A stretch of 64,000 nt of DNA from an uncultured bacterium (GTDB lineage: Bacteria > Actinomycetota > Acidimicrobiia > Spongiisociales > ZC4RG35): assembly GCA_963785075.1 (NCBI GenBank), contig CAWATW010000001.1, positions 69,598-133,597 on the forward strand, written 5' to 3'. How positions within the stretch are numbered: the first letter of the stretch is position 1; each line of letters opens with the position of its first letter. The notes beneath the pieces are model-generated. The model was not told the origin of the DNA, made no database searches, and saw only the letters and a program-made list of their open reading frames with translations. Made by a program: the position numbers and the translations under genes. This document shows, one piece after another, positions 1 to 64,000 of the stretch.

Positions 1-877
1 CCGGTGCCGCCGAGAACCACCCGCTCGGGTCGGATACACACTCGGGCTGGGCCGTGGGCGTCGACTGCTCCGACCCCGGCGACCAACTCGTGTCCACCGG
101 CGTTGACACGGCACCCGCCGTTCCCGTCGGAGCCGACCGCAGTGGCGTCGAGCAGGTTCGACAGGCCGAGAAAATCGGCGATGGCGGCGGAGGCCGGCTT
201 CTCGTAGACCTCGGCAGGGGTTCCCATCTGTTCGATCAGCCCGTGCGACATGACCGCCAGGCGATCCGACATGGTGAGGGCTTCTTCCTGGTCGTGAGTG
301 ACGTACACGAACGTGATGCCCACCTGTTCCTGGAGTGCTTTCAGCTCGATCTGGAGTGCCTTTCTGAGCTTGGCGTCGAGCGCTCCGAGCGGCTCGTCGA
401 GCAACAGGACGGATGGTTCGAGGATGAGGGAACGCGCCAGCGCAACCCGCTGCTGCTGTCCCCCGGAGAGCTGGGTGGGCCGCCGGTTCTCCAGACCGGA
501 CAGCTGCACCATGTCGAGTGCGCGACCGACCTTGCGGGCGACGTCCTGCTTCGGGATGTCCGCGTACTTGAGCCCGAACGCCACGTTCTCGCCGACGGAA
601 AGGTGGGGGAACAGGGCATAGCTCTGAAACACCGTGTTCACGGGACGCCGATGCGGAGGCACATCCCACATGTCGACCCCGTCGATGCGGATGCTGCCGG
701 CCGTCGGTCTCTCGAAGCCGGCGATCATGCGAAGGGTGCTGGTCTTTCCGCACCCCGACGGTCCGAGGAGCGAGAAGAACTCGCCGCCGGCGACAACCAG
801 GTCGAGTCGATCGACGGCCACGACATCGCCAAAACGCTTGTGGAGTTCGATCAGCTCTACCGTGCCGCCGGCCATGC
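1..877 (-). CDS. ABC transporter ATP-binding protein (PotA/spermidine-putrescine-type), C-terminus runs off window start
   Basis: Minus-strand translation from ATG at ~877 gives Walker A GPSGCGKST, LSGGQQQRVALARSL signature, LLLDEPLGALD Walker B, H-loop VTHDQEEA. The plus-strand ORF 54..1049 is its antisense shadow. The ORF track missed it because there is no stop inside the window. Confidence 0.85.
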
Positions 878-883
878 GGGAGC

Positions 884-2263
884 CTACCCCAGCCCTCTCA
901 GCCGACGAGCGAAGACCTCCAGTGTTTCCAGGTACCGATCGGCGTCCTCCTCGGAGTGCTGCACCGAGATCAGCCATTGCTCACCCTTCGTCCACGGCGG
1001 GAGGAACACACCCCGGTTGAACTGCACGAGCCAGGCCGCCAGCGAATAGCGCCCGTCGATGTGCCGAAGAAACTGCCGGTAGTTCGTGATGGGCTCGCGG
1101 CTGTAGACGATCGAGCCCTTGGCGCCGATGTCGAGCACACGGGCTGGGAGCTCGTAGTCCTCCACGATCCGTCGGGCGCCGTCACCCATGCGTCGTTCGA
1201 CCCGTTCCAGGTGTGCGTAGGTCTCGGGCACCATCACCTCGGTGAGCATCGCCCGCGCAGCCGCCATCGAAAGGGGATTGCCGTTGAACGTGCCGACCTG
1301 TTCATAGGTGCCGTCGACAACCAGTGACATCACCTCGTCGGTGCCGCCTATGGCCGACGTGGGCAGCCCACCTCCGAGCGCCTTGGCGAGGCACACGATG
1401 TCGGGAGTGACACCGAACAGCCTCGTCGCTCCTCCGCGACCGAGTGTCAGGCCCGTCTTCACCTCGTCGAACGTCAACAAGGCGCCGTGCTTCCTCGTGA
1501 GTTCCCGGACCCCTTCGAGGAACCCGTCGAGCGGCGGAACGAGTCCGCAGTTCATGAGCACGGGCTCCATGATCACGCCGGCGATCCGGCCGGCGTGCTC
1601 TTCGAAGATCGATGTGAGCACGTCGAGGTCGTTGAACACCGCCACCTTGGTCAGATCCACCAACGCCTGTGGGATTCCCGGCGAATAGGCGACGCTCGCC
1701 GGCCGCTCGGCGGGCCCGAGATCCTCCTCGACCCAGGTGGAGACCTGGACGGAGTCGTGGTGACCGTGGTAGCCGCCTTCGAACTTCACGATCAGGTCGC
1801 GACCGGTGAACGCTCGCATGAGGTGGACGGCGTCCATCGTGCACTCGGTGCCGCTGTTCCCAAAGCGCCAGAGCGGGAGCCCGTAGCGATCGCTCAGGTT
1901 CTCGGCCACCACCACCGCGTCTTCGGTGGGCTGGGCGAAGTGGGTTCCTCGAGCGACCCTGTCGGCCACCGCCCTGACGATGGCCGGATGGGCGTGCCCC
2001 GCCAGCATGGCGCCGTAGCCGCCGTGGAGGTCGACGTATTCGTTTCCGTCGACATCGAAGACTCGGGAGCCCCTGCCACCGTCCGCCCAGATCGGATGGG
2101 GAAACGAGATCTGCCAGCTCGAGGTGACGCCACCGGCGAGCGATCGCGAGGCGCGATCGGTCATCGCCTTCGAGATCTGCATCCGGTCGAGGAACCGTTG
2201 CCGCTCGTCATCGATGATCCGGTCGAGGGTCTCGAGCTCGGTCTCCTGGCTGGTCGCCACCAT
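884..2263 (-). CDS. class-III pyridoxal-phosphate aminotransferase (GSA/GABA/omega-aminotransferase family)
   Basis: 459 aa with class-III aminotransferase-type conserved blocks (GGYGAMLAGHAHP, FGNSGTECTMDAVHLMRAFTGR, FDEVKTGLTLGRGG). Start at 2263 lies 7 nt downstream of the ABC ATPase start region; its stop is followed closely by the ABC ATPase start, so the two are coupled. Confidence 0.85.
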   Translation of the reverse strand: MVATSQETELETLDRIIDDERQRFLDRMQISKAMTDRASRSLAGGVTSSWQISFPHPIWADGGRGSRVFDVDGNEYVDLHGGYGAMLAGHAHPAIVRAVADRVARGTHFAQPTEDAVVVAENLSDRYGLPLWRFGNSGTECTMDAVHLMRAFTGRDLIVKFEGGYHGHHDSVQVSTWVEEDLGPAERPASVAYSPGIPQALVDLTKVAVFNDLDVLTSIFEEHAGRIAGVIMEPVLMNCGLVPPLDGFLEGVRELTRKHGALLTFDEVKTGLTLGRGGATRLFGVTPDIVCLAKALGGGLPTSAIGGTDEVMSLVVDGTYEQVGTFNGNPLSMAAARAMLTEVMVPETYAHLERVERRMGDGARRIVEDYELPARVLDIGAKGSIVYSREPITNYRQFLRHIDGRYSLAAWLVQFNRGVFLPPWTKGEQWLISVQHSEEDADRYLETLEVFARRLRGLG

Positions 2264-2334
2264 GATGGTCCTTTCCTGAACCGCCGTTCAGTTTACCCGG
2301 CTATCCTGCGGCATGCGTTCCAGGAGGTGACCAG

Positions 2335-3531
2335 ATGCCCCGACCGGTGCCGCTCGACCCTGCGGCCGTGACCGATCTCCTACGTCCGTTCGGTACCAGT
2401 CGCACGCTCCCCGCTGCGGCCTATCGATCCCGTGATGTCTTCGACTGGGAGGTCGAGAACATCTTCGGGGGCGGATGGACGTGCCTCGGACGAACCGACG
2501 ACCTGCTCGCGCCGGGACAGATACGCGCGATCCGCCATGGTGGCGAAGAGTTCCTGCTCGTTCGTGAGGGTGACGGACGGGTTGCAGGATTCTCGAATGT
2601 GTGCCGGCATCGCGGGCACCCGTTGGTGGAACCGGGCGAACCTATCGATGCCCGCCAGATCCGCTGCCCGTATCACTCGTGGGCGTATCGCCTGGACGGC
2701 GCCCTGCGAACCGCGCCCACCTTGACTCGGTCGCCGGACTTCGACACCGCCGACTGGCCGCTCCGGGCGGTACGGGTGGAGGAGTGGCTCGGGTGGTTGT
2801 TTCTCGACCCGTCGGGCTCGGCGCCGTCGGTGGTCGACACCTACGGCAACCTCGCCGAGACCCTCCGGCAGTACGAGCCCGAGCGTCTCGTCCGCGCAGA
2901 GCGTCACTCATACCAAGTCGCCGCCAACTGGAAATTGATCGTCGAGAACTATCACGAGTGCTACCACTGCTCTTCGATCCACCCGGCGCTGTGCGAAGTG
3001 ACGCCGATCGACAGCGGGTCCGACTTCCGTCCGACGGGGCTGTGGTGCGGCGGCACGATGGACCTCAAGGATCATGCCGTGACGATGTCGCTCACAGGCG
3101 AGTCGGGAGGCACCTTCTTCCGACGCCTGGAGAGGGAGATGGAGCGGCAGGTCCTCTACATAGGCCTTTGGCCCAATCTGTTGATCTCGGCGCATCCCGA
3201 CTACCTGATGACCCATCGCATCGTTCCGCTCGCCGCCGACCGTTCACATGTCGAGTGTGACTGGTACTTCTCACCGGAATCGACGTCGCTCGAGGGATTC
3301 GATCCGGCGTACGCAGTCGACTTCTGGGACCTCACCAATCGTGAGGATTGGACCGCCTGCGAGCGAGTGCAACGGGGTGCGGGAAACCGAGGGTTTGCGC
3401 CCGGACCCCTGAGCCCCTGGGAGTCGACGCTGTATCAGTTCCTCGGCATGGTCGGTCGGGCCTACTCGGGCGAGGTGGTCGTACCGCCGGAGGCGCCTTC
3501 GAGGCGTCTGGCCGAGTCGAGAGGCGACTGA
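2335..3531 (+). CDS. Rieske [2Fe-2S] non-heme-iron oxygenase alpha subunit, GbcA/CntA/Stc2 (quaternary-amine) clade
   Basis: Rieske motif CRHRGHPL...CPYHSWAY. Catalytic signature NWKLIVENYHECYHCSSIHP is typical of glycine-betaine/carnitine/stachydrine N-demethylating oxygenases. No cognate reductase gene is adjacent. Confidence 0.85.
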   Translation: MPRPVPLDPAAVTDLLRPFGTSRTLPAAAYRSRDVFDWEVENIFGGGWTCLGRTDDLLAPGQIRAIRHGGEEFLLVREGDGRVAGFSNVCRHRGHPLVEPGEPIDARQIRCPYHSWAYRLDGALRTAPTLTRSPDFDTADWPLRAVRVEEWLGWLFLDPSGSAPSVVDTYGNLAETLRQYEPERLVRAERHSYQVAANWKLIVENYHECYHCSSIHPALCEVTPIDSGSDFRPTGLWCGGTMDLKDHAVTMSLTGESGGTFFRRLEREMERQVLYIGLWPNLLISAHPDYLMTHRIVPLAADRSHVECDWYFSPESTSLEGFDPAYAVDFWDLTNREDWTACERVQRGAGNRGFAPGPLSPWESTLYQFLGMVGRAYSGEVVVPPEAPSRRLAESRGD

Positions 3532-3545
3532 ATCGAGTCCCCCGT

Positions 3546-4766
3546 CTACCCGGCGACGATCCCCAAGCCACGTTTCCTCAGCTGGTCGGCGATGATCACC
3601 CGCTGCACCTCTGAAGCCCCCTCCCAGATCCTGTCCACCCGGAGTTCACGGTTGAATCGTTCGGCGACGTTCTCGCGCATGTATCCCCGACCGCCGAAGA
3701 TCTGAACGGCGCGGTCCGCCACCCGGCATGCCATCTCGGATGCGTACAGCTTCACCATCGAGCAGTGGACGTGGAGTTGCTTGACATCCGCTCCGGCATC
3801 GACCTCTGCAGCCACCTCGTAGGTCATCAGCCGTGCCGCCCAGAGCTCGGTGAGCGAATCGGCGAGCATGAACTGGATCGCCTGACGATCGGCCAGGGGC
3901 TCACCGAAGATGACCCGCTGCTCGGCGAACGCCTGTGCTTCCGTGATCAGCCGCTCGGCTGCGCCACAGCACCGGGCCGCGATCATCAGGCGTTCGTACC
4001 TGAACCACTCGTATGTGAACGACATGCCGGCGCCCTCCCCACCGACCAGGTGCGTCGCCGGAACCCTCACGTCGTCGAAGGCCATCTCCCAATGGTGGTG
4101 GGCGTAGGTGTGTGTGTAGGACGGGGTGCGGATGTGCCGGACGCCGGGCGTGTCCATGTCCACGATGAACAGGGCGTGGCCGCCGGCGTCGGGTCCATTC
4201 GTCAGCCGGGCCTGGAAGAACACGTAGTCGGCCAGATTGGCGGAGGTGACGTGCCACTTCTGTCCATTGAGTACGTAGTGGTCGCCATCGCGGCGTGCAG
4301 TCGCCTTGATGGCGTCGACGTCAGAACCTGCGTCTTCCTCCGTGATCGCATAGCACTCGTGCTTCTCCCCGGCGATGGTGGGGAGGACATATCGCTCCAT
4401 CTGGTAGTCCGAGGCGACCGTCGGCAGCCACCCTGCGGGCGTGGTGACGACCCAGCCGAGGGCGTTGGTGACCCGGCCCGCCTGCTCTTGGACCAGCGCC
4501 TGTTGGACGGTGGTCAGCCCGGAGCCTCCGAGTTCGATGGGCTGATTGATGGCCGTGAGGCCCATCTCGCGCGCCGTCCGCTCGTGGCGGGCGGAGACGT
4601 CCGCGGGGATGGTGCCGTCATTCATCTCGGCGTGGACTTCCCACGGTATCAATTCGGTGTCGACGAACCGGCGAGCCGTGTCTTGGATCGCCCGGTCCTC
4701 TTCTGACAGTCGGATCACCACAGCTCCCTGTTTCCTGAACGACGGTTCAGTGTACGAGTTCGACAC
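3546..4766 (-). CDS. acyl-CoA dehydrogenase
   Basis: 406 aa. Contains ACAD C-terminal motifs QIFGGRGYMRENVAERFNRELRVDRIWEGASEVQR and the middle domain GQKWHVTSANLADYVF. Confidence 0.85.
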   Translation of the reverse strand: MSNSYTEPSFRKQGAVVIRLSEEDRAIQDTARRFVDTELIPWEVHAEMNDGTIPADVSARHERTAREMGLTAINQPIELGGSGLTTVQQALVQEQAGRVTNALGWVVTTPAGWLPTVASDYQMERYVLPTIAGEKHECYAITEEDAGSDVDAIKATARRDGDHYVLNGQKWHVTSANLADYVFFQARLTNGPDAGGHALFIVDMDTPGVRHIRTPSYTHTYAHHHWEMAFDDVRVPATHLVGGEGAGMSFTYEWFRYERLMIAARCCGAAERLITEAQAFAEQRVIFGEPLADRQAIQFMLADSLTELWAARLMTYEVAAEVDAGADVKQLHVHCSMVKLYASEMACRVADRAVQIFGGRGYMRENVAERFNRELRVDRIWEGASEVQRVIIADQLRKRGLGIVAG

Positions 4767-4830
4767 GCCGCCGGTCGTCTGTTCGGTGCGTTCTGATCGC
4801 CGACGTCGGGTCTCGGCGATCGTTCCGGGG

Positions 4831-5878
4831 TCAGGGGATGATGACGGTGCGGGCCGGGCCCCGGTTGGCTTCGAGGTCGTCCATCACACCGTTGACCGCA
4901 GCTGCCTCGAGAGGAACACGTTGTTCGACGACCTGACCGAGTTCGAGGCGACCGCGAACCGCCATGTCGAGGAGCACGAGGATGTCGTCGATGTGATGGT
5001 CCGATACGCCGCTGAGCTCCGCCTCGCGCATCGCCAACTCCGGGAACGGGGCCACCTCGATCGGCTGATCCGAGATCCCAACCGACACGGCCCGTCCTCC
5101 GATCCCCAGGACATCCACACAGGCGCGCATGGTCGCGGCGAGCCCGATCAGCTCGAGCGCGACGTCGACACCGTCGCCGTCGGTGGCGGCCAGCACCCGG
5201 TCGGCCACGCCGTCACCGCCTTCGATCGGGGCTCGCACCGAGACGCGCGGCGAGGTCGAGTTTGGCGGGATCGAGGTCCACGGCAAGTACTCGTGAGGCG
5301 CCCATGGCGAGGGCGATCTGGATCGCCGACGTCCCCAATCCACCCGATCCGAACACCGCCACGCTCTCACCATTCGTGAGTCGGGCCTTGCGAAAGGCAT
5401 GCATGGACGTGGCCGACGAGCACATCATCACCGCCCCGTGCTCGAACGCGATCTCGTCGGGGAGGTGGATGGCGTTGCGCGACGGCACGGTGATGTACTC
5501 GGCATACCCACCGTCGCGGCTTCTCCCCAGCATCTGTCCGCTCTCGCAGAACTGGTCGTATCCGCGTGCACATCGGGCAGCAGGCCGTACAGGCGGTCTG
5601 ATAGTGGAGGCAGACTCGCTCGACCGGTTCGTCCCGGATCCACGAGCGAGCCCGTCCGTTCGATCACCCCGGCCACTTCGTGTCCGAGCGTCCTCGGCAG
5701 GGAATCGACCGACCGTGGGCCGCGTCGGTAGTGAACGTCCGAGTGGCAGATCCCGGCGGCAGCCACCTTGACCACCACGTCCAAGGGGTCGGGTTCGGTG
5801 GTCGGCAGTTCCCTCGATTCGAGGGGTGATCCGATCTCGACCAGTTGCAGGGCGCGCATGCCGAGCATGCTCGCAGGT
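4831..5878 (-). pseudogene. Zn-dependent alcohol dehydrogenase (MDR family), split over at least three frames
   Basis: N-terminal part (GICHSDVHYRRG...TLGHEVAGVIE) sits in the frame of ORF 5428..7446. The middle part (CARGYDQFCESGQ...DGGYAEYITVP...AVFGSGGLGTSAIQIALAMGA) is in ORF 5213..5920. The C-terminal part is in ORF 4831..5400. Total span is about 349 codons, so at least two frameshifts. Confidence 0.5.
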
Positions 5879-5951
5879 CGACGGCTCCCCAAGACCGTTC
5901 TGTGGGCGGTGGTCCGCCATTTTGGCGGTCTATAACCCTGGGTTCGATGTA

Positions 5952-7388
5952 TCAGAGCTTGATGTAGAGCTGTTTCTCTTCGAGGTAGGCCTCGATGCCC
6001 CACGGTCCGAGCTCGCGTCCCACCCCCGACTGCTTGAAACCTCCCCACATGCCTTCCGTCGGTGCCGGCTGGGAGTCGTTCACCCATACGACCCCGGCGC
6101 GGAGCGCCCTGCCGAGGCGCATCGCCCGCTTGAGATCGGTCGTCCACACCGCCGCCGCCAGCCCGTAGGTCGAGTCGTTCGCCAGCAGTATCGCCTCGTC
6201 TTCGTCGCGGAAGGGAATCACCGACATGACCGGTCCAAAGATCTCCTCCCGGGCGATCGTCATGCGGTTGTCCACGTCGGCGAAGATCGTGGGGGCGACG
6301 AAGTAGCCGTCTGCCAGGTCGTTCCCCTCGGGGAGGTTGCCCTGGAAACTGAGGCGAGCGCCTTCGCTCATCCCCGTGGAGATGTAGCCGGACACCTTGT
6401 CGCGGTGCTCCGCCGAGATCAGCGGACCCATGGTCGTGTGGGGATCGAGGCCGCTTCCAAGACGTATGGCCGCCGCCTCGGCGGTCAAGGCGCCGAGAGT
6501 CTCTTCGTAGATGGACGCCTCGACCAATACCCGGCTTCCTGCCGAACACACCTCGCCCTGGTTGGCGAACAGCCCGGCCGACGTCCCTCCGATGGCGGCC
6601 GACATGTCCGCATCGGCGAAGATGAGGTTCGGCGACTTGCCGCCCAGTTCGAGGGTGACTCGTTTGAGGGTGTCGGAGGCTTCCCTGGTGATGATCTTTC
6701 CGACCTCGACGGACCCTGTGAACGAGATCTTGTCGACCCCGGCATGGCCGACGAGTGACGCCCCCGTCTCGCCGAAGCCGGTGAGCACGTTGAAGACGCC
6801 CGCCGGCAGGCCTGCCTCGTCCAACACCGTTGCCAGCTCCAACGCGGTGAGCGGCGTCTGTTCTGCCGGTTTCAGGATGGCAGTGCATCCCGCGGCGAGC
6901 GCCGGCGCCACCTTCTGGCTGGCCATGAGGATCGGGTAGTTCCACGGGGTGATCAGCGCCGCCACCCCGACGGGCTCCTTGATGACGAGGCTCAGCGCCT
7001 CCGGACCGATCGGGGGGATGCTCCCCATCGTCTTGGTGGCCCATCCGGCGTAGTACTCGAACATGAAGGCGGCTTCGTCGATGTCCCACAGGGCGTCCTC
7101 GAGCGGTTTGCCGTTGTCGCGTACCTCGATCTCGGCCAGCTCCCGTCTCCGCCGCCGGATGATCTCGGCGGCTCTGAACAGCACGGCCGCCCGGTCCCGG
7201 GGAGCCGAGTCCGGGCCCCAGGGCCCGTGGTCGAACGCTCGTCGGGCCGCACCGACCGCCTGTTCCACGTCGTCGGGCCCGGCGACGGGAATCTCGTCGA
7301 TCACCTGACCGGTTGCCGGGTCGCGGGTGTCGAACCAGGTTCCCGAACGCGGCTCGGCCCACGCGCCGTCGATGAAGAGCTGTCGCAT
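5952..7388 (-). CDS. NAD(P)-dependent aldehyde dehydrogenase
   Basis: Embedded in ORF 5952..8273, starting MRQLFIDGAW. ALDH motifs are present: TLELGGKSP, catalytic Cys region GEVCSAGSRVLV, and EEIFGPV. The start overlaps the upstream gene's stop (TGATG). Confidence 0.9.
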   Translation of the reverse strand: MRQLFIDGAWAEPRSGTWFDTRDPATGQVIDEIPVAGPDDVEQAVGAARRAFDHGPWGPDSAPRDRAAVLFRAAEIIRRRRRELAEIEVRDNGKPLEDALWDIDEAAFMFEYYAGWATKTMGSIPPIGPEALSLVIKEPVGVAALITPWNYPILMASQKVAPALAAGCTAILKPAEQTPLTALELATVLDEAGLPAGVFNVLTGFGETGASLVGHAGVDKISFTGSVEVGKIITREASDTLKRVTLELGGKSPNLIFADADMSAAIGGTSAGLFANQGEVCSAGSRVLVEASIYEETLGALTAEAAAIRLGSGLDPHTTMGPLISAEHRDKVSGYISTGMSEGARLSFQGNLPEGNDLADGYFVAPTIFADVDNRMTIAREEIFGPVMSVIPFRDEDEAILLANDSTYGLAAAVWTTDLKRAMRLGRALRAGVVWVNDSQPAPTEGMWGGFKQSGVGRELGPWGIEAYLEEKQLYIKL

Positions 7389-8983
7389 CAGGAACGCGCC
7401 GCTCGGTCTCGAAGGATCTGCTGGGAGGCGAGACGGCCCGGCGCACCCATCACACAGCCCCCGGGGTGGGTGCCCGATCCACACTGGTAGTACCCCTCGA
7501 TCGGTGTCCGGTACTGACTCCACCCTGGGGCGGGCCGGAAGAAGAACATCTGGGGGGCGAGAAACTCGCCGTGGAAGATGTTGCCCTCGGGAAGGCCGGC
7601 GATCTGTTCGATGTCGAGCGGAGTGACGACCTCGCGTTGGATCACACGCTCGGAGAAGCCCGGGAAGAACGACTCGAGCGTTCGTTGCACCGTGTCGCCG
7701 AGGTTGTCCCGTTCGGTGTTCCAATCGCTGCCCTTCAGCTCGTACGGGGCGTATTGGACGAAACACGACATCACGTGCTTGCCGGGCGGAGCCATGTCGG
7801 GATCGATTGCAGACTGAACGGCGCAGTCGAGGTACGGGCGGGACGAATACCAGCCGTACTTCGCATCGTCGAACGCCCGCTCGAGGTACTCGATGCTCGG
7901 CCCGATGTTGGTGAACCCGCGGTACTTGTCGATCCCGTCGCCAAGCGTGGGGTGCGGGGGAGGAGCGTCGAGTGCGAAGTTCACCTTGGCGGATGTCCCC
8001 TGATAGCGATATCGATCGAGAGCGTCCACCAACTCGGTCGGCAGCTCTCGGGGATCGACGAAGTCGAAGAACGTCCGCCTCGGATCGGCGGCGCTCACCA
8101 CCACATCGGCCGAGAGCTCGGTGCCATCGGCCAGCGCCACGCCGGTGGCACGTCCGTTGTCGGTGACGACATGGGCGACTTCGGTTCCCAGCATGATCTC
8201 GGCGCCGAAGCTCTCGGCGGCTCGGGCCAGCACCTGGGTGAATCCGCCATTCCCGCCCTTGTGGAACGCCCACGCGCCGAACACCCCGTCGTGCTCACCC
8301 ATGTTGTGGAACAAGAGCACGAGCCCCGAGCCCTGCGACATCGGCCCGACCTTGGTGCCGATGATTCCGGAACTGGCGAGCCACCCCTTCACCACGTCGG
8401 ACTCGAAGTAGTCGTCGAGGAAGTCGGATGCGCTTCCGGTGAGCAGGCGGACGAGGTTGTGCAGCACCCTCGGTTCGAGCCCACGCATGTGTTGGGCCAG
8501 CTCCGCCATGTCCGCCAGATCTTCCGGCGTCTTGCCGAGGACGTTCGGAGGGATCTTGTCGAACCATGGGCGCACGGCCTGGATCACCCTCGTGATGTCG
8601 TGCTCGTATTGTTCGAAGGCGTCGGCGTCGCGCTTGGAGTGCCGTGCGATCTCGTGGATGTTCTCGTTTCGGTCCTGGCCGAGAAGCAGATAGTCCCCGT
8701 TCTCCATCGGGCAGAAAGTGCTTGGCATGAGCAGTGGCATGAAGCCGTGCTTGGTGAGCTCGAGCTCGTGGATGATCTGGGGCCGGAGCAGGCTCAGGGC
8801 GTACGAGAAGGTGGTGAAGTTGAACCCCGGCCGTAGCTCCTCGGTTATGGCGGCCCCTCCGACGATCGAACGTCGCTCGAGGATCAGCGTGTCGAGTCCC
8901 GCCTTCGCCAGGTAGGCGCCGTTGGTGAGGCCGTTGTGGCCTCCGCCGATCACGATGGCGTCGTAGGTGCGGTCGCTCGGCAT
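7388..8983 (-). CDS. FAD/NAD(P)-binding oxidoreductase, phytoene-desaturase-like (COG1233 amine-oxidase superfamily)
   Basis: Starts MPSDRTYDAIVIGGGHNGLTNGAYLAKAGL (Rossmann GxGxxG). About 531 aa. Both the start and the stop overlap neighbouring genes by ATGA. Confidence 0.8.
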   Translation of the reverse strand: MPSDRTYDAIVIGGGHNGLTNGAYLAKAGLDTLILERRSIVGGAAITEELRPGFNFTTFSYALSLLRPQIIHELELTKHGFMPLLMPSTFCPMENGDYLLLGQDRNENIHEIARHSKRDADAFEQYEHDITRVIQAVRPWFDKIPPNVLGKTPEDLADMAELAQHMRGLEPRVLHNLVRLLTGSASDFLDDYFESDVVKGWLASSGIIGTKVGPMSQGSGLVLLFHNMGEHDGVFGAWAFHKGGNGGFTQVLARAAESFGAEIMLGTEVAHVVTDNGRATGVALADGTELSADVVVSAADPRRTFFDFVDPRELPTELVDALDRYRYQGTSAKVNFALDAPPPHPTLGDGIDKYRGFTNIGPSIEYLERAFDDAKYGWYSSRPYLDCAVQSAIDPDMAPPGKHVMSCFVQYAPYELKGSDWNTERDNLGDTVQRTLESFFPGFSERVIQREVVTPLDIEQIAGLPEGNIFHGEFLAPQMFFFRPAPGWSQYRTPIEGYYQCGSGTHPGGCVMGAPGRLASQQILRDRAARS

Positions 8984-10182
8984 CAACTGGTCTTTCTCTC
9001 GGGGTTGAACAACGGGAGCCGGGCCGTATGGGCCCCCACCAGCTGGTACTGATGGTCGATCGTGTATTCGAGGTTCACCTTGGTACCAGGCGTGGCGGCC
9101 TCGGGTCGGACCCGGGCCAGGGCGATGTGGCGTTGGAGCATCGGCGAGTACATCGAGCTGGTGGCGTATCCGACACGGCTGCCGTCGTCGGTGTACACCA
9201 TCATGTCCTCTTGGATGGGCGTGTGGTCCTTCGGCGGTATGAGACCGGCCCGGGTGTATTGGGCGTCGTAGTCCTCCCAATCGACCATGAGCCCGACCAT
9301 CTTCCAGCGAGTGGAGCCGTCGGCCAGTTCCCGGCGAATCGCGTCCCGACCGATGAAGGCACGGTCGGTCGTGGTGACGTCCTTGAGCATCCACCCCAAC
9401 CCCAATTCGTGCGGCGTCGAGCGGTGGGCATCGTTGAACGCGAAGCGCGCCGACTCGAAATCGACGTTGATGAGCAGCAAGCCGGCCTCGATGCGAGCCA
9501 TGATGAGCGCGATCTGGCCGAAGGGAATCAGTCCGTACGGTCGACCTTCGTCCATGACCGCGTCCCACACCGTGAGCGCGTCGCCGCTGTCGACCCACAC
9601 CTCGTATCCGAGATCCCCCGTGTATCCGGTCCGCGAGATGATGACCGGGGCGTCGGCGATCTTCGCCGTCGTGTGGTCGAAGTATCCGATCGACTCCATC
9701 TCCGGAGCCAGCTTGGCGAGGATCTGCCGGCTCTTGGGTCCCTGTACCGCGAAGGCCGCCATCTCGTAGGTCGTGTCGACGATCTCGACCTGGAGCCGAC
9801 CCGCGAGATCGTGGAAATAGGCCATGTTCGGCTCGGCGGTGCTGAGGAGAAACTCGTCTGCCGACAGTCGGAGGATCACTCCGTCTTCGAGCACGAAGCC
9901 CCGATCGTCGCACCAGATCTGATATTGGGCCTGGCCGGGACGGCATGTGCGGATGTCGCGAGCGAGCACTCCGGCCAGGAACCGCTCGGCGTCGGAGCCC
10001 CGGATGCGGTACTTGAACAACGGCGACGTGTCGAAGATGCCGGCGGAGTTGCGGATCGCGAAGTACTCGAACTTCTCGCTCATCTGGTACTTCTCGGCAA
10101 CCAGATGCCCTGCCCAGTGGCTCCACAGGCCGGTCTCGTTCAGTTTCTCGACGCGGTCGTGGAACGGAGTGGTGCGTATCAC
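8983..10182 (-). CDS. GcvT-family (glycine-cleavage T / DmdA-like) folate-dependent aminomethyltransferase
   Basis: 399 aa. Contains the GcvT-type block RTGYTGDLGYEVWV and a folate-binding domain-like C-terminus. It is the first gene of the minus-strand operon. Confidence 0.85.
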   Translation of the reverse strand: MIRTTPFHDRVEKLNETGLWSHWAGHLVAEKYQMSEKFEYFAIRNSAGIFDTSPLFKYRIRGSDAERFLAGVLARDIRTCRPGQAQYQIWCDDRGFVLEDGVILRLSADEFLLSTAEPNMAYFHDLAGRLQVEIVDTTYEMAAFAVQGPKSRQILAKLAPEMESIGYFDHTTAKIADAPVIISRTGYTGDLGYEVWVDSGDALTVWDAVMDEGRPYGLIPFGQIALIMARIEAGLLLINVDFESARFAFNDAHRSTPHELGLGWMLKDVTTTDRAFIGRDAIRRELADGSTRWKMVGLMVDWEDYDAQYTRAGLIPPKDHTPIQEDMMVYTDDGSRVGYATSSMYSPMLQRHIALARVRPEAATPGTKVNLEYTIDHQYQLVGAHTARLPLFNPERKTS

Positions 10183-10431
10183 GGGTCGTTCTCCCTCTCA
10201 GGCGCCTCCCTCGACGCCGTCCTCGCCCAGACTATATGTTGTTGGACGCGTGTGCAGCAATGGCGAGAGGCGGTTTCCGGTCCCCGCTGTCGAGCCTCGG
10301 ACCTCGGACCCGACACCAATGCGGCACGTCCGCCGTACGACCGTGGGTGGGTTGACCCGGACACCGGACTCTCTCGCCCCACCGACTGACCTTGCTCGTT
10401 GCTTCCCCATGACCGGATCTAGGCTCGGTCC

Positions 10432-11040
10432 ATGCGCCGCATGCAACCAGAGGATCGCCGTCAGGCGATCATCGACGCCGCGGTCGCGGTGGCGCTGAGA
10501 AAGGGATTGGCGGCCACCACCGCCCGGGATGTGGCAGCCGAGATGGGGACATCGTCCGGTCTGATCCATCACTACTTCGATTCGATGGACGACGTACTCG
10601 CATCCGCGTTCGAAGTCGTTGCGGCCGCGGATCTCAACCGGACCACCTCGGCGATGGAGCTGGCGTCGGACCCGGTCGACAAGCTGAGAGCCTTTTTCGC
10701 CGACTACGCACCGGCGGACGACGATCGTGCGTACCAGTTGTGGCTCGACGCGTGGTCGGAGGCGGCCCGCCGACCCGCCCTCCGGACCACGTCGCTGCGG
10801 CTCAACGAAGCCTGGCAACAGGAACTCGCCAAGGTGATCGCCGACGGCGCCGTCGAGGGCTCTCCGGCCTCTCAGGACCCCGACGGAGCGGCATGGCGCG
10901 TGATCTCGATGCTCGATGGCCTGGCCCTCCAGGTGGTGGCACATCGGGCCAACGTCAGTCGGTCCACTGCGCTCGGCTGGGCCATCACCATGACCGAACA
11001 CGAGCTCGGTCTCGCCCAGGGAACGCTTCGACACCCATGA
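10432..11040 (+). CDS. TetR-family transcriptional regulator
   Basis: N-terminal HTH LAATTARDVAAEMGTSSGLIHHYF. 202 aa. Transcribed divergently from the demethylase operon. Confidence 0.85.
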   Translation: MRRMQPEDRRQAIIDAAVAVALRKGLAATTARDVAAEMGTSSGLIHHYFDSMDDVLASAFEVVAAADLNRTTSAMELASDPVDKLRAFFADYAPADDDRAYQLWLDAWSEAARRPALRTTSLRLNEAWQQELAKVIADGAVEGSPASQDPDGAAWRVISMLDGLALQVVAHRANVSRSTALGWAITMTEHELGLAQGTLRHP

Positions 11041-11768
11041 GTCGAAATCGAGGGGCGGCTTCGACAGCGCACCAGCTCGTCGATCGGGCACATCGACTGC
11101 TCGAGTCCACGCCACGGCGGTCCATCATCGGAATCACAGGGCCTCCCGGCTCCGGCAAGTCCACGCTCGCAGCACTTGTCGCAGCGGGTGTGAACGCACG
11201 CAGTGGAAACGAAAGTCCCATCTGCGCGGTCGTCCCGATGGACGGGTACCACCTGTCGGACGCGGCGCTCGTCGCCCTCGGTCGGCTCGAGCGCAAGGGA
11301 GCGATCGACACCTTCGACGGGTTCGGCTACCTGGCACTGCTTCGACGCCTCGTCACGGAGTCCGATCGCCAGGTGTTCGCCCCGTCGTTCCATCGTGATC
11401 TCGAGCAGCCCATCGCAGCCGGGATCATCGTGGAGCCCTCTGTACGCCTGGTCGTCACCGAAGGCAACTACCTCCTCATGCAGGACCGACCATGGCCGCA
11501 GGTGCGGGCAGTGCTCGACGAGGTCTGGTATTGCGACATCGACTCCGATACCCGCACTCCGCGCCTCGTCGCCCGCCACGTGGAGCACGGCAAGCCTGCC
11601 GCGGCAGCCGCACGATGGGTTGCCGAGGTCGATGAGCCCAACGCCGAGCTGATTGCGTCTCGCCGTGCTCAGGCCGACCTGGTGGTGGACATGGCCGACA
11701 TCGGGGGACCCCGGGCGGCGCCATCCGATGGGTCGTCCTTCGAACCCGGCTTAGGTCGGCTCGAGTGA
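11037..11768 (+). CDS. P-loop nucleoside/nucleotide kinase-family protein (PRK/uridine-kinase-like)
   Basis: Start ATG overlaps the TetR stop (ATGA). Walker A GITGPPGSGKST. Resembles FrcK/uridine-kinase-type small kinases. Confidence 0.7.
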   Translation: MSRNRGAASTAHQLVDRAHRLLESTPRRSIIGITGPPGSGKSTLAALVAAGVNARSGNESPICAVVPMDGYHLSDAALVALGRLERKGAIDTFDGFGYLALLRRLVTESDRQVFAPSFHRDLEQPIAAGIIVEPSVRLVVTEGNYLLMQDRPWPQVRAVLDEVWYCDIDSDTRTPRLVARHVEHGKPAAAAARWVAEVDEPNAELIASRRAQADLVVDMADIGGPRAAPSDGSSFEPGLGRLE

Positions 11769-11919
11769 CGCAGGGGCGCCGCGCCTCCGGTCGAGGTCCG
11801 GATCGTGACTCCGTCTCCGGGCAGGTGTCCCGTAGATGAAGCCGCGCGTATCCAGACACTCATCGCCTCGTCTGTAGATGTGATCGCACTGAGGGCTATG
11901 CGATCTCACGGGAGGACTC

Positions 11920-13083
11920 ATGGTGCAGGCAATGGAGGGGACGATCGGGCGGCGGGAGGCCGGGCAGACGCAAGAGCTGACGTCTGCGCTGGGACATCTG
12001 CTGGAACGCATCGGAGCGTCGCACTCCCACGAGGACACCGAACCGTCGATGTTCGAGATGAGTGCTGACGAGGTGGACTCCATGCTCGGGCTGCACAGAG
12101 CGGTATCGGTTTCCCCTTCACCGTTGGCCGGCTCGGAGGAACCATCCGACGATCACGGCGAACCAGATGCGCATCCCGACGAAAACGCGGTCGGCGAGGC
12201 ACCTGTCGACGACGTGGATTCCGAAACCATGTCGGCGGACGGGATGCAAGAGCTCCGGCGGGCACGGATCTTCGAGACTTCTGTGGATCGACGAGCATTG
12301 CTGGTGGCCCTGACCGTCCCGGGCTTGCTGGCCTTGGCGATCGCCGGTGTCGCCACGTGGCTCCTATCGTCCCCGGTCGGCCCGGCGATCGAGAATCCGG
12401 TGCAGGTACAGGAAACGGCGCAGGTGCGGGAACCCGCCCCGGTGCAGGAACCGAGTGTCACGACGGTGGCGACCACAGTCCCCGGAGGGGACATCGAGGC
12501 CGGAGCTGCCGCCCTCATCGGCGACCAGGTCATCTCGATGGAGGCGCGAACAGCCCTCGAGGAGATCGGGATCATCGGTGCCGAGCTGGTCGTGACCGAC
12601 GGACGTGTGACGGTAGACGCCGTGGCCCCGCTCGACGCTCTGGCGGGCGGATACTTCGCATTGAAGGAGAGAATCACCGATGCCGTCTCCGTCGAGGGCG
12701 CCTCCGAGATCGAGGTGCGTCTGGAACTTCGTGGCGACGCGGTGACGCTCCGGGACATGCTCGACGAGATCACGCTCGGATCACCAATCGCCTTCGAGTC
12801 GGGCGTCGCCGAGGTCGACCCGACCCACCGGACGACGCTCGATCTGGTGGCGGCGGCGATCACTTCGCAACCAGGGCTTTCGGTGATCGTGGCCGGCACC
12901 ACGGATTCGTCGGGATCGTCGGCCTCCAACGAGGCTCTGGCCCGGTCACGTGCGGAGTCGGTCGTCCGTGAGCTGGTGGAGAGAGGGGTTCCGGTCAACC
13001 GCCTCCAGGTCGTGTCCTACGGAGAGTTGTTCCCGGACACTGCGGCGGCCGAGCGAAGCGTGCGGTTCGAGGTCGGAGCATGA
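11920..13083 (+). CDS. OmpA/MotB-domain membrane protein with acidic N-terminal region
   Basis: Single TM segment LLVALTVPGLLALAIAGVATWLL. C-terminal OmpA-like block TDSSGSSASNEALARSRAESVVRELVERGVPVNRLQVVSYGE. An SD-like GGGAGGA precedes the ATG. Confidence 0.75.
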   Translation: MVQAMEGTIGRREAGQTQELTSALGHLLERIGASHSHEDTEPSMFEMSADEVDSMLGLHRAVSVSPSPLAGSEEPSDDHGEPDAHPDENAVGEAPVDDVDSETMSADGMQELRRARIFETSVDRRALLVALTVPGLLALAIAGVATWLLSSPVGPAIENPVQVQETAQVREPAPVQEPSVTTVATTVPGGDIEAGAAALIGDQVISMEARTALEEIGIIGAELVVTDGRVTVDAVAPLDALAGGYFALKERITDAVSVEGASEIEVRLELRGDAVTLRDMLDEITLGSPIAFESGVAEVDPTHRTTLDLVAAAITSQPGLSVIVAGTTDSSGSSASNEALARSRAESVVRELVERGVPVNRLQVVSYGELFPDTAAAERSVRFEVGA

Positions 13084-14432
13084 GGCGAGGTGCCGCGACC
13101 TTCATGGCCCTTGCAGCAATGGTCGTGTCGGGATGCAGCGGTTTGTCGGGCGCCGGGGTGCCGACGACGTCCGAACCACCCGTATCGACGACCACGACGA
13201 GCCTTCCGCCTGAGCCGACCGTCGAGATCGACGGCGTGACCGTGACCGAAGACACGATCGCCGTGGGTGTCCTCGCCGATCTGACCGGGCCGTACTCCAC
13301 CGGAGTGGTGGATGTCCTCGACGCCCAGCTGGCGTTTTGGGCCGACCTCAACGAGAGCGGAGGGATCGGCGGGCGACAGGTCGAGGTGCTGATCGAGGAC
13401 ACCGGCTATGACACGTCGACCCATCTCCGCGCCTATCACCGACTGGTCGACGACGTCGTGATGTTCTCGCACTCCACCGGAACCGCGCAGACCGCAGCAA
13501 TCGCCGATCTGCTGCCTGGAGACCACCGAGTGGCGATCCCCCTCACGTGGTACTCGGGGTGGTCCTCAGAGCCATTGGGTGCGAACCTGATCGAGATCGG
13601 ATCGAATTACTGCGTAGAAGCCGCCAACACGCTCAGCTACCTTTCCGAACAGCAGACCGACCCTGTCGACCTGGCGGTCGTCACGGTTCCGGGTGACTTC
13701 GGTGCGGACAGCAGCGTCGGAGCCATGCGAACGGCTGAGGCGCTCGGCTTCAACGTCGTCTACGACGGTTCGGCACACCTGGAGCCCGGCGCCGATCTGG
13801 TGGAGATCGCCACGTCGATCGCCCGGTCGGGGGCAGATTGGACGTGGCTGTCGGCCGACCCCTCCAGCGCGATCCAACTGGTCGCCGCTGCGACCCAGTA
13901 CGGATATTCCGGAGCGTGGACTGGATCGTCACCGACCTGGAACAGTCGTCTTCTTGCGACCCAACTCGGGCCGATGTTGGGATCGTCGGTGGTGGTGCCT
14001 TCCCTGGTTGCGCCTCTCGGTGCCGACGTCGAAGGGATGGACTCGGTCTACGCGATCCTTGCCCAGCGCCTCCCCGGACGTTTCCCGTCCGAGGCTCTGG
14101 TTGTCGGCTACCTGGAGTTCGAGGCGACCCGTCAGATATTGCAGACGGCACTCGAGCTGGGAGACCTGACACCCCAGGGTGTCGAATCGGTGGCACGCGA
14201 GCTGGTCGGATCCGGGTTCGGAGGTCTCTCGCCCGCCGCCGACGCGGGCGACCAGGTTGTGGAGTCGACCGGTATCAGCAGGTTCTCATTCGACACCTTC
14301 GTCGGCCAGTACGGTCTCGAAGCGACACTGGCGCAGGATGCGGTCACGCCGATCGAGCCGGTCGCCGGGTTCGACGCCTACGCGTCGAACGCCGGGCTCG
14401 ACTACCGGACGCTGTGCCCTGGGGTCCACTGA
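13080..14432 (+). CDS. lipoprotein, periplasmic substrate-binding protein (Leu/Ile/Val-binding family type I SBP), orphan
   Basis: Lipobox AAMVVSGCSG with a Thr/Pro-rich linker. 450 aa. No cognate permease or ATPase genes are adjacent. ATGA overlap with the upstream gene. Confidence 0.7.
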   Translation: MRRGAATFMALAAMVVSGCSGLSGAGVPTTSEPPVSTTTTSLPPEPTVEIDGVTVTEDTIAVGVLADLTGPYSTGVVDVLDAQLAFWADLNESGGIGGRQVEVLIEDTGYDTSTHLRAYHRLVDDVVMFSHSTGTAQTAAIADLLPGDHRVAIPLTWYSGWSSEPLGANLIEIGSNYCVEAANTLSYLSEQQTDPVDLAVVTVPGDFGADSSVGAMRTAEALGFNVVYDGSAHLEPGADLVEIATSIARSGADWTWLSADPSSAIQLVAAATQYGYSGAWTGSSPTWNSRLLATQLGPMLGSSVVVPSLVAPLGADVEGMDSVYAILAQRLPGRFPSEALVVGYLEFEATRQILQTALELGDLTPQGVESVARELVGSGFGGLSPAADAGDQVVESTGISRFSFDTFVGQYGLEATLAQDAVTPIEPVAGFDAYASNAGLDYRTLCPGVH

Positions 14433-14698
14433 ATCCAGACGCCGGCGGCGCGAGGCCGTGAACAGGTGTGTATCCCCGTGCCCGAGTCCTGCCCCGAGGT
14501 GCCATCATTCAAGCCGCACCCCCCGGTGGCCTTCGGGCCCGCTCGCTGACGGGGGTGACGTGGGCGCCGGGGACAGCTTCTCGGCTCGAGAGGAGTACGG
14601 GCAATGGGACTGCACGCGATCGCCGCAGACGTTCGGGACAACCGGGCGCGGCTGTGCGGATCGGCCGCCGCTCGATGCGGGCACGGAGAGGTGGCGCC

Positions 14699-16192
14699 GT
14701 GTCGTACGTGATGGGGATCGACTCCTCGACGACCGCCACCAAGGCCATCCTCGTCGATCGGAGCGGGTCGGTAGTGGTGGTGGCCGACTCCGACTACGGC
14801 TACGAGACGCCCAAGCCACGCTGGACGGAACAGGATCCGCATCTGTGGTGGGCTGCCACCTGTGATGCGGTCGAGATGGTGTTGGGTCGATCTGGCATCG
14901 ATCCTGGCGCCATCGATGCGGTCGGTCTGACCGGGCAGATGCACGGTTCCGTGTTGCTCGACGAGGACGGCGAGGTTCTCCGGCCGGCCCTGCTGTGGAA
15001 CGACCAGCGCACCGGCGACGAGTGCGATGAGATACGGGATCTGCTCGGAGATCGTCTCATCCCGATCACCGGCAACGACGCACTCACAGGTTTCACGGCG
15101 CCCAAGCTCCTCTGGGTTCGTCACAACGAGCCCGACGTGTGGGAACGGGTGCGACACGTGCTGCTACCGAAGGACTATGTGCGATTCAGGCTCAGCGGCG
15201 ATCTGGCGACCGACGTGGCCGACGGAGCGGGAACACAGCTGTTCGACATAGCGGATCGCACGTGGTCCCAGGTCGTACTCGAAGCACTTGGGATCGCCCC
15301 CGGTTGGATGCCCACCACACACGAGGGTCCCCAGAAGACCGGAGTCGTGAGCACCGAGGCGGCCCGGGCGACTGGTCTCGCCGCCGGAACGCCGATCGTC
15401 GCAGGTGGCGGAGACCAGGCGGCGAATGCGGTGGGAGTGGGCGCCATCGAACCCGGTGTGGTGGCGCTCTCATTGGGGACGTCGGGAGTGGTGTTCGCGG
15501 CTACCGACGAGCCGGTGATCGAACCGCAAGGGCGGGTTCACTCGTTCTGCCACGCAGTGCCGGATCGCTGGCACCTCATGGGGGTGATGCTCTCGGCCGC
15601 AGGAAGTCTCCGGTGGTTCCGTGACTCGTTCGCTCCCAACGTCGACTTCGACCATCTCGCCGGTGAGGCGTCCGCCGTCGAGGCCGGAGCGGAGGGTCTG
15701 CTGTTCTTGCCCTACCTCACCGGCGAGCGGACACCTCACCCTGATCCGCTTGCGCGAGGGGCCTTCGTCGGCTTCACGGTCCGCCATGGCAGGGGACATG
15801 CGGTCCGAGCGGTGATGGAAGGCGTGGCGTTCGGTCTCGCCGACTCGCTCGCAGCCATGACTGCCGCAGGGATGCCGGCGCCCGCCCAGATCCGGGCGTC
15901 CGGGGGAGGCACGAAGAGCAGATTGTGGCGTCAGATCCTGGCCGATGTGCTGGGGGCGGAAATCGCGACCGTGGACACCGCCGAGGGTGCGGCGTACGGC
16001 GCTGCGATCCTGGCGATGGTCGGAGGGGGGTGGCACGATGATGTCGGAGACGCAGTGGCGGAACATGTGATCGTCACGCCTGTCGCCGAACCAAATCCCG
16101 ACCGACGGGCAACCTACGAACGATTGTATGAACTCTACGCCGAGCTCTACCCGGCGCTCCGTACCACCTTCCGTGCCCTGGGCGAGGACTGA
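14699..16192 (+). CDS. xylB: xylulokinase / FGGY carbohydrate kinase
   Basis: MSYVMGIDSSTTATKAIL N-terminus with FGGY motifs (GTSGVV, GGGDQAANAVG, GGGTKSRLWRQILADV). The GTG at 14699 is preceded by GGAGAGG. The track ORF 14468..16192 over-extends the N-terminus. Confidence 0.8.
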   Translation: MSYVMGIDSSTTATKAILVDRSGSVVVVADSDYGYETPKPRWTEQDPHLWWAATCDAVEMVLGRSGIDPGAIDAVGLTGQMHGSVLLDEDGEVLRPALLWNDQRTGDECDEIRDLLGDRLIPITGNDALTGFTAPKLLWVRHNEPDVWERVRHVLLPKDYVRFRLSGDLATDVADGAGTQLFDIADRTWSQVVLEALGIAPGWMPTTHEGPQKTGVVSTEAARATGLAAGTPIVAGGGDQAANAVGVGAIEPGVVALSLGTSGVVFAATDEPVIEPQGRVHSFCHAVPDRWHLMGVMLSAAGSLRWFRDSFAPNVDFDHLAGEASAVEAGAEGLLFLPYLTGERTPHPDPLARGAFVGFTVRHGRGHAVRAVMEGVAFGLADSLAAMTAAGMPAPAQIRASGGGTKSRLWRQILADVLGAEIATVDTAEGAAYGAAILAMVGGGWHDDVGDAVAEHVIVTPVAEPNPDRRATYERLYELYAELYPALRTTFRALGED

Positions 16193-16246
16193 GCTGTATC
16201 CAGGTGGACCGCGGGTGATCTGGAGTGAGAGGACAGAAGAGGAATC

Positions 16247-17677
16247 GTGCCGGCCCCGAAGACACAGTACGTTCGCGACGGCGATGTGCACATCGCCTGG
16301 CAGGAGATCGGTGACGGACCGATCGACGTGCTCGTGGCCCCCGGTTTCATCTCGCACCTCGATCTCAACTGGACGCACCCGGCGTTTGCGACGTTCGTCG
16401 AGCAACTTGCGCGTTTCTCGCGGGTGATCCTGTTCGACAAGCGCGGTACGGGGCTGTCGGATCACGCGGCCGACGCCGACCGATTCGAGCGACGCATGAC
16501 GGACATCGAGTTGGTGCTCGACGCCGCCGGGTCACGCCATGCGGTACTCCTGGGGCTGTCGGAAGGCGGGCCGCTCGCCTCCCTGTTCGCCGCCACCCGG
16601 CCCGACCGGGTCGAATCTCTCGTGCTCATCGGCACCTTCGCCCGGGGCTCCGTGATCCCGTCCGACGTCCTCGACAGGTTCGAGCACGCCGTGGACAACT
16701 GGGGTGAGGGACATACGGCCGGCATCTTCCTCGCAGGCTCCGACGGGCCGGTGGTTCGTCGCTTCACGGCGCTGTTCGAGCGTGCGGCCGCCAGCCCTGG
16801 AGTGGCTCGCCGCCTCTTGCGTTCCATTGCCAGCTGCGACGTGACCGGAGTGCTTCCGGCCATTCACACTCCTACGCTCATTCTCCACCGAACGGACGAT
16901 CCGTTCGCTCTCACCTCGTGGAGCGACGAGATCGAAGCCTTGCTTCCGAACAGCACGAGGATCGAGCTCCCGGGAAGCGATCACCTCCCCTGGATGGGAG
17001 ACGGGTCTGCGATGGCGGTCGAGATCGAGACCTGGGTCACGGGGAGCCGGCCCGTGCGGGTCCCCAGCCGGTCCCGGTTCGCGGCGGTGCTGTTCTCGGA
17101 CATCGTCGACTCGACGCCCCGGGCTGCCACGGCGGGCGACTCCGAGTGGTCACGTCTCATCCAACGCCACAACGACATATGCCGTGATCTTTTCGCGATC
17201 CACGACGGTTGGGCCGTCAAGAGCACCGGTGACGGGTTTGTCTCGTGTTTCGACCGTCCCGAATCGGCCGTGCGTTGCGCCGTCGACCTGCACCGAACGC
17301 TCGAGGGACAGGGGATCGAGATTCGCGTCGGCCTGCACTGTGGAGAGATCGAACGGGTCGACTCCGACGACGTCGCCGGAATCACCGTGAACATTGCAGC
17401 GCGGGTGTGTGCGTCGGCCGAACCGACGTCGACGATCGCCACCGAGATCTTCGCCGATCAGTTGGTTGGGTCCGATGTCGGCGTGCAGAGCATTGGAACA
17501 CACAGGCTACGCGGGGTACCAGGGTCTGTGGCGTTGGTCCGACTGGCGGTCCAAGACATCGTCGTTGATTTGCGCGAGCTCGAGGACGAGCGCGTCACCG
17601 GTGGCATCACCCTCGAGCTCGCCCGGAGAAGCCCCGGATTGGTGCGCGGGCTCGCACGGTTGTCCGGAGCACGGTGA
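16247..17677 (+). CDS. alpha/beta-hydrolase fused to class III adenylyl/guanylyl cyclase catalytic domain (LipJ/Rv1900c-like)
   Basis: N-terminal GLSEGG nucleophile elbow and hydrolase fold. C-terminal cyclase homology domain (FSDIVDSTPRA...KSTGDGFVSCF...IRVGLHCGE). GTG start after AGAGGAA. Confidence 0.8.
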   Translation: MPAPKTQYVRDGDVHIAWQEIGDGPIDVLVAPGFISHLDLNWTHPAFATFVEQLARFSRVILFDKRGTGLSDHAADADRFERRMTDIELVLDAAGSRHAVLLGLSEGGPLASLFAATRPDRVESLVLIGTFARGSVIPSDVLDRFEHAVDNWGEGHTAGIFLAGSDGPVVRRFTALFERAAASPGVARRLLRSIASCDVTGVLPAIHTPTLILHRTDDPFALTSWSDEIEALLPNSTRIELPGSDHLPWMGDGSAMAVEIETWVTGSRPVRVPSRSRFAAVLFSDIVDSTPRAATAGDSEWSRLIQRHNDICRDLFAIHDGWAVKSTGDGFVSCFDRPESAVRCAVDLHRTLEGQGIEIRVGLHCGEIERVDSDDVAGITVNIAARVCASAEPTSTIATEIFADQLVGSDVGVQSIGTHRLRGVPGSVALVRLAVQDIVVDLRELEDERVTGGITLELARRSPGLVRGLARLSGAR

Positions 17678-17802
17678 GCGGCGTCCGGGGAAGAGATCGA
17701 TGTCAGGGTTCGGCGGCGTATCCCAGCAGGTCTGCCGAGAGCACGTGTGCCGACATCCGATCATGGGTACGGCTACGTACGACTACGAGGAGGACGATTC
17801 AA

Positions 17803-18248
17803 TGGCCCACTACATAGCTCGCGTGAAGACCCTGATGTCCGCCGAACGTGCGTTCGCCTACATGTCAGACCTTCGCAACTTCGAGGACTGGGATCCCGGC
17901 GTCGTCGACTCGAAGCAGGTGCTGGGTGAGGAGCCCGGACCCGACGCCGTGTACGACGTGACGGTCAAGAACGCCGGTCGGACTTCGACGTTGCGCTACG
18001 AGGTGACGGATTTCGAACCACCGAACCGTGTTCGAGTGGTCGGGAAGACCGGTGTGCTCACGTCGGTCGACGTCGTCGATGTGGCACCGGATGGGGACGG
18101 TTCGATGGTGACCTACGACGCGACTCTCGTCCTGTCTTTTCCTCTCTCGCTCGGCGACCGCCTACTCGACAAGGCGTTCCAGCGAATCGGCGCCCGAGCC
18201 GCCGAGGGTCTGGAGAGGGCGCTCGACGGGACACTGGTCTCCTCGTGA
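17803..18248 (+). CDS. SRPBCC (Bet v1-like/polyketide cyclase-dehydrase) family protein
   Basis: 148 aa from MAHYIARVKT. Composition and length fit the SRPBCC fold. The upstream part of track ORF 17394..18248 is RG-rich junk. Confidence 0.6.
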
Positions 18249-19258
18249 GCCTCGCGTCGGTGATCGATCGAGCCATAGAGGCACCGATCGTCACGTCGTT
18301 CACCAAGATCGGTTACGAGACGCGGCGGCGGCTCGACCACTGGACCGATCTGGACGACTACGACCTCTCGGGCCGCACCATTGTCATCACAGGAGCGACA
18401 TCCGGCCTCGGGATGGCGGCTGCGGAGCAGTTCGCCCGCAACGGTGCCTCGCTGCTGCTGGTGGGGCGGAGTGAGGACAAGACGGTGGCCGTGGTCGACC
18501 ATCTGGTGGCGGCGACGGGGAATGCAGATGTCGGGCTTGTGATCGCCGACCTGGGCGACCTCGACCAGGTGCGCAGGGCCGCGGAGGAATTGGCCTCCCG
18601 GACCCACGGGATCGACGTTCTGATCCACAACGCCGGAGCACTCTTCAACGAACGCAAGACCGCTCCCTCCGGAATGGAGCTGACGACCACGGTGCAAGTG
18701 GTTGCTCCCTTCCTGCTCACCGGCCTCCTGTACGGCCGTCTGCAGGCGGCGGGCACCGCGCGTGTCCTCACCATGTCATCTGGAGGCATGTACGCGGCCG
18801 GCCTCACCGTCGAAGGGCTGCAGATGGGTGAGGAGGATTATCGAGGCACCGAGCAGTACGCCCGGGCGAAGCGAGCACAGGTGACCCTCAACGAGATGTG
18901 GGCGGAGCGAACCGTGGGAAGCGGTGTCCACTTCCATGCGTTGCATCCGGGCTGGGCAGACACTCCGGGAGTCGAGGCCGCCCTGCCGGGCTTCCGCAAC
19001 GTCGTCGGTCCCCTCCTCCGGACGGCCGAGCAAGGTGCAGACACGTTGGTGTGGCTGGCTGCCGACGACGGAATACCGCTCGAAACGAGTGGGCGATTCT
19101 GGCTTGACCGACGTATCCGACCCATCCACAAGCTGCCGAGCACGCGATCGACCGATACTCCCGATCGGCGTGGGCGTCTGTGGGCGTGGGTGAGCGAGGT
19201 GGCGGGATGGAGCCTCGGTGCCACGAATGGCGGTTTGGGTCCCGGCGCCGCCGGGTAG
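18245..19258 (+). CDS. short-chain dehydrogenase/reductase (SDR)
   Basis: TGATSGLG cofactor motif and the NAG motif at IHNAGA. The GTG start overlaps the stop of the upstream gene. Confidence 0.8.
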   Translation: MSLASVIDRAIEAPIVTSFTKIGYETRRRLDHWTDLDDYDLSGRTIVITGATSGLGMAAAEQFARNGASLLLVGRSEDKTVAVVDHLVAATGNADVGLVIADLGDLDQVRRAAEELASRTHGIDVLIHNAGALFNERKTAPSGMELTTTVQVVAPFLLTGLLYGRLQAAGTARVLTMSSGGMYAAGLTVEGLQMGEEDYRGTEQYARAKRAQVTLNEMWAERTVGSGVHFHALHPGWADTPGVEAALPGFRNVVGPLLRTAEQGADTLVWLAADDGIPLETSGRFWLDRRIRPIHKLPSTRSTDTPDRRGRLWAWVSEVAGWSLGATNGGLGPGAAG

Positions 19259-19842
19259 ATGCGGCTCAGAGAGAAGCAAGGAGCTTCAAGAGCACCGTCG
19301 AGTTCATTGCCCCAGGATTGAGCAAGTCCAGCGCCGACAAGGTCGTGAAGGCGCTCGATCAGCGCCTGCTCGGACTGATCGATCTGTCCCTCACGCTGAA
19401 ACACGTCCATTGGAACGTGGTGGGCCCCCACTTCATCGGGGTGCACGAAATGCTCGATCCTCAGGTCGACGCCGTGAGGGCAATGGTCGACGAAACGGCA
19501 GAACGCATCGCCACCCTCGGTGGAACGCCGGTGGGAACCCCCGGATATCTCGCCGAGAATCGCTCCTGGGATGACTACGCGTTGGGCAAGGCCGGCGTCA
19601 TCGAACACCTCGGAGCGCTCGATGTGGTCTACACCGGGGTGATCGAGGATCACAGGGCCGCCACCCAGAGCGTCGGAGAGCTCGACCCGGTCATCGAGGA
19701 CATGTTGCTCGGCCAACTCGGCCGGCTCGAACAGTTCCATTGGTTCGTCCGTGCCCACCTCGAGTACTCATCCGGCGAGCTGATCGTCTCGGCCGACTCC
19801 GAGGTGGAAGCAGCGAAGCATGCGGTCGAAGCCACTTCCTGA
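19207..19842 (+). CDS. dps: Dps (DNA-binding protein from starved cells / ferritin-like)
   Basis: The Dps-type segment KVVKALDQRLLGLIDLSLTLKHVHWNVVGPHFIGVHEML, carrying His/Asp ferroxidase-site-type residues. The start is uncertain (19180 or 19207) and overlaps the SDR 3' end. Confidence 0.75.
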   Translation: MEPRCHEWRFGSRRRRVDAAQREARSFKSTVEFIAPGLSKSSADKVVKALDQRLLGLIDLSLTLKHVHWNVVGPHFIGVHEMLDPQVDAVRAMVDETAERIATLGGTPVGTPGYLAENRSWDDYALGKAGVIEHLGALDVVYTGVIEDHRAATQSVGELDPVIEDMLLGQLGRLEQFHWFVRAHLEYSSGELIVSADSEVEAAKHAVEATS

Positions 19843-20034
19843 AATCCGACGTCTGCGCACCCATCCATCCGTGACCCCTTCCGCCCGGCGGAGGGGGTCG
19901 CTCCCGTGTGAGGCGGCGATGCCCTTCGACGATGTGCCCCCTTCACTCCCGCCTGCGCCATCCAGCTCCCTCGCACCCCGACTCGACGTTTGGTGGGACG
20001 GAAGCGTTGGGCAAGCCGTCGTTGGAGGTGAAGT

Positions 20035-20283
20035 ATGGCGAAAGACCATGGACCGTCCATCGAGGACGACGAGAAGTACGAAGCGCTGCGCGAGGAGGGC
20101 TACAGCAAGGAAAAGTCAGCCCGGATCGCCAACGCCGGTGACGAGGGCTCGAAGCGCGGCGGCCAAGCGCCCCCGTATGAGGAGTGGACCCGGGACGAGC
20201 TGTACCAGCGAGCCCAGGAACTCGACATCGAAGGGCGGTCCAAGATGTCGAAGGGCGAACTCATCCGCGCACTGCGGGCTTGA
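20035..20283 (+). CDS. small stress-type protein with Rho_N (Rho termination factor N-terminal-like) C-terminal domain
   Basis: 82 aa. C-terminus ELYQRAQELDIEGRSKMSKGELIRALRA, of Rho_N-domain type. SD GGAGGTG before the ATG. Confidence 0.7.
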   Translation: MAKDHGPSIEDDEKYEALREEGYSKEKSARIANAGDEGSKRGGQAPPYEEWTRDELYQRAQELDIEGRSKMSKGELIRALRA

Positions 20284-20355
20284 GCCCGGCCGTCACCTGG
20301 TGCCGAGTGCCTCTTCGAGGATGGGACGCGTGGCCTCGTCGACGTCGGAGCTCGG

Positions 20356-21810
20356 TCAAGTAGGCACGGCTTCGGTGTGGCCTTCGGCGGCTTCGATGAT
20401 GCCACGCGCCATCTGCGGGAAGATGATGCGGTGAAAGGGAACCAGGAGATACCAGTAGAGCCGGCCGAACAGACCGCGCGGAACGAACCATGCGGTTTGG
20501 ACCAGCGTGCTTCCGCCCGTCTCGGTGTTTGGCTCGACCTTCCAGCCGAGCCAAGCATCTCCGGGGACCAGCATCTCAGCCTTCAGCTCCAGGGAGTGGT
20601 CCGGGTCGATGGCGACCACCCGCCAGAAGTCGAGCGGCTCGCCGACCCCGATTCGTTCGGGATGGCGCCGTCCTCGCCGGAGCCCGGCGCCGCCGAAGAG
20701 CTGATCCATCCAGCCCCGGACGCGCCATGCCCAATCCGCCGAGTAGTAGCCGTGTGACCCTCCCACTCGGGTGAACGCCCACGCAACGTCGGTGGGCGAT
20801 GCATCGGTGTGGTACGTACGTGTGTCTTTGAAGATCGTTCCGTACGCGTGCTCCGGATCCGACGGCAGCGGATCGGACGGTCGCCACGAGCCCCGAGCCC
20901 AGCGTGTGGGGACCTCGAGCCCGCGAGTCTGCTCCAAGGCACGGCTCACGGCTTCGTCGTAGCCGATGGGGTCGTGCGGCATGAGCTCGTGGGCACTGTG
21001 ATCTGTCACCACGACCTCGTGACGCAGGCTGTCCACGAGATGCGCGGCCACCTTGTTCGACAGGGGGGTGACCAAACCGACCCAACGCGCCGAAAGCCCC
21101 AGGGAGAGCAGCGGCACGCGAAAGATGATGCGTGCCTTGAGACCGGCCTGAGCGGCGTACCTCTTCATCATCTGTTCGTAGCTGAGTACGTCTGCGCCTC
21201 CGATCTCGATGATGCGACCGGATGTCTCCGCGTGATCCAAAGCCTCGGCCAGGTAGAACAACACATCCTCGATCGCGATCGGCTGGCACAAGGTTTGAAC
21301 CCATCGGGGTGTCACCATGACCGGCAGCACCTCGGTCAGATACCGGGTCATCTCGAAGGAAAGCGACCCCGACCCGATGATCACCGCGGCTCGCAATTCG
21401 GTCACCGGCACGGGCCCCCCCGCCAGAATCCGCCCGACTTCCTGTCGGCTGGCGAGATGGGGCGAGAGTTCCCCGTCTCCGAGTCCCCCGAGGTACACGA
21501 TTCGGCCGACGCCCGCGTCGGCAGCAGCCTGCGCCATGTTGATCGCAGCCGTTCGATCGATCTCCTCGAAGTCCGGTCGCTCCATCGAGTGCACGAGGTA
21601 GTAGGCGGCCTCGGCACCGTCGAGCGCTTCGGCGAGAGAATCGGGTTCCAGGAGGTCGGCCGACACGATCTCGACCTGATCGCTCCAAGGATTGTCCCGC
21701 AGCGACGCCTGGGTGCGTGTCACGGCGACGACCGTGTGCCCCCGATCGAGCAAGGCGGGAATCAGCCGGCCTCCCACATATCCACTTGCACCGAACACGA
21801 CGACTTTCAT
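20356..21810 (-). CDS. NAD(P)H-binding (NmrA/SDR-like) protein fused to DUF2867
   Basis: True start MKVVVFGASGYVGG at 21810, preceded by AGGAGA. The track ORF extends further with RG-rich junk. 484 aa. Confidence 0.7.
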   Translation of the reverse strand: MKVVVFGASGYVGGRLIPALLDRGHTVVAVTRTQASLRDNPWSDQVEIVSADLLEPDSLAEALDGAEAAYYLVHSMERPDFEEIDRTAAINMAQAAADAGVGRIVYLGGLGDGELSPHLASRQEVGRILAGGPVPVTELRAAVIIGSGSLSFEMTRYLTEVLPVMVTPRWVQTLCQPIAIEDVLFYLAEALDHAETSGRIIEIGGADVLSYEQMMKRYAAQAGLKARIIFRVPLLSLGLSARWVGLVTPLSNKVAAHLVDSLRHEVVVTDHSAHELMPHDPIGYDEAVSRALEQTRGLEVPTRWARGSWRPSDPLPSDPEHAYGTIFKDTRTYHTDASPTDVAWAFTRVGGSHGYYSADWAWRVRGWMDQLFGGAGLRRGRRHPERIGVGEPLDFWRVVAIDPDHSLELKAEMLVPGDAWLGWKVEPNTETGGSTLVQTAWFVPRGLFGRLYWYLLVPFHRIIFPQMARGIIEAAEGHTEAVPT

Positions 21811-22102
21811 GCGATCTCCTGGCCTGTCACGTCTTCTACGGAGCGAACGTGGTTCTCGATGTCGATCTGAAGTGCGAGTCGGGGTTTGGACATTGATTGA
21901 ACTCTCCCATAGATCTCGGCCACTGCGAAGTTTCATCGTCGGTGTTCACTGAGAACGGATACGCCTTCTTCGAGTTCTTCGAGTTCTTCGAGTACGAATG
22001 CTGTGCCCACGGCTCTCCATACCGGAGCCACGAGCTTCGAAAACCCGCGGCCGTCATAGGCGCGCCGACCCCGGCATCATCTTGGTGAGCAAAGGAGGCG
22101 CT

Positions 22103-23452
22103 GTGAGCCGGTGTGATGTGATCGTCGTGGGGGCGGGTTCTGGTGGGGAAGTCATCGCCAGTCGGCTGGCGGCGGCCGGCATGTCGGTGGTGGTGGTGGA
22201 GAACCGACTGGTCGGAGGCCAATGCCCGTTCTGGGCGTGCATGCCGGCAAAGGCCCTGCTTCGTCCCGGACAGGTCGCAGCGGAAGCTCGACGAGTCCCG
22301 GGAGTCGAAGGTGCCACTGTGGCCCCGGAGTCGGTCTTCGCATGGCGCGACGAGGTCTCGGACAGTCGAGACGACCATGGCCACGTCCACGAGCTCCAAT
22401 CGGATGGAGTCGAGGTCGTGAGAGGCCATGGTGCGCTCTCCGGCGAGCGGACCGTCGTTGTACGCGGCAACGGAGACGCCATGACCCTCGAAGCCGACAA
22501 GGCTGTGGTGATCGCCACCGGGTCGTCGGCGATCGTGCCGGACATCGACGGGATCGAGGATGTCGACGTCTGGGACAGCGAGCGGGTGACCACCGCCTCC
22601 CACGTGCCGTCCTCGATGCTCGTCATCGGCGGTGGAGCCGTCGGATTGGAGTCGGCACAGGCGTGGCATCGTCTCGGGTCCGATGTGGTGGTGGTGGAAG
22701 CCGAGGAGCGAGTTCTGGCCAGTGAGGAACCCTTCGTCGGTTCTCTGATGGCCGAAGCCATGCGTGCGCAAGGAATCGACTTGGTGGTGGGACAGACCGT
22801 GGAACGTGTCCGTCGGGACCGTTCTGGTGTGACGGCCATTCTGTCCAACAGCCAGGAGATCGCGGTTTCTCAGGTGGTCGCAGCATCAGGCCGGAGCCCC
22901 AACACCAGAGGGATCGGTCTCGAGAGCGTCGATCTGCCGGCGGAAGGGCCCATCGAAGTCGATTCGGCCATGCGAGTGTCGCCCCACGATTGGCTGTTCG
23001 CCATCGGCGATGTGAATGGACTATCGATGTTCACCCACGCCGCCAAATACCAGGCGAGGAGACTGGCGGATCATCTTCTCGGTGTCGGTGAGGCGACCGC
23101 CGACGGTGAGGGAGCCATACCCCGCTGCGTGTTCACGGACCCTGCAGTCGCCGCCGTCGGCTCGACCGAACGCAAAGCAAGGGAGGCTGGAGGGAACATC
23201 GCGGTGACCGACGCCGACATCGGCAACATGGCAGAGGCGGTCGTCTGGGGTATTGGAGTGGGTGGGAAGGCGCAGGCAGTGTGGAGAGACGACGTCTTGG
23301 TGGGAGCGACGATCGTCGGTCCCCACCCGGTGATCGAGCTCTTGGCGTCGTTTCAGATGGCGATCCTCGCCGGGCTCGACCGGGCGACCCTCCGGCACTT
23401 CGTTCCGCAATTCCCCACCTTCGGCGAGATGTGGCTCGATCTGCTCGAGTGA
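22103..23452 (+). CDS. pyridine nucleotide-disulfide oxidoreductase (dihydrolipoamide dehydrogenase/mercuric reductase-like)
   Basis: GTG start after AAAGGAGG. FAD motif VIVVGAGSGG. Redox-active disulfide GGQCPFWACMPAK. NAD site VIGGGAVGLE. Confidence 0.8.
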   Translation: MSRCDVIVVGAGSGGEVIASRLAAAGMSVVVVENRLVGGQCPFWACMPAKALLRPGQVAAEARRVPGVEGATVAPESVFAWRDEVSDSRDDHGHVHELQSDGVEVVRGHGALSGERTVVVRGNGDAMTLEADKAVVIATGSSAIVPDIDGIEDVDVWDSERVTTASHVPSSMLVIGGGAVGLESAQAWHRLGSDVVVVEAEERVLASEEPFVGSLMAEAMRAQGIDLVVGQTVERVRRDRSGVTAILSNSQEIAVSQVVAASGRSPNTRGIGLESVDLPAEGPIEVDSAMRVSPHDWLFAIGDVNGLSMFTHAAKYQARRLADHLLGVGEATADGEGAIPRCVFTDPAVAAVGSTERKAREAGGNIAVTDADIGNMAEAVVWGIGVGGKAQAVWRDDVLVGATIVGPHPVIELLASFQMAILAGLDRATLRHFVPQFPTFGEMWLDLLE

Positions 23453-23540
23453 GCGGTCGCAAGCGGAGCAGGCGGACGGACGAGGCGATGGGCCGACCTC
23501 AGGTCGGCGCATCGCGAGCTGGGCGGGGAGGGCTGTGGGG

Positions 23541-23806
23541 TCACACGACCGCGGAGCTGCCCCTCGTTGCCCGGTACACCAGCAGCGCGATCACGGCACC
23601 GACGATCGATCCGACCAGGCCGGCAGCGGAGACCTCGAAGTCGCCTCCAAAGAGAAGATTCCCCAGGAATCCGCCGACGAGGCTGCCGATGAGACCCAGC
23701 ACCAGGGTGCCGATCCAACCCATCGGGTCCTTCCCGGCACCAGAGAGCGAGCGATTGCGCCTGCGATGAGCCCGATGACGATCCACCAGACAATGGTCAT
23801 GTCCAT
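23541..23806 (-). pseudogene. GlsB/YeaQ/YmgE-family (transglycosylase-associated) stress membrane protein, -1 frameshift
   Basis: Frame A gives MDMTIVWWIVIGLIAGAIARSLVPG. Frame B continues KDPMGWIGTLVLGLIGSLVGGFLGNLLFGG... The junction is at a gggaagg run near 23737. GGAGA lies before the ATG. Confidence 0.55.
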
Positions 23807-23831
23807 ATCTCCGTATCTCGTAGAGGATCGC

Positions 23832-24809
23832 CTACGCCCCTCCTCGAGTGCCATTCCAGAAGCGTTCGAGGGCGTCGATGGTGGCATCGAGTGCTTCGAA
23901 GTGGGGAAGACCGCGAGAAGGGCCGACTCTCCGAGCCGACCACCCGAACCGGTCGACGAATTCGGGGAGGCGGGCGAACGACGTGTGCGGGTCTTCGTCG
24001 TAGAGAACCAGAACAGGCTGTTCGACCCGGGCATAGAGGCGTTCCACCGCCTCGGCGTCGAAGAGCTGTCCTGACAGGAAAGCCGCCGGCGCATGGCGAG
24101 CACCAGGCTGATGGGCGGTGAGCCAGGCAAATGTCTCGAAGGCGGGATCGGTTTCGCCGAAGAAGTTCAGACCCAAGAAGTATGAGATCGAAGGTCGACT
24201 GGCGATCAAGTCGAAGATGGCCGTCCCGATGACAGGAGCCCGCACCAGGGCTCCGAGCCAGGCCGGGTTCCCCCCGCCGCCGGCGGTCGAGAACCCGGTG
24301 GGAGAGATCATGGTGAGGCTGCGAATCGATTCGGGACGGTCCCTGGCTGCCCGGGCCGCGAATTCACTGCCGAGCGAGAGGGCCACCACGTCGACCTGGC
24401 CGCCGACCACCTGCTCGGCCACATCGGAGATCGCTGTGGCCATCAACGTCTGCGAATAGTCGCGATCGCCACGCTGTGAGTGCCCGAATCCTGGGAGATC
24501 GAGTGCGACGACTCGACGTCCCCTGGTCGCCAGGGCCGTGTACAGGGGCCTGATGTCGAACGCCGACGCCGCTGCGTGCACGCCGTGTACGAAGAGCACG
24601 GGTTCGCCGTCTTCGGGACCCATCTCGTAGACGGCAACGGCTCCCGCACCGATGGAGTCGATGTTGCCCGCCTGGCCCGGAACGGGCCGTGGAAGCGGGG
24701 TCTCGTGCGGCACGGATGTGACCGAATAGGCCGTCCATCCCAAGCCGCCGAGCAGAGCTGCCCGGGGAATGCACTTGCCGATGCCACGGGAAAGGGTCAC
24801 GATCCTCAT
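23832..24809 (-). CDS. alpha/beta-fold hydrolase
   Basis: True start MRIVTLSR at about 24809, after AAGGTGA. Nucleophile elbow ALSLGS. 325 aa. Confidence 0.8.
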   Translation of the reverse strand: MRIVTLSRGIGKCIPRAALLGGLGWTAYSVTSVPHETPLPRPVPGQAGNIDSIGAGAVAVYEMGPEDGEPVLFVHGVHAAASAFDIRPLYTALATRGRRVVALDLPGFGHSQRGDRDYSQTLMATAISDVAEQVVGGQVDVVALSLGSEFAARAARDRPESIRSLTMISPTGFSTAGGGGNPAWLGALVRAPVIGTAIFDLIASRPSISYFLGLNFFGETDPAFETFAWLTAHQPGARHAPAAFLSGQLFDAEAVERLYARVEQPVLVLYDEDPHTSFARLPEFVDRFGWSARRVGPSRGLPHFEALDATIDALERFWNGTRGGA

Positions 24810-24958
24810 GATCTCACCTTGTCCTCGGGAGTTTGCGTGGTCGTGTCGTGAATTGATTCTTGCCCGTTCCCGCCGCCATCGAAACCCGGCTCCGGAGGTG
24901 CGGCGTTTCGGCTCCGGGTGGGATGGGTAGATCGTTTCTCCACGATCGGAGAGGCCAC

Positions 24959-25483
24959 ATGAACGAGAGAACAGAACCCCTGACGAGGCTCGACGACGTC
25001 CGAGCGCCGCACAATGTGGTGTGCGCCGTTGGCGGGCTCGATCGAGCAAGGGCGATGATCCATGCGTTGGAACAAGCCGGCGTCGAGGCTTCGCACATCA
25101 ACCCTGCTCGGGGCGCAGAAGGCGACGGAGTCGGACATCGCTCCGGCTGCCTTCGAGGACCCGGCCGGGCAGGGTTGGCCGAGGATCCGCAGGTGGTGCG
25201 GTCGCCGGCGCCGGGATTGCGGCGGTTGCCGGGGCGACGATCGGGCTCCCGGGGGTCGGACCGCTGGTGGCCGGCGGACTGTGGGCGGTGTTCGGCGGAG
25301 TCGTCGGGGCAGCGATGGGGGTCGTCTGTCGGCCTGTCAGAGGCATGGGACCACACGTTCGCAGCCGTCGAAGAGGGAAACGTTGCTGTTGGAGTTCACA
25401 GCGACGATCCAGATGAGATTGTCGCGGCCATCGCCGTTGTGGAAGGATTGAACCCGATGAGTATCAACCGATTCGATGACTGA
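24959..25483 (+). pseudogene. YflT/GSP17M-like general-stress protein with central glycine-zipper, reading frame broken
   Basis: N-terminal domain (VVCAVGGLDRARAMIHALEQAGVEASHIN) and C-terminal domain (EEGNVAVGVHSDDPDEIVAAIAVVEGLNP) are in frame 1. The Gly-zipper GAVAGAGIAAVAGATIGLPGVGPLVAGGLWAVFGGVVGAAMGVV is in another frame, and the linker is in a third. GGAGAGG lies before the ATG. Confidence 0.4.
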
Positions 25484-25486
25484 CCG

Positions 25487-27340
25487 GTGACGGACCCCTC
25501 TGTCCAGGTCGCCGCCCTCGTGGTTGCGGCCGTCGGCGCCGGCTGGATCGCCGACCGGCTTCGCATCCCGGCGATCCTCCCGCTGCTGGCTGTCGGGCTG
25601 CTCGCCGGGCCGGCCTTCGGGCTGCTCGATCCTGACGCTCTGTTCGGGGACCTGCTGACGTCCACCGTGGGCCTCGCGGTAGGAGTGATCCTGTACGAAG
25701 GAGGCCTGTCGCTTCGACTGCGCGAGCTCGAAGGATCGCAGCGAGCGATCTGGGGATTGGTGAGTGTCGGCGTCGGGGTGACCTGGGTGATCGCGTCGTC
25801 GGTTGCTGTCCTGGTCCTCGACGTCTCGCTCGGCGTGGGAATCGTGCTGGGTGCCATCCTCGTGGTGTCAGGACCGACGGTGGTGGGGCCCGTGCTCCAA
25901 ACCGTGCGTCCCAGCCGCAAGGTCGGTTCCATCCTCAAGTGGGAATCCATCTTCATCGACCCCGTGGGGGCGATGCTGGCCGTCCTCGCATTCGATGTGG
26001 TCATCGCCGGCGCCGATGGCCCGGGTCTAGGCGAGCTGACGGGAGAAGTCGCTCTGTTCGTGGTCGCAGGGGCGGGAACCGGCGGATTGGTGGCCGCAGG
26101 AGCGGTGTTCGTGTTGCGGCGTCATTGGGTCGGGGAACACCTGATCAGCTTGTTCGGGCTTGCGCTGGCCATGCTTGCCTATGTCCTTGCCGACGCCGTG
26201 GCCCATGAGGCCGGTCTGCTGGCGACGACAGTCCTCGGATTGGTTCTGTCCAACCATCATCGAGTGCGGACGGAGCCGCTCGTCCGCTTCTCGGAGGTGC
26301 TTCGTGTTCTCCTCATCGGCATTCTGTTCATCGTCCTGAGCGCCCGGTTGACGCGGGATCAACTCGCCTCGTTGGGTATGGGCACGGTCGTCCTCATCGT
26401 CGTCCTCGTGCTGGTAGCTCGTCCGGTCGCCACCTGGATCTCGACCTTCGGGTCCGGCCTGGATACGCGGGAAAAGGCCCTCATCGCCGGGATCGCGCCT
26501 CGGGGTATCGTCGCCGCCTCCATAGCCTCGGTCTTTGGTCTCGAGCTCGAGGCTGCCGGAGTGGAAGGCGCGGAGCTCCTCACGCCAGTCGTGTTCGCGG
26601 TCATCGTGGCAACCGTGCTCGTCTACGGCCTCGGGGCGGGTCCATTGGCCCGGGTACTGGGGCTTGCGCGGCGGGGGCAGGAGGGCGTGTTGATCCTCGG
26701 TGCCGGTGTGGTCGAGCGGGGCCTGGCCGAAGCGGTGGCCGGCGCCGGCCTCGAGGTGGTGGTGGCCACGATCAATCGGAACGACGAGCGGGCGGCTCGC
26801 ATGCTGGGCATCCGGACGTTCTACGGGAACGTGCTCGACGAGGACATCGATCTTCGACTGGAGATGTCCGGGATCGGCCGGTTGTTGGCTCTCACACCCA
26901 ACGACGAGGTGAACACGCTTGCGGCGCGACGATTCGAAGAGGTGTTCGGTGGTGCCGAAATCTATCAGCTGCCCGCCACGCCGCCTCCGCCAGGAGTCCA
27001 AGCCGGCACTTCCGAACTCGGTGGAAGGGCGCTCTTCGATCGCTCGCTCGTCTACCCCCGGCTCCGTCGGCTGATCGAGGGCGGGGGGATCAACCGCACC
27101 ACGCTGTCCGAGAAGTTCGACACCGACCGATTCGTCGAGAAACACGGCGACGATGTCATTCCGCTGATGGCCATCCGGGACGGCCGTCTCTTGTTGAACG
27201 TCATCGACGCACCCACTGCGCTGATGGACCGGCTTCAAATCGGCGATGCCGTACTCTGGGTGAAACCAGGGGCCGACGGTGACGAGGCCGTCGACAGCTC
27301 CGCGGTGGTGTCCATTACCGAAGGGGTGGAGGCGGAGTGA
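25487..27340 (+). CDS. CPA1-family Na+/H+ (cation:proton) antiporter with C-terminal TrkA-like regulatory domains
   Basis: 617 aa. About 12 TM helices; the remainder matches the NhaP/CPA1 fold. The C-terminus carries GxGxxG (VLILGAGVV) RCK/TrkA-N and TrkA-C-like parts. Confidence 0.85.
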   Translation: MTDPSVQVAALVVAAVGAGWIADRLRIPAILPLLAVGLLAGPAFGLLDPDALFGDLLTSTVGLAVGVILYEGGLSLRLRELEGSQRAIWGLVSVGVGVTWVIASSVAVLVLDVSLGVGIVLGAILVVSGPTVVGPVLQTVRPSRKVGSILKWESIFIDPVGAMLAVLAFDVVIAGADGPGLGELTGEVALFVVAGAGTGGLVAAGAVFVLRRHWVGEHLISLFGLALAMLAYVLADAVAHEAGLLATTVLGLVLSNHHRVRTEPLVRFSEVLRVLLIGILFIVLSARLTRDQLASLGMGTVVLIVVLVLVARPVATWISTFGSGLDTREKALIAGIAPRGIVAASIASVFGLELEAAGVEGAELLTPVVFAVIVATVLVYGLGAGPLARVLGLARRGQEGVLILGAGVVERGLAEAVAGAGLEVVVATINRNDERAARMLGIRTFYGNVLDEDIDLRLEMSGIGRLLALTPNDEVNTLAARRFEEVFGGAEIYQLPATPPPPGVQAGTSELGGRALFDRSLVYPRLRRLIEGGGINRTTLSEKFDTDRFVEKHGDDVIPLMAIRDGRLLLNVIDAPTALMDRLQIGDAVLWVKPGADGDEAVDSSAVVSITEGVEAE

Positions 27341-27507
27341 AGAAGTCAAAGCGTGGTTTGATTCGATGGCTGGTCGGAATCGGGGCCGTCGTCGTCACCG
27401 TTCGATTGGTCAGGTCCAAGCAACAAGCGGCGCCGCCGGCGGACGATGTCGTGGACGAGTGGGGCAAGGAGTCGTTCCCGGCAAGCGATCCGCCATCGCA
27501 CTGGTGA
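27337..27507 (+). CDS. small single-TM protein (56 aa) with C-terminal ESFPASDPP motif, GTGA-coupled to antiporter
   Basis: Below the track length cutoff. The GTG overlaps the antiporter stop. Hydrophobic helix LIRWLVGIGAVVVTV and conserved-looking tail DEWGKESFPASDPPSHW. Confidence 0.45.
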   Translation: MKKSKRGLIRWLVGIGAVVVTVRLVRSKQQAAPPADDVVDEWGKESFPASDPPSHW

Positions 27508-27519
27508 CCTCCGAGGTCT

Positions 27520-28713
27520 TCACGGTTGCGTAGCCGTGGACGGAGCAGCGGATCGTGGAGCCGAGCGATCGGCGATCAGGGAGAGCGCCATCGCCAGCAC
27601 TCCGTAACCTGCAAAACCGGCAGCCAACGGGATGACGGTGTCGCTGATCGCTCTATCGAGCACGGAGCCGAGGATGGCTCCGAAAGCCGTGAAGATGGTG
27701 CCGATGACCGCGGACGCAGTGCCGGCCACGGACCCCATTGGCTCCATCGCAAGTGTGTTCAAGTTCGGGACCGTGAGCGCATGAGCCGCGAGCAACGGGG
27801 CCATCGCAACGACGAACGCCCATAGAGGAGGTCTTGGCGAGATCATGATCGTCGAGACCAGGATCAAGAGCGACCACGCCGTGTAGGCGAACAGCGTTGC
27901 CCGTGTGATGCGTCGAGTGCCCAGCCGACGCACCACGGTTCCATTGAGGGCCGTCGCAGCTCCCATCACCGCCGCCAATCCTCCGAACACGAACGGGAAC
28001 GCGCCGGGTGATCCCACGATTTCGGAGATGATCAGCTCCGAGCTGGCGAGATACGAGCTGAACGATCCGAAGAGAAACGTGACGGCGAGTGTGTAGAGCA
28101 TCGCTTGCCGCTGCCCGACGACGAGGCGCGCCGCCTCCACGAGCCGTGTCGGACTGAGCGGTCGCCGGTGTGCCGGGTCGAGCGTCTCTGGAAGGCGGAG
28201 CGACCATGCAAGAACTGCGACCGCGAAGATGGCGGCGACGCCGAACACCCATTGCCAGGACGCGAACGCAAGGACGGCCGTTCCCAGGCTCGGTGCGATC
28301 ACAGGGACGAGAATGAATATCGCCATGATGAATGACATCGCCTGTGCCATTCGGTCGCCCTCGTACAGGTCGCGTACCATCGCCACGGCCACCACTCGCG
28401 GACCGGATGCTGCGACACCCCACAGCAGTCGGGCGCCGAGGAGGAAACCGAACGTGGGCGAGAGAGAAGCGGCCGTTGCCGCCAGGACGTACCCGACGAG
28501 GCCGATGGTCAGAGCGGGCTTCCTCCCGAATCGATCGGCGAGAGCACCGAAGATCAATTGGCCCATTGCCAGCCCGATGAAGTACGCGGTGACGATCCCT
28601 GCAACTGCGTTGGAGCCCTCCGGGAGTCCGAAATGGAGGCGAATCTCACTGAAGGCGGGCAACATGAGATCGATCCCGAGGGCGCCGGTCGCCATGATCA
28701 TGGCCAGCATCAC
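27520..28713 (-). CDS. MFS transporter (Bcr/CflA drug-resistance subfamily-like)
   Basis: 12 TM helices. Motif GQLIFGALADRFGRKP (MFS motif A). The start is probably MLAMIM at about 28713 rather than the track's 28833, which would overlap the divergent HK start. Confidence 0.8.
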   Translation of the reverse strand: MMLAMIMATGALGIDLMLPAFSEIRLHFGLPEGSNAVAGIVTAYFIGLAMGQLIFGALADRFGRKPALTIGLVGYVLAATAASLSPTFGFLLGARLLWGVAASGPRVVAVAMVRDLYEGDRMAQAMSFIMAIFILVPVIAPSLGTAVLAFASWQWVFGVAAIFAVAVLAWSLRLPETLDPAHRRPLSPTRLVEAARLVVGQRQAMLYTLAVTFLFGSFSSYLASSELIISEIVGSPGAFPFVFGGLAAVMGAATALNGTVVRRLGTRRITRATLFAYTAWSLLILVSTIMISPRPPLWAFVVAMAPLLAAHALTVPNLNTLAMEPMGSVAGTASAVIGTIFTAFGAILGSVLDRAISDTVIPLAAGFAGYGVLAMALSLIADRSAPRSAAPSTATQP

Positions 28714-28815
28714 CGTGCGTTCGACACGGCCGGGTGAACGTCGGTTGTGCACCGGCTGGATCGTAGGCGTGACACGGGAACCTAAAGCCGCCGGTCCATC
28801 GGCCGAAGAAATCAA

Positions 28816-30363
28816 GTGATCTCCGGCAGCCACTCGAGGAGGGCGCAGGCGTCGTTGGTCGCCGTGTTGGTGACCCTGCTCGGGCTGTTCGTCACAGGAG
28901 CGGCCGTCGCCTTCTCGTTCGTCTCCATGGATCGTGCCCGCTCCACGGACCTCGCCGACCGGGGCCGCGAGCTGATCAACTGGGTACAGACGTCTGTCGG
29001 ACAGGGTCTCGAACGCACCCGCGGGACCGCCGGCCTCGTCGAGGCCAGCAACGTGGTCACCGATTCCGAGTTCGAGCGATATGCGCTGAAGATGGGTCCT
29101 GGCGACGGCATCACGGTGATCGGATACTTCCCGCTCGGCGATGGGATTCCGCTCGAATACAGCTACCGCTCCGATGTGTCGGGCAGGTCCGCGGTCGCAG
29201 GCCTGGACATCGATGCTCGAGTCGCCGAGTTTCGGTGGGGCAAACAGCCAAGGCTCGAAGGTCGTCTCGACGACGACCCGTACTCGGTGTTGATCATCGG
29301 CCCGGTCTTCGGTGAGCCGACCGAAGTCATCGGCCTGAGCTACACGATCGTCGACCTGTCGTACATCTACCGTTTGCGGTCCTTCGCCGATCTCGAGGTG
29401 GCCTTCGTCGACCAGCGCGTCCCGCCGCCTGGTCCCCGTGTGCCCGGCGGATGGCGGGCGTCCGATTACGTCGCCGGCAGCCCGTGGTCGTTCGAGATCA
29501 CGGATCTGTCGCCGGACCCTGCGCCCCGAGCCGCGTGGCTGCTCGGTGTCTTCGGTCTACTCGGGACGGCGCTGGCGGTGGTCGGCCTCCGGCTCAGGAC
29601 CACCAAGCGTGCCACAGAGGCGGCCCTCAGCGAGCTGCGCCGCTCGACTGCCGACAAGGACCGGTTCATGGCTTCTGTGTCGCACGAGCTTCGCACGCCG
29701 CTCACTTCGGTTGTGGGCCTGTCCTCGGTGTTGGAGGCCGCATGGCGCGATCTGGGCTCGGAAGATGTCCAGTCGATGATCGAGGACATCCACCACGAAG
29801 GCCGCGAGCTGTCCGAGCTCGTCGAGGACCTCCTGACGGTCGGCCGGGACGAGTCCGGTGTGCTGACATACCGGGTCGAGCCGGTCGACCTGGACTCAGA
29901 GGTGGCAGGGATCGTGTCGCGACTGGCGCGATCGAGCGACCTCGACATCCAGGTCGCAGACGGTCTCGGCTCGGTGGAGGCCGATCCGCTCCGAACCCGG
30001 CAAGTGATCAGGAATCTGCTGGTCAATGCAATTCGGCACGCCGATGAGGTCGTTCGGATCGAGCCCGTCGATGCCGACCGCTTCGGGGGTGTTGTGGTCG
30101 TCAACGATGGGTTCGGAATCCCGACGGAGCAAGCGCCGCGGCTCTTCGAGGCCTATCAGGCCGGGCTTCGTGAAGGTCAGCCCGGCTCGATCGGCCTCGG
30201 GCTGTACGTGTCGCGCCGGCTGGCGAGGGGGATGGGCGGAGATCTCATCTATGCGCCCCGCGATGGCCTCGTCGTGTTCGAGCTCAGATTGGGCGCCGGC
30301 GACGAGGTCGTGCCTCGAACGCAGTCTGCGGCGACGAGCGCCGAGCCGACATGCACGGTCTGA
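28816..30363 (+). CDS. sensor histidine kinase with extracytoplasmic sensing domain (orphan)
   Basis: Two TM helices flank a periplasmic region of about 230 aa. H-box ASVSHELRTPLTSV. N, G1 and G2 boxes in the C-terminus. No adjacent response regulator. Confidence 0.8.
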   Translation: MISGSHSRRAQASLVAVLVTLLGLFVTGAAVAFSFVSMDRARSTDLADRGRELINWVQTSVGQGLERTRGTAGLVEASNVVTDSEFERYALKMGPGDGITVIGYFPLGDGIPLEYSYRSDVSGRSAVAGLDIDARVAEFRWGKQPRLEGRLDDDPYSVLIIGPVFGEPTEVIGLSYTIVDLSYIYRLRSFADLEVAFVDQRVPPPGPRVPGGWRASDYVAGSPWSFEITDLSPDPAPRAAWLLGVFGLLGTALAVVGLRLRTTKRATEAALSELRRSTADKDRFMASVSHELRTPLTSVVGLSSVLEAAWRDLGSEDVQSMIEDIHHEGRELSELVEDLLTVGRDESGVLTYRVEPVDLDSEVAGIVSRLARSSDLDIQVADGLGSVEADPLRTRQVIRNLLVNAIRHADEVVRIEPVDADRFGGVVVVNDGFGIPTEQAPRLFEAYQAGLREGQPGSIGLGLYVSRRLARGMGGDLIYAPRDGLVVFELRLGAGDEVVPRTQSAATSAEPTCTV

Positions 30364-30373
30364 CGTCGCTCTG

Positions 30374-30970
30374 ATGGCACCTTCCGCCGACGACTGGTCG
30401 CTCCGCTACTCGAGCGGGAACATCCCATGGGACATGCGCCGGCCAGACCCGGAGCTCTCCCGACGCCTGGTCCTCGACCCCAGCCTCGGCCTGCCGCGGG
30501 TCGGACGGGTCCTCGTCCCCGGATGTGGACTGGGTCACGATGCGCTGGCCCTGGCGGAGGCAGGGTGGGAGATCGTGGCTGTGGACTTTGCCTCGGCCGT
30601 GGCCCCCGGGGTGCGGAAGCGGATCGAAGCCGTTGGTGGCACGTTCCTGCACGACGATGCGCTCACGTTGGGCGAGCGGAAGTTCGACGTGGTCTTCGAT
30701 CACACTTTCTTCTGCGCCGTGGACCCGTCCGCTCGACCCCAGTTCGGCTCGATGGTCGGCCGTGTCCTGCGGATCGGGGGGTCGCTCGTGTCGATCGTGT
30801 TCCCGGTGGGCAGGGAACCGGGCGACTCCGGGCCTCCGCATCCGATGGAGGTAGGCGACGTCACCGACGTCCTCGGCCCAGGCTTTCGGCTGGCCGAGCA
30901 GAGCGAGCCCTTCCGGACAGGGCGTCGGGCTTGGAGCCACGTGTGGGCTCGGTGGGATCGGGTCGGGTGA
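30374..30970 (+). CDS. thiopurine/thiol S-methyltransferase (TPMT)-family SAM methyltransferase
   Basis: 198 aa, WSLRYSSGNIPWDMRRPDP...VLVPGCGLGHDALALAEAGWEIVAVDFA. SAM motif I. TPMT/TehB-like. Confidence 0.7.
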   Translation: MAPSADDWSLRYSSGNIPWDMRRPDPELSRRLVLDPSLGLPRVGRVLVPGCGLGHDALALAEAGWEIVAVDFASAVAPGVRKRIEAVGGTFLHDDALTLGERKFDVVFDHTFFCAVDPSARPQFGSMVGRVLRIGGSLVSIVFPVGREPGDSGPPHPMEVGDVTDVLGPGFRLAEQSEPFRTGRRAWSHVWARWDRVG

Positions 30971-30980
30971 AACCGGGCCG

Positions 30981-31505
30981 TCATCGGCATCGTTGGAACA
31001 GCCAACCGAAGACCAAGCCAAAGGTCTCCTGGACTCGAGCGTCGGTGACCGGTGACCGGGTCCTCATCGAGGGTGCGGGAACACCTTCGATGGTCGCGTC
31101 GGTGCACGAGCGGTCGAGAGCCGAAGCCCGCCGGAGGTGATAGTCAGAGGTCACGACGATGACCTCGTCCCATCCGCGCTCGGCCACGATTTCCCCTAGC
31201 GCCCGTGCCTCGCCGGCCGTGTCGACGGAGGGTGGTGTGATGCACACGACGGAATCACTCGACTCGCAGATCCCGCGCGGGGCCGACGAAGAGCGCACAC
31301 CCGGGTCTGAGAAGACGAGTACGGGCGCGGCGCCGGCATCGAAGAGATCGATGGCTGCCCGTGCCCTCTCTCCCCGTCCGCCGGCATGCACGAAGATGGC
31401 ATCGCCTGTGGGCGCCGAGGCCACCTCGGGATGTGCGACCAGGTAGCCCGCGTATCCGAAGACCACGACGACTGTGACCAGGAGGGCGGTGAAGGTACGT
31501 CGCAC
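30981..31505 (-). CDS. YdcF/ElyC (DUF218) family protein
   Basis: 174 aa. N-terminal TM. DUF218-like motifs AIFVHAGG and IVVTSDYHLRRA. Confidence 0.7.
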   Translation of the reverse strand: MRRTFTALLVTVVVVFGYAGYLVAHPEVASAPTGDAIFVHAGGRGERARAAIDLFDAGAAPVLVFSDPGVRSSSAPRGICESSDSVVCITPPSVDTAGEARALGEIVAERGWDEVIVVTSDYHLRRASALDRSCTDATIEGVPAPSMRTRSPVTDARVQETFGLVFGWLFQRCR

Positions 31506-31556
31506 GGGGTCAGTGAACCACGCGAGATCGGCTATCGGCGGAGGTGGAGCTGACGA

Positions 31557-32555
31557 TCAGAGGCGGGCGGCGGAGCCGGTTCGGAGGTGACACGCGGCGA
31601 GGTGCCCCTCGCTGTTCGTCCGATCCGGCGCGAGTTCGGGGACGGTGATGTCGCAGAGCCCGGGCTCGGCGATGGGGCAGCGCGGATGGAAGTGGCATCC
31701 GGCGGGTGGGTTGAGCGGCGAAGGGATCTCACCTTGAAGGATCTGACGGTCCCGGCGGCGGGTGGGATCGGCGACGGGAATCGCGCTGAGGAGCGCCTCC
31801 GTGTAGGGATGCAGCGGATGCTCGTAGAGGGTGGTGCGATCGGTGACCTCGACCACCCGTCCGAGATACATCACGGCCACACGGTCCGAGATGTGTTCGA
31901 CGACCGCGAGGTTGTGGGCAACGAACATCAGGGTCAGGCCGAGCTCGCCCTGCAACTCCTTCAGCAGGTTCAGGACCTGGGCTTGAACCGACACGTCGAG
32001 TGCGCTGACCGGTTCGTCTGCGACCACGAAGTCGGGTTCGAGGATCAGCGCCCGTGCGATTCCGATTCGCTGCCGCTGGCCTCCCGAGAACTCGTGTGGG
32101 TAGCGGCCTGCATGATTCGGGCTGAGACCGACGAGCTCCAGCATTCTCGACACTCGAGCGCGTCGCTCTTCGGTGTCGCCCACCCGATGAATACGAAGAC
32201 CCTCGGAGATCGAGTTGCCGACCGGAGTTCGGGGGTCGAGTGAGCCGTACGGATCCTGGAAGATCATCTGCACGCGGCGACGGAAGGGCGCCAGGGTCTT
32301 TCCTTCCAGGTGTGCGATGTCGACGCCGTCGAATTCTATCGAGCCGGCCGTCGGCTCGAGGAGGCGAACCAGCATCCGCCCCAGCGTGGTCTTCCCACAT
32401 CCGGACTCGCCGACAAGACCGACCGTTTCTCCACGTGCAATGTCGAGATCGACGCCGCCAACGGCTTGCACCTGTCCGACGGTTCGCTGAAGCCAGCCGC
32501 CCTTGACCGGAAAGTCCTTGCGCAGTCCTTTCACCCGAACCAGCGGCTCAGTCAT
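31557..32555 (-). CDS. ABC di/oligopeptide-type transporter ATP-binding protein (DppF/OppF-like)
   Basis: Walker [10 protein letters not shown], signature [15 protein letters not shown], and the C-terminal oligopeptide-type extension. Start at about 32555 overlaps the upstream stop (ATGA). Confidence 0.85.
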
Positions 32556-33588
32556 CGGTCGACCTGTGCTCTCGGTCGTAGAGCCAGCACGCCGCGGTGT
32601 GACCTGGTCCGACATCCAAGAGGGGCGGCTCCTCGATCGTGCACCCTTGCACACCGTGCTCCACCCTCGCCCGGCACCGGGCTGCGAAGCGGCACCCGCG
32701 GGGCGGATCGATCAACGATGGAACCACCCCAGGGATCGTGTCGAGCTCGTCCTTACGCTCGCCCAGAATGGGGATCGATCCGATGAGTCCTTGGGTGTAG
32801 GGGTGTTTCGGGTTGGCAAAGATCGTTGCGACGTCGCCTTCCTCGACGATCTTTCCCGCATACATCACCGCAACCCGATCGGCCATCTCCGCCACGACCC
32901 CGAGATCATGGGTGATGAGGATGACGGCCGTCCCGGAGTCGCGTTGGAGGTCACGCATGAGGTCGAGGATCTGAGCCTGGATCGTCACGTCGAGTGCCGT
33001 CGTCGGCTCATCGGCGATCAGCAGTTCGGGTGAGCAGGCGAGCGCGATGGCGATCATCACACGTTGTGCCATGCCACCGGAGAGCTCATGGGGGTACGCC
33101 AGCGCACGACGGCCCGGGTCGGGGATGCCCACCTTTCCGAGCATCTCGACGGCCCGCTCATGGCGCACTGTCTCCTTCAAGTCCCTGTGCAGCTCGTACA
33201 TCTCGGCGATCTGGGATCCTGCCCGGAACACCGGATTCAGCGCCGAGGTCGGTTGCTGGAAGATCATCGAGATGTGCTCGCCCCGCAGCCCGGTCAACTC
33301 CTTCTTCGACATGGTCGTGATCTCGCGTCCGTCGAAGCGAACCGAGCCCGACACCAGGCGGCCAGGATGGGGGACGAGGCCGAGGATCGACAGCGAAGTG
33401 ACCGACTTCCCACAGCCGGACTCGCCAACGATGGCGAGAACCTCCCCGCGGCGGACATGGAGGTCGATGCCGTCGACCGCCTGGACGACGCCGTCACGGG
33501 TGAAGAAATGGGTGCGAAGGTCGGTGACCTCGAGGAGCAGATCCTGGTCACGTGCGGAGGTGGGCTCGGCTTGGGCTGGGCTTGTCAT
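32552..33588 (-). CDS. ABC di/oligopeptide-type transporter ATP-binding protein (DppD/OppD-like)
   Basis: [36 protein letters not shown]. Start MTSPAQ at about 33588 overlaps the permease stop. Confidence 0.85.
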
Positions 33589-34514
33589 TCGTTCAGCGAG
33601 GGGTCGAGTGCATCGCGGAGACCATCCCCCAGGAGGTTGAATCCGAGCACGGTGACGATGATGGCGAGGCCGGGAAAGATCATCAGATGGGGTGCGGTGA
33701 ACACTCGCGCTCGTTCTGCGGCGAGCATCGCGCCCCATTCAGGTGTCGGTGGTTGGGCGCCCAGTCCGAGGAACCCGAGCGCCGCAGCCTCGAGGATCGC
33801 ACCGGCGATTCCCAGGGTGCCGAGCACCACGAGTGGGGTCAGGGCGTTGGGAATCACTCGTGTGAGGAGGATCCTCGTCTTCGATCCGCCGAGGGCCACG
33901 GAAGCGGCCACGTAGTCGACTTCCTTGATCGAGAGCACCGATGCGCGCATGACGCGTGCGTACTGGGGAAGTGTGACGATCGCGATCGCCAGCAGCGTGT
34001 TCCGCAGCCCTGGTCCCAGGACGAACACGATCGTGATCGCCAGGATCAGGGAGGGAAACCCGAGAACCACATCCATGATTCGCATCAGAATGTTGTCGAT
34101 CCAGCCGCCCACGTAGCCGGCGATCGACCCGATGGCGGCACCCACGAGAATCGCGACCAGCACCGTTGTGAAGCCCAGCGGCAGGCTCACCCGTGCCCCA
34201 TAGACCACCCGTGTGAACACATCCCGAACGTTCCCGTCCAGGCCCATGAGGTGCTGGGTCGTCTCACACCCGAACACTTCGATGCACGGCGGGGCCCATC
34301 GCTCGGCACCGTCCTGACCGATGAAGTCCTGTGCGATCTCGTAGGGGGCGAGCAGCGGGGCGAACAAGGCGACGAGGACCATGAAACCGACCATCACCAA
34401 GCCCACGACTCCGATCTTCCGCCCGAAGAAGCGACGCAGCGCGATCCGCCATATCGAGCCCGAACGCTCGAGGAGTTGCTCGGCCGAGGCTGCGGAGATC
34501 GGATCGACCGTCAT
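33585..34514 (-). CDS. ABC transporter permease (DppC/OppC-like)
   Basis: Start MTVDPIS at about 34514 (ATGA overlap). An EAA-type motif lies in the region ASVALGGSKTRILLTRVIPNAL. 6 TM helices. Confidence 0.85.
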   Translation of the reverse strand: MTVDPISAASAEQLLERSGSIWRIALRRFFGRKIGVVGLVMVGFMVLVALFAPLLAPYEIAQDFIGQDGAERWAPPCIEVFGCETTQHLMGLDGNVRDVFTRVVYGARVSLPLGFTTVLVAILVGAAIGSIAGYVGGWIDNILMRIMDVVLGFPSLILAITIVFVLGPGLRNTLLAIAIVTLPQYARVMRASVLSIKEVDYVAASVALGGSKTRILLTRVIPNALTPLVVLGTLGIAGAILEAAALGFLGLGAQPPTPEWGAMLAAERARVFTAPHLMIFPGLAIIVTVLGFNLLGDGLRDALDPSLNE

Positions 34515-35590
34515 TTGAGGCGCACCCTCGGATCGAGATAGCCATACGAGATGTCGACGAGCAGATTGACCACCACGTAGGTGGCCGCGATCACGATGGT
34601 GAAGGCCTGGATGATGGGGAAGTCGCGACTGGAGATCGAATCGAAGAGGGCTGTGCCGATTCCGGCGAGCCCAAAGATCGTCTCGGTGAGAACTGCCCCA
34701 CCCAACAGTCCGCCGAGTTGGAGCCCGATCACCGTGACCACCGGGAGCAGAGCGTTGCGGAGGGCGTGGTGGCGCACGACGATTCGCTCGCCTGCGCCCT
34801 TGGCTCGGGCGGTCCGGACGTAGTCGCTTCCGAGCACATCGAGCAGCGATGATCGAGTCATCCGGGCGATGATCGACATCGGAATGGTGGCAAGTGTCAC
34901 CGCAGGCAGGATCAGGTGCTTGATCCCGTCGACGAGGATGTCCCATTGGGCACTGATGAGTGCGTTGAAGATCACCATGTTGGACACGAGTTCGGCGATG
35001 GCCGCGAAGAAGCCTTCGTCACCCACCTCCAGCCCCCAGACCTGCCAGAACGGTTCCGGCCGGGCGCCTGCGCTCAGCTGACCGAGCGCGGGGAGCGCAA
35101 ATGGCGTGTCACGGAGCAACGAGGCAAAGACGAAGGCAAGCAACAGCCCCAGCCAGAAGATGGGCATGGAAACCCCGACGTTGGCGACCGACATCGCGGC
35201 CACGTCGGTGAGGGTGTTGTGCCGTCGGGCCGCCAGAACCCCGAGGGGGATCCCGACGATGATCGCCAGCGTCAGGGCGGCGATCGAGAGTTCCAGCGTG
35301 ACCGGGAGACGCTCCAGAAGGATCTGGGTCACCGGTCGCGAGAACCGGATCGATTCGCCGAAATCTCCCGAGAGCATGTTTCGGGCGTACACGCCGAGTT
35401 GTACGGCGATGGGCTGGTCGAGGCCGTTCACCTCGTTGAACCGGGCGCAGGCCTCGGGCGTCGCCCGCTCGCCGAGCAGTGCCGTGCAGGGATCGCCCGG
35501 TGTTATCCGAATGAGAACGAACACGACGAGCAGCACCCCGATGAGAACCGGGATGGTGATCAAGACTCGGCGGAAGACGTATCCGATCAT
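34511..35590 (-). CDS. ABC transporter permease (DppB/OppB-like)
   Basis: Start MIGYVFRRVL at about 35590. EAA-type region ARAKGAGERIVVRHHALRNAL. Confidence 0.85.
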   Translation of the reverse strand: MIGYVFRRVLITIPVLIGVLLVVFVLIRITPGDPCTALLGERATPEACARFNEVNGLDQPIAVQLGVYARNMLSGDFGESIRFSRPVTQILLERLPVTLELSIAALTLAIIVGIPLGVLAARRHNTLTDVAAMSVANVGVSMPIFWLGLLLAFVFASLLRDTPFALPALGQLSAGARPEPFWQVWGLEVGDEGFFAAIAELVSNMVIFNALISAQWDILVDGIKHLILPAVTLATIPMSIIARMTRSSLLDVLGSDYVRTARAKGAGERIVVRHHALRNALLPVVTVIGLQLGGLLGGAVLTETIFGLAGIGTALFDSISSRDFPIIQAFTIVIAATYVVVNLLVDISYGYLDPRVRLK

Positions 35591-35646
35591 GGTTGGCAGA
35601 GTGAGGGGGGCGCCCACTGGGCGCCCCCCTCAGCGTTTGGAGAGAC

Positions 35647-37359
35647 TCAGCCCTCCGCGTTGATCAGCGAGCCCCAGAGGTACGAGTAGTAGTCGAACGA
35701 ACCGGTGTTACCGGTGTGGAGCGGGCTTGCCGCATCCAAACCGGCCGTCCAAGTGGCGATCACATCGGTTGCGTCGAAATCCGTACCGTCATGGAACGTG
35801 ATGCCCGTCTTGAGGGTGCACGTCCAAAGCGTGCCGTCCTCGTTGGGATCGCAGGACTCGGCGAGCTTCGGAACGGGCTGGCCGTCGAGGTCGTACCCGT
35901 ACAAGCCCTCCATGACCTGCTCGCATGCCGACAACGACTCGCCGTCGCTCTCGTCGGAGCAGTACATCGAGATCGGCTCGGCGTTCTGGACGAACACGAG
36001 CGTGTCCTTGCCCGGATCCATGGTGGCGAACTGCGGTGCGCCGAACGGCGGGGACTGAGCGTTGCCGAGTGCCGTGCTGGCAGCGTCGGCAGCGGCGCCC
36101 CACGCGATCGGAACCATGGGCACGTGCTGCTTGATGAGGTTGTTGGCCTCGGCGTACAGCGGTGCGGACTCCGCCGGGTCGGCGATGGCGCCGGCCTCGG
36201 CGAGGAGCGCCGCAATGTCCTCATAGGTGTCACCGAACTGAACGTTGCCACCGAAGTGGAAGTCCAGGAAGTTCGTCACGTGCGGATAGTCGGCACCCCA
36301 CCCGAGCAGGTGGATCCCATCGAGCTGACCGGACGTGGAGGCGTCGATGAACGCACCCGATTCCTGCACCTCGATCTCGACGTTGATGCCCAGGTTCTGC
36401 GCCAGCTGTGACTGGATCTCCTGAGCCACGACCTGCGGCTCCGGCAGGTAGACCCGGAACACGTCACGCAGGTACAGCGTGGTGTCGAATCCGTCTGGGA
36501 ACCCGGCCTCCGCCAGCAGCGCCTTGCCCGCCTCCGGATCGAAGTCGTACCAGGCGTCTCCCTCACACCCGTTCTCGATGATGCACGGTGTGAAGTGGGT
36601 GGCGACCTCGCGACCCGTCCGGATAGAACGTGTCGACGATCCTCTGTCGATCGATCCCCAGCGCGATCGCCTGCCGCACACGCTCGTCGTCGAACGGAGC
36701 GAAGGTGTTCGTGAACCCCATGTAGAAGATGTTCGGGTTCAGGTCGGGCAGAACCGCGAGGTCCTGGTTGGCTTCGATCGTCGCGTAGTCGCTGGCGGCG
36801 AGGGCGGTGATGTAGTCGGCGTTCCCCGACTCCAACTCCAGGATGCGCGAAGTGCTCTCTTCCGCCCACCGGAACACCAGCGTGTCGAACGCCGGCTGAT
36901 CGCCCCAGTAGTTCTCGTTGCGGCTGAAGATGATCTCACTACCTCGACTCCAGGAATCCAGCATGAACGGGCCGGTTCCGACTGGGTTGTCCAATGGCGA
37001 TCCGCTGGTTGCCTCGAGATGCTCGGATGGCTGGATGCCGAATGGCACGAAAGCCATCTTCGCCAAGAACGCAGGGTCCGGGGAGCACAGTGCGAACTCG
37101 ACGGTCTGGGCGTCGACAGCCGTGATCGAGCTGATCTTGCCGCCGTAGTCGCAACCGCCGGCGTCGAGGGCCGTCGTTTCGAAATCGCCGGATGGCTCGG
37201 CCGCGGTTGTCGTCGTTTCCTCGTCGACCATTGCGGTCGTTTCCGTCGTCGGCTCGTCGCCCGTGGTGGTGTCACTCACGTCGTCGGTGGTTCCGCCGCA
37301 GGCGGCGGCCACCAGGGCCAGCAAGGCCACGAGCGCCATGATGCGTAGTCGCTTCATCG
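35647..37359 (-). pseudogene. ABC transporter substrate-binding lipoprotein, family 5 (DppA/OppA-like), single frameshift
   Basis: Lipobox LVAAACGG after MKRLRIMALVALL (GGGAGGA before the ATG). The N-terminal 265 aa are in ORF 36563..37705 and the C-terminal part in ORF 35647..36681. The junction is at the ccggacggg run near 36630. Confidence 0.55.
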
Positions 37360-37442
37360 ATTCCTCCCTGTTCGAGGGCCCTCTCGGAAAAAGGCCACCC
37401 GACCACGCTAGCGATGCAACGCCGCACGTGCGATGCGGCGGA

Positions 37443-37892
37443 TCAAGCTTCGGTCGGTTCGAGCTCGGGCCGCAGCAGATGGAGCAGCGCGGTGCCATAC
37501 GCGTCGGCGGCGGTCGACGCCTCCACACCGAGCACCTGTTGGCCGATCCGTACGTCACAACGAAAGCCGGTGTCGGTGGGAACCAGGCCGGCGAACCGGT
37601 CGCCGATCCTTGCTCGCAGCTGTGACTCCGAGGGCAGCCACACCACGTCCTGGGTGAGGATGTAGTCGAGTGACCATTCGACGGCGCCGTTGAACGTGAT
37701 CGCACCGATGCCGTCGCCGAGCGTGGTGAGGTCGATCGAGAGATCGGCGATCACGAACACGTGATCGTCGAGGTTGCGATCGGGAATGTGAAACCGGTCC
37801 CCGAGGGCCGGGCGCCAGTACAGGCCGGCGGAGCGCAGCTGCTTGGCGAGCCCCACTCGAACCGTCTCGCGTGCGGGATCATCAATGATCAT
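37443..37892 (-). CDS. hypothetical protein (149 aa), third gene of RRM-IF1 operon
   Basis: ATG at 37892 overlaps the IF-1-like stop (ATGA). No recognisable domain. The track ORF 37443..38150 over-extends. Confidence 0.5.
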   Translation of the reverse strand: MIIDDPARETVRVGLAKQLRSAGLYWRPALGDRFHIPDRNLDDHVFVIADLSIDLTTLGDGIGAITFNGAVEWSLDYILTQDVVWLPSESQLRARIGDRFAGLVPTDTGFRCDVRIGQQVLGVEASTAADAYGTALLHLLRPELEPTEA

Positions 37893-38113
37893 CGGTAGCG
37901 CCAGACGATCCGGCCTCGGGTGGGGTCGTAGGTGGACACCTCGATGTCCACCTCGTCTCCCGGGAGAATCCGAATCATGCGGCCCCGCCGCATCTTGCCA
38001 CTCGGTCGGGCCGTGATCTCCAGCCCGCCTTCGACCTCGACGAGGAAGGTCGCGCTGCGAAGCACTTTCTTGACCGTGCCTCGCATGCGGATGTATTCCT
38101 CCTCGTCCGCCAT
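37889..38113 (-). CDS. infA: translation initiation factor IF-1-like S1/OB-fold protein (divergent infA paralog?)
   Basis: 74 aa, MADEEEYIRMRGTVKKVLRSATFLVEVEGGLEITARPSGKMRRGRMIRILPGDEVDIEVSTYDPTRGRIVWRYR, which aligns to IF-1 (ISGKMRKNYIRILTGDKV...YDLSKGRIVFR). Non-canonical genomic context. Confidence 0.8.
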   Translation of the reverse strand: MADEEEYIRMRGTVKKVLRSATFLVEVEGGLEITARPSGKMRRGRMIRILPGDEVDIEVSTYDPTRGRIVWRYR

Positions 38114-38418
38114 CAGTATCCCCGGTTGTGATCCCGACCGCGCCCGCCATCGCGTCTGCCGCCGCCGGGGCGCTCGGCTCTGGGTCTCGCCTCGTTCACG
38201 GTGAGCGGACGTCCGTCGGCGTCGGAACCGTCCAACTCGGATATGGCCTTGCGGGCCTGGGCGTCGTCGGGCATGACCACAAATCCGAATCCGCGGGACC
38301 GTCCGGTCTCGCGATCGGTGATGATCGATGCCGAATCGACTTCTCCGTGAGGGCGGAACAACGCCGCCAAATCCTCGTCGGAGAATCGGAATGGGAGGTT
38401 TCCCACGTAGATGTTCAT
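38113..38418 (-). CDS. RNA-recognition-motif (RRM) RNA-binding protein with Gly/Arg-rich tail
   Basis: MNIYVGNLPF (RNP2) and RGFGFVVM (RNP1), followed by a C-terminal RGG-rich tail. AGGAG lies before the ATG. The stop overlaps the infA-like start. Confidence 0.8.
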   Translation of the reverse strand: MNIYVGNLPFRFSDEDLAALFRPHGEVDSASIITDRETGRSRGFGFVVMPDDAQARKAISELDGSDADGRPLTVNEARPRAERPGGGRRDGGRGRDHNRGY

Positions 38419-38679
38419 GCCAGCTCCTGCGTGTGACCGCCGGAACGACGGTCTTCCACCATCGTGCACAGGCACATGCCACATCGGCGAGCCGTTCGAA
38501 CCACGTACCTGGCAGCACCCGAGGGGTGCTCCACGGGGACAATACAAGACGGTTTCCCCGGTCACCACTGCGTTCGGCACTCTGGCTTGTGGACGGTTCG
38601 TGGGACCTCGCCGATCCGACGAGCCGCCGGACGCGATGAAGGCCCGAGTGCCTCGCGCGGGTCGGTAGCCTGACACGGC

Positions 38680-40017
38680 ATGAGCGAGTTTTCAGATCGG
38701 TTCACGTGGGGTGTGGCGACCTCGGCCTACCAGATCGAAGGCGGGATCGAGGATGGGAAAGGCGAGTCCATCTGGGATCGGTTCGCCGCGGAGGGGCACA
38801 TGTCCGATACCGGTGCGGTTGCCTGCGATCACTACCACCGCTTTCCGGAGGACGTCGAACTCATGCGACGCCTCGGTGTGGACGCCTATCGCTTCTCGCT
38901 GGCGTGGACCCGGATCCTGCCCGAAGGCGTGGGGTCTGTGAACCAACAGGGGTTGGATTTCTACAGCCGACTGGTCGACGAGTTGCTCGAAGCCGGTATC
39001 ACACCGTGGGCGACGCTCTACCACTGGGACCTTCCCCAGGCGCTCCAGGATCGTGGCGGGTGGCCGGCGAGATCCACTGTCGATGCGTTCGTGGAGTACA
39101 CCGCCGTCGTGATGGATGCACTGGGCGACAGGGTGGATCAATGGATCACTCACAACGAGCCGTGGGTGGCCTCGATGCTCGGCTATCGCGAAGGAGTGTT
39201 TGCACCCGGGATCAGCAGCTGGCCGGATGCACTGGCGACGGCGCATCACCTGCTCCTGTCGCACGGCCAGGCCGTCGAAGTGATCCGCAACGAGGTCCCT
39301 GGGGCTACGGTCGGGATCGCCCTGGATTGCCGTCCGGCGCAGCCGGCATCGAACGACCCTGCCGATGTCGCCGCCCATCGCCACTTCGACGGCTTCAGGA
39401 ATCGTTGGTTCTTCGATCCTGTCTTCGGGATGGGGTATCCGGAGGACGTGTTCGAGACCTACGAGGTGCTTGGGCGCTTCGACTCCTCGGTGGTCCGCGA
39501 CGGCGACATGGATGTGATCGCCCGACCCATCGATTTCGTCGGGATCAACTACTACACGAGCCTCGTCATCGCTGCCGGCGGCGAAGAGTCCGAGGACCCC
39601 GGAGTGCCTGCCGGCGCGCCGGCGCAACCGGGCCGCACGGAGATGGGATGGGCGACGACCCCCGATGCTTTCAGGGACTATCTGGTCCACATCCACGAGC
39701 GTTACGAACCGGCATCGATCGTGATCACGGAGAACGGGGCGAGCTACTCCACTGGCCCTGACGCCGACGGGATCGTCGACGATGCGGACCGGATCGCCTA
39801 CCTCGAATCCCACGTGGTCGCCGTGGAGGAGGCGATCGCCGCCGGGGCACCTGTCGAGGGGTACTTCGTCTGGAGCCTTCTCGACAATCTCGAGTGGACG
39901 TCCGGATACTCGCAACGTTTTGGTCTCGTGTGGGTGGACCACGACACACAGCAGCGCATCCCAAAGGCGTCGTACGACTGGTACCACGACTTCATCGCCG
40001 GCACCCGCACCACCTGA
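38680..40017 (+). CDS. glycoside hydrolase family 1 beta-glucosidase
   Basis: GH1 N-terminal motif [15 protein letters not shown], acid/base TENEP-type region ITHNEPW, and nucleophile ITENG. Confidence 0.9.
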
Positions 40018-40218
40018 TCAGGACCGTCGCCGTTCGTTTCCGCGTTTGTAGTTGCCGGTGAACCGCGCCATGACATCCTGTGGATCGAGGCGTTCGATCT
40101 TCTCGAGGAACGTCACGGCCCGATGCCCGCGCAGACGTGCAGCCATTCGTCCGTTGTGGGTGATGATCACCGTCCCATCGGGGCGCCGCTGGAACTCGAA
40201 TCCCGAGGGGCTGCCCAT
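40018..40218 (-). CDS. small hypothetical protein (66 aa) downstream of tdh
   Basis: ORF MGSPSGFEFQRRPDGTVIITHNGRMAARLRGHRAVTFLEKIERLDPQDV... starts 5 nt after the tdh stop. Not low-complexity RG junk. Confidence 0.4.
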   Translation of the reverse strand: MGSPSGFEFQRRPDGTVIITHNGRMAARLRGHRAVTFLEKIERLDPQDVMARFTGNYKRGNERRRS

Positions 40219-40222
40219 GCGC

Positions 40223-41248
40223 TCAGTCCCACTCCAGTAGGACCTTGCCGCAGTGTCCGCTTTCGGCCACTTCGAAGGCTCTCCGGTGTTCGTTCATCGG
40301 AAAGCGGTGCGTCACCGCCGCCGAGATGTCGAGTCCGCTCTGGAGCATGGCAGCCATCTTGTACCAGGTCTCGAAGATCCGTCTGCCATAGATCCCCTGG
40401 ACCGTGAGACCTTTGAAGATGACGTCGTTGACGTCCAGGGTCATCGGTCCAGGGGGAATGCCGAGTGCTGCGATCCGCCCGCCGTGGTTGACGACATCGA
40501 GCATCTGGTTGAAGGCCGCTTCCGCACCAGACATCTCGAGTCCCACGTCGAAGCCCTCGGTCATCCCGAGTTCGGACATGACGGCATCGAGGCGCTCGGA
40601 GGAGACGTCGACGACGCGGTCGGCGCCCATCCTGGAGGCCATCTCGAGTCGGTATGAGTTGACGTCCGTGACCACGACGAATCGAGCTCCGATGTGACGG
40701 GCGATGGCGGTCGCCATCACCCCGATCGGGCCTGCGCCCGTGATGAGCACGTCCTCTCCCACGAGGTCGAACTTGAGAGCGGTATGGGTGGCATTGCCGA
40801 GCGGGTCGAGTACGGCGGCGACCTCGTCGTCGATGTGGTCGGGTATCGGAAACACGTTGGCGGCCGGGATCACGAGGTATTCGGCGTACGCCCCCGGCCT
40901 CGACACACCCACGCTGAGATGGTTGTGGCAGAACTCGCGACGACCGGCCCTGCAGTTCCGGCAGTGACCACAGGTGATGTGCCCCTCACCGGCCACGCGC
41001 TGGCCGACCGCCAATCCTTCGACACCATCGCCCAGCGCCACGATCTCTCCCATGAATTCGTGGCCGACGACCATGGGTACCGGAATCGTCTGGGCCGCCC
41101 AGTCGTCCCAGCGGTCGATGTGCAGATCGGTGCCACAGATCGAAGTCTTCCGCACACGGATCTTCACGTCATGATGCCCGGCGTCGGGCTCGGGGACGTC
41201 GGTGAGGTCGAGCCCGGGCGCCGGGGCGGCTTTCACGAGAGCCTTCAC
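40223..41248 (-). CDS. tdh: L-threonine 3-dehydrogenase
   Basis: GTG start [13 protein letters not shown] overlaps the kbl stop (GTGA). Zn-ADH motifs [30 protein letters not shown]. The track ORF over-extends the N-terminus. Confidence 0.85.
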
Positions 41249-42435
41249 CCGACCACCCCCAGCTCCGACCCGACCTCGGCGAAGGCATCGACGGCACGAT
41301 CGATGTCGTCGAAGGTGTGAGCGGCCGACATCTGGGTTCGGATCCGTGCGGCGCCCTCCGGGACCACGGGATACGAGAACGCGATCACGTAGATGCCACG
41401 GTCGAGGAGCCTGTCGGCCATGGCGCCGGCGAGCTTGGCATCGCCGAGCATCACCGGGATGATGGGATGGCCGGCGCCCGCCAGTGTGAACCCGGCATCC
41501 ACCATGCCGCGGCGGAAACGTTCCGAGTTGTCGGCCAGGCGGCGCCTGAGCTCCTTCGAGGACTCCACCATGTCGAGCGCCGTGATGGTGGTGGCGGCAA
41601 TCACCGGTGCCAGGCTGTTGGAGAAGAGGTACGGGCGCGATCGCTGCCGAAGCCACTCGATGATCTCACGAGAGCCGCTCGTGTAGCCACCGGAGGCGCC
41701 GCCCAGTGCCTTGCCGAGCGTGCCTGTGATGATGTCGACCCGCCCTTCCACGCCTGTGGCTTCGGGCGTGCCTCGACCTCCTTCACCCACGAAGCCGACC
41801 GCGTGGGAGTCGTCCACCATCACGAGCGCGTCGTGGGTCTCGGCCAGATCGCAGATCGCCGGGAGGTCGGCGACCGAGCCGTCCATCGAGAACACGCCGT
41901 CGGTCGCAATGAGGCGGTGTTTGGCGTCCCGGGCCTCGATCAGCCGTCGCTCGAGATCTTTCATGTCGCTGTTGGCGTATCGCAGTCGGCGCGCCTTGCA
42001 CAGTCTGATGCCGTCGATGATCGAGGCATGGTTGAGACTGTCCGAGATGATTGCATCGTCTCCGCCGAGGATCGTCTCGAACAGCCCGGTGTTGGCGTCG
42101 AAACACGATGAGTACAGGATCGTGTCCTCGGTGCCCAAGAACTGCGATATCCGTCGTTCGAGTTCCTTGTGGATGTCCTGCGTCCCGCAGATGAAGCGGA
42201 CGGAGGCCATGCCGTAGCCCCGCTGCGCCAACGCATTCCTCGCCGCTTCGACGATGCGAGGATCGTCGGCGAGTCCCAGATAGTTGTTGGCGCAGAAGTT
42301 CACGACCTGCGTGCCGTCGTCCAGGGTTATGTGGGCGTCCTGGGGTGAGCCGATCACGCGCTCCGATTTGTACAGGCCGTCGGCGCGCACACTATCGAGA
42401 CGAGAAGCCAGGTCAGCGAGCAGCGAAGTTCTCAT
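41245..42435 (-). CDS. kbl: 2-amino-3-ketobutyrate CoA ligase (glycine C-acetyltransferase)
   Basis: 396 aa. PLP-lysine region FSNSLAP...[15 protein letters not shown]. Typical KBL N-terminus [17 protein letters not shown]. Confidence 0.85.
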
Positions 42436-42598
42436 GATGCAGACGGTACCGAGTCTCGGGTGCCGGGTCCCGGGTCTCGGGTCACCAGTCTCGGGTCTCG
42501 GACGGCGTTCGCTGCGGCGTCGGCTGTCGGCCGGCTGCCGTTCACCCTGCGCCGACCACTGGCCGCGCAGCGCGGTTCGGCGTCACACGCTCGCTTTC

Positions 42599-43934
42599 TC
42601 AGAGCTGCCCGGTGTCGGCGTCGTCCATCGCCGCGACGTACTGGGGGTCGTCGAACCTACGTGGCAGGAACGCCGACGCATATTCGGGGAGCGGGGAGGA
42701 GGTGGCGTGGAGGGCGGCGAGCTCCCCTGCTGCCGCCGCGATCATCACCCCGAATCCAGACATCGCCCCGCATACGATCGACCCGGCAGGCCCGGATGGT
42801 CCGATCAACGGCATGTTGTCGGGTGCCTTGGTGTAGAAGCCGCCATCGACGAATGGCTGCGGCAGGTGATCCCGGTACGCACCGAGCGCCGGGAGCATCG
42901 TGGACATCCCGCGCATCACGACCTCCGGATACAGGTCGTCGGTCTGCATCGGCCATCGTGGTTCCATCACCGTGCGGTCGTACTCCCAGAGCGCAACCAG
43001 CCACTGCGAGTCCCCGGCGCCTTCGGGGCGGCCATGGCAGAACCCAGGCAGTGTCTCGGTGAGCTCGGCTCGGCCCGCCTCGAGCAGGAGCCCACGCTCC
43101 ACCGCCGACCATCCGAGGGTTTGCGGATCGCACCAGATGAGCATCGGTGCTTCTCGTGGCACGGCGGACATGTGATCGCGGAACGCAACCTTGAAGTGCG
43201 CCTCGGAACGCACGGGCAACTCGACTCCCGTCATCGATGCCACGTATGGGAGCATCGGCCCCGCGGCATTCACGATGGTGCCGGCAGCGATGCGAGAGGA
43301 ATCGCCGAGGACCACCCCGCTCACCGCCGACCCGCTCGTCGAGACATCCACGACCTGTCGAGGCACCACCCGAACACCTCGATCCCGTGCCTCGTTCAGC
43401 ATCCACGTGCCGAACTGTTGGGCCGACATCCAGCCGGCACGGCGGGCGTGCACGGCGCCGATGGCGTCTGGTGAGAGGTACGGAAAGTGTTGATCCAACC
43501 CGTCGCGATCCAGGACGTCGGCGCCGTCGATGCTCGCAACCCCCGCCGCGTGATGCGGTCGATAGTCGGACACACCATCGTGGTCCCGCAGCTCACCTGC
43601 GCCGTGATGTTGGGCCCGGAGCCCGTCGGACCGCAGTGCCGTCATCTGTTGTGGGTCGGACGTGACATAGAGGTACCCGCGTCGGTTGAGGTTGAAGAAT
43701 CCACCCGAACGCCGGTCGTACCGCTCGAGCAGGTCGATCGACCGGTTCATGATCCGGACCATCGCCGCCGACGGCCACCAGTTGCGATAGCACTCGGTGC
43801 TCTTGTCCGAGGTGAGGGTGAGCGGTGCTCGCGGGTCGCAGATCACGACGTCCTCCACACCGCTGTCGGCGAGGTGAAATGCCGTCGACACGCCGGCGAT
43901 CCCTGCTCCGATCACCACTACCGATGCCTGCATC
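42599..43934 (-). CDS. FAD-dependent oxidoreductase (DAO/glycine-oxidase-like)
   Basis: True start MQASVVVIGAGIAGVSTAF at about 43934. The upstream part of the track ORF is junk. 444 aa. Confidence 0.7.
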
Positions 43935-44029
43935 GGACCGAGGGTAGGCCGGTCGACCGCAGGCCAGGGGAGTCGAATCCAACCTTGGCACGATGGCCGA
44001 AAGGTGGCTGACCCTTTACGCTGACCGCC

Positions 44030-44851
44030 ATGTTGTGGATCGATGCGCCGGGTCCGTTCGTAACTCCGACGCTCGTCGTTGCCATGGACGGATGGGTGAA
44101 TGCCGGGACCGCCGGGACAATGGCGGCGTCGGTGATCGCCGGCGAAGGTGAGGTTGTGGGGCGTTTCGATCCGGATCGGCTCTATGACTATCGAATGCTC
44201 CGGCCGACGATCTTCTTCGAGGACGGCGTGCTGAACCAGGTGGAGTGGCCGGAGATGACCATCCGGCGAGTAACGGTCGAGGGACGAGATCTCCTTGTCA
44301 TGTCCGGGCCCGAGCCCAATTGGGCGTGGCGAGAGATGGCTGAAGCGCTCGTGGACGCCTCTCGGGCGTGGGGCGTCGTCGAGTACGTTGGCATCGGGGG
44401 GGTGCCCTGGGCCGTGCCCCACACCCGACCCGTCACTTTGATGACGACCTCCACGTCGATGGAGCGTCTCCAACGTTGGTCGGACGGTCCACAAGGTGTT
44501 ATGCAGGTCCCGGGGGCGGCCGTGAGCGTCCTCGAACACCAGATGCACCAGGCCGCCATCCCGACGATCGGGTTCTGGGCGCGCGTTCCGAACTACGTCG
44601 GCTCGGCGTTCCCGGCGGCGGCCGAAGCCCTGGTGGCACGGCTCGCCGAGCATCTGGGGGTGAAGCTCGACCCGGGCGAGCTTGCGCAACAGGCGCTCGA
44701 CCATCTCGGCCAGCTCGACAGTCTGATCGGCGAACGTCCGGATGTCGGTGCGATGGTTCGGCAACTCGAGGAGGTATACGACTCGGCCTCGTCGATCTCA
44801 GGTGATGAGCTTGCCGCCGAGATCGAACGATTCCTCCGTGAACAGCGCTGA
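44030..44851 (+). CDS. PAC2 (proteasome assembly chaperone 2)-family protein
   Basis: 273 aa. LVVAMDGWVNAGTAG N-terminal region and overall PAC2-like organisation, common in Actinomycetota. Confidence 0.65.
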   Translation: MLWIDAPGPFVTPTLVVAMDGWVNAGTAGTMAASVIAGEGEVVGRFDPDRLYDYRMLRPTIFFEDGVLNQVEWPEMTIRRVTVEGRDLLVMSGPEPNWAWREMAEALVDASRAWGVVEYVGIGGVPWAVPHTRPVTLMTTSTSMERLQRWSDGPQGVMQVPGAAVSVLEHQMHQAAIPTIGFWARVPNYVGSAFPAAAEALVARLAEHLGVKLDPGELAQQALDHLGQLDSLIGERPDVGAMVRQLEEVYDSASSISGDELAAEIERFLREQR

Positions 44852-44956
44852 GCGCCATGCTGACTAGCGCGGACGTGCGAGACGAGCATGATCCTCCGGT
44901 TTGTGATGCCCTGTCGCCGATGCACTCCCTGTACAACAGCAGACAGGAGTCGGAAC

Positions 44957-45157
44957 ATGAAGCGCAAAGGATTGAGCTGGGACGGTGGAAAGAAGCGCAT
45001 CGTCGCCGCAGCGATGATGTTGTCGGTACTCGCTGCTCCAGGTGTTGCGCATGCCGCTCCCATCAGCACCAACGCGGACGCGGGGACCATTTCGGTCTCG
45101 ACCGATTACTCGAGCGTCAAGGTCAACGCCCGCGCATTCGGAGTCAGCTGGAGCTGA
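44957..45157 (+). CDS. small secreted peptide (66 aa precursor, about 33 aa mature)
   Basis: AGGAG 9 nt upstream of the ATG. Signal peptide MKRKGLSWDGGKKRIVAAAMMLSVLAAPGVAHA. Mature sequence APISTNADAGTISVSTDYSSVKVNARAFGVSWS. Followed by a strong hairpin. Confidence 0.45.
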   Translation: MKRKGLSWDGGKKRIVAAAMMLSVLAAPGVAHAAPISTNADAGTISVSTDYSSVKVNARAFGVSWS

Positions 45158-45182
45158 ACCCCGCCGAGGTGTGAAGCACGAG

Positions 45183-45222
45183 GAACAGATGGGCCGGCTC
45201 GCATGAGCCGGCCCATCTGTTC
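45183..45222. terminator. bidirectional intrinsic-terminator-like hairpin (17-18 bp perfect stem) between convergent genes
   Basis: gaacagatgggccggct-cgcatg-agccggcccatctgttc. No U-tract, as is usual in high-GC Actinomycetota. Confidence 0.6.
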
Positions 45223-45250
45223 GAGGACGGTGTTGGGTCTAGGACTCTGC

Positions 45251-45860
45251 TCAGGGCAGATCGATGGGACGCATCACCCGGTTGATGACGTGGATCACAC
45301 CGTTCGACGCCTGGATGTCGAGTCGTCCGAGCGAAAGACGGGCGTTGAGGTCGTCGTGATCCTGGTCCCGGAGCCAGACGGCCTTGAGGTCGTCGGTGCC
45401 CTTCTCGTACTGGATGAAGACTTCGAACGTCGGGCCGAGCAGTGTCGGAACCTCTGCTCCCTGGAGCCCGGGAACGACGTCGCTCGAATAGACCTGTCCA
45501 TCCACTACGTGATAGAGCAGCACGGATGTGATCGTGTCGACACCCACGTTCTCGACCAGCCAGCCGGCAACATCCGCCTCGTGGGCCTTCCAGGGCCCGC
45601 CGAGGTCGCGAACGAGGAGCCGGAACGCGTAGTCGGTGGGAGCGAACACGGTCACGCCCAGGTCGGGTGTGGCCAGCGTTCCGTCGAGTCCTGCAGCAAC
45701 CACGGCTGCGGCGAGGATATCGAAGTCACGGGCATTGCGGTCGAACTCGCCGTCGCCGACGGCTATGTCGGTGATCGTGGCGTCGTCGTCGGCGGCGGCG
45801 GGACCGGCGAGTACGCCGAGCGCCATGATGGCCGAGAGTACGAGCGTGAGTGTGCGTCGC
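45251..45860 (-). CDS. secreted fasciclin (FAS1)-domain protein
   Basis: Start MRRTLTLVLSAIMALGVLAGPAAA after AAGGAGG. FAS1 motifs TVFAPTDYAF, LLYHVV, NGVIHVINRV. Confidence 0.8.
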
Positions 45861-46027
45861 ATGGGACCTCCTTCGGGGGTTGTGTGTTCCCTGCTGTGTC
45901 CCATACGGGGCATCGGAGTGCCTGGATGAAGCCAATCTCAGATTCTCCAATGCCGACTCGTTGATCCTTCTCCGGTCCTGCCGACAGGTAACCCACCACG
46001 GACAGGTACCTCGGCGAAGGAACGCAC

Positions 46028-49000
46028 ATGGAATCTCCGCAGCGCTCGAATTTCGCGTTCGGGATGCTCGTTTCGGTCCTCGTCACCGCGCTCGGTGTAG
46101 GCGCGGCCGGTGTCGCCTCGACCCGGTCCTCGATGGCTCCGGCAACCACTGCCCCTCAGTTCTTCGATTGGGCCGCCTCCGGTCCGATCGACGGGCGGTT
46201 TCTCGTCACGTTCGAATCCGAGCCCATGACGGTGGACGGGCGGCTGATCGAAGGCGACGGCACGCTCTACGTGAACCCTGACATTCCCCGCGTCGACAGC
46301 GCCGGCGTGGACGAGATCCAGGATGCGATCGGAGAGCCGATCATCGCCACGACCGATTCGACGCTCGCAGCACTCGTCGCCGACCCTCGCGTGGACACCG
46401 TCGACCCGATCGGCTTCGACACGTATGTCGTGGTCGGCGACCTGACCACGGAGGAGCTGGAGACACTGCCCGGCGTTGCACGGGCCGTTCCCGACGTCGG
46501 ACTGGCGGGCGCTTCGGCCGACGAGCTCTTTCCGCTCCAATGGCCCCTCGAGAACACCGGCGCCACCATCGGCTTCGAGACGGTTGCGGACGCCGACATC
46601 GACGGTCCATTGGCCTGGCATCGGGCGCGAGGTGCCGGGGTCACGGTGGCCGTTCTCGACTCGGGTGTCGATGTGGCCCATCCGGATCTGGTTCATTCGC
46701 TCTGGACGAATCCGGGGGAAACCTGTGGCAACGGGTTGGACGACGACGGCAACGGCTACGTCGATGACTGCACCGGCTGGAACTTCGGCGACGGGAATGC
46801 CGATGTCTCCGACCACATGGGACACGGCACCCACGTCGCCGGCATCATCGCCGCCGACGCCGACAACCGGATCGGGATGGCAGGAGCGGCCTACGAAGCC
46901 TCGATCATGCCGTTGAAGATCGGGGACGAGACCCCGACGCTGTCGGCGGCGATCGAGGCGATCGCCTATGCGATCGGAAACGGCGCCCGGATCATCAACG
47001 CCTCCTGGGTCACACCCGATCCCTCCGCAGAGGTGATCCTCGAGCGGGCAATCGCAGCGGCCGAGAGGGCAGGCGTGCTCGTTGTGGTGGGCGCAGGCAA
47101 CCATGCCAGCGATCTCGGCGATCATCCCGTGTATCCGGCGGCACTCGATGCTCCCAACCTGGTGACCGTCGCAGCGTCGTCTGCGGCCGATCGGCTCGCC
47201 CTGTTCACCAACACCGGTTCTTCCGTCGACATCGCAGCTCCAGGGGAACACATCATCTCGACGGTCCCGGGCGGCTATGGCATGTTCTCGGGAACGTCGA
47301 TGGCCGCGCCATACGTGTCCGCCGCGGCAGCCCTGCTCTGGTCGGCCGAGCCGACGGTGGGATACGACGAGGTGCTGTCGGCGATCCTCGAGCGGGCCGA
47401 TCGTCCGCCCGCCATCGTCGGGGCGATCGGCGGAGGCCGGCTCGATGTCGGGTCCGCCGTCGAAGCACGCCGGTTCCGGCCATCTCTGGGATTCACCTTC
47501 ATCGGATTCGACGCCTTGGTCCCCGACGAGCGGCGGGCGGTCTCGATCCGGGCGGAGCTCATCGACCCATGGGCTGTGCCACCACAGACTCCCGCCCGGT
47601 ACCGGGTGTCTGTGCTCGCCGCCGGGAGCGAGGGGCCCATGGCCGTTCGTGGTCTCGACATCGGCACCGCCGATGGCACGGTCGCAACGGATGCCACCGG
47701 TCGCGCTTTCGTCGGCGAGTCCTTCGTGCGTTCCTCGCGGTCGGCGCTCGTGCGCGGCGAGGAAGTGACAGACCTGTCGCTCGAGCTGCCTGCCGGCACC
47801 TATGCGCTCGTCTACGAGCTCATGGATGTCTCCGATCCTGCAGATCCGATCACCCTCGGCGATCCGTCGGCGGTGTTCTTCAGCGTCGGTCTGGATGCAC
47901 ATACCATGCCGGTGCCCGTGATCGGGACGTCGCAGCCTCTCGACCCGGTACCGGACGAGAGCGGTGAACCCGCACCGGAGGACCCGGTGGGTGGTCCTGG
48001 TGGACAGGACACTGCGGTCGCCGACTCGACACCGGCGGATACTGGCGGAGAGCCCGCTGCCGGCGGGTCCGTCCCGGCACAACCCGCATCGGGAGCGGAT
48101 GCCATCGATCCCGGCCCGACGGGGACGGAGACCGGAAATGAGGGGTTCCCTCCGGGAGGCGCCGCCGGCGAATCCGGAGTCGACGAAACCGGTGATGCGA
48201 CCATCGACAACGACGAGGTACCCCCGCCCCCGAGCGAAGAGCTGCCGGCGGGCGCACCCGGGTCGGTACCGCGGTCCGGCCCGGCGTCCGATGAAGATGC
48301 CGGTGGTGGCGAGTCCGACGAGCGGCAGCCACCAGCACCCGGTGCCGACGGCCTTCAGCTCGTGCGGGTGAATCCGGCGGCAGCGACGACACTTGGAGGC
48401 ACCACCGTCACCGTCGTCGGGGAAATCCCAGAGCGACCGTCGGTCGATTTCGGGTCCGATCCGGCCAGGGTGGTGGCGGTCGGCGAGGGCTACGTCGTCG
48501 TGGAGACGAGGCCACACGCAGCAGGTCGCGTCGACGTCGTGGTGTCCGACCCGGGGACCGGGCGTCAGGGCGTGCTCACGGGCGCCTTCACCTACGTCGA
48601 CGAGGTGCCCCCAGGTGATCCATCCGATGGGGTGCCGAGCGAGCCGGCCTCCGATGACCTCGTCGACGATCGCGGTGGCAGTCCCGGAGGCGACGACCCG
48701 TCGGGGATCGTCGATGGCGGAGTCGACCAGGATCCGGGCGACGGATCGGTCGGCGGCTCAACCGCACCGGTCGCCGATGATCCGGTGGCTTCACCGCCTC
48801 CGGCCCCGCCCGAAGCACCCGCAGGAGCTTCTCAGACCGAGGACGGCGCAGTCGGTTCGGCTGTCGGGTACGACGAATGGTTCGATTCGGTGGTCGTGAG
48901 CCCCGCAGACCTCGATCTTGTGCCGCTGGCGGCGGATGATCCTCTGAGGTCGATCGATCTGGCGATGATGGCCGGACAAAACTGCTCGGAGCCGGAGTGT

Positions 49001-49108
49001 CCGGGCTGGGTGCTCGCGCCGGGCGTTCATCACGCAACCGACCCGCGAACCCGAGACCATCAGAACGGCAGCGGGAAGGTCGACGGAGCGACGGGCCGCA
49101 AGCCCTGA
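46028..49108 (+). CDS. S8-family subtilisin-like serine peptidase, 1026 aa, with low-complexity Pro/Gly/Asp linkers and IPT/TIG-like C-terminal domain
   Basis: Catalytic triad D (VAVLDSGV), H (HGTHVAGIIAA) and S (GTSMAAPYVSAAAALL). Signal/TM at the N-terminus. IPT-like block TTLGGTTVTVVGE...GAFTYV. Confidence 0.85.
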   Translation: MESPQRSNFAFGMLVSVLVTALGVGAAGVASTRSSMAPATTAPQFFDWAASGPIDGRFLVTFESEPMTVDGRLIEGDGTLYVNPDIPRVDSAGVDEIQDAIGEPIIATTDSTLAALVADPRVDTVDPIGFDTYVVVGDLTTEELETLPGVARAVPDVGLAGASADELFPLQWPLENTGATIGFETVADADIDGPLAWHRARGAGVTVAVLDSGVDVAHPDLVHSLWTNPGETCGNGLDDDGNGYVDDCTGWNFGDGNADVSDHMGHGTHVAGIIAADADNRIGMAGAAYEASIMPLKIGDETPTLSAAIEAIAYAIGNGARIINASWVTPDPSAEVILERAIAAAERAGVLVVVGAGNHASDLGDHPVYPAALDAPNLVTVAASSAADRLALFTNTGSSVDIAAPGEHIISTVPGGYGMFSGTSMAAPYVSAAAALLWSAEPTVGYDEVLSAILERADRPPAIVGAIGGGRLDVGSAVEARRFRPSLGFTFIGFDALVPDERRAVSIRAELIDPWAVPPQTPARYRVSVLAAGSEGPMAVRGLDIGTADGTVATDATGRAFVGESFVRSSRSALVRGEEVTDLSLELPAGTYALVYELMDVSDPADPITLGDPSAVFFSVGLDAHTMPVPVIGTSQPLDPVPDESGEPAPEDPVGGPGGQDTAVADSTPADTGGEPAAGGSVPAQPASGADAIDPGPTGTETGNEGFPPGGAAGESGVDETGDATIDNDEVPPPPSEELPAGAPGSVPRSGPASDEDAGGGESDERQPPAPGADGLQLVRVNPAAATTLGGTTVTVVGEIPERPSVDFGSDPARVVAVGEGYVVVETRPHAAGRVDVVVSDPGTGRQGVLTGAFTYVDEVPPGDPSDGVPSEPASDDLVDDRGGSPGGDDPSGIVDGGVDQDPGDGSVGGSTAPVADDPVASPPPAPPEAPAGASQTEDGAVGSAVGYDEWFDSVVVSPADLDLVPLAADDPLRSIDLAMMAGQNCSEPECPGWVLAPGVHHATDPRTRDHQNGSGKVDGATGRKP

Positions 49109-49116
49109 GGCCGGTC

Positions 49117-49476
49117 TCAGAACCGGCCTCGGTCGATCACGAAACGCTGGTGGGTGCCGCGGCCGATCACGCGGTCTCCGACGCTCACCGACACCTCGAA
49201 CGTGAGTCGACGTCGGTCCACATCGATCAGCCGTGACTTCACGGTGACCGTCTCCCCGTCCTTCGCCGCCGCCTCGTGGGACACGTCGACATGGGTGCCC
49301 ACGGAGGTGCGGTCCTCACCCAGGAGGGGTTGGACCGATGCGGTGGCGGCGATCTCCATCAGTTCGATCATCTTCGGTGTCGACAGGACCACGGCGGGAG
49401 CCAGATGCGGTGGCGACATGTCGGCCGACACTGTGACTTCGGTGCGGTATTCGATCCCTGGGCTGAGCTCGGACAT
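49117..49476 (-). CDS. hotdog-fold acyl-CoA thioesterase (PaaI/FlK-like)
   Basis: 119 aa. Resembles the thioesterase-superfamily fold. Located downstream of the paa operon TetR. Confidence 0.65.
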   Translation of the reverse strand: MSELSPGIEYRTEVTVSADMSPPHLAPAVVLSTPKMIELMEIAATASVQPLLGEDRTSVGTHVDVSHEAAAKDGETVTVKSRLIDVDRRRLTFEVSVSVGDRVIGRGTHQRFVIDRGRF

Positions 49477-49488
49477 GAGCCGCCGATG

Positions 49489-50067
49489 CTACCCGGCCTC
49501 TGCACCTCGGACCGTGCAGTCCATGACGGAGGCGACCAGGTCGGTCCGATTCATCGGCCCGTCGGGTCGGTACCACCGGTCGACGGAATTGAGAATCGAA
49601 AGGAGGTAGATGACGAACATGCGGACGTCCAGATCCGGTCGGAACGTTCCGTCTGCCACGCCCGCCGTCATCACCGTCCGGAATGCCTGCTCGTATCGAT
49701 CACGCGCCTCGACGACCGTGTCACGCAGGGTGGTTTCGAGCGTGGTCGCCTCGTTGAGAAACGTCCGCGCCTCGTCGAGGTGGTCGAGCACCACTCCGAC
49801 GTGACCTGCAACGAGGAGTTGCAGCCGTTCGAGGGGCGTCTTGCCGGTCTCGAGCGCGTTGCGTGCGGACGCCTCGAAGAGATCGGCGCCGCGCATCACG
49901 ACGTCGACCAACAGGTCCTCTTTCGACGTGATGTGCGAGTACAACGAGCTGCCGTTGAGGCCGAGCTCCCGACCCAGGTCTCTCATCGATGTGCCGTGGT
50001 ACCCGCGACTGGCGAACAGCCTTCCTGCGGCCCTCACGACGTCTTCGCGGGTGTTGCGCGTCGTCAT
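49489..50067 (-). CDS. TetR-family regulator, candidate PaaR of the paa operon
   Basis: HTH GTSMRDLGRELGLNGSSLYSHI. The start overlaps the paaE stop (ATGA). An operator-like palindrome lies upstream of paaA. Confidence 0.75.
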   Translation of the reverse strand: MTTRNTREDVVRAAGRLFASRGYHGTSMRDLGRELGLNGSSLYSHITSKEDLLVDVVMRGADLFEASARNALETGKTPLERLQLLVAGHVGVVLDHLDEARTFLNEATTLETTLRDTVVEARDRYEQAFRTVMTAGVADGTFRPDLDVRMFVIYLLSILNSVDRWYRPDGPMNRTDLVASVMDCTVRGAEAG

Positions 50068-51125
50068 CGCTGATCGAAGTCCACCACGACCCGGTCCGAT
50101 CGTGGATGGGCCTGGCACGTGAGGGTGAAACCGCGGCTCAGGTCTTCTTCGACCAGGGCGAAGTTCCTGGTCATCTCGACCTCTCCCTCGGTCACCTTGG
50201 CTTTGCAGGATGCGCACATCCCTCCACGGCACGAATACGGCAGCTCCGGCCGCACGGACAGGGCGGCGTCGAGAAGCGACGTCTCTGGATCGAGTCGGAC
50301 GCTCGACTCGCGACCATCGAGAGTGAAGATCATCTCCGTGGAACCGCTGTGGGAGACGGGCGCTCGCACGACGTCGATCGGTCCTGAGAAGAAGAGCTCG
50401 TCGTGCACCGACTGAGGGTCTGCGCCGTGGTGCTCGATGAACGATCGGGCTGCGGTCACCATCTCATACGGTCCGCACAGGAACCACTCGTCGACCGAAC
50501 CGAAGTCCACGAGCGTGGCAAAGAGGGCACGAAGGCGCTCCTCGTCTATGCGGCCCGTCAAGAGCGGCACCGTCTCCTCTTGCGAAAGTACGTGGATGAG
50601 GTGCAGCCGGGATCCGTACCGGTCCTTCAAACCCTCGACCTCGTCGAGGAACATCACGGAGGTGGCTCGGCGATTGCCGAAGATGATCGTCCATCGCGAC
50701 CCCGGTTCCTTCTCGAGGGTCGTGGAGACGAGTGACAACACGGGTGTGATACCCGAGCCGGCGACGATCGCGCATCGGTGAGCTGAGACCTCGGCGTCGG
50801 CCTCGATGACGAAGTCACCGATCGGTGCCATCGCCTCGAGAATGTCACCAGCCCTGAGTCGAGTGGTGGCAAAGGTGGAGAAGGCACCGTCTTCGAGACG
50901 CTTCACACCGATCCTGAGCTTCCCCTGGTTGGCATTCGAGCAGATCGAGTACGACCGTCGGACGTCCACGCCGTCGATGAACGCCCTGAACACCATGTGC
51001 TGCCCGGGCAGGTAGCGGAAGACATCCCTCAGCTCCCCGGGCACCTCGAGCGAGATGGCCACCGCATCATCGGTCAGCTCGGTGACCTCCGTCACCTCGA
51101 GTGGATGAAACTCCAGTGGTGTCAT
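50064..51125 (-). CDS. paaE: 1,2-phenylacetyl-CoA epoxidase reductase subunit PaaE (FNR-like + plant-type [2Fe-2S] ferredoxin)
   Basis: RxYS FAD motif RRSYSICS, NAD-binding GSGITP, and C-terminal CRGGMCASC...C cluster. Confidence 0.85.
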   Translation of the reverse strand: MTPLEFHPLEVTEVTELTDDAVAISLEVPGELRDVFRYLPGQHMVFRAFIDGVDVRRSYSICSNANQGKLRIGVKRLEDGAFSTFATTRLRAGDILEAMAPIGDFVIEADAEVSAHRCAIVAGSGITPVLSLVSTTLEKEPGSRWTIIFGNRRATSVMFLDEVEGLKDRYGSRLHLIHVLSQEETVPLLTGRIDEERLRALFATLVDFGSVDEWFLCGPYEMVTAARSFIEHHGADPQSVHDELFFSGPIDVVRAPVSHSGSTEMIFTLDGRESSVRLDPETSLLDAALSVRPELPYSCRGGMCASCKAKVTEGEVEMTRNFALVEEDLSRGFTLTCQAHPRSDRVVVDFDQR

Positions 51126-51228
51126 GCGTGCTCCGAGGCGTTCAGCGCCGGTAGGACGTTGAACGTAGAACGTAGAACGTCAGAGAGGGTCGTGACGACG
51201 GCGAACCGTGCTCGTGCGATCCGCACGC

Positions 51229-51723
51229 TCATCGGAGCTCCTTGAACAGGTCGAAGGGCTCGCCGCAGCTGGAGCAGACCATCAGGGCCTTGCAGGCGGT
51301 CGATCCGAACTCTGAGACGGTGCGCGGGTTGCCCATACGGCACCGTGGACAGCGGGCGGCATCCGGCGACGATGGGGGAGCGATGCCCGTGTCCTCCAAC
51401 TTGGCTCGGCCCTCGTCGGTCATCCAGTCGGTGGTCCAGGCGGGTGAGTAGGTGACTTCCACCTCCACGTGTCCGGCATCGACCGTCTGCAATGCCCCCC
51501 GGATGTCCTCGACGATCTGGGTCATGGCGGGGCACCCCGAATAGGTGGGCGTGATCACGACCCGTATCCCGCCGTCGATGGCCTCGACCGAACGGAGAAT
51601 CCCCATGTCGGCGATCGTGAGGGTTGGGATCTCCGGGTCTACGACGGTCCGGACGACACGTTGGGCGAGTTCGACGTCGAGGTGGGTCACCACGAAGCTG
51701 CCGGATGGGCTCGGGCGAGCCAT
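51229..51723 (-). CDS. paaD: phenylacetate-CoA oxygenase subunit PaaD (DUF59/MIP18 family)
   Basis: VVDPEIPTLTIADMGIL and the C-terminal Cys motif CPRCRMG...CSSCGEPFD. The 5' end overlaps paaC by about 37 nt, so the true start may be an internal GTG. Confidence 0.8.
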   Translation of the reverse strand: MARPSPSGSFVVTHLDVELAQRVVRTVVDPEIPTLTIADMGILRSVEAIDGGIRVVITPTYSGCPAMTQIVEDIRGALQTVDAGHVEVEVTYSPAWTTDWMTDEGRAKLEDTGIAPPSSPDAARCPRCRMGNPRTVSEFGSTACKALMVCSSCGEPFDLFKELR

Positions 51724-52472
51724 TGCATCTCGGCCAACACGTGGCCGAGCGCCTCGGTGTGGAAGCCGGCCCGACCACCGCCGCGCTGGCCGCCGCCGGT
51801 GGGGATGGCGACCGTGGCCTCACGGAGCACCGACTCGACCGTCGAACGCCATGGCGGCTCGAGCTCGGTTGGTCTCGGTCCCCAGCCGCCGGCGGCGGCG
51901 ATCTCGTCGACCTCATCGGTCCGGAACATCTCTTCTGTGTACCTCCAGAGCGTGTCGACGGCGGACTGCATCCGCCGGTGCGACTCTTCGGTACCGTCCC
52001 CGAGCCTGATCACCCAGGTGGACGAGTGTCGGAGGTGATAACGCGTTTCCTTCAGTGCCTTTGCGGCGATGCCTGCCAGCGTCGGATCTGACGAGCGGGT
52101 CATCTCTTCCCACAGCGGCAGTTGGTAGGCGTCCAACAGCAGGGCCCGCGCCATGGTGTGGGCGAAGTCTCCGTTGGGCTGCTCCACGAGGAGGAGGTTG
52201 GTGAACGCCCGCTCGTCTCTGAACATGGCCAGGTCGTTCTCGTTCCGACCCGTTCCTTCCAAGGACGCAGCGTGGGTCAACAAGGCTCTGGCCTGCCCGA
52301 GGTGGTCGAGGCCGATGTTGCCGAGGGCAATGTCTTCCTCCAGCTCCGGCCCTCGGGAGATCCACTCACCGAGGCGCTGGGCGAGTATCAGGTTGTCGTC
52401 GGCGTGTCTGAGGACGTACGCCACGTGGGGGTCGGATGTCGCTGTCGGCGTGCCCTGCGGGGCGGTGGACAT
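51687..52472 (-). CDS. paaC: phenylacetate-CoA oxygenase subunit PaaC
   Basis: Start MSTAPQG at about 52472. Ferritin-like subunit with PaaC-type blocks ILAQRLGEWI and DLAMFRDERAF. Confidence 0.8.
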   Translation of the reverse strand: MSTAPQGTPTATSDPHVAYVLRHADDNLILAQRLGEWISRGPELEEDIALGNIGLDHLGQARALLTHAASLEGTGRNENDLAMFRDERAFTNLLLVEQPNGDFAHTMARALLLDAYQLPLWEEMTRSSDPTLAGIAAKALKETRYHLRHSSTWVIRLGDGTEESHRRMQSAVDTLWRYTEEMFRTDEVDEIAAAGGWGPRPTELEPPWRSTVESVLREATVAIPTGGGQRGGGRAGFHTEALGHVLAEMQWLARAHPAASW

Positions 52473-52486
52473 CGATCGATCGGCAC

Positions 52487-52835
52487 TCACATGTGCCCCA
52501 CTTCGTCGGGAATCTCGTAGTACGTGGCGTGGCGATACGGCTTCTCGATGGCCTCGAAGAGCTCTTCGCCGTCGTCGGGATCCGATGCGGTCACTTCGTC
52601 CGACGGAACGACCCACACGCTGACACCTTCACGGCGCCGGGTGTAGACGTCTCGTGCGTGCTGGAGTGCCGTCTCTGCATCCGGCGCATGGAGACTGCCG
52701 GCGTGGGTGTGTGACATGCCTCGTCGGGCCCTGACGAACACCTCCCACATCGGCCACGCAGCACCATCACCGGATTCGAGGGTGTCTTCCGGGGTCGGAT
52801 TCTCTCCTGGAGCGGCGTGCACCTCGTACGGCATC
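52487..52835 (-). CDS. paaB: phenylacetate-CoA oxygenase subunit PaaB
   Basis: WPMWEVFVRARRGMSHTHAGSLHAPDAETALQHARDVYTRR is the canonical PaaB core. About 115 aa. The start overlaps the paaA stop. Confidence 0.85.
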
Positions 52836-53769
52836 AGGCGACCTCCCGGCCAGACTGGTGCTTGGCCGCATGGGCGGCCGCCGCCTCCCGGACCCAGGCA
52901 CCACCTTCCCAGTGCTCGACCTTGTGATCGATACGGTCGCGGTTCATCGGTCCGTCCCCTTTGACGACCCTCCAGAACTCGTCCCAGTCGATCGCGCCGA
53001 AGTCGTAGTGAGCCCGATCCTCGTTCCACCCCAGGTCGGGGTCCGGGATGCGCAACCCGAGATACTCCGCCTGGGGGACCGTCATGTCGACGAACTGCTG
53101 GCGCAGCTCGTCGTTCGAGACCCGTTTGATCTTCCATGTCATCGACTGTTCGGTGTGGGTCGATTCCGAGTCGTGAGGCCCGAACATCATGAGTGATGGC
53201 CACCACCACCGGTCCAGCGCGTCTTGGGCCATGGCCCGTTGCGTCTCCGTGCCCGACGACAGGGTCATCATGATCCGGTATCCCTGACGCTGGTGGAACG
53301 ACTCTTCCTTGCAGATTCGCACCATCGCCCGTGCATAGGGCCCATACGAGCACCGTGTCAGCATCACCTGGTTGGTGATGGCGGCACCATCGACCAGCCA
53401 TCCGATGGCACCGATGTCCGCCCACGACAGCGTGGGGTAGTTGAAGATCGACGAGTACTTCTGCTTTCCCTGGTGGAGTAGGTCGACCAGCGTGTCCCGG
53501 GTCACACCGAGCGTCTCTGCGGCCGAGTACAGATAGAGCCCATGTCCCGCCTCATCCTGGACCTTGGCCATCAGGATGGCTTTCCGCTCGAGCGATGGCG
53601 CACGGGTGATCCAGTTGCCTTCCGGCTGCATCCCGATCACCTCGCTGTGGGCGTGCTGGGCGATCTGTCGGATCAGGGTCGAGCGATACCCGTCAGGCAT
53701 CCAATCGGTCGGTTCGATCTTCTCTTCGGCGTCCACGAGGGCTTGGAAGTGGTTTTCGGGCGTGTCCAT
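52834..53769 (-). CDS. paaA: 1,2-phenylacetyl-CoA epoxidase catalytic subunit PaaA
   Basis: 311 aa. Di-iron ferritin-like motifs ([16 protein letters not shown]) and the PaaA-specific N-terminus. Confidence 0.9.
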
Positions 53770-53780
53770 GGCGCCAGGCT

Positions 53781-53798
53781 AACGAACGATCGTTCGTT
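53781..53798. promoter_or_regulatory. perfect 18-bp palindrome AACGAACGATCGTTCGTT, putative PaaR operator upstream of paaA
   Basis: Self-complementary across 18 nt. The core CGAACGATCGTTCG fits a CNAACGNNCGTTNG-type TetR/PaaR operator. It lies 12 nt upstream of the paaA start, in the 70-nt divergent region. Confidence 0.6.
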
Positions 53799-53838
53799 CG
53801 GCAATGGCTGATCGCAGCTCCCGTCTACGCTCATCGCC

Positions 53839-54444
53839 ATGGCGGAAGTGCACATGCTCGACCCCAAGATCCGTGTGGTCTGGACGGTCGGATCACTCAT
53901 CCCGATCGCGGTGCTGGCACTCACATCGGTCGGTCTCGCCGTTGCAGGGATCCCGGAGGCGGCGATCCCGGTCGGGGTGGTCGCCTTGGCGTTCGGCGCG
54001 GTGGCGTTGTGGCTGCCCACGGCACGATGGAAGTCCTGGCTCTATCGGCTGACCGACACCGAGCTCATCATCGCATTCGGAGTGTTGGTGAAGGTCGAGC
54101 GCTGGCTTCCCAGAACCCGGATTCAACACGTCGACATCGTCGGCGGTCCCATCGAGCGGGCGCTTGGGCTCCGGCAGCTCGTCATATACACAGCCGGCAC
54201 GAGAGAGGCGGACGTCACGGTCCCCGGGCTTCCGCAGGCGACGGCAGAGTCACTCCGCGACGACCTGCTGTCATGGGTCAGATCCACGCGCCCGGCCGTC
54301 GATTGCGGTGCCGGCGTGCCCGCGTCTCCGATCGGCAGCGATCCTCCTCGGGACGACGAACGAGCGCCAGGAGGTGGACCGGACGAAGACCAGCCGGAAG
54401 AGCTCGGCGCCGATCCGGATCCGATCGATCCCCGGCTTCCATGA
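53839..54444 (+). CDS. bPH_2 (bacterial PH-domain, YdbS-like) membrane protein
   Basis: Two N-terminal TM helices, then a PH-like region (YRLTDTELIIAFGVLVKVERWLPRTRIQHVDIVGGPIERALGLRQLVIYTAG). Acidic/Pro-rich tail. Confidence 0.65.
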   Translation: MAEVHMLDPKIRVVWTVGSLIPIAVLALTSVGLAVAGIPEAAIPVGVVALAFGAVALWLPTARWKSWLYRLTDTELIIAFGVLVKVERWLPRTRIQHVDIVGGPIERALGLRQLVIYTAGTREADVTVPGLPQATAESLRDDLLSWVRSTRPAVDCGAGVPASPIGSDPPRDDERAPGGGPDEDQPEELGADPDPIDPRLP

Positions 54445-55892
54445 ACGAGCCTCAGCGGCTCCATCCGCTCACGCTTGTGCTCGGTCCGCTTCGAGTCCTA
54501 CGAGGCTGGCTCGTCCCGCTCGTCATCGCCTTTGCCATCGGCCGAGGTGGGGGAGTAGAGAGCCTCGCCGACTTCGCCTTCGTGTTCGCGCTCGTCGGGT
54601 TCGGTGTCCTCCGCCAGGTGCTCGAGGTCGTCAGGGTCCGGTGGTGGATGGACGGAGAGGCATTCCAGATGCGGGTGGGGATCCTCCAGCTCGAGTCGCG
54701 GTCGGTTCCGATCGAGCGCATCCAGAATGTCGACATCACCGAGCCACTCATCGCACGATTCCTGGGTCTGGCAGAGGTCAAGATCGAGACGGCAGGTTCC
54801 GGTGGAGGAGACTTGGCCCTCCGTTACATCTCGCTGACCCAGGCCCAGGAGCTCAGAGAGGCCCTGATCGCACGAGCAGGAGTGGCAGGCGGGGGAGAGC
54901 AGCGGGCGGTCGAGACGCTGGTCCAAACCGATCTGGGGGAGTTGTTGATCGCCGGAGCGACCGCCAACCGGATCGGAGCCCTGCTGGTGCTGATGGGGGC
55001 GGCGTGGGGATGGGCGCTCGAGGTGGGCGTCGATCCCCAGGATGCGCTCACCGGTGCCGGCGACGTCGTCGTGGACACGAACCCGGTGGCGCTGGCAGGT
55101 CTTGCGCTGGTGACGATGGTCCTCGTCGGATGGGTCGTGTCGATCGGCGCCACCGTGCTCCGGTACCACGGCTTTCTGCTCACCCAGGACGGCGAGGACC
55201 TTCGGCGGGAGCACGGCCTCCTCAGCCGGTCGTCCGGACTCATCCCACTGAAGCGTGTGCAGGCGGTGCGCATCGAGCGACCCTGGCTGCGGAGGGTCTT
55301 CCACCGGGCCTCGATCGTGGCCGACACGGCAGGGTCGGTGGCCGCCGCCACGGATACCGGGTCGGGGGTGGTGGCGCCCATCATCGGAGACGGCGCGGTG
55401 GCACGATTGGCCGAACGCGTGCTGGGCATTCCCATTCCCCCTCCAGAGATGCTCCTCTCGGTCAGCCGGTTGGCCATCCGACGAGGGTTCGTCAGGGTGG
55501 CGGTGCCGATCGGGTTCGCCACGTTGGCGCTGTTGGCCTTCAGGCCCCGGGTGGCCTGGGCGCCGCTGCTGCTTCTCCCGTTGGCGTACGGGTGGGCCTT
55601 GCTTCGCTACCGATCGCTCGCCTATCGAGTCGACGGTCGTCTGGTGATGGCGCAGGCCGGCGTGTTGACTCGTCGACAGTGGTTGGTGCCCACGGCCAAG
55701 GTTCAGTCCACGGTGGTGCGATCCTCGTTGTTCCAGCGAAGACTCGGGTTGGCGACCTTGTCGCTCGACACGGCAGGGCCCGGCACACGAAAGGTGACGG
55801 TGATCGACCTCCCGGTCGACGACGCACGGTCGATCGCAGCCGACCTCTCGGCGTTGTCTGCTCTCACGGGTCTCGACTCCGACGGTGTGTGA
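54441..55892 (+). CDS. YdbT-like membrane protein with three bPH_2 repeats
   Basis: ATG at 54441 overlaps the upstream stop (ATGA). Has repeated blocks of the type 'RIQNVDITEPLIARFLGLAEVKIETAG' / 'RVQAVRIERPWLRRVFHRASIVADTAG' / 'KVQSTVVRSSLFQRRLGLATLSLDTAG'. The track ORF start at 54009 is RG-rich junk. Confidence 0.7.
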   Translation: MNEPQRLHPLTLVLGPLRVLRGWLVPLVIAFAIGRGGGVESLADFAFVFALVGFGVLRQVLEVVRVRWWMDGEAFQMRVGILQLESRSVPIERIQNVDITEPLIARFLGLAEVKIETAGSGGGDLALRYISLTQAQELREALIARAGVAGGGEQRAVETLVQTDLGELLIAGATANRIGALLVLMGAAWGWALEVGVDPQDALTGAGDVVVDTNPVALAGLALVTMVLVGWVVSIGATVLRYHGFLLTQDGEDLRREHGLLSRSSGLIPLKRVQAVRIERPWLRRVFHRASIVADTAGSVAAATDTGSGVVAPIIGDGAVARLAERVLGIPIPPPEMLLSVSRLAIRRGFVRVAVPIGFATLALLAFRPRVAWAPLLLLPLAYGWALLRYRSLAYRVDGRLVMAQAGVLTRRQWLVPTAKVQSTVVRSSLFQRRLGLATLSLDTAGPGTRKVTVIDLPVDDARSIAADLSALSALTGLDSDGV

Positions 55893-55982
55893 ATCACGGG
55901 TCCCGTGACAGGTCGAGCACCGTGCGACGTGCGTGGGTGGGCGCTCGTTCGGAGCCGAGCCTTCCACGTCACGCGGGTTCTC

Positions 55983-57659
55983 TCACTCGCGTGGCAGTAC
56001 GAGTGTGAAGCAGGATCCACCCAGCAGTTGTGAGCGTCGGTACTCCACGTACCCGCCGTGGGCTTTGGCGACGGCGTCGACGACGGCGAGCCCGATTCCG
56101 GAGCCTTGCACCTGGGAGTCGAGGCGATGGGTGCCACGCTCGAAGTGCTCCCAGATCACCTCGCGGTACCGATATGGCACACCGGGACCGTCGTCGTGGA
56201 CTTCGATCATCAACAGACGATCGGTCGCCTGAACATCCACGATGCACTGTCCGTTGCCGTACCGGATTGCATTCGACAAGTAGTTGTTGATCGCCTGGCG
56301 GAGCCGATCCGGGTCCGCCATCAAGGACACACCGGTCAGGCCGCGACGTTGAACCGTGCCGGTCTGGAGGTCCGCCGCTGCTGCATCGATCACGTCGTCG
56401 AGCTCGATGTTCCGCGCTCTCAGCTTCAGCCCGGCGCGACTGTTCCTCGACAGAAGGATCAGATCTTCGACCATGCGAGCCATGTACCGGGTCTGGTCCA
56501 GAGCGATCCCGGCGAGCTCCCCTCGTTCCTCCGCCGGCAACTGGTCGCCGTGACTCTCGATCAGCTCGAGCGACGCCAGTATTGCGGTCACAGGCGTCCG
56601 TACCTCGTGGCTGATCGACGCCACGAGCTCGCGGCGCTGGGTCTCGAGCGAAATGCGGTTCTCGCGCAGTGCGACGGCCTGGCGGATGAGGACGAGAAGG
56701 ATGACGAGCGCCACGCCCACCGCGTACTCGAGCGACCGAGATTCGTCCACGAGCGAGATGATCGAAGCCGCTTCGAGACTGAGGACGGTCACCAGCGCCA
56801 CGACGATGACATACGGGAAGGCGGTGATGAGCCTCGGTGCGGCCGACCGCCGGATCTGGGGTTCCAGGACCCGGTCGGGGAGTATCGCCGTGACGGCGTA
56901 GGCGCTGACCGCCAGCAACGTGAGGCCCACCACCACGTGGTCCGGCTCGGTCGCCACCAGCGTGTCGGGCCGGGTGGCATCGAGGTAGACGAGGTCCACG
57001 ATCACTTGGATGGTCAAACCCGCAGAGAGCATCAGCATGCGACCGTCGAGCCTCACCGCGGTCCGGCGAACGGTGACCGTTATCACGCTGACCAACACCA
57101 TCAGGTCGATCACCGGATAGAGCCGACCCATCGTCATCTGGTAGGTGCTCCCCGACGTCGCCGCCACGATGTCGCCCACGAAGAAGACCCACAAGAGCAC
57201 GGCAATTCCCAGCCCACCGATGAGCCCGTCGAACGCCGTTTGCACCCGCAGCGCCTTGATCCCGCCGCCATGTGGCAGCTGGATGACCCCGATCATCCCG
57301 CACAAGCTGGCGGTCAGGAAGAACAGGTCGGCGGCGCCGAAGCGGAGCTGCTCGGTGGCGAAGGTCGCTTCGGCAACGACGCTGACGATCAGCCCAACCG
57401 AACCGACCAGGAGCCCGGCCGCCACCCATCTCCATCCCCGGCGTTCCATCTTCGAGAGGTGGAGGGCTCGCCTCCAGAGGACGGTACCGGAGGCGGTCAT
57501 CAACGCCCAGGCGACGGCAACACCGACCACCAGTTGCCATTCCGATCGCCCCCACACGACCACGGGCACGGAGACCAGAGCCGTCCCGACCACGTAGGGG
57601 ACTGCTCGATGAAGCCGGGGTAGGGCGATCAAGCCCTCGCTGGGTACCACTGCCACCAT
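55983..57659 (-). CDS. polytopic membrane sensor histidine kinase (orphan)
   Basis: At least 8 TM helices in the N-terminus. H-box ASISHEVRTPVTAI. HATPase N/G boxes (YLSNAIRYG, GSGIGLAVV). Confidence 0.8.
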   Translation of the reverse strand: MVAVVPSEGLIALPRLHRAVPYVVGTALVSVPVVVWGRSEWQLVVGVAVAWALMTASGTVLWRRALHLSKMERRGWRWVAAGLLVGSVGLIVSVVAEATFATEQLRFGAADLFFLTASLCGMIGVIQLPHGGGIKALRVQTAFDGLIGGLGIAVLLWVFFVGDIVAATSGSTYQMTMGRLYPVIDLMVLVSVITVTVRRTAVRLDGRMLMLSAGLTIQVIVDLVYLDATRPDTLVATEPDHVVVGLTLLAVSAYAVTAILPDRVLEPQIRRSAAPRLITAFPYVIVVALVTVLSLEAASIISLVDESRSLEYAVGVALVILLVLIRQAVALRENRISLETQRRELVASISHEVRTPVTAILASLELIESHGDQLPAEERGELAGIALDQTRYMARMVEDLILLSRNSRAGLKLRARNIELDDVIDAAAADLQTGTVQRRGLTGVSLMADPDRLRQAINNYLSNAIRYGNGQCIVDVQATDRLLMIEVHDDGPGVPYRYREVIWEHFERGTHRLDSQVQGSGIGLAVVDAVAKAHGGYVEYRRSQLLGGSCFTLVLPRE

Positions 57660-57742
57660 TGAATCGTCGGCATCTGTATGCCATCTCTATAGCTGATATT
57701 GGCCTTCGAGACCGGGCACCCGGCCTATTACCCTCGCGGGCG

Positions 57743-60484
57743 ATGCACTACGACCACCGTGAGATCGAGCCTCGTTGGCAGGCCGAATGGGACGAAGAAG
57801 GGCTGTATCGATCAGAGGTCGATTGGTCCCGTCCGAAGCACTACGCGTTGACGATGCTCCCGTATCCCTCAGGGGATCTCCACATCGGCCATTGGTTCGC
57901 CATGACGCCTTCCGATGCCCGGGCGCGATACATGCGGATGAAGGGACACAATGTTCTCTTCCCGATGGGCTTCGACGCCTTCGGGCTACCTGCGGAGAAC
58001 GCCGCTGTCCAACGCGGCATTCATCCGGCCAAGTGGACGTGGGAGAACATCGGTCGGATGCGAGAGCAGCTCCGGTCGATGGGAGCGATGTTCGACTGGG
58101 AGCGTGAGGCGATCAGCTGCGAGCCGTCGTACTACCGGTGGACCGAATGGTTCTTCAAGAAGATGTGGGAGCACGGAATCGCCTACCGGGGCGAGGCGAT
58201 GGTCAATTGGTCACCCACGCTGCAGACGGTCCTCGCCAACGAGCAAGTGATCGACGGCAAGGACGAGCGTACCGGCCAGCCGGTCGTCCAGAAGATGATG
58301 GAGCAGTGGTTCTTCGCCATCACGAAATACGCCGATGAGCTTCTCGGGTACGGGGCGTCCGACTGGCCGGAGGCGATCATGACGATGCAGTCCAACTGGA
58401 TCGGGCGCTCCGAGGGCGCCAAGGTCGAGTTCCGGACCGAGGGCGGTGCCCCGATCGTCGTCTTCACCACGAGGCCGGACACGTTGTGGGGTGCCACGTT
58501 CATGGTGCTGGCGCCGGAACATCCGCTGGTGGACGAGATCACGTCCGAGGAGCAGCGAGCCGCCGTCGAGGCGTATCGGATCGCAGCCGCCAAGCGGACC
58601 GAGTTGGAGCGGCTCGAATCCGAGGAGCAGAAGACCGGTGTGTTCACCGGCGGTCATGCGATCAATCCCGTCAACGGCGAGAGGGTCCCGGTGTGGATCG
58701 CCGACTACGTGCTGTTCTCCTATGGCACCGGTGCGATCATGGCGGTCCCGGCGCACGATCAGCGTGACTTCGACTTCGCACGCAAGTTCGGGCTCGAGAT
58801 CCGGCCGGTGATCCAACCCGAAGGGTCGGCCGCCATGACCGGAGACGACATGTCGGAGGCATACGCCGGGCCCGGGGTCATGGTCGGGAGCGGCCCGATC
58901 GACGGTGTCGAAGCCACAGACGCCAAGGGACGCGCCAATCCGTCGATCGCAGCAACCATCGACTGGCTGGTGGAGCACGACCTGGGCGAGGAGGCCATCA
59001 ACTACCGGCTTCGCGACTGGTTGATCTCCCGGCAGCGGTACTGGGGCTCCCCGATTCCGATGGTGCACCGGGCCGACGGCCGGGTGGAGGCGGTACCGGA
59101 CGAGGATCTGCCCGTGGTGCTGCCTGAGGACGTCGTGTTCGAAGGCCGCAGCCCGCTCGCCGAAGACGAGGCGTTCATGGCCGCAATCGACAGCGACGGC
59201 AACCCGGCACGGCGGGAGACCGACACGATGGACACCTTCATGTGCTCGTCGTGGTACTGGTTCCGGTATCTCTCGCCGGGCTACGACGATGCTCCCTTCG
59301 ACCCGGAGGAGGCGGCCTATTGGCTCCCGGTCGACACCTACACTGGCGGCGCCGAACATGCCGTGATGCATCTCTTGTACGCCCGCTTCTTCGTGAAGGC
59401 GATGAGGGACATGGGCGTCTTCGACGACACCATCCGGATCATCGAAGAACATGACCACGATCCGCAGGGCCGGTTCGACGAGCCCTTCATGATGGTTCGC
59501 AACCAGGGCCAGGTCCTCGGTGAGGAGCGGGAGGGCGATCGTCTCGTCGTCGACGGGGAAAGGGTGGACGGTCGCGTCGTGGCGACCTCCGTGCGGGTGG
59601 ACCCCGGTGCCGGAGCCGAAGCCGGACTCGTGGTAGGCGAGCTGATCAGACGGACCGAAGCCACACTGCAGGTGATGACCGCAGACGGGACCGTCACCGT
59701 CGAGGTTCCTGCCACGGCAACCCTCGAGATCCCCGCGATCCCCGGCGACAACGACGTCAATCAGCTCAAGCACCATCTCGACGTACAGCGGATGTCGAAG
59801 TCGAAAGGCAACGTGATCAGTCCGGACGACCTCGTACGGCGTTATGGGGCGGACACGGTCAGGACGTATCTGATGTTCGCATTCGAGTGGCAGAAGGGCG
59901 GCCCCTGGGACTCGAGAGGGATCGTCGGCGCAAGGCGTTTCATCGAGGACGTGTGGCGTATCGGGACGCTGGAATACCGACCGCAGACCGTGTCCTCCGA
60001 CGCGGACAAGGGTCTGCGTCGTCTCACCCACCAGACCATGCAGAAGGTCGATGCCGACATGGTCGACTTCAAGTGGAACACGGCGGTGGCCGCGCTGATG
60101 TCGCTGAGGAATCGCATTCTCGACGCAGCCAAGTCCGAAGACGTGTCCGAGGATGCGTGGAAAGAGGCCGTCGACACGTTGTTGAAGCTCCTGGCACCAA
60201 TAGCACCCCACATCACCGAGGAACTGTGGCGTCGCGACCATGAGACGTCGATCCACCGCGAGTCGTGGCCGGAGGCCGACCCCGAGGTCGCTCGCGACGA
60301 AGTGGTCACCATGGTCGTTCAGGTCAACGGGAAGGTGAGGGACCGGCTCGAGGTACCGGCCGACATCTCCGCCGAGGACGCCGAGTCGCTCGCACTCGGC
60401 TCGGAGAAGATCAAGTCGTACACGGAGTCGGGTGTGAAGAAGGTGATCACCCGACCACCCAATCTGGTCAACGTCGTGGTTTGA
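57743..60484 (+). CDS. leuS: leucyl-tRNA synthetase
   Basis: HIGH motif (DLHIGH) and KMSKS (RMSKSKGN). 913 aa. The rest matches class I LeuS throughout. Confidence 0.95.
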   Translation: MHYDHREIEPRWQAEWDEEGLYRSEVDWSRPKHYALTMLPYPSGDLHIGHWFAMTPSDARARYMRMKGHNVLFPMGFDAFGLPAENAAVQRGIHPAKWTWENIGRMREQLRSMGAMFDWEREAISCEPSYYRWTEWFFKKMWEHGIAYRGEAMVNWSPTLQTVLANEQVIDGKDERTGQPVVQKMMEQWFFAITKYADELLGYGASDWPEAIMTMQSNWIGRSEGAKVEFRTEGGAPIVVFTTRPDTLWGATFMVLAPEHPLVDEITSEEQRAAVEAYRIAAAKRTELERLESEEQKTGVFTGGHAINPVNGERVPVWIADYVLFSYGTGAIMAVPAHDQRDFDFARKFGLEIRPVIQPEGSAAMTGDDMSEAYAGPGVMVGSGPIDGVEATDAKGRANPSIAATIDWLVEHDLGEEAINYRLRDWLISRQRYWGSPIPMVHRADGRVEAVPDEDLPVVLPEDVVFEGRSPLAEDEAFMAAIDSDGNPARRETDTMDTFMCSSWYWFRYLSPGYDDAPFDPEEAAYWLPVDTYTGGAEHAVMHLLYARFFVKAMRDMGVFDDTIRIIEEHDHDPQGRFDEPFMMVRNQGQVLGEEREGDRLVVDGERVDGRVVATSVRVDPGAGAEAGLVVGELIRRTEATLQVMTADGTVTVEVPATATLEIPAIPGDNDVNQLKHHLDVQRMSKSKGNVISPDDLVRRYGADTVRTYLMFAFEWQKGGPWDSRGIVGARRFIEDVWRIGTLEYRPQTVSSDADKGLRRLTHQTMQKVDADMVDFKWNTAVAALMSLRNRILDAAKSEDVSEDAWKEAVDTLLKLLAPIAPHITEELWRRDHETSIHRESWPEADPEVARDEVVTMVVQVNGKVRDRLEVPADISAEDAESLALGSEKIKSYTESGVKKVITRPPNLVNVVV

Positions 60485-60488
60485 CGCC

Positions 60489-60878
60489 GTGTACCGGCCA
60501 TCGACCATCTTGCGGTCCGCCGGCATCGATCCCGACGGCGTAGGTGCGTCCTGCGGCCTCTCCGACACCGATCGCACACCGGTCCGCCCCGCTCCCCGGT
60601 GGCTCACGCGGCTCTGGCGCGGACCCGTCGCCGCCATGACGGTGCCCTGGGCGATCTATGTGCGGATGGACGTCTTGACGGGCGATCGCCCGACCCTCGC
60701 CCGGTTGCTCACACACGAGCTGGTGCACGTCCGACAATGGGCGGAACTCGGTCCGGTCCGGTTCACCGTGGAGTACCTGAGCGGGTATCTGGCCGGTCGG
60801 CGGCAGGGTCTGGACCATCAGCGGGCGTATCTGGCGATCCCCCTGGAACGAGAGGCGCGCTCCATCTCCGGACACTGA
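60489..60878 (+). CDS. small HExxH-motif protein, DUF4157-like putative metallopeptidase domain
   Basis: GTG 5 nt after the leuS stop. LTHELVHVRQWAELGPVRFTVEYLSGYL...LEREA resembles the DUF4157 zincin-like core. Confidence 0.5.
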   Translation: MYRPSTILRSAGIDPDGVGASCGLSDTDRTPVRPAPRWLTRLWRGPVAAMTVPWAIYVRMDVLTGDRPTLARLLTHELVHVRQWAELGPVRFTVEYLSGYLAGRRQGLDHQRAYLAIPLEREARSISGH

Positions 60879-60892
60879 CCCGACCGGAGCGC

Positions 60893-61711
60893 TCACTCGA
60901 TGACGACGCCGGACAGATCGTCCTCGCTCTTCGGAAACCGGAGGTCCATCGACTCCAGGGTCTCGACCAGCACCGAAGACACCACGAGGTCTCGGTACCA
61001 CTTTCGGTCGGCCGGCACCACGTACCAGGGCGCCCACTCGGTCGACGTCTCGGTCAGCATCTCGGCGAAAGCCGCCTGGTACTCCTCCCAGCGTTGGCGT
61101 TCATCTAGGTCTCCCAACGAGAACTTCCAGTGCTTCGCCGGATTGTCGAGCCTGGCCTGCAGTCGTTCTCGTTGTTCTTCCTTCGAGATGTGGAGGAAGA
61201 ACTTGACGATCGTCGTTCCCTCATCGGCCAACAGGCGTTCGAACTCGTTGATGTGGCGGTAGCGCTTCGACCAACGTTCCTGCGGGACCAGATCGTGCAC
61301 ACGCACGACCAGAACGTCCTCGTAGTGAGACCGGTTGAAGATCGTCATCTCGCCATCACCGGGTACGTGCCTGTGCACACGCCACAGGTAGTCGTGAGCG
61401 AGCTCGATGTCGGTCGGCTTCTTGAACGACGCCACCTTGACACCTTGGGGGTTCACCCCGTCGAAGACGTTGCGGATCGTTCCGTCCTTGCCGCCCGTGT
61501 CGGTGGCCTGGAGGACGATGAGCAGGCGGTGCCGGCCCTCGGCGTAGAAGACCTCCTGAAGATCCTCCAGACGATGGTTGAGTTCGTCATGGAGGCGGCG
61601 TCCGTCCTTCTTGGCACCTTCGTAATCCCCGGTGCTCCTGGGGTCGCGCTCGGAGAGGTCGACGGTGGTGCCGGGGGAGATCCGGTGGCGTGCGGTTGCG
61701 ATCGGTGTCAT
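60893..61711 (-). CDS. polyphosphate kinase 2 (PPK2) family, polyphosphate:nucleotide phosphotransferase
   Basis: Walker A-like LQATDTGGKDG and PPK2 lid/Walker B regions. The probable start is MTPIATAR; the track ORF start is 48 nt further upstream. Confidence 0.8.
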   Translation of the reverse strand: MTPIATARHRISPGTTVDLSERDPRSTGDYEGAKKDGRRLHDELNHRLEDLQEVFYAEGRHRLLIVLQATDTGGKDGTIRNVFDGVNPQGVKVASFKKPTDIELAHDYLWRVHRHVPGDGEMTIFNRSHYEDVLVVRVHDLVPQERWSKRYRHINEFERLLADEGTTIVKFFLHISKEEQRERLQARLDNPAKHWKFSLGDLDERQRWEEYQAAFAEMLTETSTEWAPWYVVPADRKWYRDLVVSSVLVETLESMDLRFPKSEDDLSGVVIE

Positions 61712-61812
61712 GGCGGCACCGTACATCGAGGGCACACGGTTGTGGCGGAGAACGCTCAAGACCTCACTCAGAGTGACGATTCAATCATGACACTCCGCAC
61801 GAAGGGGTCCTG

Positions 61813-62202
61813 ATGGAGGCACTTCACGAATCGGCGATCAGATCGATCGTCGTCGACGACGACCGGGACTTTCGGCTGTTGGTGCGGATCTGGATGGAGA
61901 AGATCGGCCCGGGTCGGTACGAGGTCGTCGGTGAGGGCGGCACGGGCGACGAGTGCCTCGACCTGGTGGACAGGCTTCGCCCCGACCTGGTCCTCCTCGA
62001 TCTGACGATGCCTCGAACCGATCCCTACGAAGTGATCCAGGACGTGGTCAGCCGCTACCCGGGGACCGACGTGATCGTGTTGTCGGGGTTCGACGCCGAT
62101 GGCATCGAGACCGCCGTGATCGCCTGTGGTGCGTTGGGGTATCTGGAGAAGTCGTCGAGCATCGCCAGGCTCCGCGAGCGCCTCGATCAGCTCATCGCCT
62201 GA
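61813..62202 (+). CDS. stand-alone receiver-domain response regulator (CheY-like, no output domain)
   Basis: 129 aa. Acidic pocket DDD, phospho-acceptor LVLLDLTMP, and a conserved Ser (SGFD). A possible conserved Lys cannot be assigned from sequence. Confidence 0.75.
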   Translation: MEALHESAIRSIVVDDDRDFRLLVRIWMEKIGPGRYEVVGEGGTGDECLDLVDRLRPDLVLLDLTMPRTDPYEVIQDVVSRYPGTDVIVLSGFDADGIETAVIACGALGYLEKSSSIARLRERLDQLIA

Positions 62203-62276
62203 GTCTGCTCGACCGTACGTCCCGCGGACCCCTGGACTGCACACCTCCGTTCCGATAGACACACGTCCGAGGGCTC

Positions 62277-62864
62277 GTGGGAGGGCCGGGGAGTGTCGTG
62301 GACGATCGCACGTGGCGGATCGCCGGCGCCGTGGTGCTCGCACTGGCGGTCGCCGTCGGTGTGGGTATCGGGTTCCTCGGCGGGGCCGAGCCGCTTCCCC
62401 CCGAGTCGGTGGTACCCGCCGACCCTGCCGGCGCCGGGCAACCGGGGCCGGAGATCGTCGTTCACGTGGCGGGAGCGGTCGTCGAGCCTGGTCTCGTCCA
62501 CCTCCCGCCGGATTCGAGGGTCGCAGATGCCATAGCCGCTGCTGGCGGACTGTCGATCGATGCCCTGGAGACGGCGATCAATCTGGCGGCACCATTGGCC
62601 GACGGCGCACAGGTGGTGGTGCCATCGGCGACGGACGGCGCGGACGGAACGGGTGCGGCCGCCGACGACGGGCTCGTCCACGTGAACCAGGCCACCGCGG
62701 CGGATCTCGAACGGCTGCCGGGTGTGGGTCCGGTGCTCGCCCAGCGGATCGTGGACCATCGAGACGACGATGGGCCCTTCCAGAGCGTCGAAGACCTGCT
62801 GGATGTGCCCGGGATCGGGGAGTCGAAGCTCGCCGCCATGCGGGATCACCTTTCGATACCGTGA
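62277..62864 (+). CDS. comEA: ComEA-like DNA-binding competence protein (SLBB + helix-hairpin-helix)
   Basis: N-terminal TM. SLBB-like IVVHVAGAVVEPGLVHLPPDSRVADAIAAAGG. C-terminal HhH VNQATAADLERLPGVGPVLAQRIVDHRDDDGPFQSVEDLLDVPGIG. Confidence 0.75.
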   Translation: MGGPGSVVDDRTWRIAGAVVLALAVAVGVGIGFLGGAEPLPPESVVPADPAGAGQPGPEIVVHVAGAVVEPGLVHLPPDSRVADAIAAAGGLSIDALETAINLAAPLADGAQVVVPSATDGADGTGAAADDGLVHVNQATAADLERLPGVGPVLAQRIVDHRDDDGPFQSVEDLLDVPGIGESKLAAMRDHLSIP

Positions 62865-64000
62865 TCCCGCTCGCTCGACGATTGTGGCTGGTGGTCGGCG
62901 TCGTCTGGCCCTCCTGCTGGCTGGGGCTCAGATTCGACCCCGCCGTGGCGCTGGGAGCTGCAATGGCAACGTCGGGTCTGGCGTTGATGGCACGTGGGCG
63001 CCGCTCGCTCCCCTGGCTCCTGGTTCTGGTGCTCGGCTGGTCCGCCGGGACTCTTGCCCAGATGGCAGAGGATCGAGAGCTCGGAGCGCTGGGGTCGGAG
63101 ACCCGCAGTGTCCGTGTTGCCGCAACTGCAGTGACAGACGCCCAGCCCACACGCTTCGGAACCCGCCTGGTCATCGCTCCATTCGCCACGGAAGGTCCGG
63201 CCGGATGGGAGCAGTGGAACGGCCCACGCATCGCCACGACGAGCCGGGAGGTCGAGCGGATCGTCCTCGGTGACCGACTGATCGTTCGGGGAATCATCCG
63301 CCCGGGGGAGGTCCGTGTTGGGCGACTGACGGTGCCGGGCAGTATGTCGAACCCGGCCATCGAGCTACTCGGTCCCACCGAGCTGCCGTTGGTGGGGTTC
63401 GCCAACGGGCTTCGGGCCCGGGTTCTCGGCAACCTCGACCTCACCGATCCCGGCGACGCCCTCCTGGCGGGGTTCCTGGTTGGCGACACCACCGGGATGA
63501 GCGAACCGGATCTCGAGGCACTGCGGAGGGCGGGGCTCACGCACTACGTGGCCGTTTCCGGAAGCAATGTCGCAACCTTCTTGGCTCTGTGGTGGCTGGT
63601 GTTGGCGCCGGTGGCCCGACATCCTCGGCTGCGGGCGGCGATCGGTCTCGTGGGTGTGGTGGTCTTCGTGGTGGTCACGAGGGCCGAACCATCTGTGGTG
63701 CGTGCCGGCGTGATGGTCTCGGTCTTGCTTCTGGGGCGCCTGTTCGGTTGGGCGTTCGATCGGTACTCGGCGCTGGCCATCGCAGTGCTGGGCTGCCTGA
63801 CACTGGCGCCATCGCTGGCGGCCGATGTGGGGTTCCAGTTGTCGGTCGCCGCCACGGTGGGTGTGATGTTCGGGACCCAGCACATCGTGTTCGAGCCGAG
63901 GCCGGTCGCGGCTGTCGTGGGGGCGACGATCTCCGCTCAGATCGCCGTCGCCCCGATCCTCCTGACCGTGTTCGGGTCGCTCCCGGCGCTGGCACCCCTC
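62861..64000 (+). CDS. comEC: ComEC/Rec2 DNA internalisation channel, N-terminal part (continues beyond window)
   Basis: The GTG overlaps the comEA stop (GTGA). The frame stays open to the window end and encodes TM helices plus the ComEC competence-domain block GLTHYVAVSGSNVATFLALWWLV. Absent from the track because it has no in-window stop. Confidence 0.75.
   Translation, partial: MIPLARRLWLVVGVVWPSCWLGLRFDPAVALGAAMATSGLALMARGRRSLPWLLVLVLGWSAGTLAQMAEDRELGALGSETRSVRVAATAVTDAQPTRFGTRLVIAPFATEGPAGWEQWNGPRIATTSREVERIVLGDRLIVRGIIRPGEVRVGRLTVPGSMSNPAIELLGPTELPLVGFANGLRARVLGNLDLTDPGDALLAGFLVGDTTGMSEPDLEALRRAGLTHYVAVSGSNVATFLALWWLVLAPVARHPRLRAAIGLVGVVVFVVVTRAEPSVVRAGVMVSVLLLGRLFGWAFDRYSALAIAVLGCLTLAPSLAADVGFQLSVAATVGVMFGTQHIVFEPRPVAAVVGATISAQIAVAPILLTVFGSLPALAPL

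Follow-up and report, generated by a model that had tools for sequence, protein, structure and literature searches.

What do the genes at positions 1 to 11,768 of this DNA do together? The window, by which we mean the whole 64,000-nucleotide stretch analyzed, comes from an uncultured soil actinobacterium (class Acidimicrobiia), and a sequence-only reading had taken this region for a cluster for the demethylation and catabolism of methylated amines. Pfam and NCBIfam calls confirmed the presence of every gene it had listed (Table 1). The general idea proved consistent with every test, but the exact gene set is not conserved: the full composition is lineage-specific, and the conserved unit is a pair of genes encoding a GcvT-like protein and a flavoprotein, which had been listed but not recognized as the core. 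Our best explanation, to which we give a probability of roughly 0.45, is that the genes serve to break down an imported ammonium compound, N-methylated and probably quaternary, with a two-subunit folate-coupled oxidative demethylase at the core of the cluster.

Gene content and layout

Table 1 Genes at positions 1 to 11,768 of the window, with predicted products
Product	Coordinates	Strand	Length and domains
PotA-like ABC ATPase	1..875	-	C terminus cut off by window edge; PF00005
Class III PLP aminotransferase, HemL-like	884..2263	-	459 aa; PF00202
Group V Rieske non-heme-iron oxygenase, alpha subunit	2335..3531	+	398 aa; PF00355 + PF00848
Acyl-CoA dehydrogenase (ACAD)	3546..4766	-	about 395-406 aa; all three ACAD domains
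Zn-dependent alcohol dehydrogenase (ADH) pseudogene	~4831..5860	-	ADH_N, ADH_zinc_N fragments in different frames
NAD(P)-dependent ALDH	5952..7388	-	478 aa; PF00171, 564 bits
PYROXD2/CrtO-family FAD flavoprotein	7388..8983	-	531 aa; PF01593/PF13450
GcvT-family protein, probably THF-binding	8983..10182	-	399 aa; PF01571 + PF08669
TetR regulator, BetI-type C-terminal domain	10432..11040	+	PF00440 + PF13977; divergent from operon
PRK09270-type P-loop nucleoside/nucleotide kinase	11037..11768	+	NF006743

The minus-strand operon begins with the GcvT-like gene and ends with the ACAD gene, and TGATG, a one-base stop/start overlap, occurs at both the GcvT/FAD and the FAD/ALDH junctions. Because GC content is even throughout the window, the cluster is not a horizontally acquired "island." The Zn-dependent ADH is genuinely decayed, as had been claimed: compared with L001, a related locus with 87 to 89% nucleotide identity to the window over 20 kb whose ADH orthologue is intact (341 aa), it carries three 1-bp insertions (~5623, ~5578, and ~5234).

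The specific route first suggested, from gamma-butyrobetaine or N-methyl-GABA to succinate, was not supported. The aminotransferase is not of the GABA type but resembles HemL, its best PDB match being GSAM (280 bits, compared to about 112 to 135 bits for GabT), and it reaches 343.5 bits on the hemL HMM against a cutoff of 527.3. The best NCBIfam match of the ALDH is betaine-aldehyde dehydrogenase (BADH; 557.7 against a cutoff of 668.6) and not SSADH, and the ACAD, similar to MCAD and SCAD (about 198 bits in PDB), has no role in such a route. No CoA ligase was found in the window, which leaves the role of the ACAD in our best explanation unaccounted for.

The ABC ATPase scores 367 bits as PotA and 340 bits as PhnT2, both under cutoff; the permeases and binding protein of the importer fall outside the window, and orthologous loci carry two BPD_transp_1 genes and SBP_bac_1/8 with the ATPase. 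The TetR regulator reaches 64.8 bits on the BetI model (cutoff, 201.3). TetR and kinase genes do form the divergent flank described previously, but the kinase (275.6 bits on NF006743, over the cutoff of 227) is not conserved, being present among all loci only in the window and L001. It is cotranscribed with tetR, which it overlaps at ATGA, and probably lies outside the system.

The GcvT-like/flavoprotein pair across genomes

In all 68 loci with enough sequence to test adjacency, which span seven or more phyla, the GcvT-like gene is followed directly by the FAD gene, with a median gap of about 20 nt. Carriers of the pair (Acidimicrobiia, Chloroflexota, Nocardioidaceae, Gemmatimonadota, Planctomycetota, Myxococcota, and others) come chiefly from soil metagenomes, and the GcvT-like family retains 65 to 95% identity in Acidimicrobiia and other groups. 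A TetR_C_6 regulator is divergent beside the pair in L001, L002, L084, and L086, inside the cluster in L003, and fragmentary in L087. In some Limnocylindria, the pair follows a TPP-riboswitch thiamine-uptake operon.

Identity as a glycine-cleavage T protein was rejected for the GcvT-like protein, since it fails both T-protein models (147.7 against a cutoff of 235.85; 196.1 against 300); neither gcvH nor gcvP is present in the window. Scores were also under the cutoffs for GcvT, DmdA, and Tdm. Its ExDG Asp, SRTGYTGDLGYE, and RIEAG motifs line up with those of T proteins, and the catalytic Asp and the folate-site motifs RTGYTG-x-x-G-x-E and R-x-EA are retained. Among solved structures, it is closest to the THF domain of trimethylamine N-oxide (TMAO) demethylase 9q59 (residues 407 to 783; 159 bits). 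The protein probably binds tetrahydrofolate (THF), and we propose that it is the C1-accepting subunit.

The Rieske oxygenase and its link to the pair

The best PDB matches of the Rieske protein are Stc2 (142 bits) and CntA (132 bits), with aromatic dioxygenases at 73 bits or less, and its best Rieske HMM is GbcA (168.8 against a cutoff of 670). It carries the motif CRH...CPYH, and VENYHECYHCSSIH matches the CntA positions E205/C206/H208/C209/H213, giving the signature E-C-x-H-C...H. Judged by its sequence, it is a Group V (quaternary-ammonium) oxygenase, in agreement with the GbcA/CntA class named earlier. The remark that a GbcB/CntB-type reductase is missing nearby was also borne out: no FNR/ferredoxin reductase was found at 1 to 16 kb, and the only one of that type in the 64 kb is PaaE (50064..51125), ~47 kb away within a paaABCDE operon. 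The Rieske and aminotransferase genes diverge across a 72-bp spacer, and this divergent pair recurs in L001 to L004, L008, L012, and L015.

Among 36 related loci with at least 8 kb on both sides, a Rieske gene occurs in 6, an ACAD in 6, an aminotransferase in 5, and an ALDH in 3; the ALDH is shared with L001 and is otherwise rare near the pair. Since 30 of these 36 loci lack a Rieske gene and the pair often stands alone (with TetR in many genomes, such as L086), the Rieske, aminotransferase, and transporter genes may constitute a separate module. An alternative hypothesis is therefore that the region is a mosaic of (i) TetR, GcvT-like, and FAD genes, with or without ACAD; (ii) the Rieske, HemL-like aminotransferase, and Pot-type importer genes; and (iii) ALDH/ADH. 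Modules (i) and (ii) would then act on different substrates, and their proximity in the Acidimicrobiia lineage would reflect loose metabolic clustering. In support, ~6 kb of other genes separates the two modules in L002, the pair adjoins a different transporter (SBP_bac_3) in L084, and within the window the Rieske and aminotransferase/ABC genes form transcription units apart from the GcvT operon.

We consider this mosaic somewhat unlikely, however, as different subfamilies of Group V Rieske genes lie beside the pair in at least four separate and distant lineages, including Gemmatimonadota, which would not be expected without a functional link. Those found elsewhere, in Ilumatobacteraceae (L002/L008), Nocardioides (L050/L060), and Gemmatimonadaceae (L080/L083), encode proteins with 32 to 37% identity to that of the window, all with N-Y-x-E-C-x-H-C-xxx-H. 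The Rieske and GcvT-like genes of L003 share a strand, the former being immediately upstream. The order in L080/L083 is GcvT-like, FAD, a second FAD paralogue, and Rieske, with ACAD, acyl-CoA ligase, and RidA upstream; we propose that these three oxidative enzymes could serve three methyl groups, one each.

The flavoprotein and human PYROXD2

The flavoprotein, earlier labeled a COG1233 FAD amine-oxidase-like enzyme, belongs to the CrtO/PYROXD2 family. The AF2 model (pLDDT, 95.7) confidently predicts a CrtI/amine-oxidase-superfamily fold, nearest to CrtI-type desaturases (4rep and 4dgk) and then to flavin amine oxidases. As its only characterized sequence relatives are carotenoid enzymes, we infer amine oxidation from context and propose the flavoprotein as the oxidizing subunit.

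Its best curated model is the beta-carotene ketolase CrtO (290.9 bits), PYROXD2 itself reaches 266.7 bits on that model, which marks the entire radiation as "CrtO-like," and the desaturases are the nearest solved structures. On these grounds, the substrate could instead be a non-amine (isoprenoid/carotenoid-like or another C-H bond), with the GcvT-like protein in a role other than N-methyl C1 capture. We regard this as quite unlikely. The CrtO score is far under the cutoff of 1000. Across the loci examined, the genes near the pair are of amine and betaine types, with none for carotenoids or isoprenoids, and carotenoid chemistry offers no reason for a 68/68 partnership with a folate-type aminomethyltransferase.

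Human PYROXD2 (Q8N2H3), a mitochondrial orphan flavoprotein without a known GcvT-like partner, aligns with the window flavoprotein over its full length (40% identity; 544 columns; E = 5e-127), and the two share a Pfam signature and CrtO scores of about 270 to 290 bits. Oyster PYROXD2 ranks about 29th for the window flavoprotein among 1.84 billion representatives. High levels of trimethylamine in urine and of dimethylamine in plasma accompany low PYROXD2 expression (PMC3169529), and N2-acetyl-N6,N6-dimethyllysine associates with PYROXD2 variants (PMC13352909). In a rough neighbor-joining tree, however, the GcvT-paired bacterial flavoproteins form their own clade, and human PYROXD2 groups with other bacterial subfamilies as a sister subfamily at ~40% identity, one among many. 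It is not an orthologue, and because it falls outside the GcvT-paired clade, the human genetics lend only indirect support. The PYROXD2-like protein P0284 carries a fused glutathione-dependent formaldehyde-activating (GFA) domain, in line with our best explanation, but this fusion was seen once, in a single assembly.

Proposed pathway and remaining alternatives

From the gene content, motifs, homology, adjacency, and translational coupling observed here, we infer the substrate class, a complex of the two core proteins, and the following steps. A Pot-type ABC system would import the substrate. Flavins cannot oxidize a quaternary nitrogen, so the first step would fall to the Group V Rieske oxygenase, which would demethylate the quaternary compound or break one of its C-N bonds, using electrons supplied by a reductase whose gene lies at another site. 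The flavoprotein would act on a tertiary or secondary amine, oxidizing an N-methyl group to give an iminium or carbinolamine, and the GcvT-like protein would pass the one-carbon unit to THF as 5,10-methylene-THF, so that no free formaldehyde would be let out. The carbon skeleton could be handled by the HemL-like aminotransferase, the ALDH, and the ACAD, formerly also by the now decayed ADH, while the BetI-type TetR may repress the operon. The predicted TetR repressor, ABC importers, ALDH, and ACAD suggest a catabolic context, in keeping with this explanation.

A sulfonium (dimethylsulfoniopropionate [DMSP]-type) demethylation, with the GcvT-like protein as DmdA, the ACAD as DmdC, and the AMP-ligase of Gemmatimonadaceae as DmdB, would draw on DmdA being a GcvT family member, on ACAD genes after the pair in the window and directly after the FAD gene in L003, L004, and L049, and on the ACAD and AMP-binding ligase upstream in L083. 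It is very unlikely: the DmdA model gives 132.3 against a cutoff of 410, DmdA works without a flavoprotein and leaves the invariant FAD partner unexplained, the window has no DmdB or DmdD, carriers are mainly from soil, and Group V Rieske substrates are quaternary ammonium compounds, not sulfonium. Flavin- and methylene-THF-dependent methylation is established chemistry, and MnmE, with its GcvT-like folate domain, partners the FAD protein MnmG. The pair might by this precedent work in the biosynthetic direction as a methylene/methyl transferase (cf. ThyX, TrmFO, and MnmE/MnmG), but the catabolic operon context, where biosynthetic neighbors were not found, and the negative correlation of methylamine levels with PYROXD2 expression make this highly improbable. 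A plain glycine-betaine (gbcAB-dgcAB-sox) or carnitine (cntAB) locus is scarcely credible, as the GbcA, BADH, and BetI matches that recommend it are all under cutoff and GbcB/CntB reductase, DgcAB, SoxABDG, and carnitine dehydrogenase are all absent; the earlier remark that no described pathway is known with exactly this composition is consistent with these results.

Comparison with known systems

We found no earlier description of the proposed split THF-coupled oxidative N-demethylase. GbcA, CntA, and Stc2 share with the window Rieske protein the Rieske and catalytic domains, the bridging Glu, and the Cys-x-x-Cys by the iron ligands, and it is about equally far from all characterized Group V members. 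Unlike those of GbcA and CntA, its gene has no GbcB/CntB-type reductase gene next to it and is associated with genes for a HemL-like aminotransferase and a Pot-type importer. The domain of TMAO demethylase (Tdm) that most resembles the GcvT-like protein binds THF and traps channeled formaldehyde as methylene-THF (PDB 9q59; PMC13619132). Tdm has an N-terminal Zn/DUF1989 catalytic half that is absent from the GcvT-like protein, which is far below the Tdm cutoff of 1100 and has the flavoprotein as its partner instead.

The same proposed logic, in which a flavin oxidizes an N-methyl group and a GcvT fold traps the C1 unit, operates in dimethylglycine dehydrogenase/oxidase, sarcosine dehydrogenase, and heterotetrameric sarcosine oxidase, whose folate domains align with the GcvT-like protein at 74 to 94 bits. 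Those enzymes use a DAO-type flavin domain, either in the same chain as the folate domain or within the SoxABDG assembly, whereas the window flavoprotein, similar to SoxB only at the Rossmann level, is of the CrtI/PYROXD2 type and is a separate, translationally coupled polypeptide.

Organization of the cluster

When coding frames were picked by third-position GC and then checked against Pfam and NCBIfam, every gene named in the sequence-only reading, which had proposed an island for demethylation of a betaine or N-methyl-GABA, was found at 1-11768. GC content is even throughout the window, at 64-69%. The five genes of the minus-strand operon run from the GcvT-family protein through the FAD protein, ALDH and a broken Zn-ADH to the ACAD, and the GcvT/FAD and FAD/ALDH junctions are both one-base TGATG overlaps. 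Decay of the Zn-ADH gene, also claimed in that reading, was borne out by comparison with the closest relative (L001), whose orthologue is intact (341 aa) and lacks three single bases inserted in the window copy; L001 is syntenic over 20 kb at 87-89% nucleotide identity. In the 250-bp divergent region we found no clear palindrome that could serve as a TetR operator, and the window has no riboswitch.

Features of the window and of related loci (coordinates within each sequence)
Feature	Sequence	Position	Strand	Context
PotA-like ABC ATPase	window	left end		cut by edge; follows aminotransferase
Class-III aminotransferase	window	884-2263	-	72-bp spacer to Rieske gene
Rieske oxygenase alpha subunit	window	2335-3531	+	convergent with ACAD, divergent from aminotransferase
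ACAD	window	3546-4766	-	operon gene 5
Broken Zn-ADH	window	~4831-5860	-	operon gene 4
ALDH	window	5952-7388	-	operon gene 3
FAD protein	window	7388-8983	-	operon gene 2
GcvT-family protein	window	8983-10182	-	operon gene 1
TetR, BetI-type C-terminal domain	window	10432-11040	+	divergent from operon
PRK09270-type nucleoside/nucleotide kinase	window	11037-11768		ATGA overlap with TetR gene
Alpha/beta-hydrolase + adenylate/guanylate cyclase catalytic domain fusion	window	16247-17677	+	kept in L001
Zn-ADH, intact	window	40223-41656	-	outside the cluster
Class I/II aminotransferase	window	41245-42435	-
DAO-family FAD oxidoreductase	window	42599-44764	-	long ORF, DAO domain residues 282-684
Phenylacetyl-CoA epoxidase operon, complete (PaaA, PaaC, PaaD, PaaE)	window	49117-53769	-	with TetR and FlK-like thioesterase
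Second PYROXD2-like paralogue	L080	12804-14303		between paired FAD gene and Group V Rieske gene
Second PYROXD2-like paralogue	L083	11795-13294		between paired FAD gene and Group V Rieske gene
Second PYROXD2-like paralogue, partial	L077	4749-5345		directly after paired FAD gene
Second PYROXD2-like paralogue, partial	L079	7925-8680		directly after paired FAD gene

Outside the cluster, an Opp/Dpp-type peptide ABC operon (31557-37705) holds a second frameshifted gene, an SBP_bac_5 gene (35647-37705, minus strand) broken across two frames near 36.6 kb, which is a true pseudogene or else the product of an assembly error. At one related locus (L087, ERZ25039547 contig_133709), the GcvT-like, Rieske, TetR and transporter genes were all called as fragments, a sign that frameshift errors are probably numerous in that long-read assembly and a reason for caution over pseudogene calls from such a data source.

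Conservation of the GcvT-like/FAD pair

A search for the GcvT-like family returned 5857 of 8000 scored candidates at E ≤1e-10, the best 120 of which are 65-95% identical to the query and come largely from Acidimicrobiia metagenome bins. Scanning at one genome per species gave at least 598 confirmed relatives. The best 80 loci, which were analysed, belong to Acidimicrobiia, Nocardioidaceae (including the cultured Nocardioides aquiterrae, N. aequoreus and strain SR21), Thermoleophilia, Acidobacteriota, Gemmatimonadota, Planctomycetota, Myxococcota, Neomarinimicrobiota and Chloroflexota (Limnocylindria, Anaerolineae and Ardenticatenaceae). Wherever at least 1.5 kb past the GcvT-like gene was available, the FAD gene followed it directly (68/68 loci; median gap ~20 nt); no GcvT-FAD fusion protein was seen among the best 150 representatives. 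The other genes of the island are sparse: in the 36 loci with at least 8 kb either side of the pair, a Rieske gene or an ACAD was found near it in six each, an aminotransferase in five, an ALDH in three, and an ADH or kinase in none. A divergent TetR_C_6 regulator often accompanies the pair, and in some genomes, such as that of L086, a triad of TetR, GcvT-like and FAD genes sits amid unrelated genes. The pair is therefore the evolutionary unit, and the full island is specific to an Acidimicrobiia subclade (L001, L003, L004, L012, L015 and L076). The pair is carried by hundreds of species-level genomes in seven or more phyla, many of them from abundant, poorly cultured soil lineages (Acidimicrobiia, Limnocylindria and Gemmatimonadota).

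The GcvT-like protein resembles the folate half of a demethylase

The GcvT-like protein carries both domains PF01571 (191.9 bits) and PF08669 (47.1 bits), and alignment to 1WOO and 1YX2 shows that it keeps the acidic ExDG Asp and the SRTGYTGDLGYE and RIEAG motifs. That it might be a bona fide glycine cleavage T protein accompanied by gcvH and gcvP found no support, with scores of 147.7 on TIGR00528 (cut-off 235.85) and 196.1 on PRK00389 (cut-off 300) and neither gene present within the 64-kb window; nor does either adjoin the GcvT-like gene in L001-L003 or L084-L087. DMSP demethylase DmdA can be set aside (132.3 bits on NF009133, cut-off 410), as can full-length TMAO demethylase, Tdm (249.7 bits on NF053776, cut-off 1100). 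Among solved proteins the nearest is TMAO demethylase, through its C-terminal domain (residues 407-783), and the 399-aa protein covers only positions 385-759 of the Tdm model; the Zn/DUF1989 catalytic N-terminal half, which in Tdm is fused to the THF domain, is missing. In a 2026 cryo-EM study, that C-terminal domain bound THF with a Kd of ~149 nM and received channelled formaldehyde, converting it to methylene-THF (PMC13619132).

The flavoprotein belongs to the PYROXD2 family

The partner flavoprotein is annotated at source as "phytoene dehydrogenase-like," and its best curated model is that of beta-carotene ketolase CrtO, yet its score of 290.9 bits is far below the NF045689 cut-off of 1000. 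An AlphaFold model (pLDDT 95.7, from a diverse 89-sequence alignment) lies closest among solved folds to the carotenoid desaturases 4rep (TM 0.75-0.81) and 4dgk, followed by the flavin amine oxidases NicA2, pseudooxynicotine oxidase and putrescine oxidase, all at ≤18% identity. The flavoprotein and human PYROXD2 (NP_116098.2/Q8N2H3, confirmed by exact-sequence look-up) align end to end across 544 columns with 40% identity (E 5e-127), and identity to the human protein ranges from 36 to 44% across all GcvT-paired flavoproteins. Eukaryotic PYROXD2 proteins, such as that of oyster (41% identity, 406 bits), ranked within the top 150 when 1.84 billion representatives were searched exhaustively. In a rough BLOSUM62 neighbor-joining tree of 125 sequences, built without support values, the GcvT-paired flavoproteins formed their own clade and eukaryotic PYROXD2 fell with other bacterial subfamilies; because of this separation and the 267 bits that PYROXD2 scores on the CrtO model, the relationship, as judged from sequence, is family-level homology and not orthology.

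One PYROXD2-like protein (P0284; 816 aa, on a 13.7-kb Logan assembly contig), 43% identical to the window flavoprotein, has an N-terminal glutathione-dependent formaldehyde-activating (GFA) domain (PF04828, 59.7 bits). This fusion is a second, independent tie of the flavoprotein family to a formaldehyde-handling module, albeit as a singleton cluster from one assembly, and, in Rosetta-stone fashion, hints at formaldehyde as a product of the family. In loci from two phyla unrelated to each other (L032, 13805-14278; L070, 13794-15032), the pair is closely followed by an AhpC/TSA-type peroxiredoxin gene, and the flavoprotein might on that basis be an H2O2-producing oxidase.

The Rieske oxygenase and other neighbors of the pair

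The Rieske protein has both expected domains (PF00355, 65.7 bits; PF00848, 154.7 bits), a [2Fe-2S] motif CRHRGH...CPYH encoded at 2602-2676, and a segment, VENYHECYHCSSIH, that matches CntA E205, C206, H208, C209 and H213. Within it, E-C-Y-H-C-S-S-I-H supplies the bridging Glu and a Cys-x-x-Cys pair by two His iron ligands; this pair has been reported as peculiar to Group V Rieske oxygenases, the quaternary-ammonium class (PMC10952381). Assignment to that class in the sequence-only reading holds, with stachydrine demethylase Stc2 and carnitine monooxygenase CntA as top solved relatives (142 and 132 bits, respectively) versus ≤73 bits for aromatic dioxygenases. GbcA itself is ruled out (168.8 bits on NF058607, cut-off 670). 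The absence of a GbcB/CntB-type reductase was likewise confirmed, as no FNR/[2Fe-2S] reductase is encoded in 1-16 kb; no FNR or ferredoxin reductase occurs in the cluster in L001-L004 either. The sole such reductase of the 64-kb window is PaaE (50064-51125), which we reject as a dedicated partner because it belongs to a complete paaABCDE operon (at 50-54 kb) 47 kb distant.

Rieske genes 32-37% identical to that of the window lie by the pair in Ilumatobacteraceae (L002, L008), Nocardioides (L050, L060) and Gemmatimonadaceae (L080, L083), and N-Y-x-E-C-x-H-C-xxx-H is common to all Rieske neighbors of the pair in related loci. The Gemmatimonadaceae loci read ACAD, acyl-CoA ligase, RidA, TPR protein, GcvT-like, FAD, second FAD paralogue, Rieske. 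Paralogues directly after the paired FAD gene are ~29-38% identical (37% for the L080/L083 copy). One oxygenase and two flavoproteins would fit the stepwise loss of three methyls from a trimethylammonium group.

In three Limnocylindria loci, a TPP riboswitch (L019, 6108-6211; L032, 6454-6557; L018, 435-537) is followed by genes for thiamin pyrophosphokinase and an ECF transporter of YkoE/D/C type. Because the pair begins only 30-190 nt past the last transporter gene, it may be co-transcribed with the thiamine-uptake operon in this subclade, a link that the demethylase model leaves unexplained. A Guanidine-III riboswitch ~9.6 kb upstream of the pair in Nocardioides sp. SR21 (L057, 320-382) is probably unrelated to it, and none of any kind was found in L084 or L086.

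Substrate and putative function

Methylated amines and betaines are major sources of carbon, nitrogen and C1 units in soil and sea, and to our knowledge the demethylation routes described for them are almost all from Proteobacteria. The gamma-butyrobetaine or N-methyl-GABA substrate named in the sequence-only reading is unsupported because of the types of the three accessory enzymes. The supposed GABA-type aminotransferase is instead HemL-like (280 bits versus 112-135 for GabT; 133-143 bits on GabT models with cut-offs of 500-725), the ALDH is BADH-like (413 on the SSADH model TIGR01780, cut-off 646) and the ACAD is generic MCAD/SCAD. We also considered a methyl-lysine route, in which trimethyl-lysine would be converted to lysine and then passed to the aminotransferase, the ALDH and a glutaryl-CoA dehydrogenase. 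A human dimethyl-lysine association and a basic-amino-acid-type transporter in L084 fit this route; it stays speculation because the scores of the three downstream enzymes identify none of them as a lysine aminotransferase, P6C dehydrogenase or glutaryl-CoA dehydrogenase.

The most economical reading of these analyses is that the pair acts as a split, folate-coupled oxidative N-demethylase, working like dimethylglycine/sarcosine dehydrogenase and the C1-capture half of TMAO demethylase. In the Acidimicrobiia cluster, the Group V Rieske oxygenase would handle the quaternary nitrogen; the aminotransferase, ALDH and ACAD would handle the skeleton; a Pot-type ABC system would import the substrate; and expression would be under TetR control. 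The main weaknesses of this reading include the carotenoid-type nearest characterised relatives of the flavoprotein, the many loci at which the pair lacks a Rieske neighbor, the unexplained ACAD and the missing Rieske reductase.

The pair also provides a concrete biochemical hypothesis for PYROXD2, a human flavoprotein without an assigned reaction in the searchable literature, whose metabolite-QTL signals for trimethylamine and dimethylamine are among the strongest. Its locus is the mQTL for trimethylamine in urine and dimethylamine in plasma, with trimethylamine higher where PYROXD2 expression is lower (PMC3169529), and N2-acetyl-N6,N6-dimethyllysine is associated with PYROXD2 variants (PMC13352909); all metabolites associated with PYROXD2 are N-methylated amines. 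A severe infantile metabolic disorder has been reported with biallelic PYROXD2 variants (PMC8777681). We speculate, giving the idea perhaps three chances in ten, that PYROXD2-family proteins are oxidative N-demethylases that convert tertiary or secondary methylamines to formaldehyde-level C1, that in a large bacterial clade a dedicated GcvT-like subunit passes this straight to THF, and that human mitochondrial PYROXD2, by extension, demethylates substrates such as trimethylamine, dimethylamine or N6,N6-dimethyl-lysine. Were this true of the human protein, its metabolite QTLs would be explained, and perhaps also the infantile mitochondrial disease. In the literature searched, no paper linked PYROXD2 to a demethylase or folate, and there was no description of a GcvT-like/phytoene-dehydrogenase-like pair, an Actinobacteria Rieske/GcvT amine cluster or a PYROXD2 demethylase.

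The principle of coupling a flavin to a GcvT-like folate module is already known; what would be new is the use of this flavoprotein family and the division between two polypeptides. In membership tests the pair falls outside both the dimethylglycine/sarcosine dehydrogenase and the TMAO demethylase families. DMGDH, SARDH and DMGO fuse a DAO-type FAD domain to a GcvT-like domain, whereas in the window these functions lie on two separate genes and the flavoprotein is CrtI/PYROXD2-type, with likeness to SoxB confined to the Rossmann segment. If the proposed activity is correct, the pair would be a folate-conserving demethylation system not recognised before, equivalent to a dimethylglycine dehydrogenase split in two and based on a flavoprotein of non-homologous fold.

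Follow-up and report, generated by a model that had tools for sequence, protein, structure and literature searches.

A conserved gene pair of a GcvT-like protein and a PYROXD2-family flavoprotein as a candidate tetrahydrofolate-linked N-demethylase

Analysis of a 64,000-nucleotide stretch of DNA from an uncultured acidimicrobial bacterium (the window) revealed a gene for a GcvT-family protein paired with one for a PYROXD2-family FAD flavoprotein, an arrangement that is conserved in three phyla. Judging from sequence and gene context, we consider it fairly probable that the two products are subunits, or obligatorily co-expressed partners, of a tetrahydrofolate (THF)-linked oxidative N-demethylase acting in the catabolism of methylated, betaine-derived amines. 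We found no description of a GcvT-like/PYROXD2-like flavoprotein pair in the literature.

The pair exactly spans 7388..10182 on the minus strand (Table 1). AGGGAG is found about 9 nt 5' of the GTG start of the GcvT-like gene, and a purine-rich GAGAGAAAGA lies just 5' of its junction with the flavoprotein gene. At this junction the GcvT-like stop codon (8985-8983) and the flavoprotein start codon (8983-8981) have one base in common; the same was found for the flavoprotein stop (7390-7388) and the start of the aldehyde dehydrogenase gene (7388-7386; TGATG, 7386-7390). On the coding strand the A of the stop codon is in both cases the A of the next ATG. The initial annotation had described adjacent, translationally coupled genes joined by ATGA overlaps at 8983 and 7388. 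The genes are indeed separate, on the same strand and overlapping at their stop and start codons, but both overlaps are 1-nt TGATG junctions, and the coupled unit comprises at least three genes because the aldehyde dehydrogenase gene follows that of the flavoprotein.

Table 1. Features of the window in and around the gene pair
Feature	Position	Strand	Description	Basis
Class-III aminotransferase (omega/beta-type, GSA-aminomutase-like)	884..2263	-		Pfam Aminotran_3; NCBIfam and PDB matches
Rieske non-haem-iron oxygenase alpha subunit, quaternary-amine clade (Stc2/CntA/GbcA-like)	2335..3531	+		Pfam Rieske, Ring_hydroxyl_A
Acyl-CoA dehydrogenase	3546..4766	-		Pfam Acyl-CoA_dh_N/M/1
Zn-dependent alcohol dehydrogenase, broken	4831..5859	-	three-frame translation	Pfam ADH_N, ADH_zinc_N on stitched protein
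Aldehyde dehydrogenase, betaine-aldehyde-dehydrogenase-like	5952..7388	-	478 aa	Pfam Aldedh 4.6e-170
PYROXD2-family FAD flavoprotein (Amino_oxidase/CrtI-COG1233 fold)	8983..7388	-	531 aa, ATG start	Pfam Amino_oxidase, NAD_binding_8
TGATG junction, GcvT-like/flavoprotein	8981..8985	-	stop/start, one shared base	read from sequence
GcvT-family protein	10182..8983	-	399 aa, GTG start	Pfam GCV_T, GCV_T_C
Divergent intergenic region	10183..10431	.	expected site of both promoters and TetR operator	
TetR-family regulator, BetI-type C-terminal domain	10432..11040	+ (divergent)		Pfam TetR_N, TetR_C_6

Conservation of the pairing was assessed in 80 species-level genomes of Actinomycetota, Chloroflexota and Acidobacteriota carrying a flavoprotein orthologue (72-98% identity). 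A GcvT-like gene was found directly upstream in 78 of the 80, or 79 when a short fragment at a contig edge is counted; the remaining locus has no upstream room. The two genes overlap or lie within 9 nt of each other (-4, -1 or 1-9 nt) at 64 of 79 loci. When the search was started from the GcvT-like gene, all three cases checked were paired (3/3), and pairwise distances for the two proteins correlate (r = 0.86). On one complete chromosome the unit consists of TetR, the GcvT-like gene and the flavoprotein gene, and nothing more. Among metagenome loci of paralogous groups, a GcvT-like gene was present within 2.5 kb in 53/80, and in 29/38 of those with flanks on both sides. Paralogous clusters, in which two tandem flavoproteins accompany a GcvT-like gene, occur in Alphaproteobacteria and metagenomes, with annotated operons in Shinella and Fuscovulum. 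The pairing is beyond chance, and the earlier view that the two genes act as one functional unit is borne out by adjacency, spacing and the reciprocal check alike.

The flavoprotein has a flavin amine-oxidase domain (PF01593) and fold. It had been assigned to the phytoene-desaturase/COG1233 type, not the DAO type of DMGDH and SoxB, and Pfam, NCBIfam and the nearest structures agree: it matches Amino_oxidase and NAD_binding_8, its best NCBIfam model is CrtO (291 bits, cutoff 1000), crtI_fam is likewise under its cutoff (103 against 238), and its best solved relatives are CrtI (4dgk) and a CrtD-like protein (4rep). The soxB model gave 24 bits against a cutoff of 529. With the AF2 model (pLDDT 90), Foldseek returned 4rep (TM 0.77) and 4dgk first, then NicA2, MAO and putrescine oxidase, with Pnao also a neighbour; identity to any solved member is only 14-18%. 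These matches would suit a CrtO/CrtI-like carotenoid or isoprenoid desaturase or ketolase that lies beside a GcvT paralogue without any meaning. However, the scores are far under the cutoffs, carotenoid genes are absent nearby, and adjacency in 78-79/80 genomes of three phyla, together with the overlap of stop and start codon, speaks against unrelated neighbours, a reading that is strongly disfavoured and to which we give almost no credence. The two-domain FAD fold and PF01593 are also common to LSD1/KDM1, and LSD1 removes lysine N-methyl groups as formaldehyde and has been reported to bind folate. The window flavoprotein differs from LSD1/KDM1 in having no SWIRM or tower domains, and from CrtI in its context, which is not that of a carotenoid pathway. 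The fold does not by itself indicate an amine substrate; we propose that this protein is the amine-oxidising, formaldehyde- or iminium-generating subunit.

Full-length homology connects the flavoprotein with animal PYROXD2, a mitochondrial protein whose reaction is uncharacterised. Identity to the animal proteins is 39-41% (oyster, 39% over 540 aa, E 9e-127), and mayfly and flatworm PYROXD2 are also among the best matches. The flavoprotein orthogroup itself is bacterial, separate and tight, with at least 64% identity inside and at most 48% to all else. The nearest bacterial relatives of eukaryotic PYROXD2 are NC10-type proteins; as these stand alone, with no GcvT-like neighbour, the pairing does not characterise the family as a whole. 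Eukaryotic PYROXD2 likewise lacks an adjacent GcvT gene, and some protist versions have a GFA domain instead. This N-terminal domain (PF04828, formaldehyde-activating) was found on PYROXD2-family proteins in 21 of the best 120 matches to one such fusion, and the fusions recur in protists (EukProt and MMETSP transcripts, Perkinsus olseni PYROXD2); to our knowledge, not all GFA-family domains are proven formaldehyde-activating enzymes. In humans, one missense variant of PYROXD2 accounts for 50% of the plasma variance of N6-methyllysine, 48% of that of N6,N6-dimethyllysine and 21% of that of N-methylpipecolate, and the locus is also tied to urinary TMA and plasma DMA, evidence that is associative.

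The GcvT-like protein matched GCV_T (1.6e-56) and GCV_T_C (2.3e-12). Its top NCBIfam match was the C-terminal half of TMAO demethylase (Tdm; 250 bits, positions 385-759 of 763), a domain that turns channelled formaldehyde into methylene-THF (PMC13619132). GcvT (196 bits), SoxA (182), DmdA (132), LigM (66) and DesA (64) came behind, and the protein falls under the cutoffs of the GcvT, SoxA and DmdA models (182 against 1164 for soxA). The top PDB match was 9q59, residues 407-783 (E 1.7e-45); the DMGO/DMGDH structures 1pj5, 5l46 and 4pab matched at about 1e-19 to 1e-20. E99-D100, SRTGYTGDLGYE and RIEAG are near-invariant among 68 orthologues, and both the catalytic Asp position of the T-protein and the motif of SRTGYTGE type are conserved. 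On these similarities we propose that it is a tetrahydrofolate-binding one-carbon acceptor subunit.

The DmdA, LigM and DesA matches could also mean a DmdA/LigM-type methyltransferase, which would transfer the methyl group of a sulfonium, ammonium or ether substrate intact to THF, giving 5-methyl-THF, while the flavoprotein oxidised the demethylated product or the 5-methyl-THF. DmdA and LigM are stand-alone GcvT-family enzymes, active without any oxidase, and an acyl-CoA dehydrogenase recurs near the pair, recalling DmdC of the DMSP pathway. There is also a precedent for a methyl-THF-reoxidising flavoprotein beside THF-dependent demethylases (PMC11868366). We regard this as unlikely: the methylene-THF-forming members (Tdm C-domain, GcvT, SoxA) score far higher, the protist GFA fusions indicate formaldehyde and not methyl-THF, and the flavoprotein bears no likeness to MTHFR.

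We then considered the neighbouring genes. The aldehyde dehydrogenase reached 558 bits with the TIGR01804 BADH model (cutoff 669); downstream of the pair it was found at only one of the 80 loci (L001) and is a lineage-specific addition. The alcohol dehydrogenase gene carries at least three frameshifts, caused by single-base insertions when compared with the L001 gene, whose 364-codon ORF is intact, and is probably a pseudogene. Together these two genes suggest that entry is by way of an amino-alcohol or betaine aldehyde. The TetR regulator, which matched BetI models at 62-65 bits (under cutoff), is the probable repressor of the operon. A divergent TetR_C_6 regulator was found by tblastn in about 35/80 loci and in four of the five Pfam-annotated orthologous loci (L081, L082, L170, L172); in the fifth (L171), TetR_C_6 genes lie downstream and further upstream, none adjoining the GcvT-like gene. 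No sigma-70-like site or terminator was identified in 10183..10431, whose sole inverted repeat is weak and lies at the TetR start.

The Rieske oxygenase, with GbcA as its top NCBIfam match (169 bits, under cutoff), was closest in the PDB to Stc2 (3vca/4qup, E 2e-40) and CntA (6y8j, 2e-37), with aromatic dioxygenases at about 1e-19, and recurs at about 10-15/80 loci. Recurrent neighbours also include the acyl-CoA dehydrogenase (about 9-12/80 loci, directly 3' of the flavoprotein gene in L002, L016, L020 and L171), the class-III aminotransferase (about 11/80 loci and the alphaproteobacterial operons) and PotABCD-like transporters. The acyl-CoA dehydrogenase and the aminotransferase have no firm place in a demethylase scheme. 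These 'polyamine' transporters and omega-type aminotransferases, along with the structural neighbours putrescine oxidase, NicA2, Pnao and MAO, would fit a polyamine or omega-amine oxidase or dehydrogenase that cleaves an internal C-N bond, with the GcvT-like protein handling an aminomethyl-type fragment or being accessory. We think this improbable, if slightly less so than the methyltransferase, since the polyamine and monoamine oxidases known so far work without a folate protein, and the THF-domain pairing, the Rieske oxygenase, the BetI-type regulator and the PYROXD2 N-methyl genetics fit methyl removal better. SAM-type methyltransferase genes near some relatives might point to the reverse reaction, in which GcvT-bound methylene-THF and reduced flavin methylate a metabolite in biosynthesis; methyltransferases using flavin and methylene-THF, such as ThyX and TrmFO, do exist. 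Such a role is very unlikely given the catabolic context (repressor, uptake transporter, Rieske oxygenases, aldehyde dehydrogenase, aminotransferase) and the lack of ThyX/TrmFO homology.

The proposed N-demethylase was compared with known systems. DMGDH/DMGO, sarcosine dehydrogenase and Arthrobacter 4-methylaminobutyrate oxidase likewise combine FAD-dependent N-methyl oxidation with GcvT-type THF capture, the chemistry proposed for the pair, but each carries both activities on one chain, with a flavin domain of DAO type (PF01266), whereas the pair consists of two proteins and has an Amino_oxidase/CrtI (PYROXD2)-type flavoprotein. The assumption that demethylases of this kind consist of one polypeptide was incomplete: the folate protein is already apart from the oxidising subunit in heterotetrameric sarcosine oxidase, N-methylglutamate dehydrogenase and dimethylamine (DMA) monooxygenase (DmmD). 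A split N-demethylase thus has a precedent in SoxBDAG/MgdABCD, whose flavin and THF-binding subunits are encoded separately and side by side, as in the pair. These systems differ in their DAO-type SoxB, in a SoxA (about 965-1000 aa) enlarged by an NAD/FMN-binding half and in requiring SoxD and SoxG; no SoxD/G-like genes are present with the window pair. In Tdm, to which the GcvT-like protein is most closely related, the GcvT-like domain is fused in cis to a Zn-containing DUF1989 core that makes the formaldehyde, with no flavoprotein. DmmD acts as a THF-binding formaldehyde acceptor. Like the GcvT-like protein it stands alone beside a non-DAO oxidising enzyme, in its case one of methylamine catabolism, although its partner is a multi-subunit monooxygenase and not a PYROXD2-type flavoprotein; as an 'aminomethyltransferase family protein' it is given as a component of the dimethylamine step of DmmDABC (10.64898/2026.06.26.734754). 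Because a separate folate protein is already known from these systems, what is new is the type of flavoprotein and not the split. The suggestion of a possibly novel two-component N-demethylase holds in part, with the conserved unit and the THF/formaldehyde signs in its favour and the activity a prediction, while the label 'DMGDH-like' presumes a substrate.

The Tdm-like THF domain, the conserved Asp and motif, the PYROXD2-GFA fusions and the amine-oxidase fold point to formaldehyde/THF chemistry; the BetI-type regulator, the BADH-like aldehyde dehydrogenase, the Stc2/CntA/GbcA-like Rieske oxygenase and the human PYROXD2 genetics point to methylamine substrates. In the N-demethylase that we propose, the FAD enzyme would act on an N-methyl group of a secondary or tertiary amine, oxidising its C-N bond to give an iminium ion. 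Either in this form or as released formaldehyde, the one-carbon unit would be handed to the GcvT-like protein, which would join it to tetrahydrofolate, forming 5,10-methylene-THF, and let go of the demethylated amine, a handover that would keep formaldehyde from going free. The operon would be controlled by the BetI-type TetR repressor, and in many genomes the pair would belong to a betaine-type pathway: after uptake by the PotABCD-like transporter, the Rieske oxygenase would take the first methyl off a quaternary amine, the pair would strip the remaining methyl group or groups, and the class-III aminotransferase and aldehyde dehydrogenase would process the resulting primary amine or aldehyde. 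Dimethylglycine/sarcosine-type compounds are candidate substrates, as are omega-N-methylamino acids, for example (di)methylaminobutyrate and N6-methyl-lysine. The bacterial pair also hints at the reaction of human PYROXD2.

The interval 7388..10182 was found to hold two complete genes on the reverse strand, one for a GcvT-like protein (gene 1) and one for a flavoprotein (gene 2), within a window of about 65% G+C. The final base of the gene 1 stop codon (TGA, 8985-8983) is also the first base of the gene 2 ATG (8983-8981), and the stop codon of gene 2 (7390-7388) overlaps the ATG of the following aldehyde dehydrogenase (ALDH) gene by one base in the same manner. Since the coding strand reads TGATG at each junction, the ATGA overlaps described in the initial annotation are 1-nt rather than 4-nt overlaps; its coordinates and the idea of translational coupling stand. 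No usable operator or promoter emerged when the operon and the intergenic region between the divergent genes were scanned for promoters, terminators and inverted repeats, and no tRNA or Rfam elements were detected across the whole window.

Features of the window locus and of related loci (L168-L170 and L172)
Feature	Location	Strand	Details
Gene 1, GcvT-like	10182..8983	-	GTG start, AGGGAG ahead of start, 399 aa
Gene 2, flavoprotein	8983..7388	-	ATG start, 531 aa, N-terminus MPSDRTYDAIVIGGGHNGL
Gene 3, ALDH	7388..5952	-	ATG start overlaps gene 2 stop
Zn-alcohol dehydrogenase (ADH)	4831-5859	-	readable only through at least 3 frameshifts
TetR regulator, BetI-type C-terminal domain	10432..11040		divergent from the pair
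DAO-type flavoprotein ORF	42602-44797	-	Pfam domain starts only at residue 293 of the stop-to-stop frame
Class I/II aminotransferase	41248-42582	-	adjoins the DAO-type flavoprotein ORF
Shinella zoogloeoides p1 operon	L168 8998-13389		TetR, then oxidoreductase - oxidoreductase - 'aminomethyltransferase family protein'
Shinella 'NADH:flavin oxidoreductase'	L168 13636-15672		678 aa, own TetR
Fuscovulum ytuae plasmid cluster	L169 7641-15634		TetR, aminotransferase - 2x oxidoreductase - aminomethyltransferase - 2x Rieske - polyamine-type ABC transporter
Second Amino_oxidase-family gene (Acidimicrobiia)	L170 11941-13215		shorter, 1-2 kb downstream of the pair
Second Amino_oxidase-family gene (Acidimicrobiia)	L172 11207-12316		shorter, 1-2 kb downstream of the pair

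Gene 2 carries a flavin amine-oxidase domain and a Rossmann FAD motif, and its nearest solved sequence is CrtI (4dgk, E 1.6e-19). Together with the NCBIfam matches, this upheld the earlier view that the flavoprotein is of the COG1233/phytoene-desaturase type and not of the DAO type. We rejected assignment as a CrtI/CrtO carotenoid desaturase-ketolase because the scores lay far below the cutoffs (CrtO 290.9 against 1000; crtI_fam 102.9 against 238.1) and because the neighbours are amine/betaine-type catabolic genes; that the protein is an unrelated carotenoid enzyme is extremely improbable. Using an NCBI-named oyster orthologue in place of the human sequence as the animal reference, we found that gene 2 matched the oyster PYROXD2 cluster (P0149/P0273) at 406 bits and 39-41% identity over residues 5-526, and the pairwise comparison gave 39% identity over 540 residues (E 9e-127). 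Mayfly and flatworm PYROXD2 were also among the best cross-cluster matches, with the same result; in NCBI and UniRef these animal proteins are named 'pyridine nucleotide-disulfide oxidoreductase domain-containing protein 2'. Judged by full-length homology, gene 2 belongs to the PYROXD2 family. Within it, the window protein falls in its own bacterial orthogroup, a very tight and very large one, apart from eukaryotic PYROXD2: its best 120 database matches are 76-98% identical, and in a 50%-clustered library one cluster stood at 70% with the next at 48% or below.

The initial annotation had proposed structure prediction, which was carried out for the flavoprotein. An AF2 model from a 60-sequence alignment reached pLDDT 90.3 (an earlier model from 16 close orthologues, pLDDT 57, was discarded), and Foldseek placed it in the CrtI/flavin amine-oxidase superfamily, with 4rep (TM 0.77) and 4dgk on top, followed by NicA2, Pnao, MAO and putrescine oxidase, all matches being only 14-18% identical. 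The predicted fold thus supports the superfamily placement and is compatible with amine oxidation, without proving either that activity or a substrate. One alternative, that a polyamine-like substrate is oxidised at a non-methyl carbon, appears unlikely.

Gene 1 is a member of the GcvT/aminomethyltransferase superfamily (PF01571 and PF08669), with both the folate-binding GCV_T domain (191.9 bits, cutoff 25.6) and the C-terminal barrel that follows it (GCV_T_C, 47.1 bits, cutoff 25.9). It fell below every specific NCBIfam family cutoff. The top match was the C-terminal half of TMAO demethylase (Tdm; 250 bits, model positions 385-759 of 763), ahead of GcvT (196), SoxA (182), DmdA (132) and LigM/DesA (about 65 bits), and the closest solved relative was the corresponding domain of the Paracoccus TMAO demethylase (9q59, residues 407-783, E 1.7e-45). 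A DmdA/LigM-like methyl transfer with oxidation downstream is a quite unlikely reading of the pair. Residues E99-D100 align with the DD of B. subtilis GcvT and of Tdm, in the catalytic Asp region of the T-protein. Across 68 GcvT-like orthologues E99, D100, S183-E194 and R230-G234 were at least 97% conserved, and the near-invariant motifs of the orthogroup are E99-D100, SRTGYTGDLGYE (SRTGYTGE-type) and RIEAG (R-x-E-A-G). A genuine glycine-cleavage T-protein was ruled out (TIGR00528, 147.7 against 235.85; NF001567, 196 against 300), and no gcvH or gcvP was seen in the window neighbourhood or the annotated loci. A full Tdm was likewise ruled out, as the 250 bits compare with at least 1100 required and the DUF1989 core was not matched. 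In the Tdm domain most like gene 1, formaldehyde arrives via a tunnel and yields methylene-THF (PMC13619132).

The pair was compared with DMGDH, DMGO, MABO, SoxBDAG, MgdABCD, Tdm and DmmDABC, which share a similar working logic; it belongs to none of them, because each defining feature tested came out negative. A fused DMGDH/SARDH/DMGO was ruled out by the two ORFs in different frames and the Amino_oxidase/CrtI-type flavin domain. SoxBDAG sarcosine oxidase was ruled out by score (soxA 181.7 against 1164, soxB 24 against 529), and SoxD/G-like genes were not seen in the window neighbourhood or the annotated complete-chromosome locus. To our knowledge, THF-coupled oxidative N-demethylation, itself well known, always employs DAO-type flavoenzymes (DMGDH, SARDH, DMGO, Sox, Mgd) or a metal core (Tdm). 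The split arrangement is not new as such, because Sox, Mgd and DmmD are already split; the new element is the PYROXD2-type flavoprotein as oxidising partner. Literature searches on the bacterial gene pair (GcvT, flavin and Rieske terms, RefSeq product names) returned no description of it.

A one-genome-per-species scan with the flavoprotein gave 80 loci (L001-L080; 72-98% identity; flavoprotein gene at about 8001-9590 in most) from Acidimicrobiia and other Actinomycetota, Chloroflexota and Acidobacteriota. In tblastn searches with the window proteins, 78 of them had the GcvT-like gene immediately upstream in the same orientation, or 79 when a contig-edge fragment was counted; the remaining locus has no upstream sequence. 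Stop-to-start gaps at the 79 loci were -4 or -1 nt (11 loci), 1-9 nt (53) or 13-103 nt (15). In the reverse check, starting from GcvT-like orthologues, the flavoprotein gene was immediately downstream in all three long contigs, two of which have a divergent TetR_C_6 regulator adjoining the pair. On a complete Acidimicrobiia chromosome the unit consists of TetR, GcvT-like and flavoprotein genes and nothing more. Kineosporia sp. R_H_3 (NZ_MWLL01000108) is among the cultured carriers. Pairwise distances of the two proteins are correlated (Pearson 0.86, 68 genomes), the flavoprotein being the more conserved of the two in this set. The two genes thus form a conserved, co-inherited and tightly coupled unit with a divergent BetI-type TetR, a probable repressor, often set among genes for the catabolism of quaternary and methylated amines. 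Natural GcvT-PYROXD2 fusions were not seen in the hit lists searched.

Between phyla (Actinomycetota, Chloroflexota and Acidobacteriota) the flavoprotein orthologues share 72-80% identity, an unusually high level for such distances, while the GcvT-like partner is only 56-80% identical over those loci. The high flavoprotein identity could reflect either horizontal transfer of the module or a very strong constraint.

At the window locus the ALDH is BADH-like (558 bits, cutoff 669). Beyond it lie, in order, the ADH and the genes for an acyl-CoA dehydrogenase, the alpha subunit of a Rieske oxygenase and a class-III aminotransferase. Relative to the intact 364-codon ORF of the closest relative (L001), the ADH has single bases inserted at no fewer than three places (near 5623, 5578 and 5234), which break the gene. 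The 4.2 kb upstream (GcvT-like, flavoprotein, ALDH) aligned to L001 DNA at 91.9% identity with zero gaps, and the window ADH seems to be a true pseudogene and not a product of general assembly errors. In the window lineage, the BADH-like ALDH and the remains of the ADH suggest that the pathway is entered through an amino alcohol or a betaine aldehyde. Among the 80 loci, ALDH and ADH genes follow the pair only in L001, and we therefore rejected them as core parts. Optional but recurrent neighbours are a Rieske oxygenase, an aminotransferase, an acyl-CoA dehydrogenase and a PotABCD-like ABC transporter. The closest structures to the window Rieske protein were the stachydrine demethylase Stc2 (3vca/4qup, E 2e-40) and the carnitine monooxygenase CntA (2e-37), compared with about 1e-19 for aromatic dioxygenases; its top NCBIfam model was GbcA.

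Two annotated Acidimicrobiia loci (L170 and L172) have SAM-methyltransferase genes in the same stretch downstream of the pair as their second Amino_oxidase-family gene. Elsewhere in the window, the DAO-type flavoprotein ORF either has a long N-terminal stretch without assignment or a later true start.

The nearest paralogue groups, 41-53% identical to the window flavoprotein, were scanned in metagenomes, giving a further 80 loci (L088-L167). A GcvT-like gene lay within 2.5 kb in 53 of these, and in 29 of the 38 with at least 1.5 kb on each side; tandem PYROXD2-like genes occurred in 54 of the 80. Often such a cluster also has a pair of Rieske alpha-subunit genes, along with a class-III aminotransferase and an ABC transporter of the polyamine type. 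Annotated examples, bearing generic product names only, were found in Shinella zoogloeoides (MOE34_RS22980-22990) and on a Fuscovulum ytuae plasmid (QF092_RS19765-19775), where the genes overlap or abut. The Shinella operon is accompanied by genes for an ABC transporter, an aminotransferase and a Rieske subunit, and directly after the FAD-FAD-aminomethyltransferase genes comes an NADH:flavin oxidoreductase of 678 aa. Its size and type are those of StcD/DgcA/trimethylamine-dehydrogenase-like N-demethylases, which suggests an island of N-methyl catabolism.

P0142, a PYROXD2-like protein 43% identical to the window flavoprotein, has an N-terminal GFA domain (PF04828, glutathione-dependent formaldehyde-activating enzyme). 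In a search with P0142, PF04828 and flavoprotein domains occurred together in 21 of the best 120 matches, including EukProt and MMETSP transcripts and a Perkinsus olseni protein named PYROXD2 (P0347). The GFA-PYROXD2 fusion is therefore recurrent in protists, in independent transcriptomes and genomes. The NC10-type bacterial relatives, closest to eukaryotic PYROXD2, stand alone without a GcvT-like neighbour, so GcvT pairing was rejected as a family-wide trait; these genes adjoin an amino-acid permease and a methyltransferase. One further look-up led to a eukaryote-like contig lacking annotation.

PYROXD2 ranks among the strongest loci of metabolite genetics. Its missense variant rs2147896 accounts for 50% of the variance in plasma N6-methyllysine, 48% in N6,N6-dimethyllysine and 21% in N-methylpipecolate (PMC8109053), and the locus is linked to urinary trimethylamine and plasma dimethylamine (PMC3169529). 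Biallelic PYROXD2 variants cause an infantile mitochondrial disorder (PMC8777681). In the literature to mid-2026, we found PYROXD2 without an assigned reaction and nothing relevant on its enzymology, a demethylase role or formaldehyde.

Judging from gene association and homology, the pair is probably a two-component, THF-linked oxidative N-demethylase. The flavoprotein would oxidise the C-N bond of an N-methyl group and the GcvT-like partner would pass the one-carbon unit to THF; operation in the reverse direction, as a reductive methylation, is very unlikely. The demethylase proposal is supported by three independent associations: the THF/formaldehyde-trapping partner in bacteria, the GFA domain in protists and the genetics of N-methyl metabolites in humans. 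More tentatively, the bacterial operon and the protist fusions might reveal the whole PYROXD2 family as formaldehyde-releasing oxidative demethylases of free N-methylated amines, a generalisation that we hold with some doubt.

If true, human PYROXD2 would be the missing mitochondrial enzyme that demethylates small methylamines and metabolites of the N6-methyl-lysine type, explaining one of the strongest human metabolite loci and a severe infantile mitochondrial disorder. The conserved operon turns the role of PYROXD2 into a directly testable hypothesis, and it also supplies soluble bacterial proteins that come with a defined partner, together with a TetR regulator; the ligand of the latter should reveal the substrate. 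The pair itself would be an unrecognised and widespread route from methylamine carbon to the folate pool in soil Actinomycetota, Chloroflexota and Acidobacteriota, the logic of THF-coupled demethylation having apparently been rebuilt around flavoproteins of another lineage, the PYROXD2 family. The module, which has no name and is apparently unstudied, is widespread, being present in hundreds of uncultured soil and sediment genomes from several phyla, and may represent an important, so far overlooked, sink of methylated amines and betaines.

Follow-up and report, generated by a model that had tools for sequence, protein, structure and literature searches.

IF-1 is among the most conserved of bacterial proteins and is usually encoded by a single-copy gene, which in other Acidimicrobiia (as canonical infA) lies between map and rpsM. 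What, then, is the role of an IF-1 gene that directly follows, and overlaps with, the gene of an RNA-binding protein of the RRM type? We addressed this question in a window of 64,000 nucleotides (i.e. the whole stretch of DNA that was analysed) from an uncultured actinobacterium of the class Acidimicrobiia, in which three consecutive minus-strand ORFs (37443-38418) encode an RRM protein, an IF-1 and a protein of 149 aa. A previous sequence-only reading had proposed that the three genes are coupled, that they are preceded by a long leader, and that they may form a dedicated translation/RNA-chaperone module for cold or stress adaptation.

Three overlapping genes on the minus strand

The genes and their junctions are the following:

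38113..38418, minus strand: rbp, gene of a single-RRM RNA-binding protein, 101 aa (Pfam RRM_1, NCBIfam NF058537)
38111..38115, minus strand: TGATG junction, in which the rbp stop and the IF-1 start overlap by 1 nt at 38113 (sequence reading)
37889..38113, minus strand: IF-1 family gene, 74 aa (PF01176, TIGR00008)
37889..37892, minus strand: ATGA junction, a 4-nt overlap of the IF-1 stop with the 149-aa start codon (sequence reading)
37443..37892, minus strand: gene of the 149-aa protein, a member of an unnamed actinobacterial family (homologues and codon differences)

Upstream of rbp, a GH1 beta-glucosidase gene (38680-40017) is transcribed in the opposite direction, the two being separated by a divergent intergenic region of 261 nt (38419-38679), and the 149-aa gene is followed by a peptide ABC transporter. 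The gene identities assigned by the sequence-only reading (RRM protein, IF-1, 149-aa unknown) were borne out by profile matches and codon analysis. The rbp product matches Pfam RRM_1 (E=2e-21, 75.9 bits, cut-off 20.7) and scores above the cut-off of NCBIfam NF058537 'RNA-binding regulator' (115.4 bits, cut-off 100); its translation reads IYVGNL at RNP2 and RGFGFVVM at RNP1, its C-terminal tail is Arg/Gly-rich (as had been claimed), and over 83 aa it shares ~52% identity with an Rbp1-type sequence of Synechocystis. The IF-1 gene matches PF01176 (E=3e-17) and TIGR00008 infA (78.5 bits, cut-off 61.15, profile positions 2-69 of 69). The Thermus IF-1 chains 5lmn_W and 1hr0_W align with its product over their full length (residues 1-72, E=7.5e-18), and the sole gap in this alignment is a one-residue insertion in the window protein next to GKMR (GKMR-R-GRM). 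The motifs GKMR, IRILPGD, YD and GRIV are kept, and the loop residues are changed (LPNATFRV to LRSATFLV).

The third gene belongs to a family of 493 representatives (at 50% clustering). Neither Pfam, NCBIfam nor PDB sequence searches produced a match for the 149-aa protein itself, 34 members of its family were without Pfam or NCBIfam match, and the AlphaFold model of the protein (pLDDT 77) was without significant fold match. For its C-terminal half, a double-stranded RNA-binding domain (alpha-beta-beta-beta-alpha) was considered. Some members of the family carry the GenBank/RefSeq label 'pilus assembly protein CpaE'; given that profile and fold searches found no match to ParA/MinD-type P-loop ATPases, we consider it a mislabel, and CpaE is far longer than 149 aa.

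As reference for synonymous and non-synonymous counts, and for leader identity, we used the closest relative (L012), whose coding regions are 91-95% identical to those of the window. The codon differences (synonymous versus non-synonymous: 18 and 6 in rbp, 10 and 2 in the IF-1 gene, 34 and 5 in the 149-aa gene) indicate that all three ORFs are real genes under purifying selection. The 149-aa ORF, for which spuriousness had been raised as a concern, proved genuine by these counts and by its 181 homologues (up to 96% identity), and third codon positions hold 36 of its 42 nucleotide differences. The coupling of the genes was likewise upheld, as stop and start codons overlap at both junctions; of the two ATGA overlaps that had been described, the one between the IF-1 and 149-aa genes is present as such, whereas the RRM/IF-1 junction reads TGATG.

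The RRM-IF-1 pair in related loci and the standing of its IF-1

In order to place the operon, 160 dereplicated related loci were compared (the counts of RRM linkage and of the triad being those of assessable loci). The window IF-1 falls in clade 2, a fast-evolving, Acidimicrobiia-only branch of the IF-1 family that is monophyletic and long-branched in the neighbour-joining tree, with RRM linkage scattered throughout. An RRM gene directly upstream of IF-1 was found in 35 of 87 clade-2 loci as against 0 of 59 loci of the slow-evolving clade 1 (Fisher p=7.5e-10), and the junctions of such pairs are predominantly overlaps (-1 in 17/38 and -4 in 13/38, together 30/38). Two loci (L009 and L010) show the reversed order, i.e. 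IF-1 followed by RRM. An adjacent RRM gene is missing in 30 of the 38 type-A loci, which suggests that the type-A IF-1 can work without one alongside. The 149-aa gene follows IF-1 in 21/33 type-A loci despite differing other neighbours, and the complete triad is found in 6/29 loci. Thus, of the conserved unit that the sequence-only reading had drawn, the RRM-IF-1 part recurs across the class and the triad is narrow; judged by this comparison, what is conserved as a unit is the RRM-IF-1 pair, widespread in one Acidimicrobiia IF-1 clade.

In a rival reading, to which we give nearly even chances, the functional unit ends with the pair; the 149-aa gene would be a neighbour by descent, as would the peptide ABC transporter, and the triad no module. 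Behind IF-1, the 149-aa gene is confined to the window's own sub-lineage (at least 80% identity) and occurs with 0 of 40 other clade-2 genes, yet within that sub-lineage its adjacency survives a change of both flanks (L003 versus L001) as well as divergence of the 149-aa protein to 56-62% identity. The spacing is equally two-sided: the IF-1 and 149-aa genes share the ATGA overlap in the window and in L012, while elsewhere the 149-aa match starts 22 to ~1800 nt from the IF-1 stop (an overall offset of -4 to ~1800 nt), with inserted genes in some loci (e.g. a metallophosphoesterase gene in L002). Furthermore, the family also stands alone in other Actinomycetota (e.g. Mangrovactinospora), which favours descent over function. 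The convergent or overlapping ORFs of 135 aa in L006-L008 and of 145 aa in L009 proved to be unrelated to the 149-aa family.

With respect to genomic context, rpmJ, rpsM and rpsK are absent from the 64-kb window, in agreement with the claim that this IF-1 gene stands outside the ribosomal-protein (rp) context. The same three genes were not found by tblastn in the fetched flanks (3 kb in metagenome loci, otherwise up to 10 kb) of any clade-2 or type-C locus (type C being a slow-evolving stand-alone IF-1, likewise outside the rp cluster and with the same one-residue insertion), and identical queries recovered all of them in the canonical loci L092-L095. The TIGR00008 scores amount to 73-87 bits in clade 2, 95 in type C, 104-111 in rp-cluster Acidimicrobiia forms and 127 in M. 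tuberculosis IF-1; with 78.5 bits against 104-127 for canonical forms, and as part of a long-branched clade, the window protein deserves the name of a divergent IF-1 that it had been given. In comparison to canonical infA (adk-map-infA-rpmJ-rpsM), it is thus of the same family, above the TIGR00008 cut-off and in possession of the 30S-contact motifs GKMR, IRILPGD and GRIV, and differs by its location outside the rp cluster, the insertion after GKMR, the altered loop, the faster evolution, the coupling to an RRM gene and the presence of clade-2 IF-1 in two copies in some MAGs.

These data bear on a housekeeping explanation, in which the single infA of the lineage left the rp cluster, gained the insertion and landed behind an RRM gene, so that the operon would be an ordinary infA operon and the window gene the main or only IF-1. 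We regard this as possible, though on the unlikely side. The infA equivalog threshold is passed and GKMR, IRILPGD, YD and GRIV are retained; moreover, the insertion is common to type C, which suggests a relocated orthologue as the ancestor of clade 2. On the other hand, clade 2 evolves much faster than the other forms (73-87 versus 95-111 bits, long branches), which one would not usually expect of an essential factor present alone, and two related MAGs harbor two RRM-linked clade-2 IF-1 operons apiece. Two counts speak for a single gene: type C and a clade-2 gene co-occur in 0 of 78 MAGs (80 GTDB loci), albeit by scan patterns that required the insertion and are hence blind to canonical-length copies, and the triad-bearing 3.48-Mb chromosome yielded no second IF-1 among the best 120 matches of a type-C/canonical profile search. 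No match between canonical and RRM-linked IF-1 proteins was obtained by GenBank accession proximity, and a literature search on Acidimicrobiia infA retrieved nothing relevant.

The leader region

The proximal part of the intergenic region contains the following elements:

38419..38553, minus strand: conserved proximal intergenic part, 135 nt (putative promoter box and ~113-nt 5' UTR; 96% identity to L012)
38539..38544, minus strand: TATTGT, a TAnnnT box resembling a -10 element, with TG in front (conservation)
38514..38530, minus strand: P1 hairpin AGCACCC CUC GGGUGCU, at the predicted mRNA 5' end (folding and covariation)
38499..38509, minus strand: conserved box GGTACGTGGTT (in relatives GGTWCGTGCTC), directly 3' of P1 (motif and covariance-model search)
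38435..38453, minus strand: P3 hairpin GACCGUC GUUCC GGCGGUC, just 5' of the Shine-Dalgarno (RNAalifold consensus)
38424..38428, minus strand: AGGAG, Shine-Dalgarno of rbp (ten-leader alignment)

A leader of ~260 nt had been put forward for this operon. A conserved leader does exist, while the 261 nt represent the whole divergent gap, of which the proximal 135 nt are conserved (six type-A loci can be aligned over this part) and the remaining, distal 126 nt are only ~47% identical to L012. Within its conserved part the leader is better preserved than the coding sequence (96% versus 91-95% identity to L012). The TAnnnT hexamer occupies an equal relative position in 17 RRM leaders; as a sigma-70 and terminator consensus scan gave no match, the promoter is called from conservation, by which transcription would start ~7 nt after the box and the 5' UTR would measure ~113 nt.

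The hairpin that had been pointed out in this region (AGCACCC-CUC-GGGUGCU, 38530-38514) is maintained in relatives by covariation. A hairpin occupies the P1 position in 14/14 folded leaders, with differing sequences, and its folding z-scores are negative in 13/14 (mean -1.2), the single-hairpin energies being individually unremarkable in GC-rich sequence. In the covariance-model alignment, 7/7 pairs show changes on both sides, and the covariation score of 0.39 (versus 0.20 in shuffles) was reached by 0 of 500 shuffles and was best at slide 0. The box that follows P1 is similarly tied to RRM genes: 13 of the 22 matches to its 11-mer in 1.6 Mb (both strands) precede an RRM start codon by 74-120 nt, and all 18 matches at E<=1 to a covariance model of P1 plus box (R1; 1.28 Mb) lie upstream of RRM genes. 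P3 is predicted from six type-A leaders only, in which sequence changes preserve the stem, and GGAGC is invariant in ten leaders (alignment A6), the preceding base being A in 8 (window included) and C in 2. Pairing of the box with the Shine-Dalgarno/initiation region was evaluated and found unsupported, since duplex energies were no better than those of shuffles, nor cognate pairs better than non-cognate ones (p=0.12). Neither the window nor any of seven related loci matched Rfam 15 (including the cspA thermoregulator) at gathering score, and E-value mode yielded chance-level matches only.

That the region acts at the DNA level, as a promoter with a palindromic repressor operator and no RNA structure, is very improbable: the dyad does occupy a place typical of operators, within ~10-25 bp downstream from the -10-like box, and folding gains no more than a modest advantage over shuffles, but the stem sequence is fully replaced between lineages while pairing is preserved, which fits RNA structure and does not fit an operator recognised by its sequence, and the adjacent box is sequence-conserved yet non-palindromic. 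We consider the leader a candidate new cis-regulatory RNA.

A possible partnership of RNA chaperone and initiation factor

Full-text literature searches retrieved no description of an RRM-IF-1 operon, and no Rfam family corresponds to the leader, in line with the earlier remark that this is not a described system. One of its nearest likenesses is the cold-regulated cyanobacterial rbp-rpsU arrangement (Rbp1/Rbp3), in which the gene of a small single-RRM protein with a Gly/Arg tail also sits immediately upstream of that of a small translation component, with ties to cold adaptation and ribosomes in the literature; there the partner is ribosomal protein S21, whereas here it is IF-1, in Actinomycetota, with a TGATG overlap. 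The Bacteroides RbpA/B/C proteins are of the same stand-alone bacterial RRM type (by NCBIfam and Pfam), and their cold induction and their transcriptional and post-transcriptional autoregulation match the idea of a regulatory leader in our operon, whereas the leader sequences are unrelated and IF-1 is unmentioned in that paper (PMC13370968); a like function here would be a deduction. As in E. coli cspA-type leaders, a long structured 5' UTR with a conserved box near its 5' end precedes a small RNA-chaperone gene; there is, on the other hand, no sequence or Rfam similarity, and the product is an RRM protein instead of a cold-shock domain protein.

Our best reading, advanced tentatively and at slightly less than even confidence, is that RNA chaperone and initiation factor are co-expressed as a pair, with the leader in control. 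The structured leader, rbp, the IF-1 gene and the 149-aa gene would form a single transcription unit, on whose predicted transcript a 5'-terminal hairpin is succeeded by the conserved box, the second hairpin and then AGGAG. Clade 2 would have left the rp cluster, gained its insertion beside GKMR and come, typically, to overlap an RRM gene directly upstream, and through the stop/start overlap the OB-fold IF-1 may be made in a fixed ratio to its RRM partner. The two could then act jointly on mRNA and the 30S subunit, keeping translation-initiation regions unfolded and helping start-complex formation, a function that would be needed mainly when RNA structure is over-stabilised (cold, other stress). 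The leader may serve to regulate expression after transcription, possibly by autoregulation, for which there are reports on other RRM proteins, and the 149-aa protein may be a lineage-specific third component.

A cold or stress role of the operon may be suggested by analogy with other bacteria. Bacteroides RRM-1 proteins are induced by cold, regulate their own expression and are required if cells are to grow at low temperature (PMC13370968), Synechocystis needs Rbp1 to adapt to cold (PMC9333190), and Rbp3 is found in association with ribosomes (PMC12232666), a source that also mentions the cold-regulated cyanobacterial rbp-rpsU cluster (citing Sato 1994). On the side of the initiation factor, a B. 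subtilis cspB cspC mutant is complemented by E. coli IF1, which acts both as an RNA chaperone and in antitermination (PMC3017892).

A stronger version, which we think doubtful, holds that clade-2 IF-1 is a second, specialised factor beside the canonical rp-cluster IF-1 and that, with its RRM partner (and here the 149-aa protein), it reprograms initiation on a structured subset of mRNAs under cold or stress. If true, this would amount to a bacterial alternative-initiation-factor system governed by a new leader RNA. If, instead, the window gene is the only infA in its genome, a stress-specific role becomes less likely, and what is left is an infA operon of unusual architecture in a single actinobacterial lineage.

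An entire clade with genes outside the rp cluster, fast evolution, duplicate copies and overlaps with RRM genes is unusual for IF-1. For bacterial RRM proteins, a part as cold-shock or global RNA chaperones is only now coming to light, and their link to the ribosome awaits an explanation. Read as a chaperone and initiation-factor pair, the operon offers a concrete, testable case of a partnership (physical or functional) between a eukaryote-like RRM protein and the initiation machinery, and as a natural RRM-IF-1 operon it hints where the ribosome link of bacterial RRM proteins may be sought.

A three-gene operon and its surroundings

Three consecutive ORFs occupy the minus strand from 38418 to 37443, forming an operon that the sequence-only reading had recognised essentially correctly, save for the type of one junction and the length of the leader:

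ORF1 (rbp), minus strand, 101 aa: single-RRM protein (Pfam RRM_1, E=2e-21)
ORF2 (IF-1), minus strand, 74 aa: matches PF01176 and TIGR00008
ORF3, minus strand, 149 aa: matched by no Pfam or NCBIfam model

ORF1 carries the motifs IYVGNL (RNP2) and RGFGFVVM (RNP1) together with an Arg/Gly-rich tail, and scores 115 bits (cut-off 100) against NCBIfam NF058537 ('RNA-binding regulator'). ORF2 (TIGR00008 78.5 bits, cut-off 61.15) can be aligned to Thermus IF-1 (5lmn_W, E=7.5e-18) from one end to the other, the sole length difference being one additional residue after GKMR. Both junctions had been read as ATGA; this stands for IF-1/ORF3 (an ATGA stop/start overlap), the rbp/IF-1 junction being TGATG, in which stop and start have one base in common. 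Relative to the closest relative found (L012, a MAG contig colinear over 20 kb at 91% identity), the three genes differ mostly at third codon positions, with synonymous/non-synonymous codon differences of 18/6 (ORF1), 10/2 (ORF2) and 34/5 (ORF3). This third-position bias and synonymous excess show that all three are real coding genes, including ORF3, for which a spurious origin had been contemplated.

Just downstream of these genes, an SBP_bac_5 solute-binding protein gene (35647-37357, minus strand) is split over two frames (break near 36608-36672, Pfam match interrupted at profile position 241) and represents a pseudogene created by a frameshift or else an error of assembly; its counterpart in the related locus L001 is intact (575 aa). 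A 66-aa ORF devoid of Pfam matches (40018-40218, minus strand) lies between the GH1 gene and a Zn-dependent dehydrogenase gene, an interval that in L001 holds a thioredoxin/TPR gene.

IF-1 clades and gene linkage

Homology searches and two collection scans yielded 160 dereplicated loci with relatives (GTDB genomes: 381 matches, 80 kept; JGI metagenomes: 80 kept), whose named hosts are without exception Acidimicrobiia, unclassified Actinomycetota/Actinomycetes MAGs or an unclassified 'bacterium'. Their IF-1 sequences split into a slow-evolving clade 1 and a long-branched clade 2. Within clade 1, the canonical-length IF-1 (AHVSGKMRMRYIRILPGD) is situated in adk-map-infA-(rpmJ)-rpsM-rpsK-rpsD-rpoA-rplQ, and type C (ARAAGKMRRGRYIRILPGD), which has a one-residue insertion, stands by itself, with neighbouring genes that vary from locus to locus. 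Clade 2 includes the IF-1 of the window and has an insertion identical to that of type C. This insertion (GKMR-R-GR, IF-1 residues 40-46, about 37976-37996 in the window; L055-L091) is found in type C and in all RRM-linked Acidimicrobiia IF-1s, is missing from the ribosomal-protein-cluster Acidimicrobiia copies, and could be a lineage signature adjoining the rRNA-contact loop. The TIGR00008 scores are 104-111 bits for the latter copies, 95 for type C and 73-87 for clade 2 (window 78.5), with M. tuberculosis IF-1 at the top of the series (127 bits). No rpmJ, rpsM or rpsK was detected by tblastn in the fetched flanks of any clade-2 or type-C locus (10 kb at most; 3 kb in metagenome loci), while identical queries found them in canonical loci; the IF-1 had thus been rightly described as divergent and outside the ribosomal-protein context. 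An 85-aa IF-1-like protein (42% identity) is encoded on a 2.5-kb contig (L011, 1563-1820) within a series of short, unannotated genes that overlap one another, an arrangement that looks phage-like.

An RRM gene was found directly upstream of IF-1 in 35 of the 87 assessable clade-2 loci versus 0/59 in clade 1 (Fisher p=7.5e-10), with a stop/start codon overlap of 1 or 4 nt in 30/38 junctions; in two loci (L009 and L010) the order is inverted (IF-1, then RRM). As RRM linkage is dispersed across the entire clade 2 of the tree, the data suggest an ancient association followed by losses. The 149-aa gene comes after IF-1 in 21/33 loci of the window's sub-lineage (type A; IF-1 at least 80% identical) and in none of the 40 other clade-2 or 47 clade-1 loci. 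Between the IF-1 stop and the beginning of the 149-aa match, the offset varies from -4 to about 1800 nt, and an inserted gene of roughly 240-320 aa separates the two in L002 (where it encodes a metallophosphoesterase), L018-L021 and L038-L039. With the whole triad present in just 6 of 29 assessable loci, these counts identify the RRM-IF-1 pair as the conserved unit and the triad as a local elaboration.

The 149-aa family, with 493 representatives at 50% clustering, proved larger than was initially apparent and extends to Actinomycetes; in Mangrovactinospora the gene is stand-alone, adjoining genes for a RIO1 kinase and a Usp protein. Several members (e.g. the homologues P0007, P0078 and P0359) bear the GenBank/RefSeq name 'pilus assembly protein CpaE', which is probably a propagated misnomer, because neither an ATPase nor any other domain is detectable with Pfam or NCBIfam. 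In the AlphaFold model (pLDDT 77), an alpha-beta3-alpha unit at the C-terminus is predicted with confidence, and the model has no significant match in PDB or BFVD. What ties this protein to IF-1 is the conserved adjacency of their genes in a single sub-lineage.

A conserved leader with a covarying hairpin

Between the rbp ATG and position 38680, where the divergently transcribed GH1 beta-glucosidase gene begins, there are 261 nt. The previously proposed leader of approximately 260 nt corresponds to this whole divergent gap, in which conservation is confined to the proximal 135 nt (96% identity to L012, above that of the coding sequence), the distal half being ~47% identical. Seventeen RRM genes of various lineages have leaders with a common layout (TAnnnT box, hairpin, conserved box), and the type-A group has an additional hairpin:

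38544-38539, minus strand: TAnnnT box, present in the 17 RRM leaders
38530-38514, minus strand: hairpin P1, 6-14 nt after the TAnnnT box, sequence varying by lineage
38509-38499, minus strand: conserved box GGTWCGTGCTC (window GGTACGTGGTT), 3' of P1
38453-38435, minus strand: additional hairpin before AGGAG (type-A group)

In 1.6 Mb of related loci, 22 occurrences of the 11-mer box were counted: 13 precede an RRM start codon by 74-120 nt, and eight of the remaining nine were inspected and appear intragenic. A covariance model combining the hairpin and the box gave 18 matches at E<=1 in 1.28 Mb, every one (18/18) upstream of an RRM gene. Hairpin P1, already noticed by the sequence-only reading, is kept by covariation: in the covariance-model alignment 7/7 stem pairs are changed on both sides (score 0.39 vs 0.20 shuffled, 0/500 as high), the unslid register being the best. 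Folding energies of single leaders are only modestly better than those of shuffles (13/14 z-scores negative, mean -1.2). No Rfam family matched the leader, and, as a scan for consensus promoters and terminators detected nothing there, we infer the transcription start and the resulting ~113-nt UTR. Sequestration of the Shine-Dalgarno region by the box failed to beat controls and is not claimed.

Copy number and proposed role

Two independent triad-bearing MAGs each harbour a second RRM-IF-1 operon (JBHJOH01: L013 and L069; CAWGTX01: L015 and L071; second-operon IF-1 at 65% identity), and the RRM-linked IF-1 family is therefore duplicated in close relatives. One operon of each pair has the 149-aa gene and the other does not; their leaders are unlike each other, yet have the hairpin-plus-GTGCTYC layout in common. 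These duplications, together with the accelerated evolution of clade 2, favour a paralogue released from its housekeeping role. Roughly as probable, and the chief alternative to the role proposed below, is that the window's IF-1 is the lineage's own infA, in an infA operon that is ordinary apart from its unusual organisation, a reading favoured by the insertion common to type C and clade 2 and by the fact that the two never co-occur in one MAG among the 80 GTDB loci, as surveyed with patterns that demanded the insertion and to which any canonical-length ribosomal-protein-cluster copy would be invisible. No second IF-1 from the 3.48-Mb triad chromosome was present among the 120 top-ranking matches of a profile search that had at least 8000.

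We found no description of the RRM-IF-1 arrangement in the literature; it combines known kinds of parts and is not categorically new, and its uncultured hosts limit immediate testing. Bacterial RRM proteins are cold-shock-type RNA chaperones that are autoregulated and can associate with ribosomes (PMC13370968, PMC9333190, PMC12232666), and IF-1, an OB-fold protein, has both RNA-chaperone and antitermination activity and can substitute for Csp proteins (PMC3017892). The cyanobacterial cold-regulated rbp-rpsU cluster (Sato 1994, as cited in PMC12232666) offers a precedent, in that there, too, an RRM gene is paired with a gene for a small translation protein. The dedicated module envisaged by the earlier reading is partly supported: the RRM-IF-1 pair is conserved and translationally coupled, and is preceded by a conserved leader whose 5' hairpin is conserved in structure. 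Taken together, the gene pair, its leader, the properties of both families and the rbp-rpsU precedent lead us to propose that the RRM protein and IF-1, which by analogy would have chaperone and initiation roles here, may constitute a chaperone and initiation pair in fixed ratio, that this pair would act at the 30S subunit on the 5' regions of mRNAs, and that control of the operon would be post-transcriptional and mediated by the leader.
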